This document shows positions 1 to 63,022 of a stretch of DNA of 63,022 nucleotides, one piece after another. The stretch is taken from positions 1 through 63,022 of the forward strand of contig JAUCBJ010000245.1 in the NCBI GenBank assembly GCA_032718475.1, read 5' to 3'. This DNA comes from Nemertoderma westbladi. Lineage: Eukaryota; Animalia; Xenacoelomorpha. Positions within the stretch are counted from its first letter, which is position 1. Every line of letters starts with the position of its first letter. The notes below the pieces were generated by a model that did not search any database, was not told the DNA's origin, and saw only the letters and a list, made by a program, of their open reading frames with translations. The translations under genes and the position numbers were made by a program.

Positions 1-94
1 AGTGTTTAATGACCATCTGACACCAACAGTATTGATTCGCGTCGTTGCCTTGCCTTCAACCAATCGTTGCTTATCACCTACGCGTAGCCTAACC
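1..94 (+). repeat. Polinton left terminal inverted repeat
   Basis: Reverse complement of 40334-40428 with only a few mismatches or indels. Confidence 0.95.
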
Positions 95-1057
95 TCAATC
101 GACCGACCGACCGACCGACCGACCGACTGAATGCTGTTGACACTACTAACGACGACGTGGCCATCTACACGCACCACCACACATATACCCCACCCAATAG
201 TATATCGATTGCCAACTCAACGATTTACCCACCGCTAGCTAGTGCTACTCTTCGACGGCCGTCGCCAAACCAACCAACCAACCAGCCTACCAGTCCAGCA
301 GTATGATACATGAAATTCCGCCACGTTCCAGCTACACGTATACGAACATTTCCATAGTTAGTCAACCTAACCGATCCCACAGCATCTGTGCCATATTGAA
401 AGGCTACCACTAACATTATACTGTGCGTTTTTATTATAATAATTATTGATTATTACACACAACCCTATGATTCATATTCTTTCACGTATTTCCTATCCAC
501 GTAACCAACCAACCATTCATCCACGTTGCACCCCATCTCTTTTCTTATTCGTCGATGATTATGACATGTCTCATCTCTTCTTCGTTGACTATGCCACATC
601 GCAAATTTATATATAACTGAATGTTTTTAATAAAATTCATCACTTGTAATCTTCATGGTAATATATTGATACCATATCTAATTTTTTTTTTGTTCTCACT
701 CTGAAATTGTGTTATTTCCTTAATAATTTCTTCATTATCTTACTCGTTGTATATTCGTTAGTCGGAAACACTCAAATAAATGATACTGTTTCCCACATTG
801 GGTTTCTAAACGTAATTATTTAACTCACAGGAAATCGCATTTTCAAGAATATTATTATTATTGTTTACAATTTTCTTCACATGAAGATTTCATGTGACAA
901 TTAAAACAATTATATTCTTGAAAATGTGATTTCAAGTGAGTTAAATAATTTCGTTTAACACAATTTTAGAGTGAGAACTATGGTGTCAATTTATTACAGC
1001 GATACGGTTTAAAATTTATCACTTGTAATATTTTTCGTATTTATTATTATTATTATT

Positions 1058-2122
1058 ATGGCCTTAACGCAAAAAACCGGAGCAGCAAATAGCTGGAAAT
1101 TTACTTACAATAAATATACTTGTACCGTCGTTCACAGCAAGTATTTTATTGTGGAATCTCAGGAGGACAACGAATCAATTTGTTTTTCCCATCAAGATAC
1201 CCGCTATTTGTTAGACATTCTAGAAACAACCAACAACAACCAACATCAATCCAGACCAGCAATTATACCAGGTAGGATATATCCAACTCTTCGTTTTGCG
1301 CGGGGAAATTTGAATATTTCCATCAACCCCACATCGGGTGATGTTTACGTTCAGAAACAAGGCAAATGTAAAGTTCTCAACAAAGCTTTTACTGAAGTTC
1401 TAATTCAATACAGAGGGAAATTATTGCAATTTCTCTCTCCACCGCTAGAGATTATTAGCGATCAATTCTACATTGAATTATCAAATCCAGAGTTTATTGG
1501 ATTTGTAACAGCTTTTAAAGGAACCAACTATGTTGGCTTATGGAAAATCAGCCTCAGATACGCTGATAGTGTTGGTTTTAACTATTATACGGGTTTCAAT
1601 TTGTCAAAACAGGAACTAACCGTTTTGTTGCGAGAGTGGGACAACCAAGTCGATGAAACAGACAAGCATCTTTTTGATAAAAATATCATTCAATTATCAG
1701 ACCGGCTCAAAATGATTAAAACCAATAATAAAAAAATTATTATCACCAACACCGATAATTCTACTGAAGTAGGTGCCGGCGGAAATTCTATTGAGTTGCA
1801 TTACTTGAATGATAAAGCCCATATTAGTTTTCTCAAAGAATCGATGGATGGCGTTTCTCTTACTGAAGCCCATGTTGACGGTTTTGTCCTTTTGGATAAA
1901 CCTAAAGCATTCGTAGAGATCCCATCACCTAATCCGGATGTTGAAGAGAGTTGCTCTCAACCGCAACAGGTCTTTCCTGAAATATTACCTCGGAAGCCAA
2001 GATCATCGAGTAAATTTACCAACGCATCACCTGCAAAGAAACAGAAAGTTGTCAGTAACCCAGTTCTAGTAGAGCCTGTTACTAATTCTCCATGGAAACC
2101 AGATTATTATCCTAATATGTAA
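1058..2122 (+). CDS. Polinton ORF, 354 aa, with PC4-like ssDNA-binding/coactivator-like segment(s)
   Basis: Intact ORF. FVTAFKGTNYVGLW...TGFNLSKQELTVL resembles the PC4 core (VxxFKGxxxIDIR...KGISLxxEQWxxL). C-terminal PAKKQK is NLS-like. Confidence 0.5.
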   Translation: MALTQKTGAANSWKFTYNKYTCTVVHSKYFIVESQEDNESICFSHQDTRYLLDILETTNNNQHQSRPAIIPGRIYPTLRFARGNLNISINPTSGDVYVQKQGKCKVLNKAFTEVLIQYRGKLLQFLSPPLEIISDQFYIELSNPEFIGFVTAFKGTNYVGLWKISLRYADSVGFNYYTGFNLSKQELTVLLREWDNQVDETDKHLFDKNIIQLSDRLKMIKTNNKKIIITNTDNSTEVGAGGNSIELHYLNDKAHISFLKESMDGVSLTEAHVDGFVLLDKPKAFVEIPSPNPDVEESCSQPQQVFPEILPRKPRSSSKFTNASPAKKQKVVSNPVLVEPVTNSPWKPDYYPNM

Positions 2123-2318
2123 ACCTAATCATAAGTTAAACTCTTTGCGGTTTTCAATAGTCATAAGCGATTGGTGATTGGTGATTGGTTTAAAATTATT
2201 TCCCTCGCTAGCATATAAATGTTTAGATATAGTCAATATCATATCGTTTCATTTTATTTTAATCTTTGGACATATTTTATTATTATTATTATTATTATTT
2301 ATCTAAACAAACTTCAAC

Positions 2319-4139
2319 ATGGATAAAATAACAATATGTTGTTCATTCTGTCATATGAATGTAACTAGACATAATTATTTACGCCACCTACGCTCGCATT
2401 TTGAAAGTTATTCTTGTTTTAAGTGTCATGTCGTGACTTCATGCAGCGAAATTTGTAAACGACATGAATCAACTACTGGTTGTAAAGAAATGGAGTTCCG
2501 CACCTATCAATTGACTTGTTCTACCTGTAATAAAGAGTATACATATGAGAATTATATACGACACGATTGTCACTTGAAATGTTACTACACAAGAAAGCGT
2601 AAATTTCCGCAACATAAAAATATAATATCCAGAAAAAACTTAAGGGTGGCTCTTGGTACATGCGCAACAATTTTTACGCGGGAACAAGAAGCTCACGATA
2701 ATCGTCTTGAAATTTATGTCCACGACCTCCCAACTTCTAGAGATTATCCCGATGTAGAAACAGCATTAGCGCAAATTCGAGGTAATATTCTTCAGTTAAT
2801 ATTAGATAGATTGAAAGAAATGAATGTTCTTAGATTGTGGTTAGGTCTAAATGTATTAATGTACAGATCACATTTTTCAGAAGGTGAGCAATTGGAAACC
2901 TTTTATTTTAATTCTTCCGGTGGTGCTATTAATACTGTAGATTCATCGCAAAGTTTTGACACATGGTTTGAGTATGTGGTGGAAAATATATTACAAAAAA
3001 TAGCCATCTTTAACACACGTGGTTCGGGGTGGCGTATTAAATCTTTATTAAGGGTTGAAATTAAATTAGCTGAATCTAAGTGTAGGTCGTTACTATATAA
3101 GGGGCATGGATATATGGAATTACCTAAGGCTCTATCAGGTAAACAGTGTGTTATAAATGTACAATCGGCTGATAATGACTGTTTTAAATGGGCAATTATA
3201 TCTGCAAAATTTGGTAGCAAAGTGAAAAACAACAAACAGCGCACTTCGTCGTACAAAAATTATATGAGTCATTTCATTTTTGACAATGGGAAAAATGATT
3301 ATCCAACAGAGTGGCAGTTAGCGATTAAACTTTTTGAAAAACAAAATTCAAAATATATAATTAATTTACTATGTTGGAATAACGACAACAAACGCACCCC
3401 CGTATCTATATTAAGACAACCTCCGTTTAGTAAAATTACACCCGATAAACAGTTATTAAATATATTACTTGTAGTAAAAAATAACAATGTACCTAAACTG
3501 AATCATTATGTTTGCATAACTAACCTGAATCGATTGCTGAATACGAGAGCTCTTCATATCGGGAATAGGAAATATTGCGAAAGGTGTTTGGCTCATTTTT
3601 TTCGTGCGGAAGTTCTTCATCGACACCGTCTCGCCTGCTACCAAGGAAGAAGTCAGCGAGAGACACTACCTAATAAAAAAAGAACACACATTAGTTTTAC
3701 AAATTTAGATAGAACCTTAACCCCATTGTTTGTCACCTACTTTGATATAGAATGTATCTTACAACCGTCAGTTAATAATCAAATTATACAGGAGCATATA
3801 CCGTGTGCTGTGAGTTATTTAATTGTTCCCAATACTGAATTAATTGATGCTCCAAAATGTCATTTGAAAACATTCGTAAAGTCAAATAATAATAATAATA
3901 ATTGTATTCAAGATTTCTTAGATTCATTATATACTGATTTAACTGAATTATGTTGTTGGTCAGAAATATACACGCATAAAACTATTTCATTTACTAATAT
4001 TGATTTTGTAAATTTTGAACAAGCAAAATTTTGTTTTTATTGTAATGTTACTTTAAATAATAATGTAGGGAAAAACAGACATCATTCACATATTACAGGT
4101 AAATATATTGCGGCAGCCTGTAATAGTTGTAACCGAAGT
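2319..4139 (+). CDS. pPolB: Protein-primed family B DNA polymerase, N-terminal part (interrupted by the BEL insertion)
   Basis: N-terminal Zn-finger-like motifs, GSGW motif, DNDCFKWAI...HYVCI, CERC finger, ExoI YFDIEC, EndoVII-like CFYC...HHSHITGKYIAAACNSCN. Confidence 0.93.
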
Positions 4140-6004
4140 TATAGAATTATATTCTCTAAATGCCATGGATTTTCAAAATTTTATTTTATTTGAATTAACT
4201 TTGTTAAAAGATTACATTAAGTCCTCATTTGTATTTGCTATATCTATTTGTACGATGATTAGTCAAGTGGTTCAGTAGCTCAGTCGGTAGAGCGTTGGAA
4301 ATTATATGTAGTGTGTATTGAGTTCGAATCCTAGTAGGTGTGAATTATTTTTTGTGCAGAATTTCAACTCATTTAAATTGACCGCTACAAATTAATTGCA
4401 TTTGCTCGAAGTAAGGTTAACCAATGAGACTGTAGTTATTAGATTGTAACCAATGTCGTACGAGTTATATATTTGCTGGACCAATAGCTATCTTTAAAAA
4501 CCTGTTAGAACTCATAGAACAATCAAGAATTTTCTCGATTGATTGCGGCACAAATTTGGTATAAAAGGTGCGATTTTGTTCATTAGTTCACTACACACTT
4601 CAATCACTATTACTTCTGTTTATTGTATAATAGTTATTGTTTGATTTTGTAATAAAAGTTAGAAATACTTGTCACATCTGCCCTTTTCTATCTGTTTTAC
4701 TATGCTTCACCACGGTGAACCCAACTAAGGGACAGGATGGCTGGCTAAACATCGGGCCACAGCAATGAACGGGAACATCTAAGGAATGTACGCAGGAGAC
4801 AACCCGCAATATCACTCTTAGTTATTCGCCTGAAAGGATAGACAGCGTTCGATGCCTTGCTACCTAAGTATAAGACCAAAGATCGAAGGTAGAGGTAGTG
4901 ACACGCTGTACGCCTAAAATTACATCTAGGGACTGTACTGTTTTAATTCAGGAAAAAACCGCAGTAGACCTTCATATTCCTACGGGGGGAGAGCAGGCAG
5001 AGATACTAGTACGCAGATAGGACGTAGGCACACCGGTACAAGGCATACACATTGGTAGGGTGCAGCAAACTGTACGCCTAACTCTTGCTAAGTACAGGTG
5101 CGTCTGTGACTATTTGTAGTACAACGGTGTCCATTGCATTAGAACTTGTAGGCTAGGAGGGTTGCTGTGTTTCACCTGAATTAGGATTGTACCGTTCAGG
5201 CGGTAGGGCAGTTTACGACTAGGCGCAAATAAATTGAGGCTATTTAGGGATACTAACATCTACCGTGTCCCCGCCGACATCCTGATAGGAAGTTACCAAG
5301 CCCACCTAGGTAACCAAAATTCTAGATAGGACGCCAGGCTAGCTATTAGTAACCGTACGCCTACTGTAGTAAACTAACATATTTCTTCTTAGTATTAGGG
5401 ACCTGGTAAATTAAAATTGCCGAATTCTGGGCGTAGTATTAACCTTATGCCTGAATTTGAGTCCTGGAAATACGCAAGAGGGGAAGGAGCCTTATCATTC
5501 GTGAGTATTGGACCTACAAGTTACAAAATTAGAATATTCGTAAAATGCACACCGTACCCAGTAATTATATATATGAAGGAGCAAAACTGATTTTGACGGT
5601 TCAGAATTAACACACGCGCGTTAGAAATTATTTACACCTCAAAATATATAAAATTAACTTTTGTCCGTACTGCGCTTTGCCCGCTAGTTAGACATCTCCA
5701 GATCTCTGCACCTAGCTAGCGTCCTTTTCGCCCAACCATATAAATCACATCGCGGCAAAGTATACGAGCCCCTTAGTCCGTCAGTGAGTCAGCCTGATTT
5801 TAGGATTCGCTGCGCGGGATTTTGTTTTATCGAAGTTTGTCTGTTCGTAGACTGTTTTCTGCCTCACCGGTTATAAGGGACCGATACTGCAATATATATT
5901 CGCTTACTTGGAGTTTACTGTTTTGGTGAGAAGGTCGGATTTATGATTTGATTCACAAACTTTACAGTAAGATATTGCAGGTATTGTTACTGTCTCTTCG
6001 AATA
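4140..6004 (+). repeat. BEL 5' LTR (1865 bp)
   Basis: Direct repeat of 19476-21347. Contains CCAAT boxes (~4420-4485), TATAAAAG (~4560) and AATAAA (4651). Confidence 0.93.
4269..4342 (+). other. tRNA-derived Pol III promoter module (A and B boxes) inside the 5' LTR
   Basis: A box/D arm TAGCTCAGTCGGTAGAGC and B box/T loop GTTCGAATCC. Acceptor and anticodon arms are degenerate. A T-run follows. Confidence 0.7.
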
Positions 6005-7061
6005 GTAGGAATATGTTTTACTGAACTATGGTTCGGTAGGACTAAAGTTATTCGAAAAATTTGTATTTTGAGGTAAAAGTTTATATTTGATTAGCTAAGT
6101 GCTAATTTTTTGAAATAAAATTTGATTTGAACCGCGTGTAAAATATTTTGGAATTTAATACCGGTGTTTAAAAGGGTTTAAATACCATATTGTACCGGTA
6201 CAAAATTTTCGTAAAAAGTAAAACCAAACTCTTTTGTTTTTCAGGATTCAGAACTCATTTCTAGACTGTAACGGGAGCAAGACCGTGTTTAGCAAGTTTG
6301 GGAGATAGATAACTCAACAACCTTGGTTGGGAAAATCGCACTTCATCCACAACGCTGGAAACGGAAAGGTTCACGTCCGGTTTGTATCTGGGAATCTGTT
6401 TTTCTGGAGAATTATTGGAGTGGGTGAGTTCGAAAAGTTGCATAAATAAGTTAGGCATTACCGTATTAGTTAAAATTATTGTGGGTTCCACTGTCTCAAG
6501 TATTTATGCATTCCGTACGATTTCTTTGTTTATTGCTGAATTAGTCCGTAATTATTTGTATTTGATTTATATTTTGATAACGCATATCGTTATCCGATTT
6601 ATTTGTTATAAAATTGGCCGCTAGGCTAATTTTATTATATACTTATTCCGTGACATTTATTTGCTGTAAAATTGGCCGTTTAGGCTAATTTTATCCATCT
6701 GCTATAAAATCGGCCGGTAGGCTAATTTTATATGACTGTAATTAGTACCGTTTAAATATAAATACGGTAAATTTGATACTTTGACACTCATATTTTACTT
6801 GACTTACAACTACCGAAATGAGTGATAAACAAGACTATACGAAGAATACACCTACCGACTATTACTCATGTGACGCGGATAAGTCAGCAGCGGAAGAACT
6901 ACAAGGGAAGACTCGCGAGCCTACCGAACCTACACCGTGTGCGTCACCAGTACATCCAACGGGAGTACCGGATGCCGTAGTACGAGGCGAGGACCGAGGA
7001 CTGAGGACCGAGGACCGAGGACTTTCTAACTGTTCCGCAACCTAGATATAGGGAAACGGAC

Positions 7062-9975
7062 ATGGTAAGTTCAGTAGGAAGCCAGGAGAGTGTGGTTAGA
7101 AGCGTCGGAGGCTACATGGCGCATATTACCAGGAGTATTGGGGAAGGCCAACGCATATTAGGCGAGCTAACCGCTCCGATGTCTCGGTTTGAGTTCTACA
7201 CCCTCCAGGTTAGAGTACAAAGTAGAGTACATAAGTCCGTAGATAATCTAATTGGTCTACAAGATCTAGCTAGACAGAGACAGGACGTGGATACTCAACT
7301 TAGAATCCTCGAGAAACTAATGATCGCTAGAGAGAAACTGATTCAGTTTAAGTCGACGATTAGGCAGATACAACAGGAACAAGCGGACCAGTTGTTAGGT
7401 GAGTCAGTTTTGGACGAATTATTGCAGCCCGAGGAAGAACAGGAACTGTACCGACTGGATGGACAATTGAAACATCTGACGGACCACTTACGTATGTGCG
7501 GCGAAGACGTCGGCGATTTGGAAACCGTGCCGGAATATACGAGGGAAACTTCACCCGTACAAATCGAATCGGCACCGGGAATACTGGACCAAACGTTAGT
7601 GAGTATTCGCAGCGAAATTGGCGAGATAAGTATAGTGATGTCAGAAATTTCCAGACAGCAACAACAGCATTATAGACAACAACGGGAAGTTGAGGAACAA
7701 GCTCAACTGTTGACGGCACAAGCGGCGGTAGAAGAAGAAAAACTACGCGTTGCAAATGTTGCGAGAATCTCTCATCTGCAAGAACAAGCTGAGTTGGAAG
7801 CAGCCGAAATGGAAAGGCTAGAGTTGGACATTGCACAACAAGCGGCAGCGGCCGAGTTAGAGCGACAAGCGGCAGCAGCAGCGGCCGAGCTAGAGCGACA
7901 AAGGTTAGTTTCAGAAGCGAGAGCCGAGATGAAAAAACGGCAAATAAAGGCTCAATCAGCTATACGACAAGCGGAGTTCGAGGCGCAACAACAACAGACG
8001 GAACAACGCGAGAAAGAAGTTAAACTTCATTTCGAACTCGAGAAGAAGGCAAGAGAATTAGCCAACGCGAAGGAAGATCTGGATCTACAAGCCCGCGATC
8101 AATCGATGAGATCTCGAGATGGACACGATCTAGACCAGTTAGAGGTAAGGCACCGCCAAATTCAGGAACGAATGAAGGAAGGAAGTGTAGGGGCACCTGG
8201 GCGAGAAAGACAATTGGTTAAAGACTTATGTCAAAGATTCCCTCAAGTAACTCCTATGTTTGTACCGATTACGACTAAGGAACCTGTTTCGATTGCTGGT
8301 AGTAGTAATATTTCTCCTATCCATGGTGCGACGGAACACAGGTTTGTTATTCCGGACAAGTTTACACCGCCAAGAGCAACATCGTCGCCCATTCTGAAAG
8401 TCAAGGTAAGTAACCCACCGATTACAGATCGTAGTAGTTTGTTGACCGGACCTGCACTACTGACGACAAAACGGGTGAGTCCACCTTCGACACCAAAACT
8501 CGTTACGCACTACACGTACCCAATGACGTTTAGGCCTACAAAGCCTTTGGATTCAAACGCTGTCGTCCGACCACCGTTTAATCAGTTTACATCGCAATCT
8601 ACGACTTCGAGGAAGACTTATGAGCCTACCGAACAACGGAGACCAGTGGATACGCGACCGTTTAATCAGTTTACATCGCAATCTACGACTTCGAGGAAGA
8701 CTTGTGAGCCTACCGAACAACGGAGAACAGTGGACGATGTTCCAAAACGGAATGTTAGAATTCGAACGACACAACGGACGCGAGCACGTCAACCACCGTA
8801 TCCAGGTGATAGTAGTACTTCGAGTGAATCGGATTACCCGAAACGCGAGGTATTTAGAACAGGAGCGGCCGACGAATATAAACGTGAGCGTTCAGATAAC
8901 TCCTTTATCGATAATCCTCCACAAAATACACCAACACAGAAAGCGTTACAACCAACAGACGTGATTAGTACGCAACAATTCGCCGATCTAATGCGACCAG
9001 TTGTAGATAAGTTGGCCCAGATAGAGGAACGTTTAGAGGAAACTCAAACTGATAGTTCGCGAGGTAACGAGTTCGAACACTCTAGACACCCGAAGCAGCA
9101 AAGAAAACAACCCTCGAGAAACACCTCGTATCAAGGAAAAGCGCCAAGACGAGAGAACATCAATTCGATTGCCAACCAAGGACGCGAAACTTTGAACGTG
9201 GCCGAGGAGATAGCGAAATTCGCAGCGAGACAAGTTTTACCGGTGCAACAACCACCGAAGTTTTCAGGTAACTCGAAACATTGGCACACTTTTGTGGACT
9301 ACATCGAAACCCAAATAGCAGCGTGCGCCTTTACATCGAGGGAGAAATTCAACTACCTGCTACAAACGCTGACGGGAGAACCGAAACGTCTAGCGGAAAC
9401 CTTTGTCGGTGTACCAGATGCCTTCGAACTAGCGTATGATCGCTTAACTTCGATTTACGGAGGTACCGTGAGTATGGCTAAGTCAGTGATAGAAGAACTC
9501 TGTAAGGGGGGGGGCTATAACAAAACCCGTTGACTTACTGAAATTAGCTGACGAGATTAAGAACGCCATTACTACACTACGCTCGATTGGACAACTTGAC
9601 TACGCGAACACTCCGACAGTCCTATTAAAAATAATAGGAAGATTACACCTTCGACTTCGTCGGGAGTGGCGAAAGATAGAATATCAGCGAGAAGAGAGAG
9701 GCGGATTCTTGAAGTTGGAAGACGTCTACTTACTAATATCCAGAGAGGTAGTAGTCGAGACGCGTTCGAACTACACGGACCAACATATCGTGGCGGAAGG
9801 AATAACATTACCATCCTCGAACCGACAAAAACCCCAAACAACATCCACCAAGACGGTTACTTACGCCACATCGACCGACACCCGACAATTTTCAGACAGT
9901 AATAAGGTATCCGCACCAATTGGAACCAAACAGATCCGACAGCAACTGAGCACAGACTTTAACGGTTACCTAAAG
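7062..9975 (+). pseudogene. gag: BEL gag N-terminal/capsid region, frameshifted at G9 run 9506-9514 and interrupted at 9976
   Basis: Coiled-coil region followed by BEL gag motif PPKFSGNSKHWHTF...KFNYLLQTLTGEP...AYDRL. After the frameshift the reading continues into ORF 9709-9981. Confidence 0.88.
8574..8735 (+). repeat. 84-bp in-frame tandem duplication in gag
   Basis: PFNQFTSQSTTSRKT(Y/C)EPTEQRR occurs twice. Confidence 0.9.
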
Positions 9976-11150
9976 AGGTGAGGTCTCTATAGGGGTGACC
10001 GTAGCAGGCGGCGGCAGACTCGTGAGGGTCTGGGGGCACGTTAAATCAAGTCTAAGTGCAAGGGAGATACTGAAGGCCCTCGTGTCTAACGAACCATGAA
10101 TTGCCATGGTGCCGTGGTACCGTCTAGTCGGCCTGTTGCCGTACTGCCAGTCCTGTACACAGTAGGGGTGGTGGCGTGGCGTGATTTGTGGCTCATGTGG
10201 CGTGAACTATGTTTTGTATGTGGGCGATCAGTGGCAGTTTGCTTGGGGCTTGGATGGTTCCATTGACCGTCAGCTGTTCCGTTTTTTTGATACTATATGT
10301 TATTGTCTCCATGTTCAGCTGATTTGGTCTTTGGTGGCATTGGAATAAACCGTCGGGTCTTGAGTTTTCTGTTGCTGTGGGTACGTGAGTACACGTGATT
10401 GTATGTGTGGCCACTGCGAGTGGGTATGGGAACCCTTGCCAGTTGGACAAGACGCCGCTGGTATTAGTAGGACCATACTTTACTGCGCCCCAGCATACTT
10501 TGTGCACACAAAGTTATTTTACCCTGTCGGTAAAATAAAGTACTCTCGATTTGCCTCCGATCGATACAATTTGTCCCTTCTGATTTTGACCCCGATTTTG
10601 TCTTTACCCGATTATGTCCTCTGTGTGTGCATGGTATGTGTCAGATTTTGTGTTTACCGTAGTGTACTTGATTTCGTGAACATCTGTTGAGTACACATGT
10701 ACAGGACGGGTAAGTGGTTACTTGTTCCTAGCTTTCGAGCTAGTCAATATTGTTTGTGGAACTTACTTCCCCTCAATATTGCCGGCGAGGCAGGTGAAAA
10801 CGTGTCAAAATTCCAATGTTGGGTAGCGGAAGCCCGCTTGGGACAAGACCGTCGGTTAGGCCCAAGGGCGACCTTGGTGCTCGATCGCTATCGACTGGTC
10901 CACCTGCCGGTTGACTCTTTGTTATACTTTGAGTTGGCTCAATGTACAGTCAGGCCACAGTAAGTTGACAGTAGCCGCCCATCTGGCTACACGTTCGACG
11001 AGCTGTGCTGGTGTGATCGGGGGACCGAAAACAGAACTCGGGAAGCATCAGGCCACCCTCCGGCCCGGTCTGATAATAACATCTGTCGGACTGGCCCCAG
11101 GGGTGGTGGAAACACGTCCGCCTCATGGGTGCGCCTCGGGGAGGAGCCCA
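9976..11150. mobile_element. 1175-bp non-coding insertion in BEL gag, possibly a solo LTR
   Basis: 4-bp TSD AAAG at 9972-9975 and 11151-11154. Removal restores NGYLK-DESGQYCER in frame. Ends in CA and has internal AATAAA. Confidence 0.75.
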
Positions 11151-14100
11151 AAAGGACGAAAGCGGCCAATATTGTGAACGGCTAGGTAAACGACATACTA
11201 GCCATAAACTGAGAGGTTGTCGACTATTCCGCGAATTGAACTCAGAGGAACGACGACTACAAATACGGCCATTGGACTCTTGTTGGCGGTGTACGCTACA
11301 TGGACATGTCCGTAAAGACTGCCCAAATACAGACACTTGTCCTTCCTGTGGACGCAACCATGACGGTTTGCTCCACACAGACAGTCATACGCCGCCCAAA
11401 CGCTTCACCAGGGAACACCCGGAAGCGGCAGCAAGATGCAACACAGCATATAAGGGTCGAGAGTCGAAAACAACACCGACTTTCGTGACTCACATTAGAG
11501 ATTGGTTCTCGGAACAATCAGGATCGTCGGAGGAAGAGTCGGAAGACGACGACGTTTACTTTGATACTGGAGACGAACAACCATCGATTGCGCTTCTGAC
11601 GCCTGATCAATTAAAGGGGTTTAGTATAATTCCTGTCAAGATTACTGGCACCAAAGGAAGCAAGAGGATCTACGCTATCCTGGATTCAGCCTCATCTCAT
11701 AGCTACGTGGATGAGAAAGTAGCTGATGTTGTGACGGATCTCCGACAAGGTAAGAACGTCAGTTACACCGTAAGTAGTATGCATGGACAACGTGCAATAC
11801 CAGTGACACGAGTTAAGTTGAACTTAGACACTCTTCTTCCGAAATCGCAACATAGCGAAAAGGAGAGGTCTTTGTTACCCTTTAAAGATTTAACCTTTGC
11901 GGCCACAAAGGACTTTAGTAACCTACTAGGTCCTGTCCCAGAACAATCCTTGGAGGACCGTAAGTACTTCAGACACCTTGGTGTACCTGAATGTCCTGTC
12001 AACTATAGGTCGGTAGCAATGCTGATCGGGACAGATCAATTCAACCTACATCAAGTGTGGGAAACCAGACCATCGGCAGTCGTAGCGGGAAACGCATACG
12101 CCTGTAGAACGCCGATAGGGTGGTATACTCGAGCGCCTGTGCGCACACTGGATATAAGTGACGAGGAAGACGATATACAAAGTACATGTAGTTTATTAAC
12201 TACAACTTCGACTCATTCCTTTTCACACGACCGAGACTATACTACACAAGCGTCGACAAAACACGACAACATGACAAGTACGACGTGTGTAGCTAATACG
12301 ATAAGTCACAAGGAGCAGCTAATCCACCAGGTGAGTTTAGAACTTGGGAAGAAGACGAGTCAGCCAGAGATTCCATCGACGACAGATGATAACGCCGGAA
12401 GGCTTGCGAGTCTACCTCAACCAATAACCTCAACAATGCCTGTCGATATCGATGATGACGCGTTAAGAAATCATCAAGTGGAACAAGCTGCATTGGACAA
12501 AGAATTAACGGAGAAGACTATCAGGTGGTTAGAACAAGATACAGCTGAACCTGGTAGCTACGAACCATGTATGTCGGAACAAGAGAAACAATCTTTGAAG
12601 ATCATGGAAGATACTATCCGCCAGACGAAAGACGGACATTATGAGGTAGGGATGCTATGGCGTAACCAACGTCCTAAACTCATAAATAACTATCCGCTAG
12701 CCTTAAGACGTTTACACTCAATACGACAACGTCTATTAAAGGACGAGAAAGCCCATCTGCAGTATAATACTCAGATGGAGACGTATTTAACGAAGGGATA
12801 CGCTATCAGAATGACTAACCCAGAGATTGTGACTGACCAGACATACTACTTGCCACATCACTACGTGAGACCAGACAAACCAGACAAAGTACGTGTAGTC
12901 AATGACTGCGCGGCTCTGTTTGAGGGAATGTCCCTCAATAGTGAGTTAATGGATGGACCAAACATGAATAATTATCTTATGGGGGTGATTATGCGCTTCC
13001 GTCAGCGTCAAGTAGCCTTTACTTGTGACGTCGAAGCTATGTTTCACCAAGTGCGAGCGTTTTCGGTGCCAGGGACAGCCCAAACTGTACGATGTACGCC
13101 CTAAAGCAAGCCGCTAGGGATCAGAAACATATATATGACCCAGAGATAATCAAGATCGTAGAACGCGACTTTTACGTGGACGATGGTTTACAGAGTTGTG
13201 ACACAGTAGAACGTGCTATTACAGTAGCACATCAATTACGGGACTGCTTAGCGGGCGGAGGTTTTAACCTCACCAAATTCGCCTCAAACAGTGCCGAATT
13301 GGTAGACTCATTCGGAATGACTGAGCGTGGAGGTGGTGACATTGACCTAGAGTTCGAACCACTACCGACGACCAAGGTGTTGGGGCTCTTTTGGGACCCA
13401 AACACGGACAACTTTCGAGTGAAGGTGAGACTGGACACTCAAGAAAACATTCTGACAAAGAGATCCTGCTTGTCAAAATTGAGTCGATTATTCGATCCAT
13501 TAGGATTCATCAGCCCAATAATACTGCAAGCCAGAATTTATATGCGCAGCATTTGGAAGGATGGACTGACATGGGACGAGCCGATCTCATCAGAACAAGT
13601 GGACTTATGGAAAACCTGGGAGGCAGAATTATCTTCAATAGAGGATTATTCCATACCCAGAGTGTACTTTCCATTACAAACGACATTTCCTGACAACTTG
13701 GAATTACATTGTTTCTCCGACGCCAGTGACAACGGCTTTGGTGTGGCAGCGTATTTACGCAGACAAGTAGACTCAGACGAGTTTGATGTTTCGCTCATTA
13801 CTTCTAAGGCTAAAACCATGCCTACTAAGTATATGACGACACCACGCGCTGAGCTACAAGCCGCAACCCTGTCAACCACAATCGTGAACCTTATACAGAC
13901 GGAACTACAGTCAAGTTTACAGATATTTTATTGGACTGACGCGACGTTGGTTTTATTTTACATAAACAACGACACACTTGAATTCAAGACATTCGTAGCT
14001 AACCGTCGCGCAGAAATTCTAGACCGTTCAATAAAGGAAGATTGGCGACATTGTCCCGGACCACAAAACCCAGCCGATATTGCGTCGCGAGGAATGATGC

Positions 14101-16512
14101 CTGAGGAATTCTGTAAACCGGAGAACAAAGAATTTTGGCAACACGGACCACAATTCTTGCAAAGATCAGTACAACATTGGCCGCCACTATACGACAACAA
14201 GTCTAACACTATCCCTAAAGACGCGGAAATTAAAAAACCAAAGAAAGGGAAAGCAAAGAAAAGGACGGCGGCTAAACTCAAGAAAAAACCGAAGGCGAAA
14301 TGGAAAGATATAACTTCAAAGGTCAAGAGCGGAAGACTTGCGAGCCTTTCTACACCAGACATATCGCCAGACGCGTTACTAGACGGTCAACCAGACGTTT
14401 TGCCAGACATATCACAAAATGTTCTACCAGACACTAGTAACATATTGACAAATAGTAAAGCCGCAGTTTCTCTATTGGAGCGGCCTTCTATAGACAAACA
14501 TCCAGACACGTTACCAGACGTATCGCCAGACGCGTTACTAGACGGTCAACCAGACGTTTTGCCAGACATGTCACTAGATATTTCGCCGGATGTTCCGCGA
14601 AACATTTTACCAGACATGTCACAAAATGTTCTACCAGACACTAGTAACATATTGACAAATAGTAAAGCCGCAGTTTCCCTATTGGAGCGGCCTTGTATTG
14701 ACAAACTACCAAATTTGACACACTTGAGTAACCATAAGCACAGTGAAACCTCATGTATTACAGATGTGGGTAGTACCTACGTAAATGTAAATACAGGTGT
14801 TACTTTGCGCTCAAGAGACATACCAAACTTGCAACCTATGGTGAGACCTGGGATTAATATCGGCAGAAAAATAAGTTTACCGAAACCCAGTGACCCCATA
14901 GAGTTCAAACCACCATTAACGATCGACTTACAAAGTACTGACAACCAGGGTAAGAAAACAAAGAAGGACAAATTACTTGTAGACCCGGACGGATCAACAG
15001 TCAACAAGGGAATACCTACCGGCGGACCCGTGGGCCCTTCTAGTAAATCAAAACCTTCCAAATTCTCCATTGACTTACCTGATGACGTCACAAATACTTA
15101 CGTCGACCGTATTGTAAACTTAACAGATTCTTGGACAAACGCTTGCCGAAAATTAGCGTGGATTGTACGTTTTGTACAATACGTTAAAGGCAAACGCGAC
15201 TTTACACGTCGACTTACATTGACTGAGATTGACAGGTGTGAAATTAAATTAATTCGCCATTACCAACTGCGATATTTCGCGCGCGAATTCACATCTATAA
15301 ATCAAGGTCAACCAATCAAGTCGTCACCAATATTGAGTTGGAGTCCGATAATTTATAATGGCTTAATTTGTCATAAATCTCGGCTTGAAAACATTGACTT
15401 TAACACAAACTTTAGATACCCAATAATAATACCGCAGCATCACGAATTACAACGTGCAATGATACTGGACGCACATTTACATCTGAAACACGCTGGAAGA
15501 CACCACTGTCTTTCCTACTTACGTACAAGATTTGTATTAATTAGACCCAGTAAAGCGTTAAGTTCAGTGACACGTACGTGTATTATTTGTAAAAAGGTAC
15601 ATTCTAGAATAGGTACCCAAGAAATGAGTGAACTTCCACAAGCACGACTTCAAGCATTCAGACCACCTTTTACAGAGACTGGAATTGATTGCTTTGGTCC
15701 CATACATACGAAACGTGGACGTATACTAGTAAAACGCTGGGGACTGATTTTCACATGTATGTCCAGTAGGGCAGTTCATATTGAACGTGTGATGGATCTT
15801 TCCACCAACGCGTTTATACTAGCATTGCGGCGATTTATCGCTAGACGCGGACTAGTGAAATGCTTGTACTCAGACCAAGGGACAAACTTTGTTGGTGCCC
15901 GAAATGAAATTGCTAGAGCCTTTAAGAAATTAGATCATGATCAAATCTCAAACGAACTACGTCCTTACAAGATTGTTTGGAAGTTTAATCCTCCAGATAG
16001 TCCATGGAGAGGCGGAGTCTGGGAGAGATTGATTAGATCTATAAAAACAGCCATGGCGAAAGTAATTCCAGTAAACCACATTTTGACAGACGACCAACTG
16101 ACTGACGACCAACCAACTGACTACTTTGACGCCTATTTCTTTTCCAACAGAAAGCGACAGCTACGGTAGAAAAGCGTGGAAAATCACGCAACTACTAGCT
16201 AACAAATTCTGGGAAATATGGCAAAACCATTATTTGCCCTCTATTTCTGCCAGAACAAACTGTTACAATAACACCCGCGCATTAAAGCCGGGAGATCACG
16301 TGCTGTTAGCAGAAGTGAATCTAAAAAGACGCTTCTGGATAACAGGTGTAATTTTAGCCACACATCCATCTATGGATGGAGTGACAAGAACTGTGACGGT
16401 ACGGACAATTGACGGTCGTACAGTAGACAGACCGACTCAACGTCTCGTACTTCTTGAAGAGACTCGTAACGAGTCTGGAGACTACAAATCTCCAACTAAT
16501 ATTAGTAAATAA
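11151..16512 (+). pseudogene. pol: BEL gag Zn knuckles plus pol (PR, RT, RNase H, integrase), with deletions and frameshifts
   Basis: CWRCTLHGHVRKDC, CPSCGRNH, protease ILDSAS, RT YLPHH...DVEAMFHQV and FYVDD, RNase H HCFSDAS, integrase HHCC, GIDCFGP, SDQGTNF, GGVWERL. Frameshifts near 13060 and 16120. Confidence 0.93.
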
Positions 16513-17067
16513 TTAGGAGTTTACAAATAGATTTCCACGTACCTGTACACCATAGTAAGGACAGCGGTAGAATTCCATTGTCTTTATATGTGAACATTGA
16601 GGGTAGTACCCTTATGTGTCACATAGGAGCGGGATTTGTAGGTATAAGAAATGGAATTCTACTTGGAACTCACAATATTGAGACATTTTCGAAATTTTAG
16701 ACAATCCATTTGGATTTGAAAAATTTTTAAAATTTTCTCCAGTGAATAGATTTCAGGGTACAGTCGGGTGGAACTTAAAATTAGAGAAACAAGAGAGGAA
16801 GACTTGCGAGCCTTTCTTAAAATTTTAATTTAAATTTTACACGGTCTTGTTTCAATAAGTTACGTCAATAAATAGACTTCCCTATATTTATTACTAATTC
16901 TTGACTGCTTATTTTCTGATAATAGTTTGGGATCAAAAAGTGAGTATTTTTGACTCACAGCCAGTTTAGCCCAAATTCGTTTTTATTTCGGCAAAAAATT
17001 TTAGATAAGAAGCAGCGTGTCATTAAAGAAACCCTAGATCTTAGGCTATGGGTAGGAGGTTAGAGCG

Positions 17068-18072
17068 TTGTCGAGCCAAAAGGGCAGACGAAAACTCTCA
17101 CGTCTCCTCACAACTAACTACAAACTCTGTTGTATTCCCTCTAGTAGTAATGATTATGTAACTACACCTCTAATTATGGAGAAGGAGATACATGGAGAGC
17201 CGAGATGGGGATATGATATCCAAGAGGAAGCAGCAGCGCCATTCGAAAGATTTGGAGCCAAAGAATACACTATATTTGGTATAAAAGAATTATCAGAAAG
17301 TACTGCGAAACTCGCGAGAACTAAATATGACTCGAATGTATTAAAGAGAAGGCAAAACGCATTAAATGAAAGAATCGAAAGTTTGCGCAAAACCTTCAAT
17401 GAACTTTACCCGTATGACGCTTTGTGTGATACGGGAGACATTAGCGAAGACCCCGATACTGAAATTAGTGGTTTGTATCATACCATGCAATACCTAAAGG
17501 CGCACGAACCTATGCCTGCGGTACGAGATGAATTCGATGGAATGCACCTTTACAGACGAACTCGAGGGGACGATAGAGAAACAAAGGAAGCATTTTCAGT
17601 TTATAAACTTTATTATCAATGCGGTTCTTGTATGCGCGAACAACGAAATGCGATTCCAATGCGTTTGAATAAGGAAAATCCCGAACCGATATTGGCGAGG
17701 TGTTCGAACCATCAACAACTACGCTACCAGGAAGGAGGGTATCCTTTATCAAATCCATATCATTCGTTTGCTATGACTGGACCAAAGGCGGGAGAAACTG
17801 TCGTTTACCCACCTAAGGTTGTTGAACCCGATGCATTTGAACTTACGCTGGACGAGGCGAATCAGTCAACCCGCGAAAAGAAAGAAGCTCTTAGCCTATA
17901 CAGAGCCTACAAGGCTTTCGAGAAAGGTGAGATGGAAGAATGGGGCGGAAGACTCGCGAGCCTACCTTACCATTGGACGTCACACGATCAAACTTCAGCT
18001 AAGGAGATGACACCGGAAATTTTCGAAAGTATAAACTTTGCCCAAAATGTTCAATCGTATCACATATGGTGA
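17068..18072 (+). CDS. Extra ORF downstream of the BEL integrase, unknown function
   Basis: 334-codon ORF (likely ATG ~17197) in the env position. CGSC...RCSNH is a possible metal-binding site. No hydrophobic TM segment seen. Confidence 0.6.
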   Translation: MSSQKGRRKLSRLLTTNYKLCCIPSSSNDYVTTPLIMEKEIHGEPRWGYDIQEEAAAPFERFGAKEYTIFGIKELSESTAKLARTKYDSNVLKRRQNALNERIESLRKTFNELYPYDALCDTGDISEDPDTEISGLYHTMQYLKAHEPMPAVRDEFDGMHLYRRTRGDDRETKEAFSVYKLYYQCGSCMREQRNAIPMRLNKENPEPILARCSNHQQLRYQEGGYPLSNPYHSFAMTGPKAGETVVYPPKVVEPDAFELTLDEANQSTREKKEALSLYRAYKAFEKGEMEEWGGRLASLPYHWTSHDQTSAKEMTPEIFESINFAQNVQSYHIW

Positions 18073-18688
18073 ATTTGACCGTTTTCGAACAGAAAAGCGA
18101 AATAAAGGAGCTTGGTTAACCGTCGCATGGGCGTACCGAGCCGCGTTCTATCATAGGCGTATACGAGCGAGCGTATTCGAGGAAGAGGAGATCCTAGAGG
18201 CGACCGACATACCAGCCACTCCGGTTGCGCCGTCTCCACGTCACCCTCGGGAGGACGGACAGGGTAGGATCATAAGGGTCCAGAAAGTGAGCCAACAATT
18301 AAAGAAGTCTATTAATATAGAAGAACGCAAGGGAGTTGAGCCGACCATTCGAATTACTCGGGATACGGTATCGCTTCCTAGAGAACCAACAGGAGGATCG
18401 GGACATACACCAGCTGATCAAAAGGGGGCGCAAGCTACTCTTGGGTCTGCGTCGTCCGCTTCCCGCGCGTTCCCAGACGTTTTACCAACTGTAGTGACAA
18501 CTGATCGGTCACGAGGAATCGGTCGAGGTTTCGGGATACCAAATAGACGAATTTGTGAGGAAATGGTCGCACCGTCTCCCAACGTCCAAACGAAACCAGT
18601 GACTCGCCCCACGAGTCCCATATCGCGAGCAAAGTCACCTGTGCGCAGTTTTCGAGGACACGGCAGGGCTCGATCCACTAAGCGATAA
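18038..18688 (+). CDS. Second extra ORF, or frameshifted continuation, basic and Pro/Arg-rich
   Basis: 216 codons, overlapping the end of the previous ORF in the +1 frame. Confidence 0.5.
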   Translation: MPKMFNRITYGEFDRFRTEKRNKGAWLTVAWAYRAAFYHRRIRASVFEEEEILEATDIPATPVAPSPRHPREDGQGRIIRVQKVSQQLKKSINIEERKGVEPTIRITRDTVSLPREPTGGSGHTPADQKGAQATLGSASSASRAFPDVLPTVVTTDRSRGIGRGFGIPNRRICEEMVAPSPNVQTKPVTRPTSPISRAKSPVRSFRGHGRARSTKR

Positions 18689-19475
18689 AAGGGAGGGCAA
18701 GGGTGGACGGAAGACTCGTGAGCCTTTCTTGTGAATTTGTGATTTATTTGAATTATATGTTTTATATTTAGTAAGTTTTGTATTCTGGAAGATTCATATT
18801 TAGTAAGATTTATATTTAGAAGAAAGTTATATTTTGCAAGATTTATATTTTATATTTGTGATTATTCCAAACTTATGCAATTTATATTGTTCCGAATACT
18901 ATGCAATTTATATCTTATAAGCAGTATTTGTATTTACAGTGAAATAGAAAGTAAGAGTAGATGGAAGACTCGTGGGCCTTTCTTATAGTTTCATTTGTAA
19001 AGTGTTATATTTTGTATTTAGAAAGTTTTATAGTTAGAAAGTTTTGTACTTAGAAAGACTCATATTTGTAATTATTCCGAACTTATGCAATCTACATTTA
19101 GGCACGAAAGTATTTGTAATTATTTGAATTTATGCAATATTTGAGATGCAAGAGTAGATGGAAGACTCGCGAGCCTTTCTTATGATTTTCATTTATTTGT
19201 ATTTGTAATTGTTTGAATTTATGCAATATTGAGATGCAATAGATTTATATTGGTGAATTTAATTTAGATGTATATTGTACTTACTTAGTAAAGCCTTAAA
19301 TATGTAAAGTTTGAATTTGTAATTATTTTGTATCGAATCATTATGTAGAAAGGAAGTATTGCTTGAAATTTAATTTGTAAATATGTAAGTACACCCTAAG
19401 CATTCTATAATTTGATTGATTATTGGTGAAAACCGTATATTTTATGCACGATAATATCCTGTTTTCATGGAGCGG

Positions 19476-21347
19476 TATAGAATTATATTCTCTAAATGCC
19501 GTGGATTTTCAAAATTTTATTTTATTCGAATTAACTTTGTTAAAAGATTACATTAAGTCCTCATTTGTATTTGCTATATCTATTTGTACGATGATTAGTC
19601 AAGTGGTTCAGTAGCTCAGTCGGTAGAGCGTTGGAAATTATATGTAGTGTATATTGAGTTCGAATCCTAGTAGGTGCGAATTATTTTTTGTGCAGAATTT
19701 CAACTCATTTAAATTGACCGCTACAAATTAATTGCATTTGCTCGAAGTAAGGTTAACCAATGAGACTGTAGTTATTAGATTGTAACCAATGTCGTACGAG
19801 TTATATATTTGCTGGACCAATAGCTATCTTTAAAAACCTGTTAGAACTCATAGAACAATCGAGAATTTTCTCGATTGATTGCAGCACAAATTTGGTATAA
19901 AAGGTGCGATTTCGTTCATTAGTTCACTACACACTTCAATCACTATTACTTCTGTTTATTGTATAATAGTTATTGTTTGATTTTGTAATAAAAGTTAGAA
20001 ATACTTGTCACATCTGCCCTTTTCTATCTGTTTTACTATGCTTCACCACGGTGAACCCAACTAAGGGACAGGATGGCTGGCTAAACATCGGGCCACAGCA
20101 ATGAACGGGAACATCTAAGGAATGTAGGCAGGAGACAACCCGCAATATCACTCTTAGTTATTCGCCCATCGCCTGAAAGGTTAGACAGCGTTCGATGCCT
20201 TGCTACCTAAGTATAAGACCAAAGATCGAAGGTAGAGGTAGTGACACGCTGTACGCCTAAAATTACATCTAGAGACTGTACTGTTTTAATTCAGGAAAAA
20301 ACCGCAGTAGACCTTCATATTCCTACGGGGGGAGAGCAGGCAGAGATACTAGTACGCAGATAGGACGTAGGCACACCGGTACAAGGCATACACATTGGTA
20401 GGGTGCAGCAAACTGTACGCCTAACTCTTGCTAAGTACAGGTGCGTCTGTGACTATTTGTAGTACAACGGTGTCCATTGCATTAGAACTTGTAGGCTAGG
20501 AGGGTTGCTGTGTTTCACCTGAATTAGGATTGTACCGTTCAGGCGGTAGAGCAGTTTACGACTAGGCGCAAATAAATTGAGGCTATTTAGGGATACTAAC
20601 ATCTACCGTGTCCCCGCCGACATCCTGATAGGAAGTTACCAAGCCCACCTAGGTAACCAAAATTCTAGATAGGACACCAGGCTAGCTATTAGTAACCGTA
20701 CGCCTACTGTAGTAAACTAACACATTTCTTCTTAGTATTAGGGACCTGGTAAATTAAAATTGCCGAATTCTGGGCGTAGTATTAACCTTATGCCTGAATT
20801 TGAGTCCTGGAAATACGCAAGAGGGGAAGGAGCCTTATCATTCGTGAGTATTGGACCTACAAGTTACAAAATTAGAATATTCGTAAAATGCACACCGTAC
20901 CCAGTAATTATATATATGAAGGAGCAAAACTGATCTTGACGGTTCAGAATTAACACACGCGCGTTAGAAATTATTTACACCTCAAAATATATAAAATTAA
21001 CTTTTGTCTGTACTGCGCTTTGCCCGCTAGTTAGACATCTCCAGATCTCTGCACCTAGCTAGCGTCCTTTTCGCCCAACCATATAAATCACACCGCGGCA
21101 AAGTATACGAGCCCCTTAGTCCGTCAGTGAGTCAGCCTGATTTTAGGATTCGCTGCGCGGGATTTTGTTTTATCGAAGTTTGTCTGTTCGTAGACTGTTT
21201 TCTGCCTCACCGGTTATAAGGGACCGATACTGCAATATATATTCGCTTACTTGGAGTTTACTGTTTTGGTGAGAAGGTCGGATTTATGATTTGATTCACA
21301 AACTTTACAGTAAGATATTGCAGGTATTGTTACTGTCTCTTCGAATA
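19476..21347 (+). repeat. BEL 3' LTR (1872 bp)
   Basis: Copy of 4140-6004 with a 7-bp insertion and scattered substitutions. Preceded by short purine-rich GGAGCGG. Confidence 0.93.
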
Positions 21348-21352
21348 GAAGT

Positions 21353-23596
21353 TTATCATTGAAACGATACCTGTATGTACTTTGCGGACATAATTCCAAC
21401 AATTACGATATACATTGTATATTACAAAGCGGATTTAGAGATAAGAAATATACAGATTGGGATATAAAGGTTATACCGAGAAATACAGAACGATATATTT
21501 CACTGAGTGCATTTATCCCAATTAAAAACACTTCTAAGAAAATTGAGTTACGTTTCTTAGACACATATCAATTTTTAAGCTTTTCTTTAAGTAATTTAGT
21601 TGAGTGTTCAACAAAGGATGTAGCGAGTCATGATATAAGCTCAATTTTACCTATTACTCTACAAGAAATGAAATATTTTTATCCAAACTTGAATAACTCA
21701 ACAATTAAATGGAAAGGAGTATTTCCATACGAGTACTTGACAGATATAAATAAATTTAATGATACTGGTTTGCCGTCTATAAATAATTTTTTTAGTAACT
21801 TAAGTCAAAAAACATGCACAATTGAAGATTATAGGTTTGCGGGAATATCATGGGTAGAATTCGACTGTGTGAATCTCAAAGATTATCTTTTAGCCTATTT
21901 AAAACTCGATGTTTGTTTGCTTGCTGATATATTTGAGAATTTTAGGAATGTTTGTAAACAAAATTACGATTTAGAAGCGGTTTTTTACTGTAGTATCGCG
22001 TCATTTACCTATGATTGCGCGCTAAAATATAATAAATGTAAAATAGAATTAATAAAGGATTATCAGACATATAGAGATTTTGAAAAATCAATTAGGGGTG
22101 GTGTTTCATTTTGTCGAAAGCATTATATAGAATCAAATATACCAGGTACAAGTACATATGATTCTACTAAGGAAGAATGCCATATTTTTAATATTGATTT
22201 CAACTCTTTATATTCTGGGAATTTAAGTAAAAAACTACCCACCTCACAATTCAAAGAAGTAAGTATTAAACATTTAGAGAATGCAATTCCAGAAAAACTA
22301 ATCGAGTACTTGGTAGATTTAGACATTGATGGATCTACTGGATATTTTTTAATATGTGATTTAAATTATCCCAAGGCTATTCACGATCAAACATTACAAT
22401 TACCGTTAGCCCCTGAGCATTTAAGTATAAATGAATCAATGCTTTCGCCTTATATGATGGAACAATTTAATAACTTGTCAATACAAAGAGGTACCTCCCG
22501 TAAATATAGAATGTCTATACCAAAACTCATGCTGACGCAATTTGATAAAGAGTTTTATCATTTACATTTGAAACTGTTAAAATTTTATATAAAACATGGA
22601 TTAATTGTTACTAAACTACATAAATTATATTCTTTTCAACAAGAATTTGTATTTAAAAATTACATCGATTTTAATATTAATCAAAGGCGACTGGCAAAAA
22701 GTTATATTGAAACAGCTGTCGCGAAATTGCTCAATAATTCGTTGTTTGGCAAATCAATAGAAAAGATAAGAGATCGATGTAACTTTCGTATCGCAAATAG
22801 CAACGATAAATGCGATCAATTGGTAAATCGTATTAATCATGAACAATTTATAATATACAATAATACACTATCGGGACATTTATTAGTGAAAGACTCTGTA
22901 ACTCTCGATAAGCCTATATTTATTGGTAGCACTGTGTTGGACTTGGCTAAATTGGATATGTATGAGCTGTATTACAATAAATTGCTACCTATTGAGAAAG
23001 AATTAAACTGCCGTATTGAAATTGCTGCATCAGACACTGACTCGTTGATAGGTTGTTATTATAATACATCGCAGAATAATTTTTTAAAAGCATTAATTAA
23101 AAATAATATTTTAGATACATCCAATTACCCTAAGGATCACCCACTCTACAGCGATAAAAATAAATCCAGACTCTATTACTGTAAAGACGAACTAGCCTCG
23201 CGTGAAATTAAACAAGCAGTATTTTTAAGACCAAAATTATATTCAATTTTGGAATGGAATAATAAAAATATTCGTAGAGCAAAAGGTATTACAAGAGCTG
23301 TTGTGGAAACGAATATTACACATGAAGAATATTTAAAAGCATATAACTCAAATGAAGAAATAAAAAAAATCATACACAGATTTCAATCTAAATTACATCG
23401 TATTTATACCTTAAAGCAAAATAAATTTGCACTCAGTAGCTTTGATGATAAACTTTATTGGGTTAATAAAAATCAATCACTTCCTTGGGGGCACTATAAA
23501 ACAAACCTCAAAAAACCTATAAAAATATCAAATATACCAATTTATGAAGAACCAAAAGACGATGGTGTTGATGATGAATTATCAAATAGTAAATAA
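21353..23596 (+). CDS. pPolB: pPolB C-terminal part (exonuclease II/III and polymerase motifs)
   Basis: HNSNNYD, FLDTYQF, KGVFPYEY, YLKLDV, motif A IDFNSLY, motif B KLLNNSLFGK, motif C SDTDS, AKGI. Joins 2319-4139 in frame to give ~1354 aa. Confidence 0.96.
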   Translation, partial: LSLKRYLYVLCGHNSNNYDIHCILQSGFRDKKYTDWDIKVIPRNTERYISLSAFIPIKNTSKKIELRFLDTYQFLSFSLSNLVECSTKDVASHDISSILPITLQEMKYFYPNLNNSTIKWKGVFPYEYLTDINKFNDTGLPSINNFFSNLSQKTCTIEDYRFAGISWVEFDCVNLKDYLLAYLKLDVCLLADIFENFRNVCKQNYDLEAVFYCSIASFTYDCALKYNKCKIELIKDYQTYRDFEKSIRGGVSFCRKHYIESNIPGTSTYDSTKEECHIFNIDFNSLYSGNLSKKLPTSQFKEVSIKHLENAIPEKLIEYLVDLDIDGSTGYFLICDLNYPKAIHDQTLQLPLAPEHLSINESMLSPYMMEQFNNLSIQRGTSRKYRMSIPKLMLTQFDKEFYHLHLKLLKFYIKHGLIVTKLHKLYSFQQEFVFKNYIDFNINQRRLAKSYIETAVAKLLNNSLFGKSIEKIRDRCNFRIANSNDKCDQLVNRINHEQFIIYNNTLSGHLLVKDSVTLDKPIFIGSTVLDLAKLDMYELYYNKLLPIEKELNCRIEIAASDTDSLIGCYYNTSQNNFLKALIKNNILDTSNYPKDHPLYSDKNKSRLYYCKDELASREIKQAVFLRPKLYSILEWNNKNIRRAKGITRAVVETNITHEEYLKAYNSNEEIKKIIHRFQSKLHRIYTLKQNKFALSSFDDKLYWVNKNQSLPWGHYKTNLKKPIKISNIPIYEEPKDDGVDDELSNSK

Positions 23597-24125
23597 AAAT
23601 ATAAGTTGTAAGCAGATTATTTATGGACTTAATTTAAAAGAATTAAAAAATCAATTGAATGGTAAAATTGTACTCAAACCTAATCAGTTTATATATAAGG
23701 TATTTGGTGCAACCATATTAATGTTTACAAATGGACGAATAACAATTCTCGGTAGAAAATATAATTTTAATAAAGTGAAAAAACATATATTAGAAAAAAC
23801 AAACATTAATTTGATTTTTAAATCAATCAATTTGTGTACTTATATTTTTAGTATCGATACTGTAATTTATAGGTTACTTATAAACAATATCGGGTTTTAT
23901 GTTATATTTGATAATGTTAAACTAGAAATTTCATACGATCCTGAAATATTCAATAACTGTAAAGTCAGAATAAATAATATTGTTGTTGTTTGCTGTTTCT
24001 ACACTGGTAAATGTACATTAATGTGTTCCCCGTTTAAATTTCATATATATTATCCTATATTCAACAAACTGGTTAATAATTTATTATTGTTTGGTGTGGG
24101 GGTTTTTGATGTAAAATATAATTAG
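23544..24125 (+). CDS. TATA-binding protein (TBP)-like protein
   Basis: Two-repeat TBP pattern. Repeat 1: QIVNKNIS...LNLKEL...ATILMFTNGRITILG. Repeat 2: SINLCTY...SYDPEIF...VCCFYTGKCTL. Confidence 0.72.
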   Translation: MKNQKTMVLMMNYQIVNKNISCKQIIYGLNLKELKNQLNGKIVLKPNQFIYKVFGATILMFTNGRITILGRKYNFNKVKKHILEKTNINLIFKSINLCTYIFSIDTVIYRLLINNIGFYVIFDNVKLEISYDPEIFNNCKVRINNIVVVCCFYTGKCTLMCSPFKFHIYYPIFNKLVNNLLLFGVGVFDVKYN

Positions 24126-24820
24126 TGTGAGTGAAATTTATTGTTGTTGCTGTTTGGTGGTGGAGATTTTTACTGTAAAATATATATATTAAATTGGAGG
24201 GAGAAGAAATTTATGAATATTTTTTTTTTAAATCAACAACTAGTTTGATGGGAAATTAACTAACTAACTTCAGTAGAGCGATTGCTTGTAACACTCAAGT
24301 AGGCATAGTATACTCAGCAGCCGTAGCTAGCTAGCTAGCTTACTAAGCATTGTTGCTCACGAGTGAGCTACAATAGCGCATCTGTGACTTATGAGTGTGC
24401 GAGTGTACAGCAGGCAACGCTAAGCTCAGTGAGAAAAAGATTAGGGGTATGTGCTGGTATTCATAGTCAAAGACGATGCCATCCTATCTGTTACTAGTCT
24501 GTATACCGGCACATATTATTATTATTAAAACATCCGCTATGCATCTCCCTACATTCAGAATAGAACAATGAACAGAGCATATATCGCTAATCCACATGGG
24601 AAAGGTTTATGTTCTACATTTTGTTAACTATGTGAATTTTGTAATGTAAACATCTGCGACCCACTACAAAAATATATATAAACTCAATTTTCAAACAATG
24701 AACTATAATTTTGTTAACCAAAATAAGAACAAAAATAAAAATACCGGTATACTGTATCCACCCTGTCTGTTACCCTTAGACTATATATATAAACCTAAAC
24801 TAACCTGAGACAGCAAGAAG

Positions 24821-25228
24821 ATGACTTTCGCCTATATCAACAACCGGTCGTTGAAAAGCAACATAAAGTTTGATTTTGAGAGTGAGGATACTTTTGTATC
24901 ATCATCAAACGTATCTGATTTGGAAATCAGATACATTAATAAAAAATTTGAAATCGGATTTACCAATATCATCAATCACGAACATGGTGTAACAAAGTTA
25001 GAAACAACAAAAAACTTTACTTTGAACATAAGAATAAATCCAGGAACGGAAGAAGAAGAAGAAGTTACCGGTAATCAAAACGAATTAATACCAGCAACTC
25101 TACAAGAGAATTGGGAAACAGAGACCACTGCAACTATACCAGAACCGGTAGAGACTATTTGGAAAGAAATTAAACTAGCAATGCCTACCTGTAATAATAA
25201 TAGGCCTAATCATCAACATTTTTCATAG
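24821..25228 (+). CDS. Hypothetical protein, 135 aa
   Basis: ATG-initiated ORF with a TATATATAAA element ~35 bp upstream. No recognisable motif. Confidence 0.4.
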   Translation: MTFAYINNRSLKSNIKFDFESEDTFVSSSNVSDLEIRYINKKFEIGFTNIINHEHGVTKLETTKNFTLNIRINPGTEEEEEVTGNQNELIPATLQENWETETTATIPEPVETIWKEIKLAMPTCNNNRPNHQHFS

Positions 25229-26268
25229 ATGGATACTGGTATCTAACTAGTAGGCTACACCTGTACACCCGTACACTCATACTCATTTCTACATTTATAA
25301 AGTAGACCTAAATGTTACCAGTCTGTGTATGTCTATATTATATGTAATTTAATTTAAAAAGCGGACGCATAAATAAATAAAATAAACTAACTAACTATGT
25401 TTTATATAGGATCGTTAACATAGAGTGAATGTTAGTAACTAGAGAATGTGGCGGATTTTATATAGTTATACCTCAAACCACACCTATTGTATCAGCTAGA
25501 GTAACAGAGTGCGAGGGGATTTTATAGGGCCTATAGCGCTACTGACGCCTAACCATACCTATTGTATCGATGTGGTAGGGGGCTTTCAGTTGAGGAGTAC
25601 CGTAGTCATTAGGCCTATATGCCTAATGAATGAATGTGTGCCTATCCGTGTGTTCTAAAGGTTAACTGTAAAGCATATTGGGTCAACATTCGAAAAGGGG
25701 GCCGTATAAAGTTAACTATAGCTGTATAGGCTTACCTATGCAACAGTAGTAGCCCGCAGTAATGTAGATTAGACCAATTAAAGTTGTAAACAGAAAATTG
25801 GAAGCATTCAAGTGTAATAGCCTAATCCTTAAATCAAAGAAACCAGCATGCCCTTGCGCTATCCAAGTATACAGTTACAAGAGTGCTACGGTGCCGGTAC
25901 CAGTAGGCCTATTGTTAGGTGGGCCTCCTCTAATGCTGCATTCACGAACCCCCATGTCGACTTAATTTAATTTTATTATTAGTAAGTACAGTAATGCTAA
26001 AACACTGTGGTTGCTGTCGGGGCCATTCTGCCGTTCTACAGTTTAGCGTTTTTGGTATACCTATGTAGTAAAATCAGCTAGCTACTGGTAGTTAAACTCT
26101 GATACAACAGCCGGCTACCGGTAGGTGCGGTGTGTTTGTGAGTGTAAACTTAAGCTCTACACCTTCAGTCAAACTGAGATATTAAAAAATAGATTTTAAT
26201 GTTTTTATTATTTTTATTGACATTAAAACAATTATATTATCCTATCACATTACATGCTTAGAGTAAAC

Positions 26269-26883
26269 CTACAGTACATCTTCCACCACAGTTATTTCTT
26301 TCTGTTTATCATCATCATCATCAGTCGCAGTTAAACGCATTAAACGCTTTCTCACGAAAAATCGTTTCAATTCAAACCCACCGACCTGTTTTGCTGAGCA
26401 ATACCGCAGACAGTTATCCTTTGTGTTTAAGTGGAATGCACATTTATTTTCCAGTGCAATAAATTGATCGTGGAAGTGACAGGGGGTTAAATAATTGTAA
26501 TATTGCTGATTATATATCCACAATTTCTCCATCGAATTTGGTGCGAGAACATCAAGTTGGGAAACTAATATTGCCCGCTTCATCAACCCAAATACATGTA
26601 TATTTTTTTTATATTTTAAATGTCTCTTCATGTATTTTTTAAAGTCATCTTGCGAAATGTCACCATAATCCCAAGGTAAATGGGAAGTCATGTCTCGTAA
26701 ATTGTTTACGTGAGCTACATCTAAAGCTGATAACTTAATATTAGGTGGGCCTTTAATTAAAAACGTCTTTACATTAGTTTTGGTGTAATTAGAATCAAAT
26801 ATAGCAAATTCTTTAAATACTACCGGATACTCTTTATTGTCTATCTTATAATATTGAAAATCAACAAAAATAATATTATCCAT
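26269..26883 (-). CDS. DEDD/DnaQ-like exonuclease-fold protein of Polinton type
   Basis: IFVDFQ...FKEFAI, HLPWDYGD, C-terminal CxxH...C. The first acidic pair reads DxQ. Confidence 0.6.
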   Translation of the reverse strand: MDNIIFVDFQYYKIDNKEYPVVFKEFAIFDSNYTKTNVKTFLIKGPPNIKLSALDVAHVNNLRDMTSHLPWDYGDISQDDFKKYMKRHLKYKKNIHVFGLMKRAILVSQLDVLAPNSMEKLWIYNQQYYNYLTPCHFHDQFIALENKCAFHLNTKDNCLRYCSAKQVGGFELKRFFVRKRLMRLTATDDDDDKQKEITVVEDVL

Positions 26884-26914
26884 TTTATCTGATAAACAAA
26901 AGCTAAATGATTAA

Positions 26915-27370
26915 TTACAACGCTTGTTGGTTTATTTTATAATAATTAACAAGCCATTTATATAATATTATTTCATTTATTTCCACATTATTTGTAAACG
27001 CTCTCATTGGATAGTTTGTGTGAATTCGATTTACCAAGTAATAAAGACAGTATAATCCACATGTGGTCCTCCTTGGGTCTTGAAATTGTTTGCGAGTAGT
27101 ACGCCATCTTGCGGAATTTTTCTCAAGCCATTTTTCGATACATCTGTTTGGATATTTTGATCCGAATGAATCAAATAATTCAGCCTCATTATCTCGTATA
27201 TATATTGCGATCCAATGAATCCCGGGTAGATGCTCTTTATCGGTATTTACTATTAACCCATAATCTCTCCGCTTATTATTATTATCTAATTTAGGTAATT
27301 TATTAGCTGGAAACGCTCCCAAATAGTGACCACCCACTGGAAACATATCAAGGTCCTCTGTAGATAACAT
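26915..27370 (-). CDS. Adenain-like cysteine protease
   Basis: NTD...GIHW, FDSFG, Q...TCGLYC catalytic motifs. Confidence 0.93.
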   Translation of the reverse strand: MLSTEDLDMFPVGGHYLGAFPANKLPKLDNNNKRRDYGLIVNTDKEHLPGIHWIAIYIRDNEAELFDSFGSKYPNRCIEKWLEKNSARWRTTRKQFQDPRRTTCGLYCLYYLVNRIHTNYPMRAFTNNVEINEIILYKWLVNYYKINQQAL

Positions 27371-27372
27371 AC

Positions 27373-28606
27373 TTAATCGATATGTATTTCTTTCCTGCTA
27401 TTTAAACTTAATGATTGATCATAAATATTAAAAACGATTACATTTATGGTTTCAACCAATGGTTCGGCAAATCTTAATTTTAATTGGCCGTTAGTATATA
27501 TCGACGGCTGCGGATCTCTAACATAGCTGTCGGCGGTTAGGTCCCAGGATAGGAGGGGGCAATTACCTAAGTAGGTTTCATGGTCTATATTATTACCCCC
27601 ATAACCGTTAATATATGTATTAATGTTCTTCATTAATTGAGTATACTCAAAAATATATGTTCCATCTGTAAAATTAGGTTCGTATATTACACCACCTACT
27701 GGAAGACCGTCTATAATCAGTTCCGCGCGTCTAAGGTTAAAATGTTCAAATTTCAAGGGATTGCTAATTAATTCTCCCGAATAAGCGTTATTTGTTATGA
27801 AGCCGATAATAACTAATTTGGGTTTTTTACCATCAAATATGTTTGTTTGGGTGTAATTTGTGGTTTGAGCGGGAATAGTAAATGTAGTAACCTCCTTTTT
27901 TTGGAATTGATATTCAATATCGTAACTCTCTAAACCTTTTAGGTGACTGCTTTCTATTACCGGATTAACCTCCATTCTAGGGATTAGGATCTTTACTTCA
28001 TCTAATTCTAGCCGAAGATTTGTCACCGCGTTTGCGTTTGGAGTGATTTTAAAAATGCATTCTTAAATCATACCCGGGTTGTATTATTTTAGTTTCAGTA
28101 TCAAAATCAATCGTCAATCCACTTACAAATTGCATTTGTTTACTAAAGGCATCGCCAATAGGATGCGCACCGGGATCAATTTCATTTCCGTGTTTAGATA
28201 AAGGCTGATGAAAGCCACCCGCACCCAGTAGCCCATTTTTATCCTCGTAAGTTGTAAATAATAAATTGGATAAGTACGACTTGTAGAAATAATGGTTATT
28301 GCTATTTTCAACCTGCTTCTCATTAAGGTCTATTTTAATATCACTCCACATAGTCCCAGAAGGGTAATTCAACATATATATATGAGAGTTTTCAAGTCGT
28401 CTATCCCACCGTACAGTACATTTTGTAATTAATAACGCATCTTGCAGTTTCGTATAGAATTCATTGGATCTCGGTACAAGGAATGTGACTTCCCTAGACT
28501 CACTTCTGAGATTAGATACGGGGTAAATTGTTTCATAATGCTTTGCTTTAAATTCAGTCTGTATTGGCTGTATAGAAAATAAATCTAATTCCTTAATAAT
28601 TGACAT
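27373..28606 (-). pseudogene. Double jelly-roll major capsid protein, one frameshift near 28050
   Basis: N-terminal ELDLFSIQPIQT...YPVS and C-terminal PKLVIIGF...NAYSG...NPLKFEHFNL...WDLTAD...LRFAEPL. An extra T in a T5 run joins the two ORFs. Confidence 0.88.
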
Positions 28607-28608
28607 TA

Positions 28609-29175
28609 TTAAAAAATACTTTTTTCGCAGTGTTTCAGTTTGCCTTTTTTTATTTTTCTATTTTTACTACGACGATGATGTATGTTCATAGACATTGGTC
28701 TAGCAGGTCGCTTTAAATCTCTATAAACTTTTTCTACAACTGACCTTGTTGACGGTTTCATTTTATTTAATGCTTTATTAATAACCGTATTAGCCTGCTG
28801 ATGTAAGACCCGCTTACCTTTTGGTATTACGTGTTGTCTCATAAATTTGGTGGTAAATGGTTAAGCTTTTTGTAAAACTTTTTTAGCTAATGGCTTACCA
28901 AATTTTTTCAATGTCGATAAAGCGTCTGTAAATATACCTTCTCCGTGTTGATTTGTTTGCGACATACCTCTACGATAACGTTGAAAACGACGTTGTTTTA
29001 AGTTTGGACCAAATGCACCAATTTGTTGACCGTTAGGGTCAATATATGAACCACCTCGAAAAACAGGAACTTGCGTCGAGCCTCTCGTACTTCTACCACC
29101 TTTAAAAACAGCAAGATTAGAGTCTGCACCACCATATTGAGGTTTACTGTATCTTTGAAATAAATCAGAATCCAT
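28609..29175 (-). pseudogene. Basic core / membrane-lytic precursor-like protein with in-frame stop at 28861-28863
   Basis: The two ORFs are in the same frame. QYGG, FKGG and FRGG are adenain-like sites, followed by amphipathic GEGIFTDALSTLKKFGKPLAKKVL and a basic tail. Confidence 0.65.
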
Positions 29176-29176
29176 T

Positions 29177-30028
29177 TTAATTTATTCGTTTAAAGTGTAA
29201 TGTAATAGATGTTGTCCCGTATTCAAAATTCAAATCTTTTCCTTCTTTGTCTGTTATTTCAATATGAATGTATGTTATCTTATATGATTTTTTTACAGGG
29301 ATATAATGAATTGTATCCTTGACAAATTCTTTATTTATTACGCTACCATATTTCACGTCATCAGGTATCGCAACACGACGAAGTAAAGCTAAAAAAAGTC
29401 ATTAATATATTGATTTTCAATTATATTAGTAGTCACATACATGTTCGACTTAGGTTCTGGAATAGAATTGGGTGGTTGAGGGCATAAAAATACCATCTGG
29501 TAAGCTTTTTCTCCATTTCCGATAACCTTTATTAAATAACCCTTTATATTATTTTTCGTCTTCAAAATAATTTTAAAATTTGGATTTAAATTCGCGCCAA
29601 GATTATTTTCAGTAATTCCAAAATAATAGGCTAATTGTTGACCTATAAATAACTCTCGCACAGTTTTCCCTAAAATAAATTGCAACCTATTTTGCTGAGT
29701 ATTTTCAACTATTTGTAATTTATCTTTCAACGCCCCCGTGTTAAAATAATTTATAATATCATTGATACTGTAGAACAAACCGGATGGAAGTGTATCCTCA
29801 AAATTTTTTTCCCTTTTTTAATAAAATAACATTCTCTACATTGTTATACATGGACGGCAACGTAGCTAAGTAAAATATACTTTTTATACCTACCACCCAG
29901 TTTTCGTTTGGGTTTATAGGTAAGGCGCCATGGAAATTGATCCGATAACTACTAGCAGAATTACGTGGAAAATCAATTGGACAGGAGTTACTCGGTAGTC
30001 TTACGTAGAATTCATCCATCACTGCCAC
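29177..30028 (-). pseudogene. Penton (minor capsid) paralog 2, two frameshifts
   Basis: FYVRLPSNS...FPRN...WVVGI, MYVTTNIIE, LLRRV...HYIPV...IEITDKEG...ITLHFK. Confidence 0.8.
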
Positions 30029-30884
30029 CCCGTATTAACTTAAGTGTTATAACAGTGCGACCTCCGCTAAAATTAATTAATTCGCCTTGTCCGTCACGTA
30101 AAGTAATTAAGATTGTTTTTAGTTTTTTATTCAACAATGGGTAATAGCAAATGCTCTCGTATTCGTGATTAATATATTTTCGATTTAATTGCGTTAAAGG
30201 GCAGGTTCTTAAGAGCGGAGTTAAAGCGTCACCAACAAATGAGCTCTTAATAATATCAGTATATATGAAAATTGTATCTTTATTACGTGTTATATTCGTG
30301 GGAGCTGGAAAATCTAAAATGCCAATTTCCGAAATTTTTGGTCCGCTATAATTTAAAATTAATATCGGCTGTTCTATATTGCTTAATTCATCTACTGTAG
30401 TGGTACTGTATATATCCCAATTCGGAATACCTGGATGATTCCGATCCAATAACGGTTTTAAGCCTAGAATTTGTATTAAATCACCACGTAGACTTAATTG
30501 TATTTTTTTCAACTTTTTAGGAAATTTAAATTTAATTCTAGAATTATTTGTATTAAAAATGAATTCGAAATCTCTATATTTCGCTTCAGAATTAAACAGT
30601 TTATTTATATCATCAATGATCACTTGAATAGAGCTATGCATACCAGGAAATAAACTATATAATTTGGCATCTTTTGCATCTACCCCGATTGACAGCGAGA
30701 TTTGAGTTTGCAGTGTAATATTGCTGTATGTTGCTTGGTATTGAAGCTCGGCAAGCCCAATTTTAGCGTTTGGACCAATATATAATTCTTCGGCTAAATC
30801 AACAGTAAACTCACTAGGATTATTATTGGGGTAAGTGTTTAATGAGCTATCTGAAAGTAGAGTGATATATGTATCTGTGGCCAT
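30012..30884 (-). CDS. Penton (minor capsid) paralog 1
   Basis: YITLLSDSS...YPNN...F...IGLAEL, IFIYTDII...VGD...PLLR...YYPL...LRDGQG...ITLKL. Confidence 0.88.
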   Translation of the reverse strand: MATDTYITLLSDSSLNTYPNNNPSEFTVDLAEELYIGPNAKIGLAELQYQATYSNITLQTQISLSIGVDAKDAKLYSLFPGMHSSIQVIIDDINKLFNSEAKYRDFEFIFNTNNSRIKFKFPKKLKKIQLSLRGDLIQILGLKPLLDRNHPGIPNWDIYSTTTVDELSNIEQPILILNYSGPKISEIGILDFPAPTNITRNKDTIFIYTDIIKSSFVGDALTPLLRTCPLTQLNRKYINHEYESICYYPLLNKKLKTILITLRDGQGELINFSGGRTVITLKLIRGGSDG

Positions 30885-31138
30885 TATTATTATTATTTAA
30901 GCTCTCTCTCTCTCTCTCTCTACTTGACTCCATTGTACATACAGTACAGTATAATGTTAAATTATAGACATCTGTGACCACGTTCATTGTCGCTTCTACA
31001 ATATATGTGAGGAATCAATATTTTACTGGCTTTATTTAAAGCGAATGAACTATAGTGTAGTAATATCATTCGAGTTAATATTGATTAATTACGATCATAT
31101 GCGACCAAAATGAATTAATATACAGTATAAACCTAAAC

Positions 31139-32219
31139 TTATTGAATATGCTGTACCCACGACTGTTTCTTGGATCCGATGAATCGTACTAAATATTCTT
31201 TCTTCCCATTGCGTACACGTTCTTTAAGTTTGCTAATATTTTTGTCAATTGGTAGATAAATATTACTATTCGGGTGGACCTTTTGGAGTTCGTGAGAATA
31301 AAATGAGCCATTTATTATAGCTCCAGTGCTGTCCTTAATATCGAACATTACCGCTGGTACTCTATCCACGATGAATAATAAATAATTCACGTGTCCATTG
31401 TTCTCAATAGCCTTTAGCAAAAGCTGTACGAGCGATAGATAATCGTACTGTATCTCCAACTTAAAATTTTATTTTCTTGTGATTAATCTGTCTATATTTC
31501 CCATATAATCTATTCATTAATTCAGTTTCATTAAATTTATTAACTTCAATGGGTGTCATTTTTATTGTCCTATGATATGACCTATTATAAGCATAAATGA
31601 GCTTCGGTAAAATTTTTATCCAAACATTATTTCCCCGTTGCGTGAAAATTTTGAACATCTTTGTTTTTAATGTTCTATTGAATCTCTCGACAATAGCCGC
31701 CTTATTCACAGAATACATTACGTAATACTGTATACCTAACGTATCTAAATATTTTCTTACAGATTTATTTAGAAACTCAGACCCTTGATCAGTCGCGATT
31801 CTGTTTGGTTTTCCTTTCTGGAATATTTTTTGCAATATACTAATAATTTCAATACCCTTTTTTGTTTTCATACCATAGGCAAAAGCAAGCCTGCTAAAGG
31901 CATCAATACATGTTAATATATAGTTATAATTATTATTTTGCGATTTATATTGCTGCATATCCACCAGATCTATCATATATATATCTTTTAAGCCTCCCGT
32001 AAATATTTTAGATGTTGGATAATGATGTCTACGTGGAGCGTGAAGGGTGTATGTCTTTTGCCCGCTCAACCATTTCTGGGCTTGTGCTGGTTTGATATTT
32101 GCAGCTTTTGCTAATTTTGCAACACTTGCAAAACCCGCGGGGGATGATGGATCTAAATAAATTCTTAACAGTTTTTTGTCTAAGCTTCGGCTTAAAATCG
32201 GTTTCATCTTGCGTGGCAT
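31139..32219 (-). pseudogene. Retroviral-like (rve) integrase with C-terminal chromodomain-like region, frameshifted near 31460
   Basis: IDLVDM, CIDAFSR, TDQGSEF, VERFNRTLK, YNRSYHRTIKMTP; then GSFYSHELQ and KEYLVRFIG...SWV. Confidence 0.93.
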
Positions 32220-32440
32220 CTTTTCAACAACCGCAAGTAATATGTATATTCAAATCTCTTATAAAGGGCATCACCGTAAGAACAACTGAAATTTTTTAAT
32301 TATTTTCTTTGAAGTTGATGTTTTAAAGGGTTTTCTTTTTGTAGTATTTACAAGATATACTTGTGGTTTTAAATCAGTAGCTAACGGTTTACTCGATACT
32401 AAATATAATTTTCTAAATGTTACTGCTGTTTTAACCATTA

Positions 32441-33313
32441 TTACTGTCCACGGTTAATTTTTTTCGCAATAGCTGCTCCAGCGGTGGCGGCACCAGCACT
32501 CGCGGCAAGTTTCGCACCAATGCCGAGTAAGGGTATTAGAAACGGTAGTATACCTCCAGATTGATTGCTTAACTTTTTTCTGTAACTTGATATATTTTTT
32601 GTTTTACGGTTGAGTGATTTCAATACCTTCTTATAGCGGCGAATATTTCTAAATGAATGAGGGGTTAATTGTACGTTACCTTTTAGAACATTTAACCCTA
32701 TCCATACCGGGGGGGGGGGGACTTTTGGAGACGCACTTTATTTGATTGCTTGGTTCAAAGCCAAACCACATTTATTGCAAGTGAAATTCCGTTACTTTTC
32801 CTAAAATTTATTATTCTTTATCTTAAAACAAAAATTAATTTTCATATTATTATTTATGACCATAAAAATGACCCGTAAACTGACCTGTCTCTGAAACTGT
32901 CATAGTATTGCTGAACTATTGTAGGAGGGAAATTTAAAATTCAATCAATTTAATATCAATTTAAAATCAATTTAAACATAATTATAGTATAGAAATATTA
33001 TATTTGAGCATTAGTGTGTGGCATATTTGAATAGAGGAATAAATTTTGTATCTAAAACTTTTTACTTTAAGGTAATATCATCACACCACACAAAGTTATA
33101 TGCTTCCAAACTTTACGTCCCCAAAAGTCCCCCCCCCCCCCGGTAGTTTGAGCGTCTAAATTACCCCGGTATGGATAGGGTTAATGCAGTATTTACAATG
33201 AGTCGTATTAATTCATTACTCGCGGTATGGTTAATAAAATAAGTTCTTTGTTGAGGGGTAGCGCTGCGTAGAAATTCCAGTTCGTTACGATATTTCTGCA
33301 CAAGTCTATTCAT
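32441..33313 (-). pseudogene. Conserved small Polinton protein (…LNVLKGNV…QSGG-ILP), split by the MITE
   Basis: Removing 32696-33184 restores MNRLVQKY...VNTALNVLKGNVQL...KKLSNQSGGILPFLIPLL. Confidence 0.75.
32696..33180. mobile_element. piggyBac-type MITE, 485 bp
   Basis: TIR CCCTATCCATACCGGGG. TTAA TSD at 32692-32695 and 33181-33184. Asymmetric subterminal inverted repeat. Confidence 0.92.
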
Positions 33314-33350
33314 TGTTGCAACATTATTGAAAATTGTTACAAAATATTAA

Positions 33351-34034
33351 TTATTTATCATTATTATTATTATTATTATTTTCGCTACGTTTATAGTCAA
33401 TGTAATTTTTAATGTAACAATTATGATTACGAAATATATCCGATCTAAATCTTAAATGTTCAGGTGTTTCCTGTCGTAAATCAATTAAGAAATGCGAAAA
33501 TGGTTCAATTGTCGCATCTTGATAGGAATCTACTAAAAATTTGGTCTGCCCAGGTAACATCTGCTTCGCGAAATTTAAAACCGATAGACTGTCTCGCGGA
33601 TTTTTCATTAATACTAAGGTATGGCTATTAATTGATCTTGTGCGGTTATGCTTCCCACCGTAAAACATGTTTTGCGTTATAAAACAAATAAATATATTGG
33701 AATGATGAGCTACCTTAGTAAACAATACAGTTAAAGCTGTACTGGACTCAGTTTCTGTTAATAAATCATCTATAATTAATAAATCTCGACTATTCACTAA
33801 ACTATCTATATTTTCAGGCAAACCTTTGTAAAGGTGAGTAATACCGGGAATAGTCGGGGGATTGCTCCCGTAACAATACAATACTCGCAGGGGGGCTTTG
33901 TTGAAACAACCATTCTTGTGTTTAATTAAATTACTGACAAACGTTGATTTTCCAGAACCAGATGGGCCAGAAATTATCATACTCGTTCCCATTTGAAAGT
34001 TTAAATTATATGGACCTGAATTAAAGTCAGCCAT
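33351..34034 (-). CDS. A32/FtsK-like genome packaging ATPase
   Basis: Walker A GPSGSGKS, Walker B LLIIDD, FITQNMF, KNPRD. Confidence 0.95.
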   Translation of the reverse strand: MADFNSGPYNLNFQMGTSMIISGPSGSGKSTFVSNLIKHKNGCFNKAPLRVLYCYGSNPPTIPGITHLYKGLPENIDSLVNSRDLLIIDDLLTETESSTALTVLFTKVAHHSNIFICFITQNMFYGGKHNRTRSINSHTLVLMKNPRDSLSVLNFAKQMLPGQTKFLVDSYQDATIEPFSHFLIDLRQETPEHLRFRSDIFRNHNCYIKNYIDYKRSENNNNNNNDK

Positions 34035-34341
34035 TTATTATTATTATTAAGATATATCAACAATACAATATAATATAATATAAATATCAATATCAATAAA
34101 CCAACACCATTACTATGTATATAACAATAATTGATGCAACTACAATATTAGAGTACTGTATATTTAATTAACATATGACACAACTACATTATGTGACGCT
34201 CGCTGCAACAAAAGGTGCTATTTCCAATTATAGTATAGACTCATTTTCAATGTAATTTCAAGCATGGTGAGCATCTTTATACGCGAAATAATGATAGGTA
34301 ACATCGGCGGTTTGGAAATCACTTCCCGAGAATTTCGCACT

Positions 34342-34559
34342 TGTGGCAGTATAATCGTACTGCTAATGTCTCATCATAAAGTATACCGGATATGCAAAGG
34401 TATGCAATAAAAATGTATAATATGAAGGCAGTAGTTAGCCTACACCAGTACTGCAGTAAGGAAGTTAATGCAGTGAATAGTCAAGTGAAAACTCTCTAAC
34501 ACTTGTCCGAGTATATGGCAAACTCAGTAGGTCCTGAGTATGTAAGTGGCACCGCCACA
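34342..34559 (-). repeat. Gypsy 3' LTR
   Basis: Identical to 38546-38763. A G-rich PPT lies just upstream on the minus strand. Confidence 0.96.
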
Positions 34560-34583
34560 TGACCCCCCCAGACTCGGAAAGAG

Positions 34584-37500
34584 TTAGAGGTAGTGAGGGG
34601 GGTGGATAGTGCGTCCAGACCGAGTTCGAACAGACGGGGCGTCCGGGGTGGGCGGTGGTGGTGTGTATGTCGGTGTCCCCCTAGTGGCGGGAAGGTCGGG
34701 AGGAACTCTGGGAGGTCGGCCGCGACGCCGTGGCTGCCCGTAGACGATCGGCTCAGTGCAGTCTAGATGTGCCGGCTTCAGTCGGTCGACGGACACTGTC
34801 TCGGTGCGGCCCCCAATGTCGAGTTGGAACGTCTTGGGCCCATGGACCAGGACCCGGTAGGGTCCCTCATATGGGCGTTCCAGGGGCGTCCGGTGGGCGT
34901 CCCGTCGGACGAAGACGTGTGGGGCATTTTGGAGTTCGTGGGGAACAGACGATGGGGTTGGACCGTGACGCGACGTGGGGACTGGGGCGAACCGTCCGAC
35001 ACGCTCGCGGAGTTGCGGAAGGATCGTGGACGGAGAGTGTGGGACGTCCGTCTGCGTGGGCGGGAGGAACTCGCCCGGGACGGTGAGGGGGGCACCGTAA
35101 ACCAACTCGGCGGTGGAGGTGCCCAAGTCGTCCTTGGGTGCGGTCCTAATTCCGAGAAGGACCCACGGCAACTCGTCGACCCAGGCGGGGCCGGTGAGGG
35201 ACGCACGGAGGGCGGACTTGAGGTGGCGGTGGAAACGTTCCACCAGTCCGTTCGCCTGCGGGTGGTAGGCCGTTGTGCGGTGCAGTTGGGTGCCCAGCAG
35301 CTGGTTGACGGCGGACCAGAGCTGGGAAGTGAACTGCGAGCCCCGGTCGGAGGACACGTCAGTAGGGACGCCAAAACGGGCGATCCAGTTCGCGATGAGC
35401 GCGCGGGCGCAGCTCTCAGTGGAGGTGTCGGTGAGGGGAATGGCCTCCGGCCACCGGGTGAATCGATCCACCATCGTTAGGAGATGGGTGTACCCGTGGG
35501 ACGGCGGGAGGGGCCCGACCAGATCTATGTGGATGTGGTCGAAGCGGCGATGGGGAGTCTCGATGGTGCCGAGGGGAGCGCGGACGTGGTGTTGCACCTT
35601 GGACGTTTGGCACGGCACACAGGTTGTTGCCCATGCACCGACCTGTTTCCGGAGGCCATGCCAAACGAATCGGTCGGCGACGATTTTCTTAGTCGTGCGG
35701 ACCCCCGGGTGCGAGAGGCCGTGGATGACGTCGAAGACGTGGCGACGCCACGTGGCCGGAACGACCGGTCTGGGGTGGCCGAGAGAGACGTCGCAGAGCA
35801 GCGTTGCGCCGGAGGGGCCGATGGGGACGTCCTGCAGTTCGAGGCCCGAGATGGCGGTGCGGTATGCGGCCGTCTCGCTGTCGGCGAGTTGGGCGGCAGC
35901 CATGGCGACGTAGTCGAGGCCGGGGGTGTGTACAGCGCCGATGTGTGTCCTGGAGAGGGCGTCCGCCACACAGTTATCTTTCCCCGAGACGTGGGCGATG
36001 GCCGTGGTGAACTCCGACACATAGGCGATGTGCCGCTGTTGTCTGGAGGACCACGGGTCACTGATCTTGGAGAAAGCGAACGTGAGAGGTTTGTGGTCCG
36101 TGTAGGCGGTGAAGGCGCGCCCCTCCAGGAAGTACCGGAAGTGGCGAATCGCGAGGTAAAGAGCCAGGAGCTCCCGGTCGAACGCGCTGTACTTCACCTC
36201 CGGGGGTCTCAACTGGCGGCTGAAGAACGCTAGGGGGCGCCACGACCCGCCGACCAGCTGCTCGAGGACGGCGCCCACGGCCGTGCCAGAGGCGTCCACT
36301 GTGAGTGCCGTGGGGGCGGTGGCTTCGGGGTGGGCCAACATGGTGGCGTGGGCGAGGACCTCCTTCGTGTCCCGGAAGGCTACCAGCATGTCGGGAGACC
36401 AATCGAGGAGTTTCGGCTTGGTACCGGAAAGGGCCCTGTAGAGAGGCCGCATAATGGCTGCAGCAGAGGGGATGAACCGATGGTAGAAGTTTACCATCCC
36501 CACGAACTCCTGCAGGCCCTTAACGGTGGTGGGCTGGGCGAAATCCCTGATGGCGGCGACCTTGTCAGGGAGGGGAACGGCTCCATGGGCCGAGATGCGG
36601 TGGCCGAGGAAGTCGATGACCGGTCGACCGAACTGGCACTTGGCGAGGTTGATGACGAGGCCGTGCTGCTGGAGGCGCGAGAAGAGCTGACGGAGATGGT
36701 CTCGGTGCTCCTGTCTGGACCGACTCGCGACGAGGACATCGTCTAGGTAGATGAAGACGAAGTCGAGTCCCTGGAGCGCCGAGTCCATCAGTCTCTGGAA
36801 GGCCTGGGCCGCGTTCTTCAGCCCGAACGGTACCCGGAGGAACTCGAAAAGGCCGAACGGGGTGATGACGGCGGTCTTAGCGATGTCGACCTCATGGATG
36901 GGTATCTGGTGGTAACCGCGCACCAGATCGATCTTAGAGAAGATCCGTGCTCCTGCCAGGCGGGAGGAGAAGTCCTGGATGTGGGGAACAGGATACCGAT
37001 CCGGAGTCGTGGCGTCGTTGAGGCGGCGGTAGTCGCCGCAGGGCCTCCAGCCACCCGAGGGTTTCGGGGCCATGTGGAGGGGAGACGACCAGGGACTGTT
37101 AGATCGGCGGACGATCCCCATCTCCTCCATCTTGCGGAACTCCTCCTTGGCGATCGCCAGTTTGTCTGGAGGGAGACGGCGGGCGCGGGCGTGGACTGGT
37201 GGCCCTTCGGTGGGGATATAGAGTTCCACGCCGTGTTTCACCGTCGGGTCGGAGAACCGAGGCTCCGTGATGTCGGGGAACTCGGCAAGGAGACGGGCGA
37301 ACTCGTTGTCGGAGGAGGCGACGGAACCGAGGTGGAGAGCGTGTCCCGGGGTCCGCCCGCATGGAATCGAGGTCAACGTCTCGGCGTCGACCAGACGGCG
37401 GCCTCTCAGATCAACCAACAGGTTGTTGGCCCGGAGGAAGTCGGCTCCGAGGAGAGGCTGGTCCACGTCCGCGGCCGTGAACCGCCACTCGAATTGGCGG

Positions 37501-37742
37501 GTCCCGAAACGCAGCGGAATTGTGCGTTGTCCGTATGTCCTGATCGAGGTGCTATTGGCGGCTACGAGGGGCGGACCGCTTCCGCCCGCGCGTGCCTCGT
37601 GCGTCATAGCCGGGATGACGCTGACCTCGGCCCCGGTGTCCACCAGAAACCGTTGCCCGGACAGTCGGTCCAGGACAAATAGCAGCAGATCGGGGTGGCC
37701 GGCCGTAGCAGCTGCTACTGACGGCCGGCCGGGGCGTTTCCC
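34584..37742 (-). CDS. pol: Gypsy pol (PR, RT, RNase H, integrase), expressed by -1 frameshift
   Basis: [62 protein letters not shown]. Confidence 0.97.
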
Positions 37743-38455
37743 GGAAAAGTGCAGGGCGAGCGGCACTTCAGGGCGTCGGTGCCAAACTTCTGGTGGAAGT
37801 AGCACCAGTCGTCGTGAGCAGGCTGGGGGACGCGTGAACTCCGGCCGCTAGTTGGGGGGCCGGTGGAGGGCTTGTGGCGGGCCGGCCCGCCGGGACCTCG
37901 TACAGTACGCACTGCCGGCTCCGGTACGATGAGCGGCGTCGCTACAGCATGAGCGGAGAGTGAGCTCGAGCGGGAGGTTTCCCAAAGCGCGTCGGCACGG
38001 TCTGCGACGCGGTCGAGGTCGCGAAAGTCCTCCTCGGCGAGTTGGAGGCGTATGGCGTCGGGCATCTGGCGGAGGAACGCCTCCTCGAACAGCAGGCAGT
38101 GGTGGTTATCACCGAGGAGTGCCTGCATCTCACCGAGGAGCTGCGAGGGTCGGCGGTCGCCGAGGCCGTTCAAGTCCCAGAGCCGCGCGGCGCGGTCGCG
38201 GCGGGAGAGTCCGAACACCTTGAGGAGTTTGGCCTTGATCTGGGCGTACTGGTCGACAGTAGGGGGATCCCGGATCAGCTGGAGGAGGCGACTGGCAGTG
38301 TCCTGGTCGAGGGCCCCCACCACGTAGTAGTACTTAGTGGCCTCGGTTGTGACGCCCCGGATGGCGAACTGTGCCTCGGCCTGGGCGAACCAAACCTCAG
38401 GCTGGTTAGTCCAGAAGGTGGGCAGTTTCAGGGAGACGGCATTTGCCTCAGCCAT
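37715..38455 (-). CDS. gag: Gypsy gag
   Basis: KLPTFW...[12 protein letters not shown] and C-terminal [13 protein letters not shown]. Confidence 0.93.
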
Positions 38456-38530
38456 GGTGAAGGCGTTGGAGCGGGGCGCGAATAACGGGAGGGCTGTTGG
38501 TTGCAGTTCGACTCAACAAATCGTGCTGAG

Positions 38531-38544
38531 CAGTCGGGTCACCA
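38531..38544 (-). promoter_or_regulatory. Primer-binding site, tRNA-Trp-like
   Basis: TGGTGACCCGAC directly after the 5' LTR resembles the complement of the tRNA-Trp 3' end. Confidence 0.7.
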
Positions 38545-38545
38545 A

Positions 38546-38763
38546 TGTGGCAGTATAATCGTACTGCTAATGTCTCATCATAAAGTATACCGGATATGCA
38601 AAGGTATGCAATAAAAATGTATAATATGAAGGCAGTAGTTAGCCTACACCAGTACTGCAGTAAGGAAGTTAATGCAGTGAATAGTCAAGTGAAAACTCTC
38701 TAACACTTGTCCGAGTATATGGCAAACTCAGTAGGTCCTGAGTATGTAAGTGGCACCGCCACA
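38546..38763 (-). repeat. Gypsy 5' LTR
   Basis: Identical to 34342-34559. Confidence 0.96.
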
Positions 38764-39136
38764 CACTAATGATTTTTTTATGTTCGCTGCTAAAAAAATA
38801 AGGAATATAGTAGCAACACCGTCGTACTACATTTCTATAAAAAATATTCTCCAATATTGTAAATAAATCTCCCGGATCATTACTTTCCGCAGAAATATAA
38901 GTTATATTTCGAAGCTCTTTCCAATAATAGGGTTGATAACTTGCCAACTTTATATTAAACTTAGATATGGGTGCGCGACAAATAGGACAAATTTTACGAC
39001 AATAATTATTCATTTCGGAATATTGTACAATACATTGTACGCAAGTTGCATGTTTATTTTCACATTTATAATAATCTCGATGTTGTTGCAATAACTTAGA
39101 ATAGCAAACTGGACATTTTTCATTTAAAATATCCAT
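38764..39136 (-). pseudogene. RING-finger protein, interrupted by Gypsy (native C-terminus at ~34258-34341)
   Basis: CPVC...CENKHATCVQC...CPICR matches the C3HC4 pattern. Confidence 0.85.
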
Positions 39137-39324
39137 TTTCCAAATTTTAAAGTAAATTGAAAATAATTACCTCAATACACAACAACAACAAACAAATCTG
39201 TTATACTGTATATGCAATTACTACTACAATTTTTGATTATTTAAAATTTGATGTTTTTTTTCATAATTAAAAACATCAAAATTTTATAAATAATCATAAA
39301 ATATTTATAATATAGAGGGAAAAG

Positions 39325-39768
39325 TCAAGAATCAATGATATTATCAACATATTCAACATTATCTGTTGATTCTTCAGGTTCGACAAAGGATTCTTTTGAA
39401 ATCATTACAATAAAGAAAGACATAATTTCGTAGTGGCTATGCCGATTTAGCCGTATTTCAAACTTTTCACCAGCTTCGTTGTATTGTGTAATAACAATAA
39501 ACCCCTCTATCATGGATAATAGTAAGATGTTGATTAATTTTCCCTCATGCTCAACTTTCAGGATGTAATCTAAGAGATGAATACTATTATCAGAAGCATC
39601 AATATCAATTGAGCTTAAAACTTTCCTGGCTTTTTCAGAAAACTCAATTTTATATTTATCATCTCCCTGACGGTAAATTGTATAATCAATAACAATATAG
39701 GCTTCACCATCTTCTGCAAAAAATGAATGCCTTACTATTGGCATAACCATATCGGAATCAGAAGACAT
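39325..39768 (-). CDS. Hypothetical acidic protein, 147 aa
   Basis: Clean ORF with AATAATG start context like neighbouring genes. Confidence 0.55.
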   Translation of the reverse strand: MSSDSDMVMPIVRHSFFAEDGEAYIVIDYTIYRQGDDKYKIEFSEKARKVLSSIDIDASDNSIHLLDYILKVEHEGKLINILLLSMIEGFIVITQYNEAGEKFEIRLNRHSHYEIMSFFIVMISKESFVEPEESTDNVEYVDNIIDS

Positions 39769-40333
39769 TATTTAATTTATTTTATTGTAAATCAAACAAA
39801 CAAAGTAAAAACTTTTAAACTAAAACGATTACAAATGATTAATTGTGATTAAAGCAAGAGATTATATATATATAAGATATTTTCAAAAATAATACAGGTC
39901 TTAAACTGAGAAATAGCCTAAATTCGGTTTATTGATTGGTTGATTAGCCGGTAGGGAACTACTGTATAAACAAAAATTATTTGGTTCTGCGTAATAATAA
40001 TAATCACTAATGCTCGTATACGCGTAGCTGGAACGTGACGGAATTTCATGTATCATACTGGTTGGTTTGTTGATTTGGCGACAGCAGTCGTGGAGTTGGC
40101 AATCAATATAATATAATATATGCGTGATGCGTGTAGATGGCCACGTCGTCACCATATACAGTATACAGTGGTGGTGGTAACGTGGCAGTGGTGGTAACGT
40201 GGCGAAAAGGTGAATAACATTAGGGTTAGTCAGTCAGTCGAGTAAGGCGGGCATCGCGAGGTTAGGCTACGCTACGATTGGTTGATGGCAACTGCTGATG
40301 GTGACATATGGTGGAGTAAGGCAGACATCGCAT

Positions 40334-40428
40334 GGTTAGGCTACGCGTAGGTGAATACGCAACGATTGGTTGAAGGCAAGGCAACGACGCGAATCAATAC
40401 TGTTGGTGACAGATGGTCATTAAACACT
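40334..40428 (-). repeat. Polinton right terminal inverted repeat
   Basis: Reverse complement of 1-94. Confidence 0.95.
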
Positions 40429-40549
40429 GCAATTTAGCACCGGAATTTGGCATTTTTAATAGCCCTCCGAGATCTAGCCCATAGCCCAAGCTAGGGAGGA
40501 GTACGCCCAGGTCTATGTTTCTCCTACTACTACCATCATCTGGCAAACC

Positions 40550-41421
40550 GCAGGATTGCATTATCATATTTGATGAGGTTCACATAAAAGTATCGCGGCG
40601 GACATTTGATAGGACATGCTCGAAACATGATCGAAACAAACGATCAATCGAAACCAGCTAGAAAGGTTCTGAGTATCATGGTTAAGCCCTTATTGAGTGG
40701 ATGTACATTCATGGTGAAGGTGATCCCAGTCTACTCATTGAAGAATGACTTTCTCATAGAAACAGACTCATAGACAGCTTTCGAAGGTAATTAATTAACC
40801 TTGTAAATTATTGCAATGGAAATGTGATTAGCCTATTAGCTGACAACTTATCTACAAACCGAGCTGCCTTTAAAGAGTACAACTCAAACTATGGTAATCC
40901 GAACTTTCCTTACCTTGGTTCAGTGTCTCCAGATGTTGGTCAATCTAAATTCTTCCACATGCTCTATGACCCGACTCATCTCCTTAAATCAATTCGCAAT
41001 AACTGGGTCACTGAAAATATCCAAAGATTGACAATAAGGGTTCCTGGCACATCGCGTTATATTCGCGGTGACTGGAAGGACATTAAAGAGCTATACAAGG
41101 TTGATTCCATGAATATAGTGCGAATGACTACTCTAACCCAGGCAGCCATAAACCCATCTCCTTTTGAGAAGCAGAAGGTATCACTAGCACTCCAGGTTTT
41201 CAATGAGAAAACTGTGGCCGCTTTAGCCTTGAGAGGAAACAAAGAGACAGCCGAGTTTGTTGATATAATGCTGCGTTTGTGGAAGATTGTCAATGTCAAG
41301 TCCACTAGCATAGGATATAGGTTGAATGATCCTGACCGTTATCCAATAAAGTCGCCGACAGATTCCCGTTTGACATATCTGACAGATTTGGCTGGTAGTA
41401 TTAAAGATATAAAAGGGGGGA
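40550..41421 (+). pseudogene. P-element/THAP9-like transposase fragment
   Basis: IIFDEVHIK, YRGGHLIG, ADNLSTN, YDPTHLLKSIRNNW, FEKQKVSLA. Frameshifted, and cut off by the LINE tail. Confidence 0.8.
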
Positions 41422-41422
41422 A

Positions 41423-43065
41423 CTACTACTACTACTACTAGGATCGGCATGCTGCATTGCAGCTGCATTTTTAAGAATGCTGTGCCAGCTTGTCAACAAA
41501 ATTGCACCGCCACAACTCCCTATCACCCATGACATTTGCTAGATCATCCGCATCTTTAAGGCCAGTGTCCTTTAAGATGCGTCTCAAGAAAGTCATGGGC
41601 TGTCCACCATGCTTATTCACTCCATGAGGCTGCCAAAGTACAAGATTATGTACTGGCTGGTCCTCACGGCGAAAGCAATGTCCTGCAAAGCGGAGGCGAT
41701 TTTGTTCTAGTGTCAAGCTTGGGGGAACCAATGAGACACCTCCAATGTTATATAGTGTCTGGTTGGAGATGTGTGCATTGTACTTGACACAATGAACCCG
41801 GCGTAGCATTCTTGTGAATGTGCCATCCAGAGATTTGGTGTCCTCAGCAGTTAGAGCCCAGCATGGACTCCCGTAGAGGAGTACTGGAACTACTGCTGCT
41901 CTAAATAATCGGACCTTAAGTTTCCGATTAATTCTAGGTGACTTCCAAATCCTGGAAAGCCTATTCAAGGCTGCCCATGCCTTTCCCTTACGTATTCGAA
42001 GGTCCTCACCTGACTTCCGGATCCATGATCCCAGGTAACAGAAGTCGTCCACATGCTCAAGCATACCATCCTTTGAGCTTATGCTCATCCGATCAGAGAC
42101 TTGCTGAGGACTTTCAAAGTTAACTGTCAGAATTTTGGTCTTTCTGGAGTTAATAAAAAGACCAACACTAGAAGCAGCATGTTCTAATGAGCTGAGGAGC
42201 CGTTGGGCTCCCTCTAATGATTCTGAGAGTACTCCTAAGTCATCAGCAAAGTCTAGATCAGTTAGGTACTTGGCAGGATTTCCTCGACTTCTGGAGCCAG
42301 TAGGTGGAGTTATCATCACCCCATCATCATTATAATGATCTAAGGACATGCATAGAACATAGTCAACCACAATAATGAACAAGAATGGTGCAAGTGTGTC
42401 TCCTTTGAGGACGCCCCATAACACTTCAAATGGTTCTGTGTCACCGTCAACAGTAGACACAAATGTTGTCGAACCATCGTATACTGATCTGATTGCTGCA
42501 ATAATTTCATCAGGAATCCCATATAATGAAAGTATGCTGAACATACGTGAGCGAGAGACTGAATCAAAGGCCTTGAAGAAGTCAACAAAGATAACAGCCA
42601 GATGCCTGTCTTTCTTTTTTGATAACTCTTCAATTATCCTTCTAAGTGCCAAAATGGGCTCCATGGTCCCACGACCTTTACGGAACCCATTTTGATTTCC
42701 ATGGAGCAGTCTCTCAATGGGATCCCTGATGCGATTGAATAGAATCCTATTGTATAGCTTTGCAGCAATCGTGATCAATGAGATTCCCCGAAAAGAACCA
42801 TAGAGTGTTAGGTTGCCCTTCTTGGGAACTGGCACCAACTTATTTGTTTTCATTTCTTGTGGGACTCTTGTTGTTCGGTACATGTCTACTATGATGGGAT
42901 AGATGAGCTTTAAACACTCAGGTATTTTAAAGCCCTCAGGGGGAACACCATCTACTCCACTGGCACGATTGGTCTTAATGCTCTTTGCAGCAGCCTTCAC
43001 TTCTGCAAAGGAGATATCGCCAATGGGAATGTCTGGGAGTACAGACTCAGACACTTTTACTTCTA
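41423..43065 (-). mobile_element. 5'-truncated RTE-like LINE with (TAG)n tail
   Basis: RT ORF 41471-43054 (FRGISL, QNGFR, DFFKAFD, GDTLAP, DFADD, YLG). Tail reads (CTA)n on the plus strand at ~41423-41440. Confidence 0.9.
41471..43054 (-). CDS. Non-LTR reverse transcriptase (truncated ORF)
   Basis: RT motifs as above. No endonuclease domain present. Confidence 0.9.
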   Translation of the reverse strand: MSESVLPDIPIGDISFAEVKAAAKSIKTNRASGVDGVPPEGFKIPECLKLIYPIIVDMYRTTRVPQEMKTNKLVPVPKKGNLTLYGSFRGISLITIAAKLYNRILFNRIRDPIERLLHGNQNGFRKGRGTMEPILALRRIIEELSKKKDRHLAVIFVDFFKAFDSVSRSRMFSILSLYGIPDEIIAAIRSVYDGSTTFVSTVDGDTEPFEVLWGVLKGDTLAPFLFIIVVDYVLCMSLDHYNDDGVMITPPTGSRSRGNPAKYLTDLDFADDLGVLSESLEGAQRLLSSLEHAASSVGLFINSRKTKILTVNFESPQQVSDRMSISSKDGMLEHVDDFCYLGSWIRKSGEDLRIRKGKAWAALNRLSRIWKSPRINRKLKVRLFRAAVVPVLLYGSPCWALTAEDTKSLDGTFTRMLRRVHCVKYNAHISNQTLYNIGGVSLVPPSLTLEQNRLRFAGHCFRREDQPVHNLVLWQPHGVNKHGGQPMTFLRRILKDTGLKDADDLANVMGDRELWRCNFVDKLAQHS

Positions 43066-44142
43066 TAAAGTTATCAGAAAAAAAAAAAAAAAAAAAAAAA
43101 AAAAATTACTTTTAAGGTCGAAAACGGGGCGAAATTATCGGGTTTAATTAATTAAAAAATATAAAGTGTGCCTTCTAATAATACCGATCTGACTGGAAAG
43201 TGAGATTTTAATTAAAGTTTTATAATTTCGATATTTTCGTTAATAAATTCGTGTTTTTCGTTATTTTCGGGTTTTATAACTATCCCACGTTTGCTGATAG
43301 CAGAGCCTCTTCATATCCAATTTACAGAGCATTGGGTATTCTCCCAATCCAACAATAATATAAACAGCAGGTTGCGGGATTCAAGCATTGTGTGTTTTAT
43401 GATTACAATAAAACTGGTTTAACCAATTATTCAAAAAAATGCACTTCGTCATCTGGCAAATGATTGTTTTTAATCACTATGAGGCCGTTTTCTTTTCTAG
43501 AATACGACCTGCCTGGTTCGTATTACTTATGGGGTTAAGGCAACCTCGGGTGCTCATGGCCCCCCCATGCGACCCTAATCCTTTATACCCTCGCATTGTG
43601 AAGGCAGCAAACATCAGTAATGGGTAAACGCGAGGTGTGCATAAAAAATTTGAGCTTAGAGCAATTTTATTAATCTATGTCATTCCAGAATGGTAAGTAT
43701 TGATACTTTAACTCCGCGTTAGGTAACGTCAATACCCCGGAGGCTCCACCATCCTGTTACAATCCACAGGGTGAAAATACGCCACACGAATTTCTCTTGA
43801 ATGCGTCACACACACTCAAATCTATTTGCACGCAATTCTCAAGCGCACACAATTTTGTGGTTCATCAAGTCCTTCACACCTCACATTTAAACATGCCGGT
43901 GTTACTCGTATTACATAGTGCACTTTCTTAAAGCATGCTTAATTCGGTTCTTATTCGCTTATGTTCCGTACATTTTCACATGATTATTTAATTATTTCGA
44001 TTATATTAAGTAACCGTCCCGAGTCCTGTTTTAATTCAGTACATTAATTGATTACATACACCAAAAATGAAGTCCTGCATTTATCTCAGAAATGCAATAA
44101 TAAGTTGGAATTCACATCGAAATTATTTTATTTTACTGGTTC

Positions 44143-44253
44143 TCGACATGTTCCTGTGGGAAGTTGTTACATCCATCCTGTATTAAACCTTATATGTGGC
44201 TCTCGATGGGTTCCTGTGGGAAAGTTGTTACCTCCATCCCATATTAAGTCTAT
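44143..44253 (+). repeat. ~55-bp tandem repeat, left part (continues at 46131-46240)
   Basis: GGTTCCTGTGGGAAAGTTGTTACCTCCATCCCATATTAAG, two copies on each side of the LINE. Confidence 0.8.
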
Positions 44254-46128
44254 CTTAAGATAGATCTTAAGATAGCCTACAAAGTTAAAACCGAACAACC
44301 AACAACCGAAAACATTAACAAGGTTGAGAAAGCTAAGAACGATCTTAAATTGGCCTACAACATCAGCCAGGAAAAGTACATACAGGATAAAACTGAAGCA
44401 ATTACAACTGCTCACATACAGCAACAATCAAGACTTACCTGGCAAACTGTAAATGAGGTATCTGGTCGGAAAAGTTGTGCAAAGGGGCGCCCCAAAGCCG
44501 ATAGTCCTGAAGAACGTGTTGGGAAGTGGAAAAATCACTTCAGCAACTTGCTTGGGCAGCCACCAAACATCGAGGTCGGCCCTACAAGAAAGACCTACTA
44601 CCTATAGAAACAGGGGACTTCATACCTGCCGAACTCCAAAGAAGCATTAAAAGCATGTCCAATAATAAAGCGAGTGGATTAGATGAAATCCCAGCGGAGG
44701 TATGGAAAACCGGAGTGCTAAACAGACCATTATTGAATGTTTGCAACCTGATGTTAAAAGGGGAAAAGCCACCACCAATTTGGACTAAAGGTCAACTAAA
44801 GCCTCTCCCCAAGAAAGGAGACCTTGGCATACCAACAAACTATCGTGGGATCTGTCTGCTTGTGGTAGCTGCCAAAATATACAATAAAATGATTCTATAT
44901 AGGATTAGGCCTCACATAGAGAAACTACTGCGTAAGAGCCAAAACGGATTTCGACCAAGTAGATCAACAATAACTCAGATACTTGCACTACGGAGACTGA
45001 TTGAAGGAATTAAGTCAAAGAATCTCCCCGCTGTCATGACTTTAGTGGACTTCAAGAAGGCATTCGACTCCATCCATAGAGGTAAAATGCTTGAAATCCT
45101 AAGAGCTTATGGAATACCAGAAGTAATTGTTGCTGGCATTGGATTGTTATATTGTGACACAGAAGCGCAGGTACTCTCACCAGATGGTGAAACTGAGTTT
45201 TTCTCAATCCTGGCTGGCGTACTGCAAGGTGACACATTAGCACCATTACTATTTGTAATTGTGCTGGATTACGCAATGAGGACGGCCACAAAGGGTGAAG
45301 AGTGAAGACCTGGGATTCACACTTCAAGAACGCAGAAGTAGTAGATATCCGGCAACTACAGTCACAGACACCGACTTTGCGGATGACATCGCCCTGCTCT
45401 CTAATACCCTAGCAGATGCACAGCTTCTACTAAATAAAGTGGAGAGGGCTGCTAAGGAGGTTGGATTGCATATAAATGCTACAAAGACCGAATTCATGAC
45501 CTTTAATGTTGATGGAAACTTGACAACCATTGATAATAATCAACTAAGGAAGGTCGATGACTTCCAGTACCTTGGATCATGGATAGAGAGTAGCAAAAAG
45601 GACATAGAAGTTAGGAAAGCAAAGGCTTGGGTAGCTCTATCAAAAATGGATACCATCTGGAAATCAGATCTCTCCAGGAACCTGAAGACTAAGTTCTTTC
45701 GAGCCACAGTGGAAAGTGTATTTTTATATGGGGGTGAGACCTGGACACTGACTAAATCACTTGAACAACGAATTGGTGGTTGCTACACAAGACTACTAAG
45801 GGCAGCCCTAAACATCAGCTGGAGACAACACATGACAAACGCCGAGCTTTATGGTACAATACCACCTGTATCAACCACCCTCCGTGAACGCAGATTAAGA
45901 TTCAGTGGGCACTGCTGGCGAAGTAAAGACGAGGTCATACCAGATCTACTTTTCTGGCAACCAACTCATGGAAAGCGTAGTCGTGGAAGACCGGCCATAA
46001 CATATATAGATCAACTTGAAAGAGATACTGAACTTAGGAGAAACGAAATTGCGACAACTATGGAGAATCGGGAAGCCTGGAAGGATCTCATTTCCACTGT
46101 CCGAGTTCGCTCGACCTAGTAGTAGTAG
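44254..46128 (+). mobile_element. 5'-truncated RTE-like LINE, frameshifted, with (TAG)n tail
   Basis: ORF pieces 44350-44607, 44526-45305 and 45295-46119 contain YRGI, QNGFR, DFKKAFD, GVLQGDTLAP, DFADD. Candidate TSD TAAGTCTAT. Confidence 0.9.
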
Positions 46129-46409
46129 TAAGTCTATTTATCGACGGGTTCCTGTGGGAAAGTTGTTACCTCCATCCCATATTAAGTCTATTTATCGACG
46201 GGTTCCTGTGGGATAGTTGTTACCTCCATCCCGTATTAAATTTATTTTATTTATTTTTACGCACCTAACATATATCCTTTCTGTATTTCTAATAAAATAT
46301 AAGTACAAAGTTTTACTTTATTTTCTGCTTACTTTATATCGCTACTTATTCTATAGTGATTCCCCGTGTTTATTTCCCCTTATATTTGCCTGTTTATTTT
46401 CCTGGTAGG

Positions 46410-47010
46410 ACTAGCTTCCAGATAGTACCATGTTAATGCTAAGATGGTAGCAGGATTGGCGATCCCGATCTGACTCGAAGGCTACATGATCTCGTTGGGC
46501 TGGCAGATGCAGAACAAGAGTTTTTAAATCCCAATCTGAATGAGTTCCTCATTTGGCATCATGATCTAGTTGGGCCGACAGATACAGATAGTACCACAAA
46601 ACTGCTATAGTGGTGGCAGGGTTTCATCTATCCCGACGTGACTGAGTAAGGCTGCATGTAAGGCATGTCTTGTTGGGCCGGCAGATACAGATAGTACCAT
46701 GTTACTGCTATAACTGGTAGCAAGAAGTTTGACATCCCAATCTGACTACTCGACAGCTACACGTATTACCACGTTACTGCATTAGTGGTAGCAAGAAGTT
46801 TGCAATCCCGACCTGACTGGTTTGTTTGTAGTACATGACAGAACAGAGAGAACATGGTAGTACATGGTAGTAGATGGTAGAAGACGGTAGAACTCGGTAG
46901 TACATGGTAGGGCATGGTATGACATGGTAGGATATGGTAGGGCACGGTAGGTTGCAATAGGTCACAGTAGGACACTGTAGAACTCGGTAGTACTCAGTAG
47001 AACTCAGTAT
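46410..47010. repeat. Degenerate repeats plus a ~10-bp CATGGTAG/CGGTAG minisatellite
   Basis: Recurrent GATAGTACCA, TGGTAGCA and ATCCCGA-CTGACT blocks, then 10-mers at 46853-47010. Confidence 0.6.
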
Positions 47011-47040
47011 TATTATATTTCACTAATTTCGCATGTTACA

Positions 47041-50000
47041 CCGATCCCCCAGTCATGTTTATATGAGTGTCGGTGGTTATGTTATTTGCCCCAGCAGACA
47101 ACTGGTTGTTACTCAGGGATGGGGTTCATGATCTGTTTGGCCCATTCGGTGACACTGTCTAGGAGAGGTGTGGTAGCATAGGTGGGGTTATTTCCAACCC
47201 GCATTCCTCACCTTGATGAGAGCTGTCATCAGTCCTCCCTGTTGGATCCTCGTGTACGGTCTAGTCGAGGTCTGTCACCTTCTAGTCAAAGGATTCGTTG
47301 GCTGTTCCATAATAGGCTGGGTTTATGTTTTCTCGGGTTTTTGGGTCTGTCACAATGCTGTTTGATGATTGTCTGATCTATCTTGTCTATTGTCACCTGG
47401 ATGGGTTCATGATAACTTGGGCTTATTTTTCTCTTAGTAGATGGGATGGGTTAGGGTTAGTCATCTCCTCCACTTCATCGATGGTTGCAGATATTATACA
47501 ACCTGAAACCTGATGCAGTGGTTGGATACGGTTTGCGCTGGGGGGGGGGGGGGGGGGGGCTGTTGGTATGTATGGGTACACTGAGAGACCACCCGAATGG
47601 TGTCTGTATTGCGACTGGATCTTGTTGTGGGTCTGGTCCATTTACGACTGCAAAACGTGTGTCCTGTGGGGCAGTCCATACCGAGTATGGTTGTAACTCT
47701 TGGTATGTCCAGTTCCAGTATCGTAGAAATCGATGTTATTGAGATGTTCATAGTGAGCTATTTCTACTTCTGTTGTTTGCCTTGCATTAATGTTTATGCC
47801 TGCTGTGAATATTATGGGGTTGCAGTTGATGTTGTAGTTGCATCCATGTCCAATTCCCTTTATAATACATTACCGGTTTCGATTTCCATAAGTTTGTCTT
47901 TGGAGGTAAGTGTGGTTATGGCCATTTTGCTGGTTTTAGTTGGTATTCCCAATCTTTGGGCTACGGTCTTTTCTGTTAAGGTAAAGATACTTCATTGTCT
48001 ATTAATGTCAATGTTGTGAGTGATTTTCCATTGGCGTTTCAGATCCTCACTGGTACAACTCCTAATAGTACGGTTTGATGTTTGTTACCCATATCTGTAG
48101 CTGTCACTTGTGTTTCTCGAGGTATGTTTCTGTTATGTTCTACTTCGGGACATATATTGTGTATGTGTTCATGTTTCTCGCAACAACGACAAAGCTGGTA
48201 TGATGTGGTGTAGTCTCTCCTGTCCACAGGTGGCAGGCAGTTCTTGCCAGTCTTGGTAATTAAGCGTGTCGTGTGTTGAGTTGCTGTGTATCTGACACGA
48301 TTGTCTCGGGGTATAGGGTTTGGAGTATAAATGGTCTAAGGTTATTTGTACTTTTTGCATTGCTGCATTGTTGTCGGCATTGTCTGTTCACCATGGTCTT
48401 TGTGGTGAAGCTGGGCCTATTGGTCTATACCAGTGTTTCCGGTTGTTTGACTCCCTGGATAATGCCCTTTTTGGACTTGTAGTCCACTGCTCGTCTACAT
48501 GCCTGTGTGGGCACACTTGTGGACTCGTAGTCCCCTCCCCGTCAATGCATGCCACATATGATGCTGCATATGACCGTGTTCGTCTTGGCATTGGATCTGC
48601 TGGATTGTGAGGTGGTTTTGATTTATATTCAGGTGATGCTGGTTTACTAAAGTTGTCTTCTCCATATATGGGATCTGTAAGGACTTCTGATTGGTATGTT
48701 ATGAATTTTGATAGTTCTTGCATTCCTGGTTTGTCGGTATTCTTTTCTCTGGTCTTAAATGCGTTTTCTCGCCATTTATTGCGGAAGCACTTTGGTAAAG
48801 GTTCGACTAAAGTCATCATGTTTGATGAGGTGTTTAGTTCCTGTGGTTTATTAAGTGTTGGTAAGGTGATGAGTGCTTTTCTTACTTTATTAACATATTT
48901 ATTTATGTTTGTTGGTGTATCTGCATTCTGCAATTGTTGTTGCTGTTAGATTTTTAAGTGTCAGTTTGATGATTTTATCATTCCGTATGATTATCCGTAT
49001 TCTCAATCTAGAGCTTCCCAAGCAATTTCGAATCCGTTACTCATCCCTAGATGTTCGTGCACAATGTTATATGCTTCTCCTGATGTGAAACACTGTAGAT
49101 ATTTTAAGCAGTCAGGTGCTGATAGGTTCTTGGCTAGTATCTCCTTGCTGTACATGTTATGGAATTGGATGTATTTTTCTGGTTTTGTTCTATCGAATTT
49201 AAATGCCTCGACAGCTGGCAGTTTAAGTTTAATCTTGATGGCATTGACTGATGTATGCATCGAGTTTGCTTCATTCCATAGTGCTGTGTCTGTTTATGTT
49301 TCATTCCTTTGTGGTGTTGTTTGCGGACTTCCATCTTTGTTTGTTGTTTTGGTTGTCTACCTGGATAGGATATGGGTGATAATTTTTGTTGATAGCTGTT
49401 GCAATGTAACTGGTTTGGTACTGTTGTTCTTACCGGTATGGTGCCTCCACGTCCACAGTCTGGATGTGCGTGTTGTCTATCATGTTGGCCGTAGTTAGTA
49501 TTCGGTTTATCCACTCGCTGTGGTACTGTAGTCCTAACTGTGTGGCTGTCTCCCAACCCTGTGTGTGATGAATATATATGTAATGCACACACTGTTGTTG
49601 TTGTACGCTCATTGTCATATGTGGGTTGGGTGGATCATTTTGATTTTCTGTAATATATTCCCCTGTATTATATTCGTCTACGTTATATGCAGTATAATTA
49701 ATTGGATTCTGTTTGTTATGCTGCATATTATAGTTATTATCCTCCCATCCGGGTGCTATGTGGGGCGAGACACATAGTCGGCGAGCCTTGGCATACGGTT
49801 CATATAGGGCAAATGGGGCATGTCCGTCTGTCTGTCTGTCTGTCTGTCTGGTAAATGTTTGAACGCGAATTTCTCGGCATCGCTGGTTCGGAATTGAACC
49901 AAACTGAGTAGGTAAGTAGTAGAGAGAAAGTTTAGAAAGTTTGTAAAGTTTGGTGAAAAATCATGCAGTCTGACGTCAGCTACGACAGATTATGTGGTTT

Positions 50001-52094
50001 TTAGAAAATGTTAAATTTCTCGGGAAGGCCTCATTTTCCTGAGCTGAAATTTTGATGGCCTGTAGAGAATCATGAAGTCTATCTTTTACGAAATTGAAAA
50101 GTTAAGACATTTAATTGGGGATCCGCTAGAGACTCAGAAGTAATGACATAGGACTACCGGTACGGTACTGCTGTACAGTGCTGCACTGGTAAGTACGAAA
50201 TTGCAGAATAACAATTTGACACCACCTAGCGGATTAACATATGATTGTATATCGAATGAATACATTTATAGCATGGGATATGGGGTCCAAACTAGACATG
50301 CCCCATTTGCTCTATATGAACCGTATGCCAAGGCTTGCCGACTACGTGCTGCGCGAAGTCCCCACGAACGTGTTACTATGCATAGGCTCCAGTTGGGGGT
50401 TAAGCCTATCTGTGTAATAAGTTCTATCTAAATAAATTGGCCTATCGACATTAATAGCTGCATATTGCTGCAGTTACCTAGCTACCGGTTGAATATTAGG
50501 CCTACTGTAGTATTGCAGTATGCTGCTGTGGTACCAGTACAAGCCTAGAAGATGTCTGCCTAGGTACCGGCCGATATGGATCTTCTTCAGGGTCCAATGG
50601 TTTAGATTGTCGACGTTCGAATTCATCCTTATTATTTTCAAAACGCACATTGTTTTCTGTCGATTTTCTACTGTATTACGGCTCCGTGAGTCTGCTACAG
50701 TATTGGGGTTTTCGAAAATTTCTGCCGTTGTGCGGTGCTCCTGGGTTACATCAGTGGTGCCTAGGGAAAAATCGCAGTGTGCTGTTTCCTCGACGTTTTC
50801 CAGAACCTCTTGGTTGGTTTCTCCGTTAGATGTGTGGCCCTGTAATGTTTTACTGACATTCTGCCTATCTTCAGATATGCTATTTTATTAATTTTATTAT
50901 TTTTATTTGTTATACTAGATTTGTTATTAATTGAATTACTCTGTCCACACCAGTCAATTGTTCTGTCATATTTATTTTTGCATTTCAATTAATTTATGTT
51001 CCATGATCTCCTTTACTCGAAGTTTAACTTCCGCTCGTCATTAAGTTTACCTGACAGGGTGACACTCCGATATTATAGGTTTTTAATCTTTCATGAAGTT
51101 TTCTACGGGTTTACTTACCCTCACTCCTTCTCTCTTGCTCTCTCAACTCTCTCTGCTCTCTCTGCTCTTCTTTCAATTCTCTTTGCTCCTCAGCCACAAA
51201 CTCCTCTAACTCCCGCAGAGCATCTTGCTCCTCTGTTTGGGTTATATCGAAGACATACCTTGGCTTATATTTGCGCTTATTTATCTTACTATAGATGGAG
51301 TAATGGATTTTAATGATAAACCACTACGTGCGCCTCTGGCCTTACTTGAACCTGCCGATGACACAGAGTCCTTGGGGTGTACTTCCTCCAGATGCGTGTC
51401 ATTGACTTCCCGCTCCCCATTTTGGCTAGATCCGACCGCGCACACTACATAGGGGCCCTACTACAATGTCATGTAAAATTAACCTCCTACTACTAAGAGT
51501 TCTTATACCTTCACCAACCTGCCAGCTAATTGTTCAGCCCTTTCTGATTCACCCCTCTTACTTAAGTGTTCGAAATATAAGTTTGTACTATATAGAGTAT
51601 GTAATAGATTGGAACTAACATTACCCTTTCTATTCGTTTCTTCTACATCTCTCTACTTACGGCGGTAGTTCCTTCCAAGTTTTTATATCTCGTCGAGGGA
51701 TCCTGTTGTGGTTGCGATTGTGTTCCCCATTGATGTCCTTATCCCTCGTCACTGAAGCCATCATCATCGAACTCGTTGTTGATCCCGGATTCTCTCCATA
51801 TTGCGTTCGACATTGGGTTTTGCCCGCCCGATATTCGCGTGATCTTCGCGGGTTGTCTCATCGTGGCCTATCGTCAGGTTCGCTGGACCCGACTTGCAAC
51901 GCCTCATCCTCCTGGCGGACCATCCCCTCCAGGATTGTTTCTTCCTGGGTCGTTCCTCCAGACGCTTCCATCCCTGCCACCTCCTCGAGCGGCAAGTGTT
52001 CGACGCTCTGGGTAACCGATGGAGTCGGTGTTGTAGCCTGCGTTGGTCTGCGGCTGCCCATCGTGGATCCCATTGGCGTTCTTCTTTGCATCAC
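47041..52094 (-). pseudogene. gag: Decayed BEL/Pao-like gag(-protease) region lacking RT and integrase
   Basis: FKFDRTKPEKYIQF...LKYLQCFTSGEA...AWEALD (BEL gag-like), LPKCFRNKW, Cys/His knuckles (LCRCCEKHEHIHNIC). PPT-like GGGGGATCGG followed by TGTAACA at 47040. Confidence 0.65.
49734..50370. mobile_element. Non-autonomous HINE/DINE-1-like or MITE insertion
   Basis: 54-bp inverted repeats at 49771-49824 and 50295-50348, and a (GTCT)n microsatellite. Boundaries approximate. Confidence 0.6.
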
Positions 52095-53544
52095 TTTAGT
52101 TTAACTGTCACGGTAGCTGGCTGGGTCTAAGAGTAAATGGGCGGCCGGTTACAGAGTGGGTGATAGAGTTTCTAGTGTATAATTCTGTTTTAAATGGTTC
52201 TGTAGGGACGGTTGTCTCTGACCTGGACATTGGGGAAAACTAGCGTCTTGTTTCTGCTTCCATGTATAATAAAATATATCATAGGTAATAAACAGTTACC
52301 AGTAATAGCACAAGTCATAAGTTAGTAAGTTACCATAATAAGATATCATTACACTAATGCGACTTCTCAGGGAGTGAGATGCACACATATTGAGGTATAA
52401 ATTATTATTACAGTCAATGTTACCTACAAAATAGATAGAGAGATAGTTTCTGCCCTGACCAATGGGGTGAAAAGGCTACTGTTCTATTATTGGCTGGTGC
52501 AAACTGATTAATCGCTTACTTGTCTTAATTAATCTTTCTCTCTCTATCTATTGGTGACGGCATAATGTCAGTATGCCATTACCTAAGTAGATTGGTTATA
52601 ATGCACTGCACCAATAAATATTATACATCAAACAATAGCTTAACATTTAATATGCTTAATATTATATATTAACATTATATATGAGGTGACATATTGGTTT
52701 TCTGGGTGTCGAAGTGCCTCAGGGATTGCTCCCGTAACAAGAGCTGGGGCCAAAAATTTATTTTTTATTCCACGTAGAACACGTAGAACACGTAGAACTG
52801 CTCGTGGGTCAGAGGTCGTTGAAATATTATGGTCCAATAACGTGGAATTCTCTGCCTAAAGAACTTCGGGATATACGATGACGGAAGTTGTTTACTAACC
52901 AAATCAAAGCATATTTACTTATTTACTTTCGATTTAAACCTAAAATTATACAATTACGGGAAATGATTTACTGGCAGCCCGTTCTAACCATTTATATTTT
53001 TTGTTTCAATTTTTTTGGTTTACAAATATAAATTTGGAATTGTTTGATTTGCATAAATTATTGCATATACCATTTATTGTATATATATTATAGCTTTTAT
53101 TATCTTGAATATTTGCAAAACCGCTGTCACGGATTGTTTGTTTTTTTGTAAATAAAAATTTAATTAATGACCATTATTTTGTTTAATTGTTACAGTATTA
53201 GTAATTATACTAACTGGTAATTATAAGTTGTATGGGTACAGCACTTACCAGCACCTCGCCTGCCCCGCCATTTTTTGGACTGCCCACTGCATCAGAGTTA
53301 TACATAATTATGTGTATGAATAAAATATAAGATTTTATATGCTTTGGTGGTGGGTCAGGTTCATTAATTATTATTATTGATAATAAAAAATAATAAAGTA
53401 AAGTAAAGTATCCTCTGTCTGCAGCTAGGGGGCGAATTGTCAGAAATGCGTAGATGTAGCCATAATTGTAATGCGTAGATGTAGCTGTCCAACCATCAGA
53501 TTCATCTGAAATTTGGTAAGAGTGTCCTGAGCATTGCTTAAATA

Positions 53545-56500
53545 GAACAAGTAGGCAAGCTAACGAAGTAGTAAAGCAAGCAGAAACAAGTAGGCAAGCT
53601 AACGAAGTAGTAGAGCAAACAGAAACAGTAGGAAAACCAACGAAGTAGTAGAGCAAACAGAAACAGTAGGCAAACTAACGAAATAGTAGAGCAAACAGAA
53701 ACAAGTAGGCAAACTAACTAAGTAGTAGAGCAAATAGAAACAGTAGGCAAACTAACGAAATAGTAGAGCAAACAGAAACAGTAGGCAAACTAACGAAGTA
53801 GTAGAGCAAACAGAAACAGGCAAACTAACGAAGTAGTAGAGCAAACAGAAACAGGCAAACTAACGAAATAGTAGAGCAAATAGAAACAAGTAGACAAACT
53901 AACGAAGTAGTAGAGCAAACAGAAACAGGCAAACTAACGAAGTAGTAGAGCAAACAGAAACAGTAGGCAAACTAACGAAGTAGTAGAGCAAACAGAAACA
54001 GTAGACAAGCTAACGAAGTAGAAGAGTAAACAGAAACAGTAGGAAAACTAACGAAGTAGTAGAGCAAACAGAAACAGTAGACAAACTAACGAAGTAGTAG
54101 AGTAAACAGAAACAGTAGACAAGCTAACGAAGTAGAAGAGCAAACAGAAACAGTAGGAAAACTAACGAAGTAGTAGAGCAAACAGAAACAGGCAAACTAA
54201 CGAAATAGTAGAGCAAATAGAAACAAGTAGACAAACTAACGAAGTAGTAGAGCAAACAGAAACAGGCAAACTAACGAAGTAGTAGAGCAAACAGAAACAG
54301 TAGGCAAACTAACGAAGTAGTAGAGCAAACAGAAACAGTAGGCAAACTAACGAAGTAGAAGAGCAAACAGAAACAGTAGGCAAACTAACGAAGTAGTAGA
54401 GTAAACAGAAACAGGCAAACTAACGAAGTAGTAGAGCAAACAGAAACAGGCAAACTAACGAAGTAGTAGAGCAAACAGAAACAGTAGGCAAACTAACGAA
54501 GTAGTAGAGCAAACAGAAACAGTAGGCAAACTATCGAAGTAGTAGAGCAAACAGAAACAGTAGGCAAACTAACGAAGTAGTAGAGCAAACAGAAACAGGC
54601 AAACTAACGAAGTAGTAGAGCAAACAGAAACAGTAGGCAAACTAACGAAGTAGTAGAGCAAACAGAAACAGTAGGAAAACTAACGAAATAGTAGAGCAAA
54701 CAGAAACAAGTAGGCAAACTAACGAAATGGTAGAGCAAACAGAAACAGTAGGCAAACTAACGAAGTAGTAGAGCAAACAGAAACAAGTAGGAAAACTAAC
54801 GAAGTAGTAGAGCAAACAGAAACAGTAGACAAGCTAACGAAGTAGTAGAGCAAACAGAAACAAGTAGGAAAACTAACGAAGTAGTAGAGCAAACAGAAAC
54901 AGTAGGCAAACTAACGAAGTAGTAGAGCAAACAGAAACAGTAGCAAACTAACGAAGTAGAAGAACAAACAGAAACAGTAGGCAAACTAACGAAATAGTAG
55001 AGCAAACAGAAACAGTAGGCAAACTAACGAAGTAGTAGAGCAAACAGAAACAATTAGGCAAACTAACGAAGTAGTAGAGCAAACAGAAACAGTAGCAAAC
55101 TAACGAAGTAGAAGAGCAAACAGAAACAGTAGGCAAACTAACGAAGTAGTAGAGCAAACAGAAACAGGCAAACTAACGAAGTAGTAGAGCAAACAGAAAC
55201 AAGTAGGCAAACTAACGAAGTAGTAGAGCAAACAGAAACAGTAGCAAACTAACGAAGTAGAAGAGCAAACAGAAACAGTAGGCAAACTAACGAAGTAGTA
55301 GAGCAAACAGAAACAGGCAAACTAACGAAGTAGTAGAGCAAACAGAAACAAGTAGGAAAACTAACGAAGTGGTAGAGCAAACAGAAACAGTAGCAAACTA
55401 ACGAAGTAGAAGAGCAAACAGAAACAGTAGGCAAACTAACGAAGTAGTAGAGCAAACAGAATCAGTAGGCAAACTAACGAAATAGTAGAGCAAACAGAAA
55501 CTAACGAAATAGTAGAGCAAACAGAAACAGTAGGCAAACTAACGAAGTAGTAGAGCAAACAGAAACAGTAGGCAAACTAACGAAGTAGTAGAGCAAACAG
55601 AAACAGTAGGCAAACTAACGAAGTAGTAGAGCAAACAGAAACAGGCAAACTAACGAAGTAGTAGAGCAAACAGAAACAGTAGGCAAACTAACGAAGTAGT
55701 AGAGTAAACAGAAACAAGTAGGCAAACTAACGAAGTAGTAGAGCAAACAGAAACAAGTAGGCAAACTAACGAAGTAGTAGAGCAAACAGAAACAAGTAGG
55801 CAAACTAACGAAGTAGTAGAGCAAACAGAAACAGTAGGCAAACTAACGAAGTAGTAGAGCAAACAGAAACAGTAGGAAAACTAACGAAGTAGTAGAGCAA
55901 ACAGAAACAGTAGGCAAACTAACGAAGTAGTAGAGCAAACAGAAACAAGTAGGCAAACTAACGAAGTAGTAGAGCAAACAGAAACAGTAGGCAAACTAAC
56001 GAAGTAGTAGAGCAAACAGAAACAAGTAGGCAAACTAACGAAGTAGTAGAGCAAACAGAAACAAGTAGGCAAACTAACAAGTAGTAGAGCAAACAGAAAC
56101 AGTAGCAAACTAACGAAGTAGAAGAGCAAACAGAAACAGTAGGCAAACTAACGAAGTAGTAGAGCAAACAGAAACAGGCAAACTAACGAAGTAGTAGAGC
56201 AAACAGAAACAGTAGGCAAAATAACGAAATAGTAGAGCAAACAGAAACTAACGAAATAGTAGAGCAAACAGAAACAGTAGGCAAACTAACGAAGTAGTAG
56301 AGCAAACAGAAACAGTAGTCAAACTAACGAAGTAGTAGAGCAAACAGAAACAAGTAGGCAAACTAACGAAGTAGTAGAGCAAACAGAAACAGTAGGCAAA
56401 CTAACGAAGTAGTAGAGCAAACAGAAACAGTAGGCAAACTAACGAAGTAGTAGAGCAAACAGAAACAGGCAAACTAACGAAGTAGTAGAGCAAACAGAAA

Positions 56501-59500
56501 CAGGCAAACTAACGAAATAGTAGAGCAAATAGAAACAAGTAGACAAACTAACGAAGTAGTAGAGCAAACAGAAACAGGCAAACTAACGAAGTAGTAGAGC
56601 AAACAGAAACAGTAGGCAAACTAACGAAGTAGTAGAGCAAACAGAAACAGTAGACAAGCTAACGAAGTAGAAGAGTAAACAGAAACAGTAGGAAAACTAA
56701 CGAAGTAGTAGAGCAAACAGAAACAGTAGACAAACTAACGAAGTAGTAGAGTAAACAGAAACAGGCAAACTAACGAAGTAGTAGAGCAAACAGAAACAAG
56801 TAGGCAAACTAACGAAGTAGTAGAGCAAACAGAAACAGTAGCAAACTAACGAAGTAGAAGAGCAAACAGAAACAGTAGGCAAACTAACGAAGTAGTAGAG
56901 CAAACAGAAACAGGCAAACTAACGAAGTAGTAGAGCAAACAGAAACAAGTAGGAAAACTAACGAAGTGGTAGAGCAAACAGAAACAGTAGCAAACTAACG
57001 AAGTAGAAGAGCAAACAGAAACAGTAGGCAAACTAACGAAGTAGTAGAGCCAACAGAATCAGTAGGCAAACTAACGAAATAGTAGAGCAAACAGAAACTA
57101 ACGAAATAGTAGAGCAAACAGAAACAGTAGGCAAACTAACGAAGTAGTAGAGCAAACAGAAACAGTAGGCAAACTAACGAAGTAGTAGAGCAAACAGAAA
57201 CAGTAGGCAAACTAACGAAGTAGTAGAGCAAACAGAAACAGGCAAACTAACGAAGTAGTAGAGCAAACAGAAACAGTAGGCAAACTAACGAAGTAGTAGA
57301 GTAAACAGAAACAAGTAGGCAAACTAACGAAGTAGTAGAGCAAACAGAAACAAGTAGGCAAACTAACGAAGTAGTAGAGCAAACAGAAACAAGTAGGCAA
57401 ACTAACGAAGTAGTAGAGCAAACAGAAACAGTAGGCAAACTAACGAAGTAGTAGAGCAAACAGAAACAGTAGGAAAACTAACGAAGTAGTAGAGCAAACA
57501 GAAACAGTAGGCAAACTAACGAAGTAGTAGAGCAAACAGAAACAAGTAGGCAAACTAACGAAGTAGTAGAGCAAACAGAAACAGTAGGCAAACTAACGAA
57601 GTAGTAGAGCAAACAGAAACAAGTAGGCAAACTAACGAAGTAGTAGAGCAAACAGAAACAAGTAGGCAAACTAACAAGTAGTAGAGCAAACAGAAACAGT
57701 AGCAAACTAACGAAGTAGAAGAGCAAACAGAAACAGTAGGCAAACTAACGAAGTAGTAGAGCAAACAGAAACAGGCAAACTAACGAAGTAGTAGAGCAAA
57801 CAGAAACAGTAGGCAAAATAACGAAATAGTAGAGCAAACAGAAACTAACGAAATAGTAGAGCAAACAGAAACAGTAGGCAAACTAACGAAGTAGTAGAGC
57901 AAACAGAAACAGTAGGCAAACTAACGAAGTAGTAGAGCAAACAGAAACAAGTAGGCAAACTAACGAAGTAGTAGAGCAAACAGAAACAGTAGGCAAACTA
58001 ACGAAGTAGTAGAGCAAACAGAAACAGTAGGCAAACTAACGAAGTAGTAGAGCAAACAGAAACAAGTAGGCAAACTAACGAAGTAGTAGAGCAAACAGAA
58101 ACAGTAGGCAAACTAACGAAGTAGTAGAGCAAACAGAAACAGTAGGCAAACTAACGAAGTAGTAGAGCAAACAGAAACAGTAGGCAAACTAACGAAGTAG
58201 TAGAGCAAACAGAAACAAGTAGGCAAACTAACGAAGTAGTAGAGCAAACAGAAACAGTAGGCAAACTAACGAAGTAGAAGAGCAAACAGAAACAGTAGGC
58301 AAACTAACGAAGTAGTAGAGCAAACAGAAACAAGTAGGAAAACTAACGAAGTAGTAGAGCAAACAGAAACAAGTAGGCAAACTAACGAAGTAGTAGAGCA
58401 AACAGAAACAAGTAGGCAAACTAACGAAGTAGTAGAGCAAACAGAAACAGTAGGCAAAATAACGAAATAGTAGAGCAAACAGAAACTAACGAAATAGTAG
58501 AGCAAACAGAAACAGTAGGCAAACTAACGAAGTAGTAGAGCAAACAGAAACAGTAGGCAAACTAACGAAGTAGTAGAGCAAACAGAAACAAGTAGGCAAA
58601 CTAACGAAGTAGTAGAGCAAACAGAAACAGTAGGCAAACTAACGAAGTAGTAGAGCAAACAGAAACAAGTAGGCAAACTAACGAAGTAGTAGAGCAAACA
58701 GAAACAGTAGACAAGCTAACGAAGTAGTAGAGCAAACAGAAACAAGTAGGAAAACTAACGAAGTAGTAGAGCAAACAGAAACAGTAGGCAAACTAACGAA
58801 GTAGTAGAGCAAACAGAAACAAGTAGGAAAACTAACGAAGTAGTAGAGCAAACAGAAACAGTAGGCAAACTAACGAAGTAGTAGAGCAAACAGAAACAGT
58901 AGGAAAACTAACGAAGTAGTAGAGCAAACAGAAACAAGTAGGCAAACTAACGAAGTAGTAGAGCAAACAGAAACAAGTAGGCAAACTAACGAAGTAGTAG
59001 AGCAAACAGAAACAAGTAGGCAAACTAACGAAGTAGTAGAGCAAACAGAAACAAGTAGGCAAACTAACGAAGTAGTAGAGCAAACAGAAACAGTAGGCAA
59101 AATAACGAAATAGTAGAGCAAGCAGAAACTAACGAAATAGTAGAGCAAACAGAAACAGTAGGCAAACTAACGAAGTAGTAGAGCAAACAGAAACAGTAGG
59201 CAAACTAACGAAGTAGTAGAGCAAACAGAAACAAGTAGGCAAACTAACGAAGTAGTAGAGCAAACAGAAACAGTAGGCAAACTAACGAAGTAGTAGAGCA
59301 AACAGAAACAGTAGGCAAACTAACGAAGTAGTAGAGCAAACAGAAACAAGTAGGCAAACTAACGAAGTAGTAGAGCAAACAGAAACAGTAGGCAAACTAA
59401 CGAAGTAGTAGAGCAAACAGAAACAGTAGGCAAACTAACGAAGTAGTAGAGCAAACAGAAACAAGTAGGCAAACTAACGAAGTAGTAGAGCAAACAGAAA

Positions 59501-62500
59501 CAGTAGGCAAACTAACGAAGTAGTAGAGCAAACAGAAACTAACGAATAGTAGAGCAAACAGAAACTAACGAAGTAGTAGAGCAAACAGAAACAGTAGGCA
59601 AACTAACGAAGTAGTAGAGCAAACAGAAACTAACGAAATAGTAGAGCAAACAGAAACAGTAGGCAAACTAACGAAGTAGTAGAGCAAACAGAAACAGTAG
59701 GCAAACTAACGAAGTAGTAGAGCAAACAGAAACAAGTAGGCAAACTAACGAAGTAGTAGAGCAAACAGAAACAGTAGGCAAACTAACGAAGTAGTAGAGC
59801 AAACAGAAACAGTAGGCAAACTAACGAAGTAGTAGAGCAAACAGAAACAAGTAGGCAAACTAACGAAGTAGTAGAGCAAACAGAAACAGTAGGCAAACTA
59901 ACGAAGTAGTAGAGCAAACAGAAACAGTAGGCAAACTAACGAAGTAGTAGAGCAAACAGAAACAAGTAGGCAAACTAACGAAGTAGTAGAGCAAACAGAA
60001 ACAGTAGGCAAACTAACGAAGTAGTAGAGCAAACAGAAACAGTAGGCAAACTAACGAAGTAGTAGAGCAAACAGAAACAAGTAGGCAAACTAACGAAGTA
60101 GTAGAGCAAACAGAAACAGTAGGCAAACTAACGAAGTAGTAGAGCAAACAGAAACAGTAGGCAAACTAACGAAGTAGTAGAGCAAACAGAAACAAGTAGG
60201 CAAACTAACGAAGTAGTAGAGCAAACAGAAACAAGTAGGCAAACTAACGAAGTAGTAGAGCAAACAGAAACAGTAGGCAAACTAACGAAGTAGTAGAGCA
60301 AACAGAAACAGTAGGCAAACTAACGAAGTAGTAGAGCAAACAGAAACAGTAGGCAAACTAACGAAGTAGTAGAGCAAACAGAAACAAGTAGGCAAACTAA
60401 CGAAGTAGTAGAGCAAACAGAAACAGTAGGCAAACTAACGAAGTAGTAGAGCAAACAGAAACAGTAGGAAAACTAACGAAGTAGTAGAGCAAACAGAAAC
60501 AGTAGGCAAACTAACGAAGTAGTAGAGCAAACAGAAACAGGCAAACTAACGAAGTAGTAGAGCAAACAGAAACAGTAGGCAAACTAACGAAGTAGTAGAG
60601 CAAACAGAAACAGTAGGCAAACTAACGAAGTAGTAGAGCAAACAGAAACAGTAGGCAAACTAACGAAGTAGTAGAGCAAACAGAAACAGTAGGCAAACTA
60701 ACGAAGTAGTAGAGCAAACAGAAACAGTAGGCAAACTAACGAAGTAGTAGAGCAAACAGAAACAAGTAGGCAAACTAACGAAGTAGTAGAGCAAACAGAA
60801 ACAAGTAGGCAAACTAACGAAGTAGTAGAGCAAACAGAAACAAGTAGGCAAACTAACGAAGTAGTAGAGCAAACAGAAACAGTAGGCAAACTAACGAAGT
60901 AGTAGAGCAAACAGAAACAGTAGGCAAACTAACGAAGTAGTAGAGCAAACAGAAACAGTAGGCAAACTAACGAAGTAGTAGAGCAAACAGAAACAAGTAG
61001 GCAAACTAACGAAGTAGTAGAGCAAACAGAAACAGTAGGCAAACTAACGAAGTAGTAGAGCAAACAGAAACAGTAGGCAAACTAACGAAGTAGTAGAGCA
61101 AACAGAAACAAGTAGGCAAACTAACGAAGTAGTAGAGCAAACAGAAACAGTAGGAAAACTAACGAAGTAGTAGAGCAAACAGAAACAGTAGGCAAACTAA
61201 CGAAGTAGTAGAGCAAACAGAAACAGTAGGCAAACTAACGAAGTAGTAGAGCAAACAGAAACAGTAGGCAAACTAACGAAGTAGTAGAGCAAACAGAAAC
61301 AGTAGGCAAACTAACGAAGTAGTAGAGCAAACAGAAACAGTAGGCAAACTAACGAAGTAGTAGAGCAAACAGAAACAGTAGGCAAACTAACGAAGTAGTA
61401 GAGCAAACAGAAACAGTAGGCAAACTAACGAAGTAGTAGAGCAAACAGAAACAGTAGGCAAACTAACGAAGTAGTAGAGCAAACAGAAACAGTAGGCAAA
61501 CTAACGAAGTAGTAGAGCAAACAGAAACAGTAGGCAAACTAACGAAGTAGTAGAGCAAACAGAAACAGTAGGCAAACTAACGAAGTAGTAGAGCAAACAG
61601 AAACAGTAGGCAAACTAACGAAGTAGTAGAGCAAACAGAAACAGTAGGCAAACTAACGAAGTAGTAGAGCAAACAGAAACAGTAGGCAAACTAACGAAGT
61701 AGTAGAGCAAACAGAAACAGTAGGCAAACTAACGAAGTAGTAGAGCAAACAGAAACAGTAGGCAAACTAACGAAGTAGTAGAGCAAACAGAAACAGTAGG
61801 CAAACTAACGAAGTAGTAGAGCAAACAGAAACAGTAGGCAAACTAACGAAGTAGTAGAGCAAACAGAAACAGTAGGCAAACTAACGAAGTAGTAGAGCAA
61901 ACAGAAACAGTAGGCAAACTAACGAAGTAGTAGAGCAAACAGAAACAGTAGGCAAACTAACGAAGTAGTAGAGCAAACAGAAACAGTAGGCAAACTAACG
62001 AAGTAGTAGAGCAAACAGAAACAGTAGGCAAACTAACGAAGTAGTAGAGCAAACAGAAACAGTAGGCAAACTAACGAAGTAGTAGAGCAAACAGAAACAG
62101 TAGGCAAACTAACGAAGTAGTAGAGCAAACAGAAACAGTAGGCAAACTAACGAAGTAGTAGAGCAAACAGAAACAGTAGGCAAACTAACGAAGTAGTAGA
62201 GCAAACAGAAACAGTAGGCAAACTAACGAAGTAGTAGAGCAAACAGAAACAAGTAGGCAAACTAACGAAGTAGTAGAGCAAACAGAAACAGTAGGCAAAC
62301 TAACGAAGTAGTAGAGCAAACAGAAACAGTAGGCAAACTAACGAAGTAGTAGAGCAAACAGAAACAGTAGGCAAACTAACGAAGTAGTAGAGCAAACAGA
62401 AACAGTAGGCAAACTAACGAAGTAGTAGAGCAAACAGAAACAGTAGGAAAACTAACGAAGTAGTAGAGCAAACAGAAACAGTAGGCAAACTAACGAAGTA

Positions 62501-62645
62501 GTAGAGCAAACAGAAACAAGTAGGCAAACTAACGAAGTAGTAGAGCAAACAGAAACAGTAGGCAAACTAACGAAGTAGTAGAGCAAACAGAAACAGTAGG
62601 CAAACTAACGAAGTAGTAGAGCAAACAGAAACTAACGAAGTAGTG
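53545..62645. repeat. Satellite array, 38-bp monomer (27/35/37/39-bp variants), roughly 240 units
   Basis: GTAGGCAAACTAACGAAGTAGTAGAGCAAACAGAAACA in tandem. Confidence 0.98.
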
Positions 62646-62703
62646 TACAAATAAAGGAATTGCGTAATTTTTATATTGAAATTAATATATCATATCTCTC
62701 CAA

Positions 62704-62747
62704 ACCAACGTACGCGTTTCGACCTTACTGGGTTTTATCAGCGTGGT
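62704..62747 (-). ncRNA. Degenerate minimal type I hammerhead ribozyme (Penelope-type)
   Basis: Minus strand reads ACCACG CUGAUAA AACC-CAGUAA-GGUC GAAA CGCG UA CGUUGGU. Confidence 0.6.
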
Positions 62748-63022
62748 GTCGGATTTACTTTGAAGTGTTTAAGACAAAGTTTAATTATATTCCCTTAATG
62801 TTATAGCTCATATTCTCGCTGCAGACGTTAAGGCGAAAGTTAATGGAAAATATTCCACATACAACTTCATATATAAATATGGATCGCATGAAGGTGGATT
62901 TGGTCCAGAGATAGTTGATACGTTTTATAAACATGAAGGCAACGCATTATTGGGGTTAATCCCAACACTAAGAAACTTCGCCCAAGGTGAGTTAATCATT
63001 GTAAAATAATTCAATGTTTTTG

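What the first reader, a model, noticed from the sequence alone, without database searches (positions are those of the whole stretch)
4135..21352. Unusual BEL lineage: TA...TA termini, 1.87-kb LTRs, no visible PBS
Both LTRs begin TATAG and end GAATA instead of TG...CA, yet the TSD is clean (5 bp, or 6 bp GAAGTT if the first T is host). The sequence after the 5' LTR is GTAGGAATATG, with no TGG-type PBS. About 1.35 kb of LTR lies downstream of the AATAAA. This suggests altered integrase end recognition and non-standard priming.
Basis: partly seen in the sequence, partly recalled or inferred. Interest (0 to 1): 0.7.

Follow-up and report, generated by a model that had tools for sequence, protein, structure and literature searches.

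The report
Self-priming BEL retrotransposon with TA ends
A jumping gene of the BEL/Pao group ends in TA instead of the usual TG...CA and has no tRNA landing site; the 11 letters at that site pair exactly with a stretch of its own terminal repeat, and copies in the same species vary at both places in matching ways, so it likely starts DNA copying with a piece of its own RNA.

Summary
Real, and the missing primer site has an explanation. A 17.2-kb BEL/Pao element (LTRs 4140-6004 and 19476-21347, 99% identical) interrupts a Polinton polymerase gene. Ends read TA...TA with a 5-bp duplication; public contigs support the right end, the left end rests on this copy. The 11 bases directly after the 5' LTR (6005-6015) are the exact complement of LTR 4973-4983 (3 of 5000 shuffles), which sits on the LTR's only Inr+DPE promoter match. 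Family contigs carry T4975C; I predicted A6013G, and it was the only substitution then listed in 161 bases, in three studies (linkage on one molecule not shown). Best reading: Tf1-like self-priming, which my searches found described only for Ty3/gypsy and Ty1/copia groups. Three of 7 readable distant BEL relatives show the same pairing but keep TG...CA. This scan noted BEL self-priming before on other DNA (5 notes); TA ends, the population covariation and a tRNA-like unit in the LTR are added here. Start site, cleavage and integrase preference are inferred, not shown. This copy is broken.

The parts
4135..4139 (.). left target-site duplication GAAGT
   Evidence: sequence
4140..6004 (+). 5' LTR, TA...TA ends, 1865 bp
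   Evidence: right end
4269..4353 (+). tRNA-like RNA polymerase III-type unit in U3: A box 4276-4287, B box 4322-4330, six T at 4348-4353; not a foldable tRNA
   Evidence: (only the two LTR copies in the window), 0 of 2000 shuffles; no ARAGORN or Rfam tRNA hit; box consensus recalled
4560..4656 (+). upstream TATA box (4560) and first AATAAA (4651); possible second or older promoter unit
4973..4983 (+). candidate self-primer, exact complement of 6005-6015; overlaps Inr-like 4972-4978 (A4974 = predicted +1); copy in 3' LTR at 20316-20326
   Evidence: variant T4975C
5001..5005 (+). DPE-like AGATA at +28 to +32 of A4974
   Evidence: 1 of 18 Inr-like sites has it; 2.2% by chance; consensus recalled
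5228..5233 (+). second AATAAA, candidate working poly(A) signal downstream of the primer
   Evidence: function inferred
6005..6015 (+). primer-binding site without TGG, no spacer after the LTR
   Evidence: variant A6013G
7005..9981 (+). gag region in two frames (DUF1759 at the end of the first)
10050..10950 (.). block with reversed AT skew and no open + frame, probably inverted or foreign; edges approximate
11080..13104 (+). three Cys-His knuckles, protease, first part of RT
13029..16512 (+). rest of RT (YVDD), RNase H, integrase (D, D, E present), DUF5641; frame breaks near 13.06 kb and 16.1 kb
17056..18688 (+). extra 3' coding region in two frames, no known relative
   Evidence: 0 hits among 1.84 billion representatives for its first 298 aa
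19469..19475 (+). short polypurine-tract-like GGAGCGG directly before the 3' LTR
   Evidence: similar tracts before TG in relatives
19476..21347 (+). 3' LTR, TA...TA ends, 1872 bp
21348..21352 (.). right target-site duplication GAAGT
2307..4139 (+). target: first part of a Polinton/Maverick-type B-family polymerase gene
   Evidence: matches aa 138-508 of P0245
21348..23596 (+). target: second part of the same polymerase gene
   Evidence: matches aa 508-1152 of P0245

Best explanation
This is a recently inserted but broken copy of a high-copy, divergent BEL/Pao retrotransposon family with TA...TA ends, which likely primes reverse transcription with its own RNA: the 11 bases at LTR 4973-4983, predicted to be the start of the transcript, are exactly complementary to the 11 bases right after the 5' LTR. 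Shown: the ends in this copy, the complementarity, matching variants at both places in family contigs. Inferred: transcription starts at an Inr+DPE promoter at 4973/4974; the 5' end folds back about 1 kb onto 6005-6015; the element's RNase H cuts after base 4983, as in Tf1, leaving a 3'-OH; minus-strand synthesis starts at the last LTR base with no spacer; polyadenylation lies downstream of 4983 (AATAAA 5228), so enough R remains for strand transfer; plus-strand synthesis copies the primer back into the binding site, which passes changes at 4975 on to 6013; the integrase accepts TA-3' ends in place of CA-3' and makes a 5-bp duplication.
For: Exact 11-base complement starting at +1, unique in the LTR: 3 of 5000 dinucleotide shuffles, 27 of 5000 for any start +1 to +6. 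Same length as the Tf1 primer (PMC7175516, passage). Only 1 of 18 Inr-like sites in the LTR has a DPE-like pentamer at +28, and it is this one (2.2% per site by chance). Folding 4960-6030 gives the helix pair probabilities 0.92-1.0. T4975C is present at 20%, 24%, 16% and 100% of summed contig depth in runs X1, X2, X3, X4. The partner change A6013G was written down and then was the only substitution listed in 5930-6090: 39% (X1), 38% (X2), 31% (X4), three studies. T4975C alone weakens the duplex (-13.7 to -9.5 kcal/mol), both changes strengthen it (-15.6). A tRNA-templated site would be expected to be reset in each round, not polymorphic (inference). Of 7 distant BEL loci with a readable LTR end, 3 have a TGG-type site and no self-complement, 3 lack TGG and have an 11-12-base self-complement (0, 3 and 1 of 300 shuffles), 1 has neither; in L049 the complement begins 31 bases after a TATA box.
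Against: No RNA evidence of start site, poly(A) site or cleavage. The two variants are 1 kb apart and were never seen on one contig; their shares differ (about 20% against 38%), summed depth is no copy number, and A6013G alone is tolerated as a G-U pair, so it could drift without T4975C. Only 40 of 143 substitutions were displayed, so other changes in 4973-4983 may be hidden. A good TATA box at 4560 and AATAAA at 4651 offer another promoter layout, and the 3' LTR's first AATAAA must be read through (7 more AATAAA lie in the internal region, so read-through is common). Folding from 4580 loses the helix (probability 0.0). One X2 contig leaves the LTR behind 6003, not 6004, and 10 loose ends were hidden. 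The left end and the duplications of other copies were not seen. Trees do not group this element with the self-complementary relatives. Host tRNAs could not be compared.
Confidence: 0.75

Rival explanations
1. The 11-bp helix is a structural long-range contact (packaging or translation switch), and priming is done by an unidentified host RNA such as a tRNA half.
For: tRNA halves prime some Ty1/copia lineages (PMC6317226, passages); host tRNAs were not available; covariation fits any conserved helix.
Against: The helix occupies exactly the bases where a primer must bind, from +1 with no spacer; the site is polymorphic in step with the LTR; in relatives TGG-type sites and self-complements exclude each other in 6 of 7 loci.
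Confidence: 0.11
2. Self-priming, but from a longer RNA started at the TATA promoter near 4585-4590: the primer is a roughly 400-base 5' fragment cut after 4983, in cis or from the second packaged RNA.
For: TATAAAA at 4560 with Inr-like sites 25-30 bases downstream; in L046 the complement lies about 93 bases past the TATA-predicted start; a purine run follows 4983.
Against: Inr+DPE match exactly at the primer; the helix is not predicted for RNA starting at 4580; AATAAA 4651 would cut such RNAs short.
Confidence: 0.1
3. The tRNA-like polymerase III unit in U3 makes a small RNA that serves as the primer.
For: Perfect A and B boxes and a T run; its bases 4270-4277 complement 6019-6026.
Against: That 8-base match uses the RNA's 5' end and starts at +15; its 3' end has no complement of 7 or more bases at the LTR edge other than the 4973 match; it does not explain A6013G.
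Confidence: 0.03
4. On the termini only: T4140 is host DNA, the duplication is 6 bp (GAAGTT) and the element starts with A.
For: The sequence allows it; contigs of the uninterrupted polymerase gene match through 4140 (records 9 and 25).
Against: TAT...ATA is a 3-base inverted repeat; the T is present in the 3' LTR right after the purine tract; in plant non-canonical ends the first T never varies (10.1101/137141 and PMC9804982, passages). As a reading of the left end alone I give this about 0.25.
Confidence: 0.25

Closest known systems
Belpaoviridae (BEL/Pao), nearest named proteins from fish, echinoderm, mollusc and coral elements
   Same: DUF1759, three Cys-His knuckles, PR-RT-RH-IN order, Peptidase_A17, DUF5641; 5-bp duplication.
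   Different: Best identity about 40%, long isolated branch; 1.87-kb LTRs and 17.2 kb against 0.2-1.2 kb and 4.2-10 kb; no 18-base tRNA-Arg/Gly site (PMC8742986, whole text); TA...TA ends; extra 3' coding region without relatives.
Tf1/Tf2/Tj1 and the Tf1/sushi group (Ty3/gypsy); TAR lineage (Ty1/copia)
   Same: Primer site complementary to the element's own LTR; 11 bases as in Tf1.
   Different: Another superfamily; the loop between primer and site is about 1020 bases; start site and cleavage are shown for Tf1, only predicted here.
AtRE1 and other plant TATA-ended Ty1/copia elements
   Same: TA...TA ends (10.1101/137141, PMC9804982; passages).
   Different: Plant Copia elements with short LTRs (lotus TATA group averages 229 bp); this is an animal BEL/Pao element.
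Helenus (TRIMs with tRNA-like LTRs) and Cassandra
   Same: Polymerase III-type small-RNA sequence inside the LTR (PMC10886601, passages).
   Different: Those are short non-coding elements with tRNA primer sites; this is a 17-kb coding element whose predicted main promoter is polymerase II.

Membership tests
BEL/Pao superfamily (Belpaoviridae) | Gag and Pol related to BEL/Pao, domain order PR-RT-RH-IN | tested here: met
BEL/Pao superfamily (Belpaoviridae) | three Cys-His knuckles in Gag (PMC554778, passage) | tested here: met
   read from the translation; paper
BEL/Pao superfamily (Belpaoviridae) | 18-base primer site for host tRNA-Arg or tRNA-Gly (ICTV description) | tested here: not met
   no TGG until +25; profile. 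Hence filed as a variant, not an ordinary member
BEL/Pao superfamily (Belpaoviridae) | LTR 0.2-1.2 kb, genome 4.2-10 kb (ICTV description) | tested here: not met
   1865/1872 bp and 17208 bp
BEL/Pao superfamily (Belpaoviridae) | TG...CA short inverted repeats (PMC3601003, PMC554778, passages) | tested here: not met
   TA...TA; relatives: 8 of 8 readable left ends TG, 7 of 7 right ends CA
BEL/Pao superfamily (Belpaoviridae) | polypurine tract of about 10 bases before the 3' LTR | tested here: inconclusive
   7 bases, 6 purines
named BEL/Pao clades (Sinbad, Suzu, Pao, BEL, Tas and others) | grouping with clade reference sequences | not tested
   no labelled references were at hand; trees leave the element on a long unresolved branch
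Tf1/sushi self-priming group | Ty3/gypsy chromovirus proteins | tested here: not met
   BEL/Pao families only
Tf1/sushi self-priming group | primer site complementary to 11 bases of the own LTR | tested here: met
Tf1/sushi self-priming group | those bases are the first bases of the mRNA | tested here: inconclusive
   Inr+DPE match only; rival TATA promoter at 4560
Tf1/sushi self-priming group | RNase H cut after base 11 makes the primer | not testable with these tools
   needs RNA or cDNA ends
TATA-ended plant Ty1/copia (AtRE1 type) | Copia proteins and domain order | tested here: not met
Helenus | tRNA-like sequence in the LTR | tested here: met
   A and B boxes plus T run, though not called by ARAGORN or Rfam
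Helenus | short non-coding TRIM with tRNA primer site | tested here: not met

The most novel reading that the evidence does not exclude
An undescribed deep BEL/Pao lineage has freed itself from host tRNA on its own, separately from the marine self-complementary BEL elements, and has at the same time moved both integrase-recognised ends from CA to TA across the whole family; living populations record the primer being copied into its binding site.
Probability: 0.35. Interest if true: 0.78.

Novelty: new variant of a known kind. Interest (0 to 1): 0.62.

Why it matters
BEL/Pao is the least studied LTR superfamily; the ICTV profile calls its replication poorly understood and assumes tRNA priming. 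Self-priming here would put tRNA-independent priming in a third superfamily and escape control through tRNA fragments (inference). The two segregating alleles make the claim testable with long reads alone. TA...TA ends without a tRNA site also mean that pipelines which demand TG...CA or a tRNA match would miss a family that is abundant in its host, and give a natural case for asking how much of the terminal CA an integrase needs.

Tried and rejected
No whole genome is held for this window, so copies could not be collected. No RNA holder listed; run X5 (organism B) laid nothing on 5930-6090: no verdict. The wide read-laying hid 438 loose ends, so the left terminus stayed untested. Viral contigs held no relative. 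None of the 79 metagenome loci belongs to this family (only 3 short nucleotide matches in the integrase region); 27 of 79 had too little flank, 33 of the other 52 showed no LTR pair, 19 showed one. L051 (also TG) was left out of the left-end count as unclear; L055 is the same family as L053 and was counted once; loose candidates in L025 and L054 were not counted. A splice-built primer was sought in the window's LTR: none of 10 or more bases; the match is contiguous. A 4-bp duplication with LTR end GAATAG was rejected. The tRNA-like unit is not a tRNA gene. The extra 3' protein found nothing in Pfam, PHROGs or the representatives; the Atlas did not answer. The careful integrase tree did not finish (quick tree used); the RNase H tree is FastTree only. 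PMC4748587 (passages) describes a different DPE and did not confirm the consensus I used, which stays recalled. PMC3118150 and PMC3286476 (passages) held nothing on BEL primer sites or ends.
Full report
1. Observation. The two LTRs are 4140-6004 and 19476-21347, with 16 substitutions and one 7-base indel (K2P 0.009). Both start TATAG and end GAATA, GAAGT flanks both sides, and GTAGGAATATG follows the 5' LTR. The element is BEL/Pao by Pfam (DUF1759, Peptidase_A17, DUF5641) and by domain order against full-length relatives. It interrupts the polymerase gene of a Polinton-type element: the left flank matches a relative up to residue 508 and the right flank from residue 508 (P0245, each flank compared alone). 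The copy is broken: several frame changes, a block of reversed AT skew at about 10050-10950 and missing integrase sequence near 16.1 kb. Near-identical LTRs around a broken interior suggest recent movement with proteins from another copy (inference).

2. Termini. Two ambiguities exist in one copy: T4140 may be host, and both LTR ends are followed by G. No genome is held, so I laid contigs of public runs. The family is abundant in organism A: 4549, 1924, 3201 and 141 records in four runs from three studies on 3800-6500. On 5930-6090, two X4 contigs leave the LTR right behind 6004, one X2 contig behind 6003, 16 of 26 loose ends were shown, and no T6003C is listed. The right end is therefore TA in the copies seen. 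The left end rests on the LTR pair, the TAT...ATA symmetry and the plant rule that the first T is invariant (10.1101/137141, PMC9804982; passages). TA...TA ends are known in plant Copia (AtRE1; same calls). Among 79 distant BEL loci, 8 of 8 with a readable left end start TG and 7 of 7 with a readable right end finish CA.

3. The primer site. 6005-6015 is the exact reverse complement of 4973-4983, which occurs once per LTR; 3 of 5000 shuffles give this at +1 and 27 of 5000 at +1 to +6; 11 of 13461 internal 11-mers have any complement in the LTR. The match does not extend on either side. It overlaps an Inr-like sequence, the only one of 18 in the LTR with a DPE-like pentamer at +28 (2.2% in shuffles; both consensus sequences recalled). 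A second AATAAA lies at 5228, downstream of it. An RNA starting at 4960 is predicted to form the helix (0.92-1.0), one starting at 4580 is not (0.0); kilobase-range folding is weak evidence either way.

4. Population test. One search listed T4975C in all four runs (18214 of 92694, 27928 of 113994, 38228 of 231676, 775 of 775 summed depth). Position 4975 pairs with 6013, so I noted A6013G as the prediction. One search listed one substitution in 161 bases: A6013G (X1 14565 of 37248, X2 15775 of 41891, X4 19.6 of 63.2; X5 no cover). Limits: no contig spans both places; the shares differ; 6013G alone pairs as G-U; 103 rows were hidden; one of the runs may be the window's own source.

5. Relatives. 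Best protein identity is about 40% in two searches. Of 7 loci with a readable LTR end, L003, L038 and L074 have TGG-type sites; L046 has a contiguous 11-base complement at +1; L053 and L049 have 11 and 12 bases across GT-AG introns (the L049 match starts at +3); L050 has neither (controls). The intron test was prompted by notes of this scan, which I read. In the integrase tree (88 rows, quick IQ-TREE) the window has a 1.64 end branch and falls in a 14-row group with the three tRNA-type loci (96), a placement the tool flags as unsure; in the RNase H tree (80 rows, FastTree) it is an unresolved deep branch outside the 49-row group that holds L046 and L053. One or several origins of self-priming cannot be told apart.

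6. Mechanism. I commit to Tf1-like self-priming from the transcript's first bases (0.75). In Tf1 the first 11 bases pair with the site and RNase H cuts between bases 11 and 12 (PMC7175516, passage; PMC4600332 and PMC5341516, passages). Here pairing and matching variants are shown; start site, cut, poly(A) site and integrase preference are inferred. Rivals: a structural helix with an unknown host primer (0.11), self-priming from a longer RNA started at TATA 4560 (0.10), the tRNA-like unit as primer (0.03).

7. What is known. ICTV describes Belpaoviridae as tRNA-primed, with 0.2-1.2-kb LTRs and 4.2-10-kb genomes (PMC8742986, whole text). Self-priming is reported for Tf1/sushi, Tcn1 and the Copia TAR lineage (PMC6317226, passages). 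Searches (self-priming with BEL/Pao terms; non-canonical ends) listed no paper whose title or abstract start reports either trait in BEL/Pao; I saw most of these as listings only. The library lacks most subscription journals, Repbase and GyDB; I did not read the supplements of PMC3118150 (LTR lengths per clade), and that of 10.1101/137141 is closed; both may bear on how unusual the lengths and ends are. This scan has five earlier notes of BEL/Pao self-priming in other genomes, none returned for TA ends, for a polymerase III unit or for this DNA. They are unchecked leads and are not counted as support.

8. Verdict. The feature is real. It is a new variant of a known kind: BEL/Pao by its proteins, working like Tf1 at the priming step, and not a member of the Tf1/sushi group. 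Interest 0.62.

Noticed in passing
window 6906, 8611, 8695, 12397, 14331, 16797, 17947, 18709, 18963, 19160 (+): A 17-base near-palindromic motif (GGAAGACTCGCGAGCCT, up to 3 mismatches) occurs 10 times inside the element, in coding and non-coding parts and in different frames, and 0 times in the other 45.8 kb (shuffled mean 0.005). Candidate RNA dimerisation, packaging or protein-binding signal.
   Followed up: partly
window 17056-18688 (+): Extra coding region between integrase and 3' LTR with no relative found; not env-like by eye.
   Followed up: partly
window 5993-6016, runs X1, X2, X4: Loose ends show subfamilies with a short duplication of the LTR end and primer site, and one with a near-complement of the site just downstream; possibly traces of irregular primer removal.
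   Followed up: no
window 6015-6042: By eye a hairpin directly 3' of the primer site; its 5' arm also complements the start of the tRNA-like unit (4270-4277).
   Followed up: no
L046:1-326 and 6694-7103: The 5' LTR has a splice-acceptor-like sequence where the 3' LTR has the contiguous 11-base complement, as if one LTR were unspliced and the other spliced; could also be a chimeric contig.
   Followed up: partly
L053:6920-7116, L049:6657-6745: Self-complements of 11 and 12 bases appear only across GT-AG introns of 186 and 77 bases, matching earlier notes of this scan.
   Followed up: partly
window 1-40428: Polinton/Maverick-type element with 74-base inverted ends, polymerase, adenovirus-type protease, integrase, ATPase and a TBP-like domain at 23523-24125; its flank at 3891-4139 is also deeply covered in the runs. 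Named polymerase relatives are mostly from insects.
   Followed up: partly
window 34342-38763 (-): A Ty3/gypsy element with identical 218-base LTRs, TG...CA ends, a 4-base duplication and a TGG-type site is nested in the same Polinton: a canonical control in the same host.
   Followed up: partly
window 13029-16169, about aa 385-690: About 300 extra, partly repetitive residues between RNase H and integrase that relatives lack.
   Followed up: no
window from about 53400 onward: Long satellite with a 38-base period; non-LTR RT fragments at 41471-43105 and 44511-46119.
   Followed up: no

Follow-up and report, generated by a model that had tools for sequence, protein, structure and literature searches.

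A tRNA-like Pol III module and a predicted self-priming signature in the LTRs of a BEL/Pao retrotransposon

A tRNA-like Pol III module resides in the U3 region of both long terminal repeats (LTRs) of a coding BEL/Pao retrotransposon found in the window, by which we mean the whole 63,022-nucleotide stretch of Nemertoderma westbladi DNA analysed here. The stronger result, beside the module itself, is an exact and well-placed self-priming signature elsewhere in the same LTR. In the reading that we favour, with a probability of roughly one half, the module would serve in cis as a chromatin barrier, and reverse transcription would be primed by a separate segment of the element's own RNA.

The host element and its surroundings

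The host of the module is a BEL/Pao element of ~17.2 kb, in which LTRs of 1.87 kb enclose an internal region of 13.5 kb. Its boundaries and principal features are as follows:

4135..4139, + strand: left target-site duplication, GAAGT
4140..6004, + strand: 5' LTR, 1865 nt, with ends TAT..ATA instead of TG..CA
7005..16470, + strand: BEL/Pao gag-pol, broken, with DUF1759, Peptidase_A17 and Integrase_H2C2 matches
17056..18688, + strand: extra 3' reading frames of 338 and 217 codons, overlapping
19469..19475, + strand: short purine-rich tract ahead of the 3' LTR, likely PPT
19476..21347, + strand: 3' LTR, 1872 nt, with ends TAT..ATA
21348..21352, + strand: right target-site duplication, GAAGT
6907, 8612, 8696, 12398, 14332, 16798, 17948, 18710, 18964, 19161: near-palindromic motif

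A 4-bp AAGT duplication, which would lengthen the LTR by one base, is formally possible; we favour the 5-nt duplication because the LTR ends are symmetric. In a contig of sequencing run X5, position 4140 joins directly to the Polinton sequence found after 21352, which represents the empty site. The copy is young yet broken. Its 5' and 3' LTRs are 98.7% identical, differing by 16 substitutions and one 7-nt indel, and its gag-pol changes frame near 9500, 13059 and 16100-16130.

Placement in BEL/Pao (Belpaoviridae) is supported by the DUF1759 gag, the reverse transcriptase, the Peptidase_A17 region and the integrase, which occur in BEL order. A protein search with pol returned generic BEL/Pao relatives at 32-42% identity (120 listed of 1,081), and the best full-alignment identity of the gag-pol among the matches listed is 42%. 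In metagenome scans, the pol protein gave 23 pattern matches, none of them confirmed, and the LTR/primer-site junction gave no relatives. The TG..CA ends and tRNA primer-binding site (PBS) usual for BEL/Pao are absent here; these are typical traits, not phylogenetically defining ones.

Within gag lies ~1.2 kb of extra sequence (~9960-11200), which has neither a long frame nor clear terminal repeats and is possibly a nested insertion. The extra 3' reading frames (17056-18688) gave no match in Pfam and protein-atlas searches, and a transmembrane-like stretch was sought in them and is absent; they are therefore not env-like. By eye, the pair displays a C-x2-C...C-x2-H spacing, which could bind zinc. 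The near-palindromic motif, 17-20 nt long with a core like GAAGACTCGCGAGCCT, occurs in 10 copies across coding and non-coding parts of the 13.5-kb internal region, with none in the LTRs, none in the other 45.8 kb and none in 1,000 shuffles. It may be bound by a protein that the element encodes, or may act as an RNA dimerisation or packaging signal; that the protein of the extra 3' frames reads it is speculation.

The BEL/Pao insertion interrupts the polymerase-like frame of a Polinton/adintovirus-like element that spans 1-40428, with terminal inverted repeats at 1-94 and 40334-40428. Alongside the split polymerase-like frame, this element carries genes for an adenain-like protease, an integrase and an ATPase, together with a TBP-like ORF at 23523-24125; the legend of an adintovirus figure also mentions a TBP-like gene (PMC8502044). 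A gypsy element with identical 218-nt TG..CA LTRs and a TGG primer site lies inside the Polinton on the minus strand (34342-38763), and a satellite array at 53540-62644 comprises ~241 copies of a 38-nt unit with 93% matches.

The tRNA-like module

The module and the promoter elements that follow it in the 5' LTR are:

4269..4353, + strand: tRNA-like Pol III module with D-arm, degenerate middle, T-loop and T6 terminator, and without an in-register acceptor stem
4276..4287, + strand: A box
4322..4330, + strand: B-box core, GTTCGAATC
4348..4353, + strand: T6 run, predicted Pol III terminator, about 16-17 nt past the B box
4421..4590, + strand: putative upstream Pol II promoter, with CCAAT at 4421, 4450 and 4481 (~30 nt apart) and TATAAA at 4560

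The original prediction had placed a tRNA-like cassette in U3 of both LTRs, upstream of the CCAAT/TATA promoter, and both motifs and spacing were found where this would require, at 4269-4353 and, in the 3' LTR, at 19605-19689. Its A and B boxes stand; its terminator, described as a T7 run, is T6 by count and is the sole run of at least five T in the LTR. The A box sits inside a perfect D-arm, in which GCTC (4278-4281) pairs with GAGC (4290-4293). From the base after the D-arm to the G of the B box there are 27 nt, and the corresponding spacing in class I tRNAs is 26 nt. The B-box core is preceded by A, where the B box of Helenus, in the passage cited, has G (GGTTC, PMC10886601).

A search pattern of A-box consensus, B-box consensus and T4 was applied to the first 53.5 kb and matched at two places only, the two LTR copies; because these are the two LTRs, they count as one event. 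By chance the pattern is rare: of 20,000 dinucleotide-shuffled LTRs 3 contained it, as did 1 of 300 shuffled versions of the 53.5 kb.

The module is not a tRNA gene. ARAGORN reported no gene in it at the default and 90-95% thresholds and a weak undetermined match at 60-80%, and Rfam gave no tRNA match at E<=10 over 4100-6100. Only the D-arm pairs; in-register pairing is missing from the anticodon, T and acceptor stems, and the predicted fold of the module RNA is no better than that of shuffles (z -0.27 to 0.08). A tRNA gene proper is thus ruled out by the missing cloverleaf and by the ARAGORN and Rfam negatives. Those parts of a tRNA that also serve as promoter are intact, in contrast to the anticodon arm and the acceptor stem; Helenus is described with the same pattern, promoter parts kept while the cloverleaf was lost (Kojima, PMC10886601). 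We are highly confident that the module is tRNA-derived. The CCAAT/TATA promoter downstream of it has a predicted start near 4585-4590, followed by AATAAA at 4651.

A self-priming signature in the same LTR

The features that bear on priming are:

4972..5005, + strand: Inr-like motif (+1 at A4974) followed, at +28 to +32 (5001-5005), by a DPE-like motif
4973..4983, + strand: predicted self-primer, exact reverse complement of 6005-6015
5228..5233, + strand: AATAAA, a candidate polyadenylation signal that lies past the 4974 start and would close R
6005..6015, + strand: primer-binding position immediately 3' of the 5' LTR, without TGG
6015..6042, + strand: predicted 12-bp hairpin abutting the primer site
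20316..20326, + strand: second self-primer copy, in the 3' LTR

The original prediction was right that the element lacks a conventional PBS, as nothing starting with TGG follows the 5' LTR. An 11/11 complement of 6005-6015, such as that at 4973-4983, arose in 10 of 20,000 LTR shuffles, and in 46 when the PBS was allowed an offset of 0-3; as a control, LTR complements of 11 nt or longer were found for 38 of 45,010 other window positions. When the junction was scanned for duplexes, the primer segment proved to be its best partner among all LTR 40-mers, at -34.3 kcal/mol versus -14.1 for the cassette. The pairing extends beyond the 11 nt, with the purine run after the primer pairing with the end of U5; 132 of 3,000 shuffles, and 26 of 1,739 other LTR segments, extend as far. 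Extension of the helix upstream is at chance level (564/3,000). A segment at the end of pol, 16435-16485, pairs with the U5/primer-site junction equally well (-34.2 kcal/mol), which is probably chance and alternatively, possibly, a long-range contact. The gypsy element of the same window, taken as a control, has its ordinary TGG site and a self-complement of at most 4 nt. Judged from sequence, self-priming through 4973-4983 is likely.

The predicted start of the replicating RNA is A4974. A search of the LTR with Inr and DPE consensus motifs gave 18 Inr matches, of which a single one, that at A4974, is followed by a correctly spaced DPE. A start at this position would give a U3 of ~830 nt. The Inr and DPE motifs agree with a primer segment that would form the RNA 5' end and be cut off by RNase H. 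In predicted folds, the primer helix has a probability of 0.85-1.0 in RNA starting at 4974 and is lost in all ten folds starting at 4585-4920; the helix therefore depends on the 4974 start being real. Against this start, the CCAAT/TATA promoter seems no weaker, and self-priming requires that the AATAAA at 4651 be ignored in the 3' LTR. Together, the CCAAT/TATA promoter and that AATAAA suggest a second transcript class. The two promoters could yield priming and non-priming RNA in the manner of Tf2, for which alternative starts are described, only one of them including the primer (PMC5341516).

Other sources of a primer were also considered. An internal fragment of a host tRNA may prime reverse transcription. 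A primer built by splicing was rejected, although an acceptor-like site lies at ~4951: no donor-like site of at least 6/9 occurs in 4585-4960, and the model is inapplicable because the 11-mer is contiguous. As a separate observation, the 3' arm of the hairpin beside the primer site (6030-6040) is an exact 11-nt complement of 6921-6931, which flanks the first near-palindromic motif.

Occurrence of the module across family copies

The comparison set comprised contigs from four runs, from at most four studies and under two organism labels, one of which is possibly the source of the window. Contigs from all four runs carry the module in an LTR context, and it is very probably family-wide. It is therefore not a SINE head unique to this copy, the outcome that the original prediction had named as speaking against it. 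Over 4262-4562 a contig of organism B aligns with 17 differences plus 12 gap letters; upstream of this its end falls outside the alignment, yet is still similar to 4231-4248 (15/18, by eye). The spacer between the A and B boxes has a 2-nt insertion in three of the four runs. Among the 40 substitutions shown (of 225) and the 12 indels shown (of 95), none falls in the boxes, the primer or the primer site.

Between the two LTRs of the window copy, the 85 nt of the module hold 2 of the 16 substitutions, none in the boxes, a share no lower than elsewhere; a Fisher test of module against flank was non-significant (with 15 flank substitutions entered versus 14 listed). Runs X1 and X2 each include one low-depth contig that lacks 4310-4516, and with it the B box and the CCAAT boxes. 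Depth over the module was 90k in X1, against 96k and 130k in the neighbouring bins, and 67k in X2, against 65k and 82k; in X4 it falls between the depths of its neighbours. As no depth excess is present in these three DNA runs, there is no sign of a free high-copy SINE. No module copy beyond those of the two LTRs was found in the window, and an old or rare SINE family may still exist. In X4, bins 4233-4565 are 5-30x deeper than the remaining LTR, a summed contig depth that does not equal copy number; it gives a hint, left out of the weighing, that the U3 module is common to more abundant relatives. No run known to be of RNA is among the sequencing-run matches listed; X5 may be one, and we do not take it as a sign of expression.

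A proposed role in cis

In the mechanism that we propose, a tRNA gene or SINE head would have been captured in U3 and would have lost its cloverleaf, keeping the parts read by TFIIIC. TFIIIC and Pol III would then bind the boxes, and a non-decoding RNA of ~85 nt would end at the T6 run. Lying 130 nt inside the LTR edge, the module would act as a chromatin barrier or opener that shields promoters 200-700 nt downstream. The replicating transcript would start at 4973/4974, fold back on 6005-6015 and be cut after 4983, as in Tf1. The precedent comes from fission yeast, in which tRNA genes are reported to serve as TFIIIC/Pol III-dependent barriers (Scott 2007, PMC2040200). Those barriers, as the passages cited describe them, likewise consist of a TFIIIC/Pol III unit at a domain edge; their activity was demonstrated for real tRNA genes, and we infer it for the present module. 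We give a functional barrier or chromatin opener about an even chance of being correct.

We prefer this role in cis to that of a neutral passenger, namely a SINE head or tRNA pseudogene that landed in an ancestral U3 and was copied along without function, which we regard as possible though doubtful. The absence of a stable fold (z -0.27 to 0.08), the degenerate middle, the two of 16 LTR substitutions that fall within the module and the low-depth contig without a B box all fit a passenger, and SINE insertion has been proposed as the origin of the tRNA-like pieces that "not a few" Repbase LTRs are said to contain (Kojima, PMC10886601). However, the decay looks selective, in that both boxes, the D-stem and the spacing have survived where the intervening arms have not; the module is retained in the organism-B copy even though the flank upstream of it there no longer aligns, and T6 stands at the expected terminator position. 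Far less can be said for a Helenus-type use, in which Pol III would transcribe the replicating RNA from the boxes; Helenus has the same motifs (PMC10886601), but we give this reading almost no weight. The T6 run at 4348-4353, followed by 16 further T4 runs up to 6070, would stop Pol III about 16-17 nt past the B box, and a 15-kb RNA is therefore out of reach. Moreover, the host is a 15-kb coding element, compared with the 311-1263 bp of Helenus, and Kojima argues that the autonomous partners of Helenus must use Pol II (PMC10886601).

Two further readings assign the function to the cassette RNA. The original prediction suggested a self-supplied primer, and the complementarity on which it drew is real, 8/10 between 4327-4336 and 6003-6012, in an element that lacks a TGG-type PBS. 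Yet 443 of 5,000 shuffled cassettes (9%) reach 8/10, the register of the match overlaps the LTR end, and the 3' end of a cassette RNA would be a U-run, not 4327-4336; nor was cassette/PBS complementarity found in Helenus, as Kojima describes it (PMC10886601). Because a separate 11-nt stretch of the LTR, at 4973, matches the primer site exactly, we hold with high confidence that the cassette is not the primer, and a priming role for its RNA or a fragment thereof is most improbable. Somewhat less remote, though still unlikely, is a small Pol III RNA acting in trans, which through its 5' end would base-pair with the leader right next to the primer site and so promote or hinder self-priming. The cassette 5' end is the top partner of 6016-6035 among LTR 20-mers (12 bp with G-U, -14.7 kcal/mol), 33 of 4,470 internal 20-mers pair with this target equally well, and foamy viruses are reported to express Pol III small RNAs from U3 (PMC3993851). 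This pairing was found post hoc among several comparisons, however, and its target is predicted to be buried in the local 12-bp hairpin; taken as a whole, the cassette does not stand out in its pairing with the primer region, with 1,200 of 2,682 controls as good, other LTR segments pair beside the primer site at 7-8 nt, and the cassette has no miRNA-type hairpin. The 3' arm of the hairpin (6029-6039) and the cassette 5' end (4268-4278) match at 10 of 11 letters. A reverse-transcription riboregulator, in which a BEL/Pao lineage that abandoned tRNA priming for self-priming would use a tRNA-derived Pol III RNA that mimics the hairpin arm and opens or blocks the primer-site hairpin, is an idea to which we likewise attach a low probability.

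Comparison with known systems

Among BEL/Pao elements, Achilles shares with the present element its domain content and order, its LTRs and a short target duplication, but is described with TG..CA ends and an 18-nt tRNA-Tyr PBS, neither of which is found here (PMC4580426). Nearly all LTR elements, Bel/Pao included, are stated to retain conserved short inverted repeats (PMC3601003).

The Tf1 primer is reportedly 11 nt long. In the passages cited for Tf1, Tf2 and Tj1 (Tf1/sushi), plant Tcn1 and TAR, the primer site likewise directly follows the 5' LTR and is complementary to the LTR, and the LTR complement lies at the predicted transcript start, as it does here (PMC4600332, PMC5341516, PMC6317226). 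The present element shares with Tf1/sushi a primer site complementary to an LTR segment, at 11/11, but its pol is of BEL/Pao type and not Ty3/gypsy chromovirus-related. These self-primers are Ty3/gypsy or Ty1/copia elements, whereas this one is BEL/Pao with TA..TA ends and, unlike them, has its primer and primer site ~1,020 nt apart. Here it is the downstream start that would yield the short RNA carrying the primer at its 5' end. We found no report of self-priming in BEL/Pao in the parts of the open-licence literature covered by our search.

For the module, the closest parallel is Helenus (TRIMp3; Kojima 2024), in which a tRNA-like sequence likewise lies in both LTRs with boxes A and B retained, again without a functional cloverleaf and without cassette/PBS complementarity in the description cited (PMC10886601). 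Tied together by tRNA-derived LTR sequence with both boxes, the two differ in most other respects: Helenus, a TRIM of 311-1263 bp without coding capacity, has a tRNA PBS and a Pol III promoter from which the element can be transcribed, and is mobilised by Gypsy or Copia (PMC10886601), whereas the present host is a 17-kb coding BEL/Pao element with Pol II promoter motifs, a T6 run after the B box and no tRNA PBS. The term "BEL" does not occur in the main text of the Helenus paper, as far as that text is covered here (PMC10886601). The present case is nevertheless probably not the only coding element whose LTR contains a tRNA-like sequence, because Kojima reports tRNA-like pieces in not a few Repbase LTRs (PMC10886601). 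The Pol III cassettes of foamy viruses are likewise self-contained A box/B box/terminator units in U3 of the long LTR of a coding retroelement (Kincaid 2014, PMC3993851). Those cassettes, as described there, fold into pre-miRNA hairpins and are expressed, whereas the present module is tRNA-shaped, lacks a stable pre-miRNA hairpin before its terminator and has a non-significant fold (z -0.27 to 0.08).

Known cases comprise tRNA-like promoters in miniature non-coding LTR elements, as in Helenus, and, among foamy viruses, Pol III cassettes. If a coding BEL/Pao family has fixed a terminated tRNA-type unit in its U3, this would point to a different use, possibly that of a built-in anti-silencing barrier carried into the host genome by every new insertion.

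Follow-up and report, generated by a model that had tools for sequence, protein, structure and literature searches.

The window analysed here, a stretch of 63,022 nucleotides from Nemertoderma westbladi, contains a high-copy, oversized LTR retrotransposon of 17,208 bp on the forward strand (positions 4140-21347). The element is inserted into the polymerase gene of a Polinton, has the termini TAT...ATA and is flanked by a 5-bp target duplication (GAAGT, 4135-4139 and 21348-21352). Its 5' LTR (4140-6004; 1,865 bp) and 3' LTR (19476-21347; 1,872 bp), both on the forward strand, are 98.7% identical. Judged by its sequence, the element is a member of BEL/Pao (Belpaoviridae): it matches Peptidase_A17 (E = 8e-43), DUF5641 (E = 2e-20) and DUF1759 (E = 7e-8), and it shares with this family the domain order protease-RT-RNase H-integrase, the Pao-type RT/RNase H and integrase, and LTRs with a target-site duplication. 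There are 741 pol homologues at E ≤ 1e-30, and the 120 listed all contain PF05380 and are 31-41% identical. The primer-site position (6005-6015, forward strand) is occupied by 11 nt that are an exact complement of LTR positions 4973-4983. The sequence following the LTR begins GTAGG and lacks the TGG of a tRNA site; judged by this sequence start, there is no 18-nt tRNA-Arg or tRNA-Gly primer site. Half of the LTR-LTR substitutions (8/16) are transitions at CpG, though CpG bases account for 138 of 1,865 positions (p = 7e-6), and this overrepresentation indicates that the host methylates the element. No Rfam family matched positions 4100-19500 at its gathering score; two snoRNA matches were below threshold (E = 1.4 and 3.8).

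All genes of the element are on the forward strand. A short upstream ORF (6818-7045; 75 codons) precedes gag (7062-9533), an 823-residue piece that starts with a long N-terminus specific to the family and ends with a DUF1759 capsid domain; the gene continues in another frame at 9493-9981. The zinc-knuckle, protease, RT, RNase H and integrase region (11080-16512) is in three frame pieces (11080-13104, 13029-16169 and 16102-16512), the frame of the window copy being broken within RT and within integrase. Two extra ORFs follow. ORF3 (17176-18072; 298 residues) has no hydrophobic segment and features a possible zinc site, Cys149-Cys152-Cys176-His179. ORF4 (18047-18688; 213 residues) overlaps the end of ORF3 in a different frame; it is basic (39 Lys and Arg versus 21 Asp and Glu) and has an Arg/Ser/Pro-rich tail. 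ORF3 has no relatives among 570 word-sharing candidates of a 5.8-billion set, in 1.84 billion representatives or in metagenome contigs, no Atlas match above 0.78, no match in PDB sequences, and no usable Pfam or PHROG family. For ORF4, there were no relatives among 300 candidates and no Atlas match.

The interior of the element contains ten near-identical copies of a self-complementary 20-nt motif, all on the sense strand and spread over ~12 kb. Eight of these had been listed in the initial annotation, with coordinates and strand that proved correct; the list was incomplete, however, as it lacked the copies at 8611 and 8695. The sequence pattern given there describes most copies, but those at 12397, 18709 and 18963 deviate from it at two, one and two positions, respectively. 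The first copy (6906-6925, of the ACC type) lies in the upstream ORF and is read KTREPT. The second and third (8611-8630, read KTYEPT, and 8695-8714, read KTCEPT) occupy the two units of an 84-bp tandem duplication in gag. The fourth (12397-12416) is located in the protease-RT linker and the fifth (14331-14350, of the TTC type) at the start of the RNase H-integrase linker, both read GRLASL. The sixth (16797-16816) is in the non-coding interval between pol and ORF3, and the seventh (17947-17966) is in ORF3, again read GRLASL, with the start codon of ORF4 100 nt downstream. The last three (18709-18728, 18963-18982 and 19160-19179) belong to a 3' non-coding repeat array, the 3' LTR beginning ~300 nt downstream of the tenth copy.

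No copy is expected by chance (0.00 in 100 dinucleotide shuffles). The initial annotation had noticed no copy outside the element, and within the window the motif is indeed confined to the element interior: neither the LTRs nor the remaining 46 kb contain a copy with up to five mismatches, and matrix scores outside the element reach at most 5.8 bits, versus 29.7-36.1 bits for the ten copies. The motif is absent from viral contigs, in which the pol query also found no relative; its 26 metagenome loci, with one exact match each and none of them element-like, were attributed to chance. Host transcription-factor words (ETS GGAA, the BANP-motif core CTCGCGAG and p53) are broken by the varying positions of the motif. 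An 11-nt complementarity between position 6030 and the flank of the copy at 6906 was also rejected, given that the element contains 38 such pairs, two of which touch the motif, about as many as expected. A putative half copy at 10013, in the 9966-11212 segment, scores 9.9 bits and has a hairpin of its own (-10.5 kcal/mol).

Conservation of the motif appears to act on nucleotides, as had been proposed: its edges are sharp, it is used in two reading frames, four copies are non-coding, and the codon choice is far narrower than the peptide requires. Across six spaced copies the identity is 1.0 at 13 of the 20 positions and falls to about background (0.1-0.4) directly before the motif and within a few bases after it; 12 of 20 letters are invariant in all ten copies. 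The copies at 6906 and 17947 are identical at 20/20 positions, with unrelated flanks. The initial annotation held that the motif always encodes GRLASL inside ORFs. This is true of pol and ORF3 (12397, 14331 and 17947), but the gag copies read KT(Y/C)EPTE, in the frame of the upstream-ORF copy (KTREPTE), which had been correctly described as different. The two pol linkers are enlarged: the protease-to-RT distance is 384 residues, compared with 244-298 in homologues (n = 45), and the RNase H-to-integrase distance is 529 residues, compared with 236-296 (n = 100). The coding copies among the ten fall in stretches where few or none of the 120 BEL homologues align.

Both pol copies being at domain junctions and in one frame, GRLASL might be a protease cleavage peptide. 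As a functional peptide it is largely refuted, however: it occurs in one of the 120 homologues, within an unrelated conserved helix, and seven of the ten copies do not encode it. The motif might also serve internal plus-strand priming, given that the 15 nt upstream of the copies are purine-rich (0.71 versus ~0.53; p = 1.5e-4, the copies being non-independent), but it is not a copy of the polypurine tract of the element. Recombination sites would be a further option, against which we found no motif-to-motif joint among the 15 of 81 and 15 of 21 joints listed. We regard this whole group of explanations as highly improbable.

Another idea is that the copies have no function, and are a by-product of reverse-transcriptase template switching and tandem duplication of a palindromic word that survived in dispensable sequence. 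Indeed, all ten lie in linkers or non-coding DNA, and several share flanks in groups (40 and 20 nt for 8611/8695, 12 and 10 nt for 18709/19160, 7 and 1 nt for 14331/16797). The initial annotation had suggested sister copies as a test of constraint. None of the 19 listed changes falls in the motif, as constraint would have it, but the test is underpowered and short of significance (p ~0.12). A whole-element comparison, with no motif substitution among 40 of 1,380 listed and ~0.5 expected, is uninformative; the number of units in the 3' array varies between sister copies. What makes a by-product quite unlikely is that groups with unrelated flanks share both edges and up to 20/20 letters, whereas neutral tracts are expected to be ragged and to age with their flanks. 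Moreover, the changes are biased towards keeping pairs (see below), and the word lists of the Polinton and the gypsy element in the window, with at most 14 entries per region, contain no comparable dispersed multi-copy word.

The motif is predicted to fold into a stem of eight pairs, with a purine-pyrimidine wobble at 6/15 (mostly A.C), a variable position at 3/18 and a loop of four letters, YRYG. Within the loop, position 12 is G in 11/11 sequences, and positions 9-11 vary; six of the ten main copies fit a YNMG loop, as defined in an excerpt of PMC10639051, and four break it. When two always-asymmetric columns are left out, 80/80 informative cells stay paired on the forward strand, versus 66/80 on the reverse strand. 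For five to six independent changes each to retain a G-U, the probability is p = 0.015-0.03 (one-sided and post hoc; the same with CpG weighting). In twelve sequences, pair 8/13 takes four forms (UA, UG, CG and AU; U8-G13 in the copy at 18963) and pair 6/15 three (A.C, GU and AU; G6-U15 replaces A6.C15 at 12397). Calculated folding energies are less favourable. On its own the hairpin has little stability (-0.4 to -4.9 kcal/mol), its mean pair probability does not exceed 0.39 when 40 or 100 nt of flank are included and is <0.05 in most cases, pairing of the flanks adds nothing to the stem (mean z 0.07), and local folding z-scores are unremarkable except at 16797 (-2.9).

The twelve sequences include two diverged candidates on the forward strand, which are probably altered motif copies. 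The first (15021-15040, read GGPVGP) lies near the end of the RNase H-integrase linker and was detected by a sequence-only matrix at 13.0 bits. Its pairs 4/17 and 8/13 are altered on both sides, while A6.C15 and the YRYG centre are retained; a site as good as this one with all six stem pairs kept occurs at a frequency of 0.0025 when the element is shuffled and 0.003 when its codons are resampled synonymously. Its hairpin is not predicted in context. The second and weaker candidate (15495-15514) lies within conserved codons of the integrase zinc finger (GRHHCLS) and forms a perfect 8-bp hairpin, its motif arms being intact and its loop different. It was selected using the structure model, and its codons favour such letters (null 0.035). 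The case for pairing rests on these two candidates, because covariation among the ten main copies is no better than in a shuffle control (238/500). The near-invariant stem letters suit a sequence reading as well as a structural one, and three of the motif variants fall on CpG bases of the methylated element.

The initial annotation had offered an RNA hairpin or a DNA site. The evidence favours a paired RNA element, and a DNA site is unlikely, if by no means negligible. The 20-mer would then be two half-sites of 10 bp each, bound by a dimeric protein (most simply the ORF3 product) that would protect the element from methylation silencing in the way VANC acts for VANDAL. This would account for an inverted repeat with sharp edges whose hairpin is unpredicted in context, and it agrees with methylation by the host and with the two CpGs in the motif core. 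Tandem amplification and the variable 3' array also resemble VANC targets as described in parts of PMC5735166, and the orphan ORF3 lacks a membrane segment and has a C-C-C-H arrangement that may be a zinc site. On the other hand, the LTR promoter contains no copy, the changes are strand-biased, and those tolerated at positions 2, 3, 8 and 9 are not mirrored between the half-sites. The changes at 15021 fall on both sides; they would impair each half-site of a DNA site, yet the RNA stem is kept. VANC motifs, again according to parts of PMC5735166, are 8-9 bp long, lie in non-coding DNA and are absent from the exons tested. The single-sequence model of ORF3 reached a pLDDT of 37, and a DNA-binding fold could not be assigned.

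Alternatively, the same 20-mer could pair copy to copy in a 20-bp duplex, zipping two genomes into a dimer or looping the RNA without a specific reader, with 12397 as the high-affinity partner of the other nine. Calculated energies are -20 to -32 kcal/mol for 12397 with the others and -8 to -24 kcal/mol among the rest. The minimum-energy fold of 12250-14500 contains a 17-bp helix between 12397 and 14331 across the RT-RNase H region, and 18963 pairs with 19160. Palindromes are known to drive Ty1 and retroviral dimers (excerpts of PMC6844567 and PMC12789967), but the known dimer signals are few in number and located close to the 5' end. Furthermore, a single transition would abolish the two A.C mismatches of each duplex, yet 9/10 copies retain them, and 15021 and 15495 no longer complement the other copies while keeping their own stems. 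Mutual pairing thus seems very improbable.

On balance, we lean towards the 20-mer being a nucleotide-level cis signal, a set of stem-loop tags on the sense RNA for an RNA-binding protein encoded by the element. Such a protein would recognise stem-loops at ten to twelve places, and multivalent binding would condense and escort the ~15-kb unspliced RNA, for packaging or nuclear export. The most likely reader would be the Gag nucleocapsid, followed by the ORF3 or ORF4 product. Tandem duplication, together with the copying of short tracts during reverse transcription, may have spread the copies, which would have survived where the protein tolerates them. Five copies are 3' of pol and would be carried by any ORF3/4 messenger as well, a poor fit to selective packaging. 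A more specific version seems rather unlikely to us: a private RNA-recognition system, in which a hairpin tag that may have arisen in the zinc-finger codons of the integrase was copied to ~12 places and is read by the orphan ORF3/ORF4 product as a Rev-like escort marking the family's own 15-kb RNA from end to end. If true, this pair would amount to complex-retrovirus-style regulation in BEL/Pao, for which we found no description in the literature searched. Little is known about RNA selection, export or packaging in BEL/Pao, whose replication is termed poorly understood in the ICTV profile (PMC8742986).

How does the element compare with known systems? Like Belpaoviridae (PMC8742986), it has LTRs, a DUF1759 gag, the order PR-RT-RH-IN, Peptidase_A17, DUF5641, a short polypurine tract and a 5-bp duplication. 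Members of that family are 4.2-10 kb long with LTRs of 0.2-1.2 kb, whereas the element measures 17.2 kb with LTRs of 1.87 kb; it also differs in lacking the 18-nt tRNA primer site and in possessing the repeated motif. Where Belpaoviridae may have an env-like third gene, it has two extra ORFs without membrane segments (maximum 19-residue hydropathy, 0.29 for ORF3 and 0.68 for ORF4). Ty1 PAL1/PAL2 and retroviral dimer initiation sites are likewise self-complementary words on genomic RNA, but in the sections cited (PMC6844567, PMC12789967) they number two or three, are short and lie in the 5' region, in contrast to at least ten near-identical 20-mers along the interior.

The packaging signals of MS2, parechovirus and HBV, as outlined in an excerpt of PMC6281560, offer a parallel in being many small stem-loops genome-wide, also within coding sequence, with a common protein-recognition motif. 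They are degenerate and share few loop letters, whereas the 20-mer is invariant at 12/20 positions with conserved arms; that excerpt describes no dispersed packaging signals in an LTR retrotransposon. The spread on the genomic strand matches such signals and the pairing pattern supports a stem, but the folding energy in context does not. HIV RRE/Rev, HTLV RexRE/Rex and the MPMV CTE are also cis RNA stems on unspliced RNA, the CTE near the 3' end, and the ORFs 3' of pol could encode a reader, like retroviral accessory ORFs (PMC12789967, in part). RRE and CTE are single and at least 200 nt long according to the same excerpt, whereas the 20-nt unit is scattered over 12 kb, and the searches made found nothing similar to ORF3 or ORF4 among known proteins. 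Of the arginine-rich RNA-binding part expected of a Rev-type protein, ORF4 shows a basic composition and an Arg/Ser-rich tail.

The element resembles Arabidopsis VANC/VANDAL in having an orphan accessory gene and a private motif that has multiplied and been amplified in tandem, and in its methylating host (parts of PMC5735166 and PMC6719617). VANDAL, however, is a Mutator DNA transposon whose motifs, in the same excerpts, are 8-9 bp, non-palindromic and non-coding, whereas the motif described here is 20 bp long, extends into coding sequence, is missing from the LTRs and shows the variation of a paired RNA; ORF3 does not appear to be a VANC homologue in a Mutator-like element, being without relatives in the Pfam, PHROG, PDB and sequence searches and in an LTR retrotransposon. 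Either an RNA tag or a VANC-like system would be new for BEL/Pao according to the literature searched, in which the spelling with a slash may have been missed. The sharply bounded 20-nt unit, with its natural variants, offers a directly testable handle on whether the element carries a distributed RNA tag or an animal counterpart of VANC anti-silencing.

The 20-mer lies in a BEL/Pao LTR retrotransposon of 17,208 bp (4140-21347, + strand), whose LTRs of 1,865 and 1,872 bp are 98.7% identical and which is flanked by a GAAGT target duplication. The ICTV profile of the family gives lengths of 4.2-10 kb and LTRs of at most 1.2 kb (PMC8742986). The LTR termini at 4140 and 21347 read TAT...ATA, not the usual TG...CA. 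This copy of the element is broken, with frame changes near 7005-7045 and 9500-9530 and breaks in the RT and integrase. Gag is interrupted by a 1.25-kb G+T-rich segment (9966-11212), which contains half a motif copy at 10013 and is unmatched in the rest of the window. One contig of X4, a sequencing run with contigs of the element family, lacks the segment and carries 50 different letters at the join. Contigs from sequencing runs that belong to three studies of a single organism cover the family end to end, mostly at 90-99% identity, and the family is therefore a real multi-copy one and no assembly artefact. The element is inserted in a Polinton/Maverick, within a long ORF that we take from its motifs to be the polymerase; Pfam gave no match for this ORF. 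The Polinton/Maverick (about 1-40400; 74-nt inverted repeat at 1-74 and 40355-40428) has genes for an adenovirus-type protease, an integrase and an ATPase, as well as a TBP-like ORF (23544-24125), and also hosts a gypsy element (34342-38763) with identical 218-nt LTRs. At about 53400-63022 lies a long tandem array, rich in A, whose period is 38 bp.

The initial annotation placed eight copies of the motif on the + strand, at 6906, 12397, 14331, 16797, 17947, 18709, 18963 and 19160. These coordinates and the strand are right (chance expectation 0.00 in 100 shuffles), and two further copies, at 8611 and 8695 inside an 84-bp tandem duplication in gag, bring the number to ten, with 12 of 20 positions invariant. 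A weight matrix built from the ten gives the copies themselves 29.7-36.1 bits and the top site outside the element 5.8 bits, so the impression that the motif is confined to the element holds within the window. Neither LTR contains a copy. Spacing is about 0.2-2.5 kb, the single 3.7-kb gap being the one across the inserted segment. The repeated signal is real, has sharp limits and is specific to this family, and the BEL/Pao element that bears it is unusual. That it serves as a site of priming, recombination or cleavage strikes us as very improbable.

On the sequence evidence, constraint acts on the nucleotides, as had been proposed. Two reading frames are used, GRLASL at 12397, 14331 and 17947 and KTxEPTE at 6906, 8611 and 8695, and the other four of the ten copies are non-coding. 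The annotated rule that the motif always encodes GRLASL inside ORFs is therefore right for the first three and wrong for the gag copies 8611 and 8695; the upstream-ORF copy 6906 is indeed in another frame. Codon choice for GRLASL is much tighter than the peptide demands (about 0.001 per copy, with classes picked post hoc). The peptide itself occurs in one of 120 listed homologues, at a different place. Coding copies among the ten fall in stretches with scant or zero homologue coverage, and the two pol interdomain linkers that carry the motif, correctly recognised as such, exceed the longest listed homologue by 86 and 233 aa. Directly after copy 14331, the RNase H-integrase linker (14354-14706) contains more internal duplications, of 57 and 105 nt. 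The edges are sharp: six spaced copies agree fully at 13 positions (identity 1.0), and agreement drops to near background where the palindrome ends; copies 6906 and 17947 agree in 20 of 20 letters within unrelated flanks. Some copies do share flanks in groups, which indicates local duplication and the copying of short tracts as their route of spread; that neutral copying of the word explains the whole pattern seems to us improbable. In sister copies, units of the 3' array (copies 18709, 18963 and 19160) have been gained and lost. In the proposed check on sister copies, over the 571-nt stretch of this array none of 12 listed substitutions and none of seven listed indels hits the 60 motif bases, counts that fit constraint but are not significant (p 0.26, and 0.12 for all 19 changes).

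In the self-complementary register, with the always asymmetric columns 3/18 and 6/15 excluded, 80 of 80 positions are paired on the sense strand and 66 of 80 on the antisense strand. The five to six independent changes all keep G-U pairing (p 0.015-0.03, one-sided and post hoc). A.C and G-U wobbles are alike in geometry, and copy 12397 has G6-U15 instead of A6.C15. A rescan by sequence alone yielded a diverged candidate at 15021 that differs from its nearest copy by four changes; its pairs 4/17 and 8/13 are altered on both sides, and A6.C15 and the YRYG centre are kept. Among shuffled elements, a fraction of 0.054 reach its score alone and 0.0025 reach it with an intact stem; the corresponding fraction of synonymous resamplings is 0.003 (all thresholds set after seeing 15021). 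A covariance model (E 0.28) added 15495, whose arms are intact and make a perfect 8-bp hairpin that is predicted in context; its codons belong to the integrase zinc finger, and G-R is found there in 38 of 80 homologues as well (null 0.035). With both candidates included the covariation score is matched by two of 500 shuffles, 15495 having been chosen using structure; the ten main copies alone do no better than the shuffle control. Against a hairpin, the fold is weak and mostly absent from predictions in context. Pairing of copies with one another without any reader is feasible, with 17 bp between 12397 and 14331 in the fold of 12250-14500, and we rate it as a slim prospect. A duplex DNA site for a VANC-like factor is unlikely, if less so: the host methylates the element (CpG sites account for 8 of 16 LTR differences, p 7e-6), and a multiplied private motif together with an orphan accessory gene is the VANC pattern (PMC5735166, PMC6719617).

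Our preferred reading, which we hold to be just on the probable side, is that the 20-mer is a stem-loop tag on the sense RNA. The tag would be stabilised by protein and read by the Gag nucleocapsid or an ORF3/ORF4 product, whose binding along the RNA would condense, export or package this unusually long molecule. The mechanism is plausible, judging from one element copy and two diverged candidates. There are two extra ORFs after pol, ORF3 (17176-18072; 298 aa, with a possible C-C-C-H zinc site) and ORF4 (18047-18688; 213 aa, basic); neither has a membrane segment, and sequence and database searches detected no relative of either. Any ORF3/4 messenger would also bear the five copies that lie 3' of pol, which would fit a role in export more readily than one in selective packaging; the CTE of MPMV, too, is present on all messengers (PMC12789967). 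In run X4 the summed contig depth over 17964-19475 (ORF4 and the 3' array) and 4140-4651 (the first 500 LTR nucleotides) is about 10-fold that over ORF3 or the remainder of the LTR. Contig depth is a poor measure, but the difference hints at a sister family with only this block in common.

The LTR has a tRNA-like unit (4267-4352, and its 3' LTR copy) with A-box and B-box words and a T run, for which ARAGORN makes no call. The 11 nt directly 3' of the 5' LTR (6005-6015), whose start is unlike a tRNA site, are an exact complement of LTR 4973-4983 (chance about 5e-4), within the self-primer definition of at least 10 bp at 0-5 bp from the LTR given in PMC6317226. This pairing is present in the fold of 4973-6120 and absent from those of 4586-6120 and 4973-7000. 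Adjoining the primer site 3' is a 12-bp hairpin (6015-6042, -13.7 kcal/mol) with a UAUG loop, of the YRYG class like the 20-mer.

The 20-mer matches no Rfam family, and we found no description of a comparable repeat in BEL/Pao in literature that included few subscription papers and in which the slash spelling may have been missed. The element is no member of the VANC system, being without homology to it and of a different transposon class. In its proposed working the 20-mer comes closest to the packaging signals that are dispersed along RNA virus genomes (PMC6281560), and it is far less degenerate than they are.

Follow-up and report, generated by a model that had tools for sequence, protein, structure and literature searches.

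A divergent TBP homologue in an animal Polinton, a putative promoter-selecting factor

Cellular TATA-binding protein (TBP) counts among the most invariant DNA readers and serves all three nuclear RNA polymerases. Most TBP-bearing Nucleocytoviricota and mirusviruses encode their own RNA polymerase, often together with TFIIB, and poxviral VITF-3 is grouped with the viral TBP-like factors. Polintons have no RNA polymerase, and how their capsid and packaging genes are switched on bears on their status as real viruses. In the accessible part of a study of KSHV ORF24, the DNA face of this protein is polar, all four of its phenylalanines (Phe) are required, and it is without the acidic residues that contact TFIIB, TFIIB binding being the known use of the acidic second stirrup of TBP (10.1101/2025.08.25.672222). 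According to the accessible parts of that study and of another, the N-terminal domain of ORF24 binds RNA polymerase II (Pol II; PMC7498053), and the protein depends on five more viral factors (10.1101/2025.08.25.672222; PMC7498053).

One earlier mention of a Polinton TBP gene is in print. The legend of Fig. 5 of Starrett et al. (2021; PMC8502044), within the section on non-animal datasets, carries a TBP label, and the "Adintoc" gene sets of these authors may include the Polinton TBP family; the one supplement consulted contains neither "TBP" nor "TATA". In a literature search, with subscription papers mostly outside its coverage, no work on TBPs of Polintons or on their promoters came up.

The element and its TBP gene

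The window analysed here, a stretch of 63,022 nucleotides of contig JAUCBJ010000245.1 from Nemertoderma westbladi, begins with a Polinton/adintovirus-type element (Table 1), recognised as such by its terminal inverted repeats (1-94 and about 40334-40428, 97% identity), pPolB, rve integrase, packaging ATPase, adenain and capsid genes. The identity of the major capsid protein is presumed from similarity to frames of relatives, gene order and the usual Polinton layout rather than from a fold, and the pol of the 17.2-kb insertion is, by its motifs, putatively BEL/Pao-like. In the small core-type gene, a joint that skips 32691-33181 was seen in runs X1 and X5. No TFIIB, polymerase or herpesvirus family was found among the 17 element proteins scanned, several ORFs of the element being without assignment, and a scan of 50 of the 138 small ORFs in relatives gave no TFIIB either.

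Table 1. Features of the element, by position in the window
Feature	Position	Strand	Details
Polinton/adintovirus-type element	1..40428	.	~18.4 kb minus three nested insertions, 33% GC; starts AGTG, ends CACT
ORF1, 354 aa	1058..2122	+	stretch ~140-200 resembles PC4 by eye only
pPolB, N-terminal part	2319..4139	+	cut by insertion; 49 matches among frames of pPolB-related loci
LTR-retrotransposon-like insertion, 17.2 kb	4140..21348	+	1.87-kb direct repeats, 98.8% identical
pPolB, C-terminal catalytic part	21349..23596	+	521 homologues, best 46% identity, many with PF03175
Two standard TATAAAA boxes (23495, 23518)	23495..23524	+	within pPolB tail; 67 and 44 nt ahead of Met7
Divergent TBP homologue (P0001)	23544..24125	+	193 aa; Pfam PF00352, fold model, alignments, synonymous excess
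135-aa ORF, no assignment	24821..25228	+	TATATAT at -39
204-aa ORF	26269..26883	-	by-eye likeness to gene family beside TBP in relatives; no profile support
Adenain-type protease	26915..27370	-	PF00770 above cut-off
Major capsid protein	27373..28606	-	two reading frames; in relatives, both pieces match one set of frames (420-440 aa)
Two small basic ORFs, 77 and 104 aa	28609..29175	-	likely core proteins, from protease-type G-G motifs
Two minor-capsid-like genes	29180..30884	-	second one fragmented
rve integrase	31142..32219	-	PF00665; early stop, tail in other frame; TATAAGA at -44
Small core-type gene	32444..33313	-	split by 430-490 bp insertion with inverted ends
Packaging ATPase	33351..34034	-	P-loop matches; 12 matches in relatives, best E 8e-46
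Gypsy-type LTR retrotransposon insertion	34342..38763	-	218-nt LTRs without a difference; target CACT duplicated
RING-like ORF (LTR in place of its end) and 147-aa ORF	38764..39768	-	sequence

An earlier note on this DNA, made from the sequence alone, had described a plus-strand block of a PC4-like gene, pPolB and a TBP-like gene, with the PC4-like and TBP-like products as a possible transcription-initiation module. This block is interrupted, because the 17.2-kb insertion splits pPolB, and no test supported its PC4-like member. ORF1 has no match to PC4/Sub1 (PF02229) in Pfam, whether searched at full length (E up to 1) or piecewise (E up to 10), no PC4 match in the PDB or PHROGs, and only low-scoring hits in the Atlas, none of them PC4; it also does not match the small genes found upstream of TBP in relatives (HHalign probability 0.4%).

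The overlap of the TBP-like ORF with the pPolB stop, in turn, is real, and amounts to 53 nt when counted from the first ATG. Further in-frame ATGs at 23562, 23571 and 23574 all lie within pPolB, and translation likely starts at Met7-Met11, since the TBPs of relatives begin 3-8 residues ahead of an invariant Asn. The two TATAAAA boxes, a pair with a chance of about 0.017 in 80 nt (post hoc and uncorrected), may serve the TBP gene as a host-type promoter.

Across related copies, 13 of the 18 variant sites in the TBP gene are synonymous, well above the expectation of 19-29% (P 1e-6 to 2e-4), and dN/dS is about 0.09-0.15; on this synonymous excess, the gene is under purifying selection. The sole indel listed keeps the frame, no frameshift is listed, and the TBP gene is intact in this copy, in which pPolB, capsid and integrase are broken. 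The pairing of pPolB with TBP also recurs in related Polintons, with TBP present in 16 of the 80 loci fetched by pPolB similarity and in 11 of the 14 loci that have at least 5 kb past pPolB. All 16 TBP-bearing loci fall in a single pPolB clade, and the pPolB of this element clusters with them (SH-aLRT 99). In the TBP tree, the 16 Polinton TBPs lie on one side of a branch from the archaeal and eukaryote-type TBPs (98/97), the placement of P0001 itself being unsure because it is the most diverged member.

Family membership, predicted fold and DNA face of P0001

P0001 matches the TBP profile of Pfam (PF00352) in two stretches at 25.5 bits (E 1.2e-5), above the curated cut-off of 22.9 bits that all 16 Polinton relatives also exceed, and a profile built from the 16 Polinton TBPs matches yeast TBP at E 4.8e-30. 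The motifs noted earlier are in place, with LNLKEL at residues 29-34, FTNGRITILG at 61-70 and SYDPEIF at 130-136, and FYTGK stands at 152-156. The two-repeat pattern holds as described, except at the Asn position of the second repeat, which is Thr99. P0001 is the most diverged of the Polinton TBPs (branch 5.6, identity of at most 25%, odd composition) and carries an insert of 6-7 residues. Its relatives were obtained solely via pPolB neighbourhoods. Searched alone, it gave no match in the PDB (phmmer), 130 candidates but none at E 0.01 in a set of 5.8 billion proteins, none at E 0.001 among 1.84 billion representatives, and no match in an IMG/VR pattern search or in PHROGs. At a position of the last strand where 25 of the 26 other alignment rows have Gly, P0001 has Cys. 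A decay change private to one copy was considered for Cys161 and rejected; its codon, covered by runs X1, X3 and X5, has no listed variant, and the residue therefore looks like a family trait.

From its single sequence, P0001 was modelled at pLDDT 33. The model made with 26 homologues reaches pLDDT 77.3 and pTM 0.66; no archaeal or eukaryote-type reference TBP was added to this alignment, of which two rows (P0132 and P0134) later fell on the cellular side of the tree. Its secondary structure runs S-H-S-S-S-S-H, occurring twice. Among the Foldseek matches listed from the PDB, all are TBP down to E 7e-6 and the next stands at 7e-3, and VIA-align places the TBP core at residues 8-188 of 193 with Z 13.6 and an rmsd of 3.3 A over 169 residues, against Z 7.3 for the best non-TBP entry. 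On this model, P0001 is predicted to keep the TBP saddle fold, a two-repeat alpha/beta saddle such as the earlier note expected.

Compared with yeast TBP (residue numbers from chain 1rm1_A, residue table over 27 alignment rows), three of the four intercalating Phe are kept, F61, F136 and F152 standing at yeast F116, F190 and F207, whereas the first, yeast F99, is replaced by Pro46, and Pro occupies this position in 27 of 27 alignment rows and throughout the Polinton subfamily. Phe49 was considered as the first intercalating residue and rejected, as it belongs to strand S3, yeast F99 being matched in the alignment by the invariant Pro. Of the base-reading Asn, N69 is kept (N17) and N159 has become Thr99. 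The DNA face is polar (yeast V71 to N, V122 to T, P191 to N, L205 to C and V213 to T), and the first stirrup is two residues shorter than in cellular TBP. By sequence, the acidic TFIIB stirrup is retained, D132 corresponding to yeast E186 and E134 to yeast E188, and the latter position is Glu in 26 of 27 rows. By its residues, P0001 is not a canonical TBP, as it departs from the set of four intercalating Phe, from the pair of Asn that read bases and from the hydrophobic character of the face, while keeping the sequence of an acidic TFIIB-binding stirrup.

Upstream words in relatives and in this element

Three combinations of face residues are found, Arg122/Asn205 and Gln122/Thr205 in relatives and a Thr/Cys set in this element. 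In the relatives of the Gln122 type, one or two small genes lie directly upstream of TBP, without a match in Pfam or the PDB.

Searching de novo, locus by locus, an ATAAAC-type word was the best at a family-wise P of at most 0.03 in four relatives (L036, L038, L072 and L078), and TTAAGC reached family-wise P of 0.000, 0.050 and 0.055 in three others (L071, L073 and L075, respectively). In 9 of the 16 TBP-bearing relatives, several of them short, no word came near significance (L063, L065, L067, L077, L080, L082, L083, L100 and L056). ATAAAC precedes 18 of 19 ATPase, INT, MCP and mCP genes of the Arg122 subtype and one of its 7 TBP genes, and TTAAGC precedes 14 of 19 ATPase, INT, MCP, mCP and core genes of the Gln122 subtype, none of its 8 TBP genes and none of 5 protease genes. 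The words lie mostly 17-121 nt upstream of starts on the sense strand, and no cross-over between word and TBP subtype occurs in the genes counted. Face residues thus vary by subtype along with the word, a pattern that word recognition by the protein would predict. As subtype and word amount to two lineages, with several loci being near-copies, this comparison holds about one independent contrast. The TBP-less L028 has the standard ATATATA in place of the words, L098 has a word and no TBP within its 7.5 kb, and a standard TATA stands ahead of TBP in just 3 of 16 relatives. The proposal that such a protein serves late promoters agrees with the words at capsid, ATPase and integrase genes of relatives; however, pPolB is preceded by ATAAAC in 3 of 5 relatives, so that the label "late" is not clean.

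Given the third residue combination in P0001, a third word is expected for this element. De novo searches (contiguous, gapped and strand bias) gave none that passes correction, with best family-wise P of 0.13-0.78, and matrices built from the words of relatives gave P of 0.02-0.13 in four tests; the background of both included about 400 nt of insertion, which was removed in the per-gene box counts. ATAAAC and TTAAGC are absent upstream of the five core genes. TATAAGA lies within 200 nt upstream of 3 of 11 genes (P 0.002 before correction, in a series of 12 tests) and of one of the five core genes, and (T/A)TAAGA is a weak candidate for the word of this element. The standard TATAWAW stands ahead of TBP, pPolB and two unassigned ORFs, and ahead of 1 of 11 minus-block genes against 32-40% expected. 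The earlier idea of a TBP that redirects the host polymerase to viral promoters is indirectly supported by the non-standard words that follow TBP subtype in relatives, and is without an established word in this element.

Promoter selection, its alternatives and known systems

With a probability of roughly 0.6, P0001 is a putative promoter-selecting factor of the element that uses host TFIIB and Pol II. It would bind words upstream of the element's genes, and, with its acidic stirrup as docking loop for TFIIB, would recruit host TFIIB and Pol II, the targets of the recruited polymerase being the capsid, packaging and integrase genes. Transcription of the TBP gene from a standard TATA box would come before that of the other genes and give an early-to-late switch. 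A wider and more tentative reading, held at somewhat below even odds, is that a bare TBP core docks host TFIIB and that its concave face underwent re-coding on several occasions, with a separate word (ATAAAC, TTAAGC and a third) read by every code, which would constitute the smallest known private transcription switch, in an animal Polinton clade.

Ordinary A/T-rich or TATA-like DNA could also be what P0001 reads, supplementing or replacing host TBP, for example in TBP-poor germ-line cells, with no private box in this lineage. The 67% A+T of the element, which yields no specific word, and the retention of N69, three Phe and the stirrup favour this possibility, but it is unlikely given the scarcity of standard TATAWAW in the minus block, the five hydrophobic or Pro face positions that are now polar and the distinct words in relatives. 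Quite unlikely is a protein that bends or represses DNA, silencing or organising genes at the words or serving the termini in replication or packaging, with no polymerase recruitment. Although the lost first Phe and the shorter first stirrup would alter bending and the TFIIA-side surface, and the word also occurs upstream of pPolB in some relatives, the acidic second stirrup is the best-kept surface, and the words mostly keep to the sense strand at short distances from starts.

A shade less likely again is that P0001 acts as a decoy or host modulator, absorbing TFIIB, Brf, Mot1 or NC2, or redirecting Pol III, while another factor reads the words. TBP works with all three nuclear polymerases, the partner-binding stirrup is kept better than the DNA face, and the small genes just upstream of TBP in Gln122-type relatives could be counted towards such a role; against it, face residues and word change together by subtype, and the genes downstream of the words are protein-coding. 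The very long branch of P0001 and the broken state of other genes in this copy might suggest that the gene was captured from a host and survives as a relic or passenger, but this is very improbable and largely refuted by the synonymous excess, the lack of any listed frameshift and the retention of TBP across the whole pPolB clade with matching trees.

P0001 belongs to a constrained TBP subfamily whose words, in relatives, track recognition residues, so that gene activation in Polintons can be probed with a single small protein and short pieces of DNA. If the wider reading is true, orthogonal pairs of TBP and promoter would exist in nature and would be evidence of a timed viral expression programme in these elements, and naturally re-coded TBPs would show how the specificity of the saddle can change.

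Cellular TBP (PF00352; PDB cores from yeast, human, plants and archaea) shares with P0001 the predicted saddle and the acidic Y-D-P-E-I-F stirrup, whereas P0001 has about 19% identity to it, no N-terminal extension and a separate branch in the tree. Starrett et al. (2021) likewise mark a TBP-like gene in a Polinton-related element, as a legend entry only; the text, as far as available, is without analysis of residues, spread or promoters. With the TBP-like factors of Nucleocytoviricota and mirusviruses, P0001 has a divergent viral TBP fold in common, and among the best BFVD matches to its model are EsV-1-53 and the TBP of Heterosigma akashiwo virus (E 2e-8 to 1e-6), but identity to these factors is 11-18%, with no close relationship shown.

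The analogy to the vTBPs of beta- and gammaherpesviruses, drawn in the earlier note, holds at the level of function only. Unlike ORF24, P0001 is a bare core with one Phe lost and the TFIIB loop kept, it has neither the N-terminal Pol II-binding domain nor a C-terminal extension, and the TATTWAA late box precedes 0 of 11 minus-block genes here; EBV BcRF1 and HCMV UL87 are weak fold matches to its model. Common to both are a TBP-fold protein (predicted for P0001) with a polar face, encoded by a virus that has no polymerase of its own, and a variant box before structural genes, seen for Polintons in relatives only. If P0001 selects promoters as proposed, it would represent an independent solution to a problem that herpesviruses meet with a six-protein complex.

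A TBP homologue overlapping the end of pPolB

The ORF at 23544-24125 is intact, starts within the last codons of pPolB and encodes a protein of 193 aa, P0001, that lies above the Pfam TBP cut-off (25.5 vs. 22.9 bits, E 1.2e-5). As a lone query, P0001 found no relative in the PDB, among 5.8 billion proteins or among 1.84 billion representatives, and its single-sequence structure model was useless; therefore, the neighbourhoods of related pPolB genes were fetched. Modelled with 26 homologues, P0001 reached a pLDDT of 77.3, with the strand and helix order of TBP present twice. TBP entries come first in a Foldseek search with this model (best E 1.9e-8), and VIA-align gave Z 13.6 and an rmsd of 3.3 Å over 169 residues, with the best non-TBP entry at 7.3. 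In addition, a profile of 16 Polinton sequences, built without any cellular TBP, matched yeast TBP at E 4.8e-30. The earlier note had read this ORF as TBP-like with both repeats; the TBP identity is borne out, with a two-repeat saddle predicted. P0001 belongs to the TBP superfamily, being neither a canonical TBP nor a herpesvirus vTBP. A viral TBP that borrows the host polymerase is already known as a kind, and P0001 would be a variant of it. In Starrett et al. 2021 (PMC8502044), TBP appears as a label in the legend of Fig. 5, in a section on non-animal datasets. The accessible text of PMC10675990 mentions sporadic TBP genes for mirusvirus-like elements, not Polintons, that of PMC12220804 holds nothing relevant to Polinton TBPs, and no study of Polinton TBPs or their promoters was found within the literature searched.

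The left end of the Polinton is the start of the window, and its inverted arms (1-94 and ~40334-40428) are 97% alike. Minus three insertions, the element measures 18,365 bp at 33% GC. Its pPolB has 521 homologues, it encodes an rve integrase, adenain and a packaging ATPase, and its capsid-type genes match reading frames in related elements. A scan of 17 element proteins turned up neither a TFIIB nor a polymerase family. The nested retrotransposons and the relatives suggest that the host is an animal. In the window copy, disruptions affect pPolB, the integrase, and the major and one minor capsid gene. A relic is a far-fetched reading of P0001 beside the variation in its ORF, which contigs of four public runs span. 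Synonymous changes account for 13 of the 18 variant sites listed, where 19-29% would be expected (P 1e-6 to 2e-4), with dN/dS at ~0.09-0.15, for variants that may be copies or alleles, at depths that give no copy number and with one run possibly the window's own source. Four of the five other sites are clustered on one haplotype in strand S2', and the sole indel listed is 3 nt long.

Spread among related Polintons and neighbouring genes

Among the best 80 of 150 confirmed pPolB-related neighbourhoods, searched with a small TBP profile and then the Polinton profile, 16 carry TBP-like ORFs, including 11 of the 14 with at least 5 kb behind pPolB. All 16 pass the Pfam cut-off, and with P0001 alone as query nine rank above two eukaryote-type TBPs. 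The synteny that the earlier note had proposed to survey recurs, as pPolB and TBP share a strand, with TBP downstream, in 13 of the 16; one locus, L100, repeats the window layout: its TBP overlaps the end of pPolB, and a protease-capsid block faces it. In a TBP tree of 42 rows, the 16 Polinton rows split from 14 archaeal and two eukaryote-type rows (support 98/97); however, the place of P0001 is unsure because of its very long branch and odd composition. A quick pPolB tree (26 rows) groups the window with all TBP-bearing loci (SH-aLRT 99), leaves three long TBP-less loci outside and agrees in its subgroups with the TBP tree. The ORF is a real, constrained, clade-wide TBP homologue, and the TBP gene seems to have been passed down within a single pPolB clade. 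Separately, nine viral contigs (L004, L009, L010, L011, L015, L019, L021, L023 and L026) encode a divergent TBP whose C-terminus is fused to a long repeated region.

The proposed partnership of TBP with a PC4-like ORF1 gained no support. One stretch of ORF1 is PC4-like by eye, yet no PC4 match came from Pfam (with ORF1 whole or in pieces), PHROGs, the PDB or the Atlas, nor did ORF1 match the small genes that lie upstream of TBP in relatives; the fetched loci hold no ORF1 homologue, and nothing ties ORF1 to TBP. Relatives of the Gln122 type (TBP subtypes are named by the residue at the yeast V122 position) have one or two related genes directly upstream of TBP, with a ~120-residue domain that is PC4/Whirly-like by eye and no Pfam or PDB match; the second overlaps the TBP start in another frame. 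An ORF family of 150-185 aa, which we take to bear an exonuclease-like acidic motif, often adjoins TBP in relatives.

Coordinates of insertions, repeats and small genes in the window and in related loci (L numbers)
Feature	Locus	Coordinates	Remark
Insertion 1, 17.2 kb	window	4140-21348	inside pPolB; 1.87-kb direct repeats
Direct repeats of insertion 1	window	4140-6005 and 19476-21348	long, without TG..CA ends
tRNA-like stretch	window	~4270-4345	within direct repeat of insertion 1; not called by ARAGORN
Insertion 2, Gypsy-type element	window	34342-38763	identical 218-nt LTRs
Insertion 3, 430-490 bp piece	window	32691-33181	inside small core gene; non-coding; poly-C/poly-G inverted ends; missing from some contigs of public runs X1 and X5
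ORF1	window	1058-2122, within the stretch 1058-4193	repeated strand-strand-strand-strand-helix patterns by eye; no database match
Second such pattern	window	39325-39768	as for ORF1
ORF similar by eye to 150-185 aa family	window	26269-26883	no match to family profile at E 0.01
9-kb array	window	53400-62900	38-nt repeats, strong A skew
Gln122-type upstream gene	L071	2105-3235	
Gln122-type upstream gene	L073	7095-8158	
Gln122-type upstream gene	L075	3272-4351	
Gln122-type upstream gene	L077	1376-2558	
Gln122-type upstream gene	L082	2793-3350	
Gln122-type upstream gene	L083	1539-2120	
Gln122-type upstream gene	L056	8810-9565	
150-185 aa ORF family	L071	3467-4009	
150-185 aa ORF family	L073	8389-8940	
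150-185 aa ORF family	L075	4582-5130	
150-185 aa ORF family	L077	2813-3361	
150-185 aa ORF family	L038	11226-11687	
150-185 aa ORF family	L072	4147-4608	
150-185 aa ORF family	L078	3617-4135	
Ubiquitin-conjugating enzyme	L072	13480-13974	accessory gene
KilA-N protein	L038	11783-12640	accessory gene
C2H2 zinc-finger protein	L036	6198-6626	accessory gene

Promoter words and the probable mechanism

De novo word searches were run per locus on the 150 nt before every ORF, with family-wise control. Among five long Arg122-type loci, four (L036, L038, L072, L078) gave ATAAAC-type words at P <=0.03, and in the fifth, L063, such a word ranks first without significance; TTAAGC came from three Gln122-type loci (L071, L073, L075; P 0.000, 0.050 and 0.055). 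By gene, within 200 nt and skipping four genes with doubtful starts, ATAAAC precedes 18/19 ATPase, integrase and capsid genes of the Arg122 group, 3/5 pPolB and 1/7 TBP genes, counting L098, whose contig has no TBP. TTAAGC precedes 14/19 ATPase, integrase, capsid and core genes of the Gln122 group, 0/5 protease and 0/8 TBP genes. None of the 38 ATPase, integrase, capsid and core genes in the two groups has the word of the other group. The word follows the TBP subtype (with L100 also counted on the TTAAGC side), although two lineages, several of whose loci are near-copies, amount to about one independent contrast. No word came near significance in 9 of the 16 TBP loci; the TBP-bearing L056 has neither word, and shows TACGC-like words, not significant, before some genes. 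Of the long TBP-less loci, L028 has standard ATATATA, and L092 and L105 gave no word in the de novo search.

In the window element, none of the de novo tests yielded a word that survives correction (best family-wise P 0.13), and ATAAAC and TTAAGC precede 0/5 core genes. TATAAGA lies in the 200 nt upstream of 3/11 minus-block genes (nominal P 0.002) and TAAGA before 6/11 (P 0.006), each one of 12 tests and each before only 1-2 of the 5 core genes; standard TATAWAW precedes 1/11, vs. 32-40% expected. The TBP gene has two TATAAAA boxes, 44 and 67 nt upstream of its Met7, and one standard TATA box precedes pPolB; in relatives, standard TATA lies within 120 nt upstream of 3/16 TBP genes. This distribution weakly fits a TBP gene read by the host and particle genes read by TBP.

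The most likely mechanism, at a probability of about 0.6, is that host machinery transcribes the TBP gene, whose product would bind a variant box upstream of the capsid, packaging and integrase genes and, through its kept stirrup, dock host TFIIB and thereby bring Pol II; DNA binding, TFIIB recruitment and timing are what we infer for the Polinton TBP. P0001 as a general TBP supplement with no private box is unlikely, a reading that the lack of a significant word in the window element favours and the distinct words of the relatives count against. A repressor or architectural factor is slightly less probable still, and a decoy or Pol III redirector trails it narrowly.

Recognition residues and comparison with KSHV ORF24

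Numbered by yeast chain 1rm1_A, P0001 retains N69 (N17), F116 (F61), F190 (F136), F207 (F152) and E188 (E134), and has Asp at the E186 position and Thr at N159. Yeast F99 is replaced by Pro46, invariant in 27/27 rows of the TBP alignment, two of which (P0132 and P0134) are less surely aligned and group with cellular TBPs. V71, V122, P191, L205 and V213 are Asn, Thr, Asn, Cys and Thr; the compared positions outside the published set given below presumably contact DNA. These face residues form a third combination, apart from the Arg122 and Gln122 types. In the model, the first stirrup loop has 4 residues vs. 6 in the second. Residue pattern and stirrup lengths together suggest that the half that would meet TFIIB is kept, and that remodelling has affected the half reading the 3' side of the box. 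The accessible text of 10.1101/2025.08.25.672222 describes four of the Phe, two Asn, one Pro and an acidic pair, which it writes as E184 and E188, where 1rm1_A reads E186 and E188.

KSHV ORF24 is reported to have all four Phe, each of them essential, to be without the acidic residues and to bind Pol II via its N-terminal domain, whereas P0001 has Pro at the F99 position and, judged by sequence, keeps the acidic TFIIB stirrup. A polar DNA face is common to both; that face apart, the kept and changed halves of P0001 appear as the mirror image of those of KSHV ORF24.
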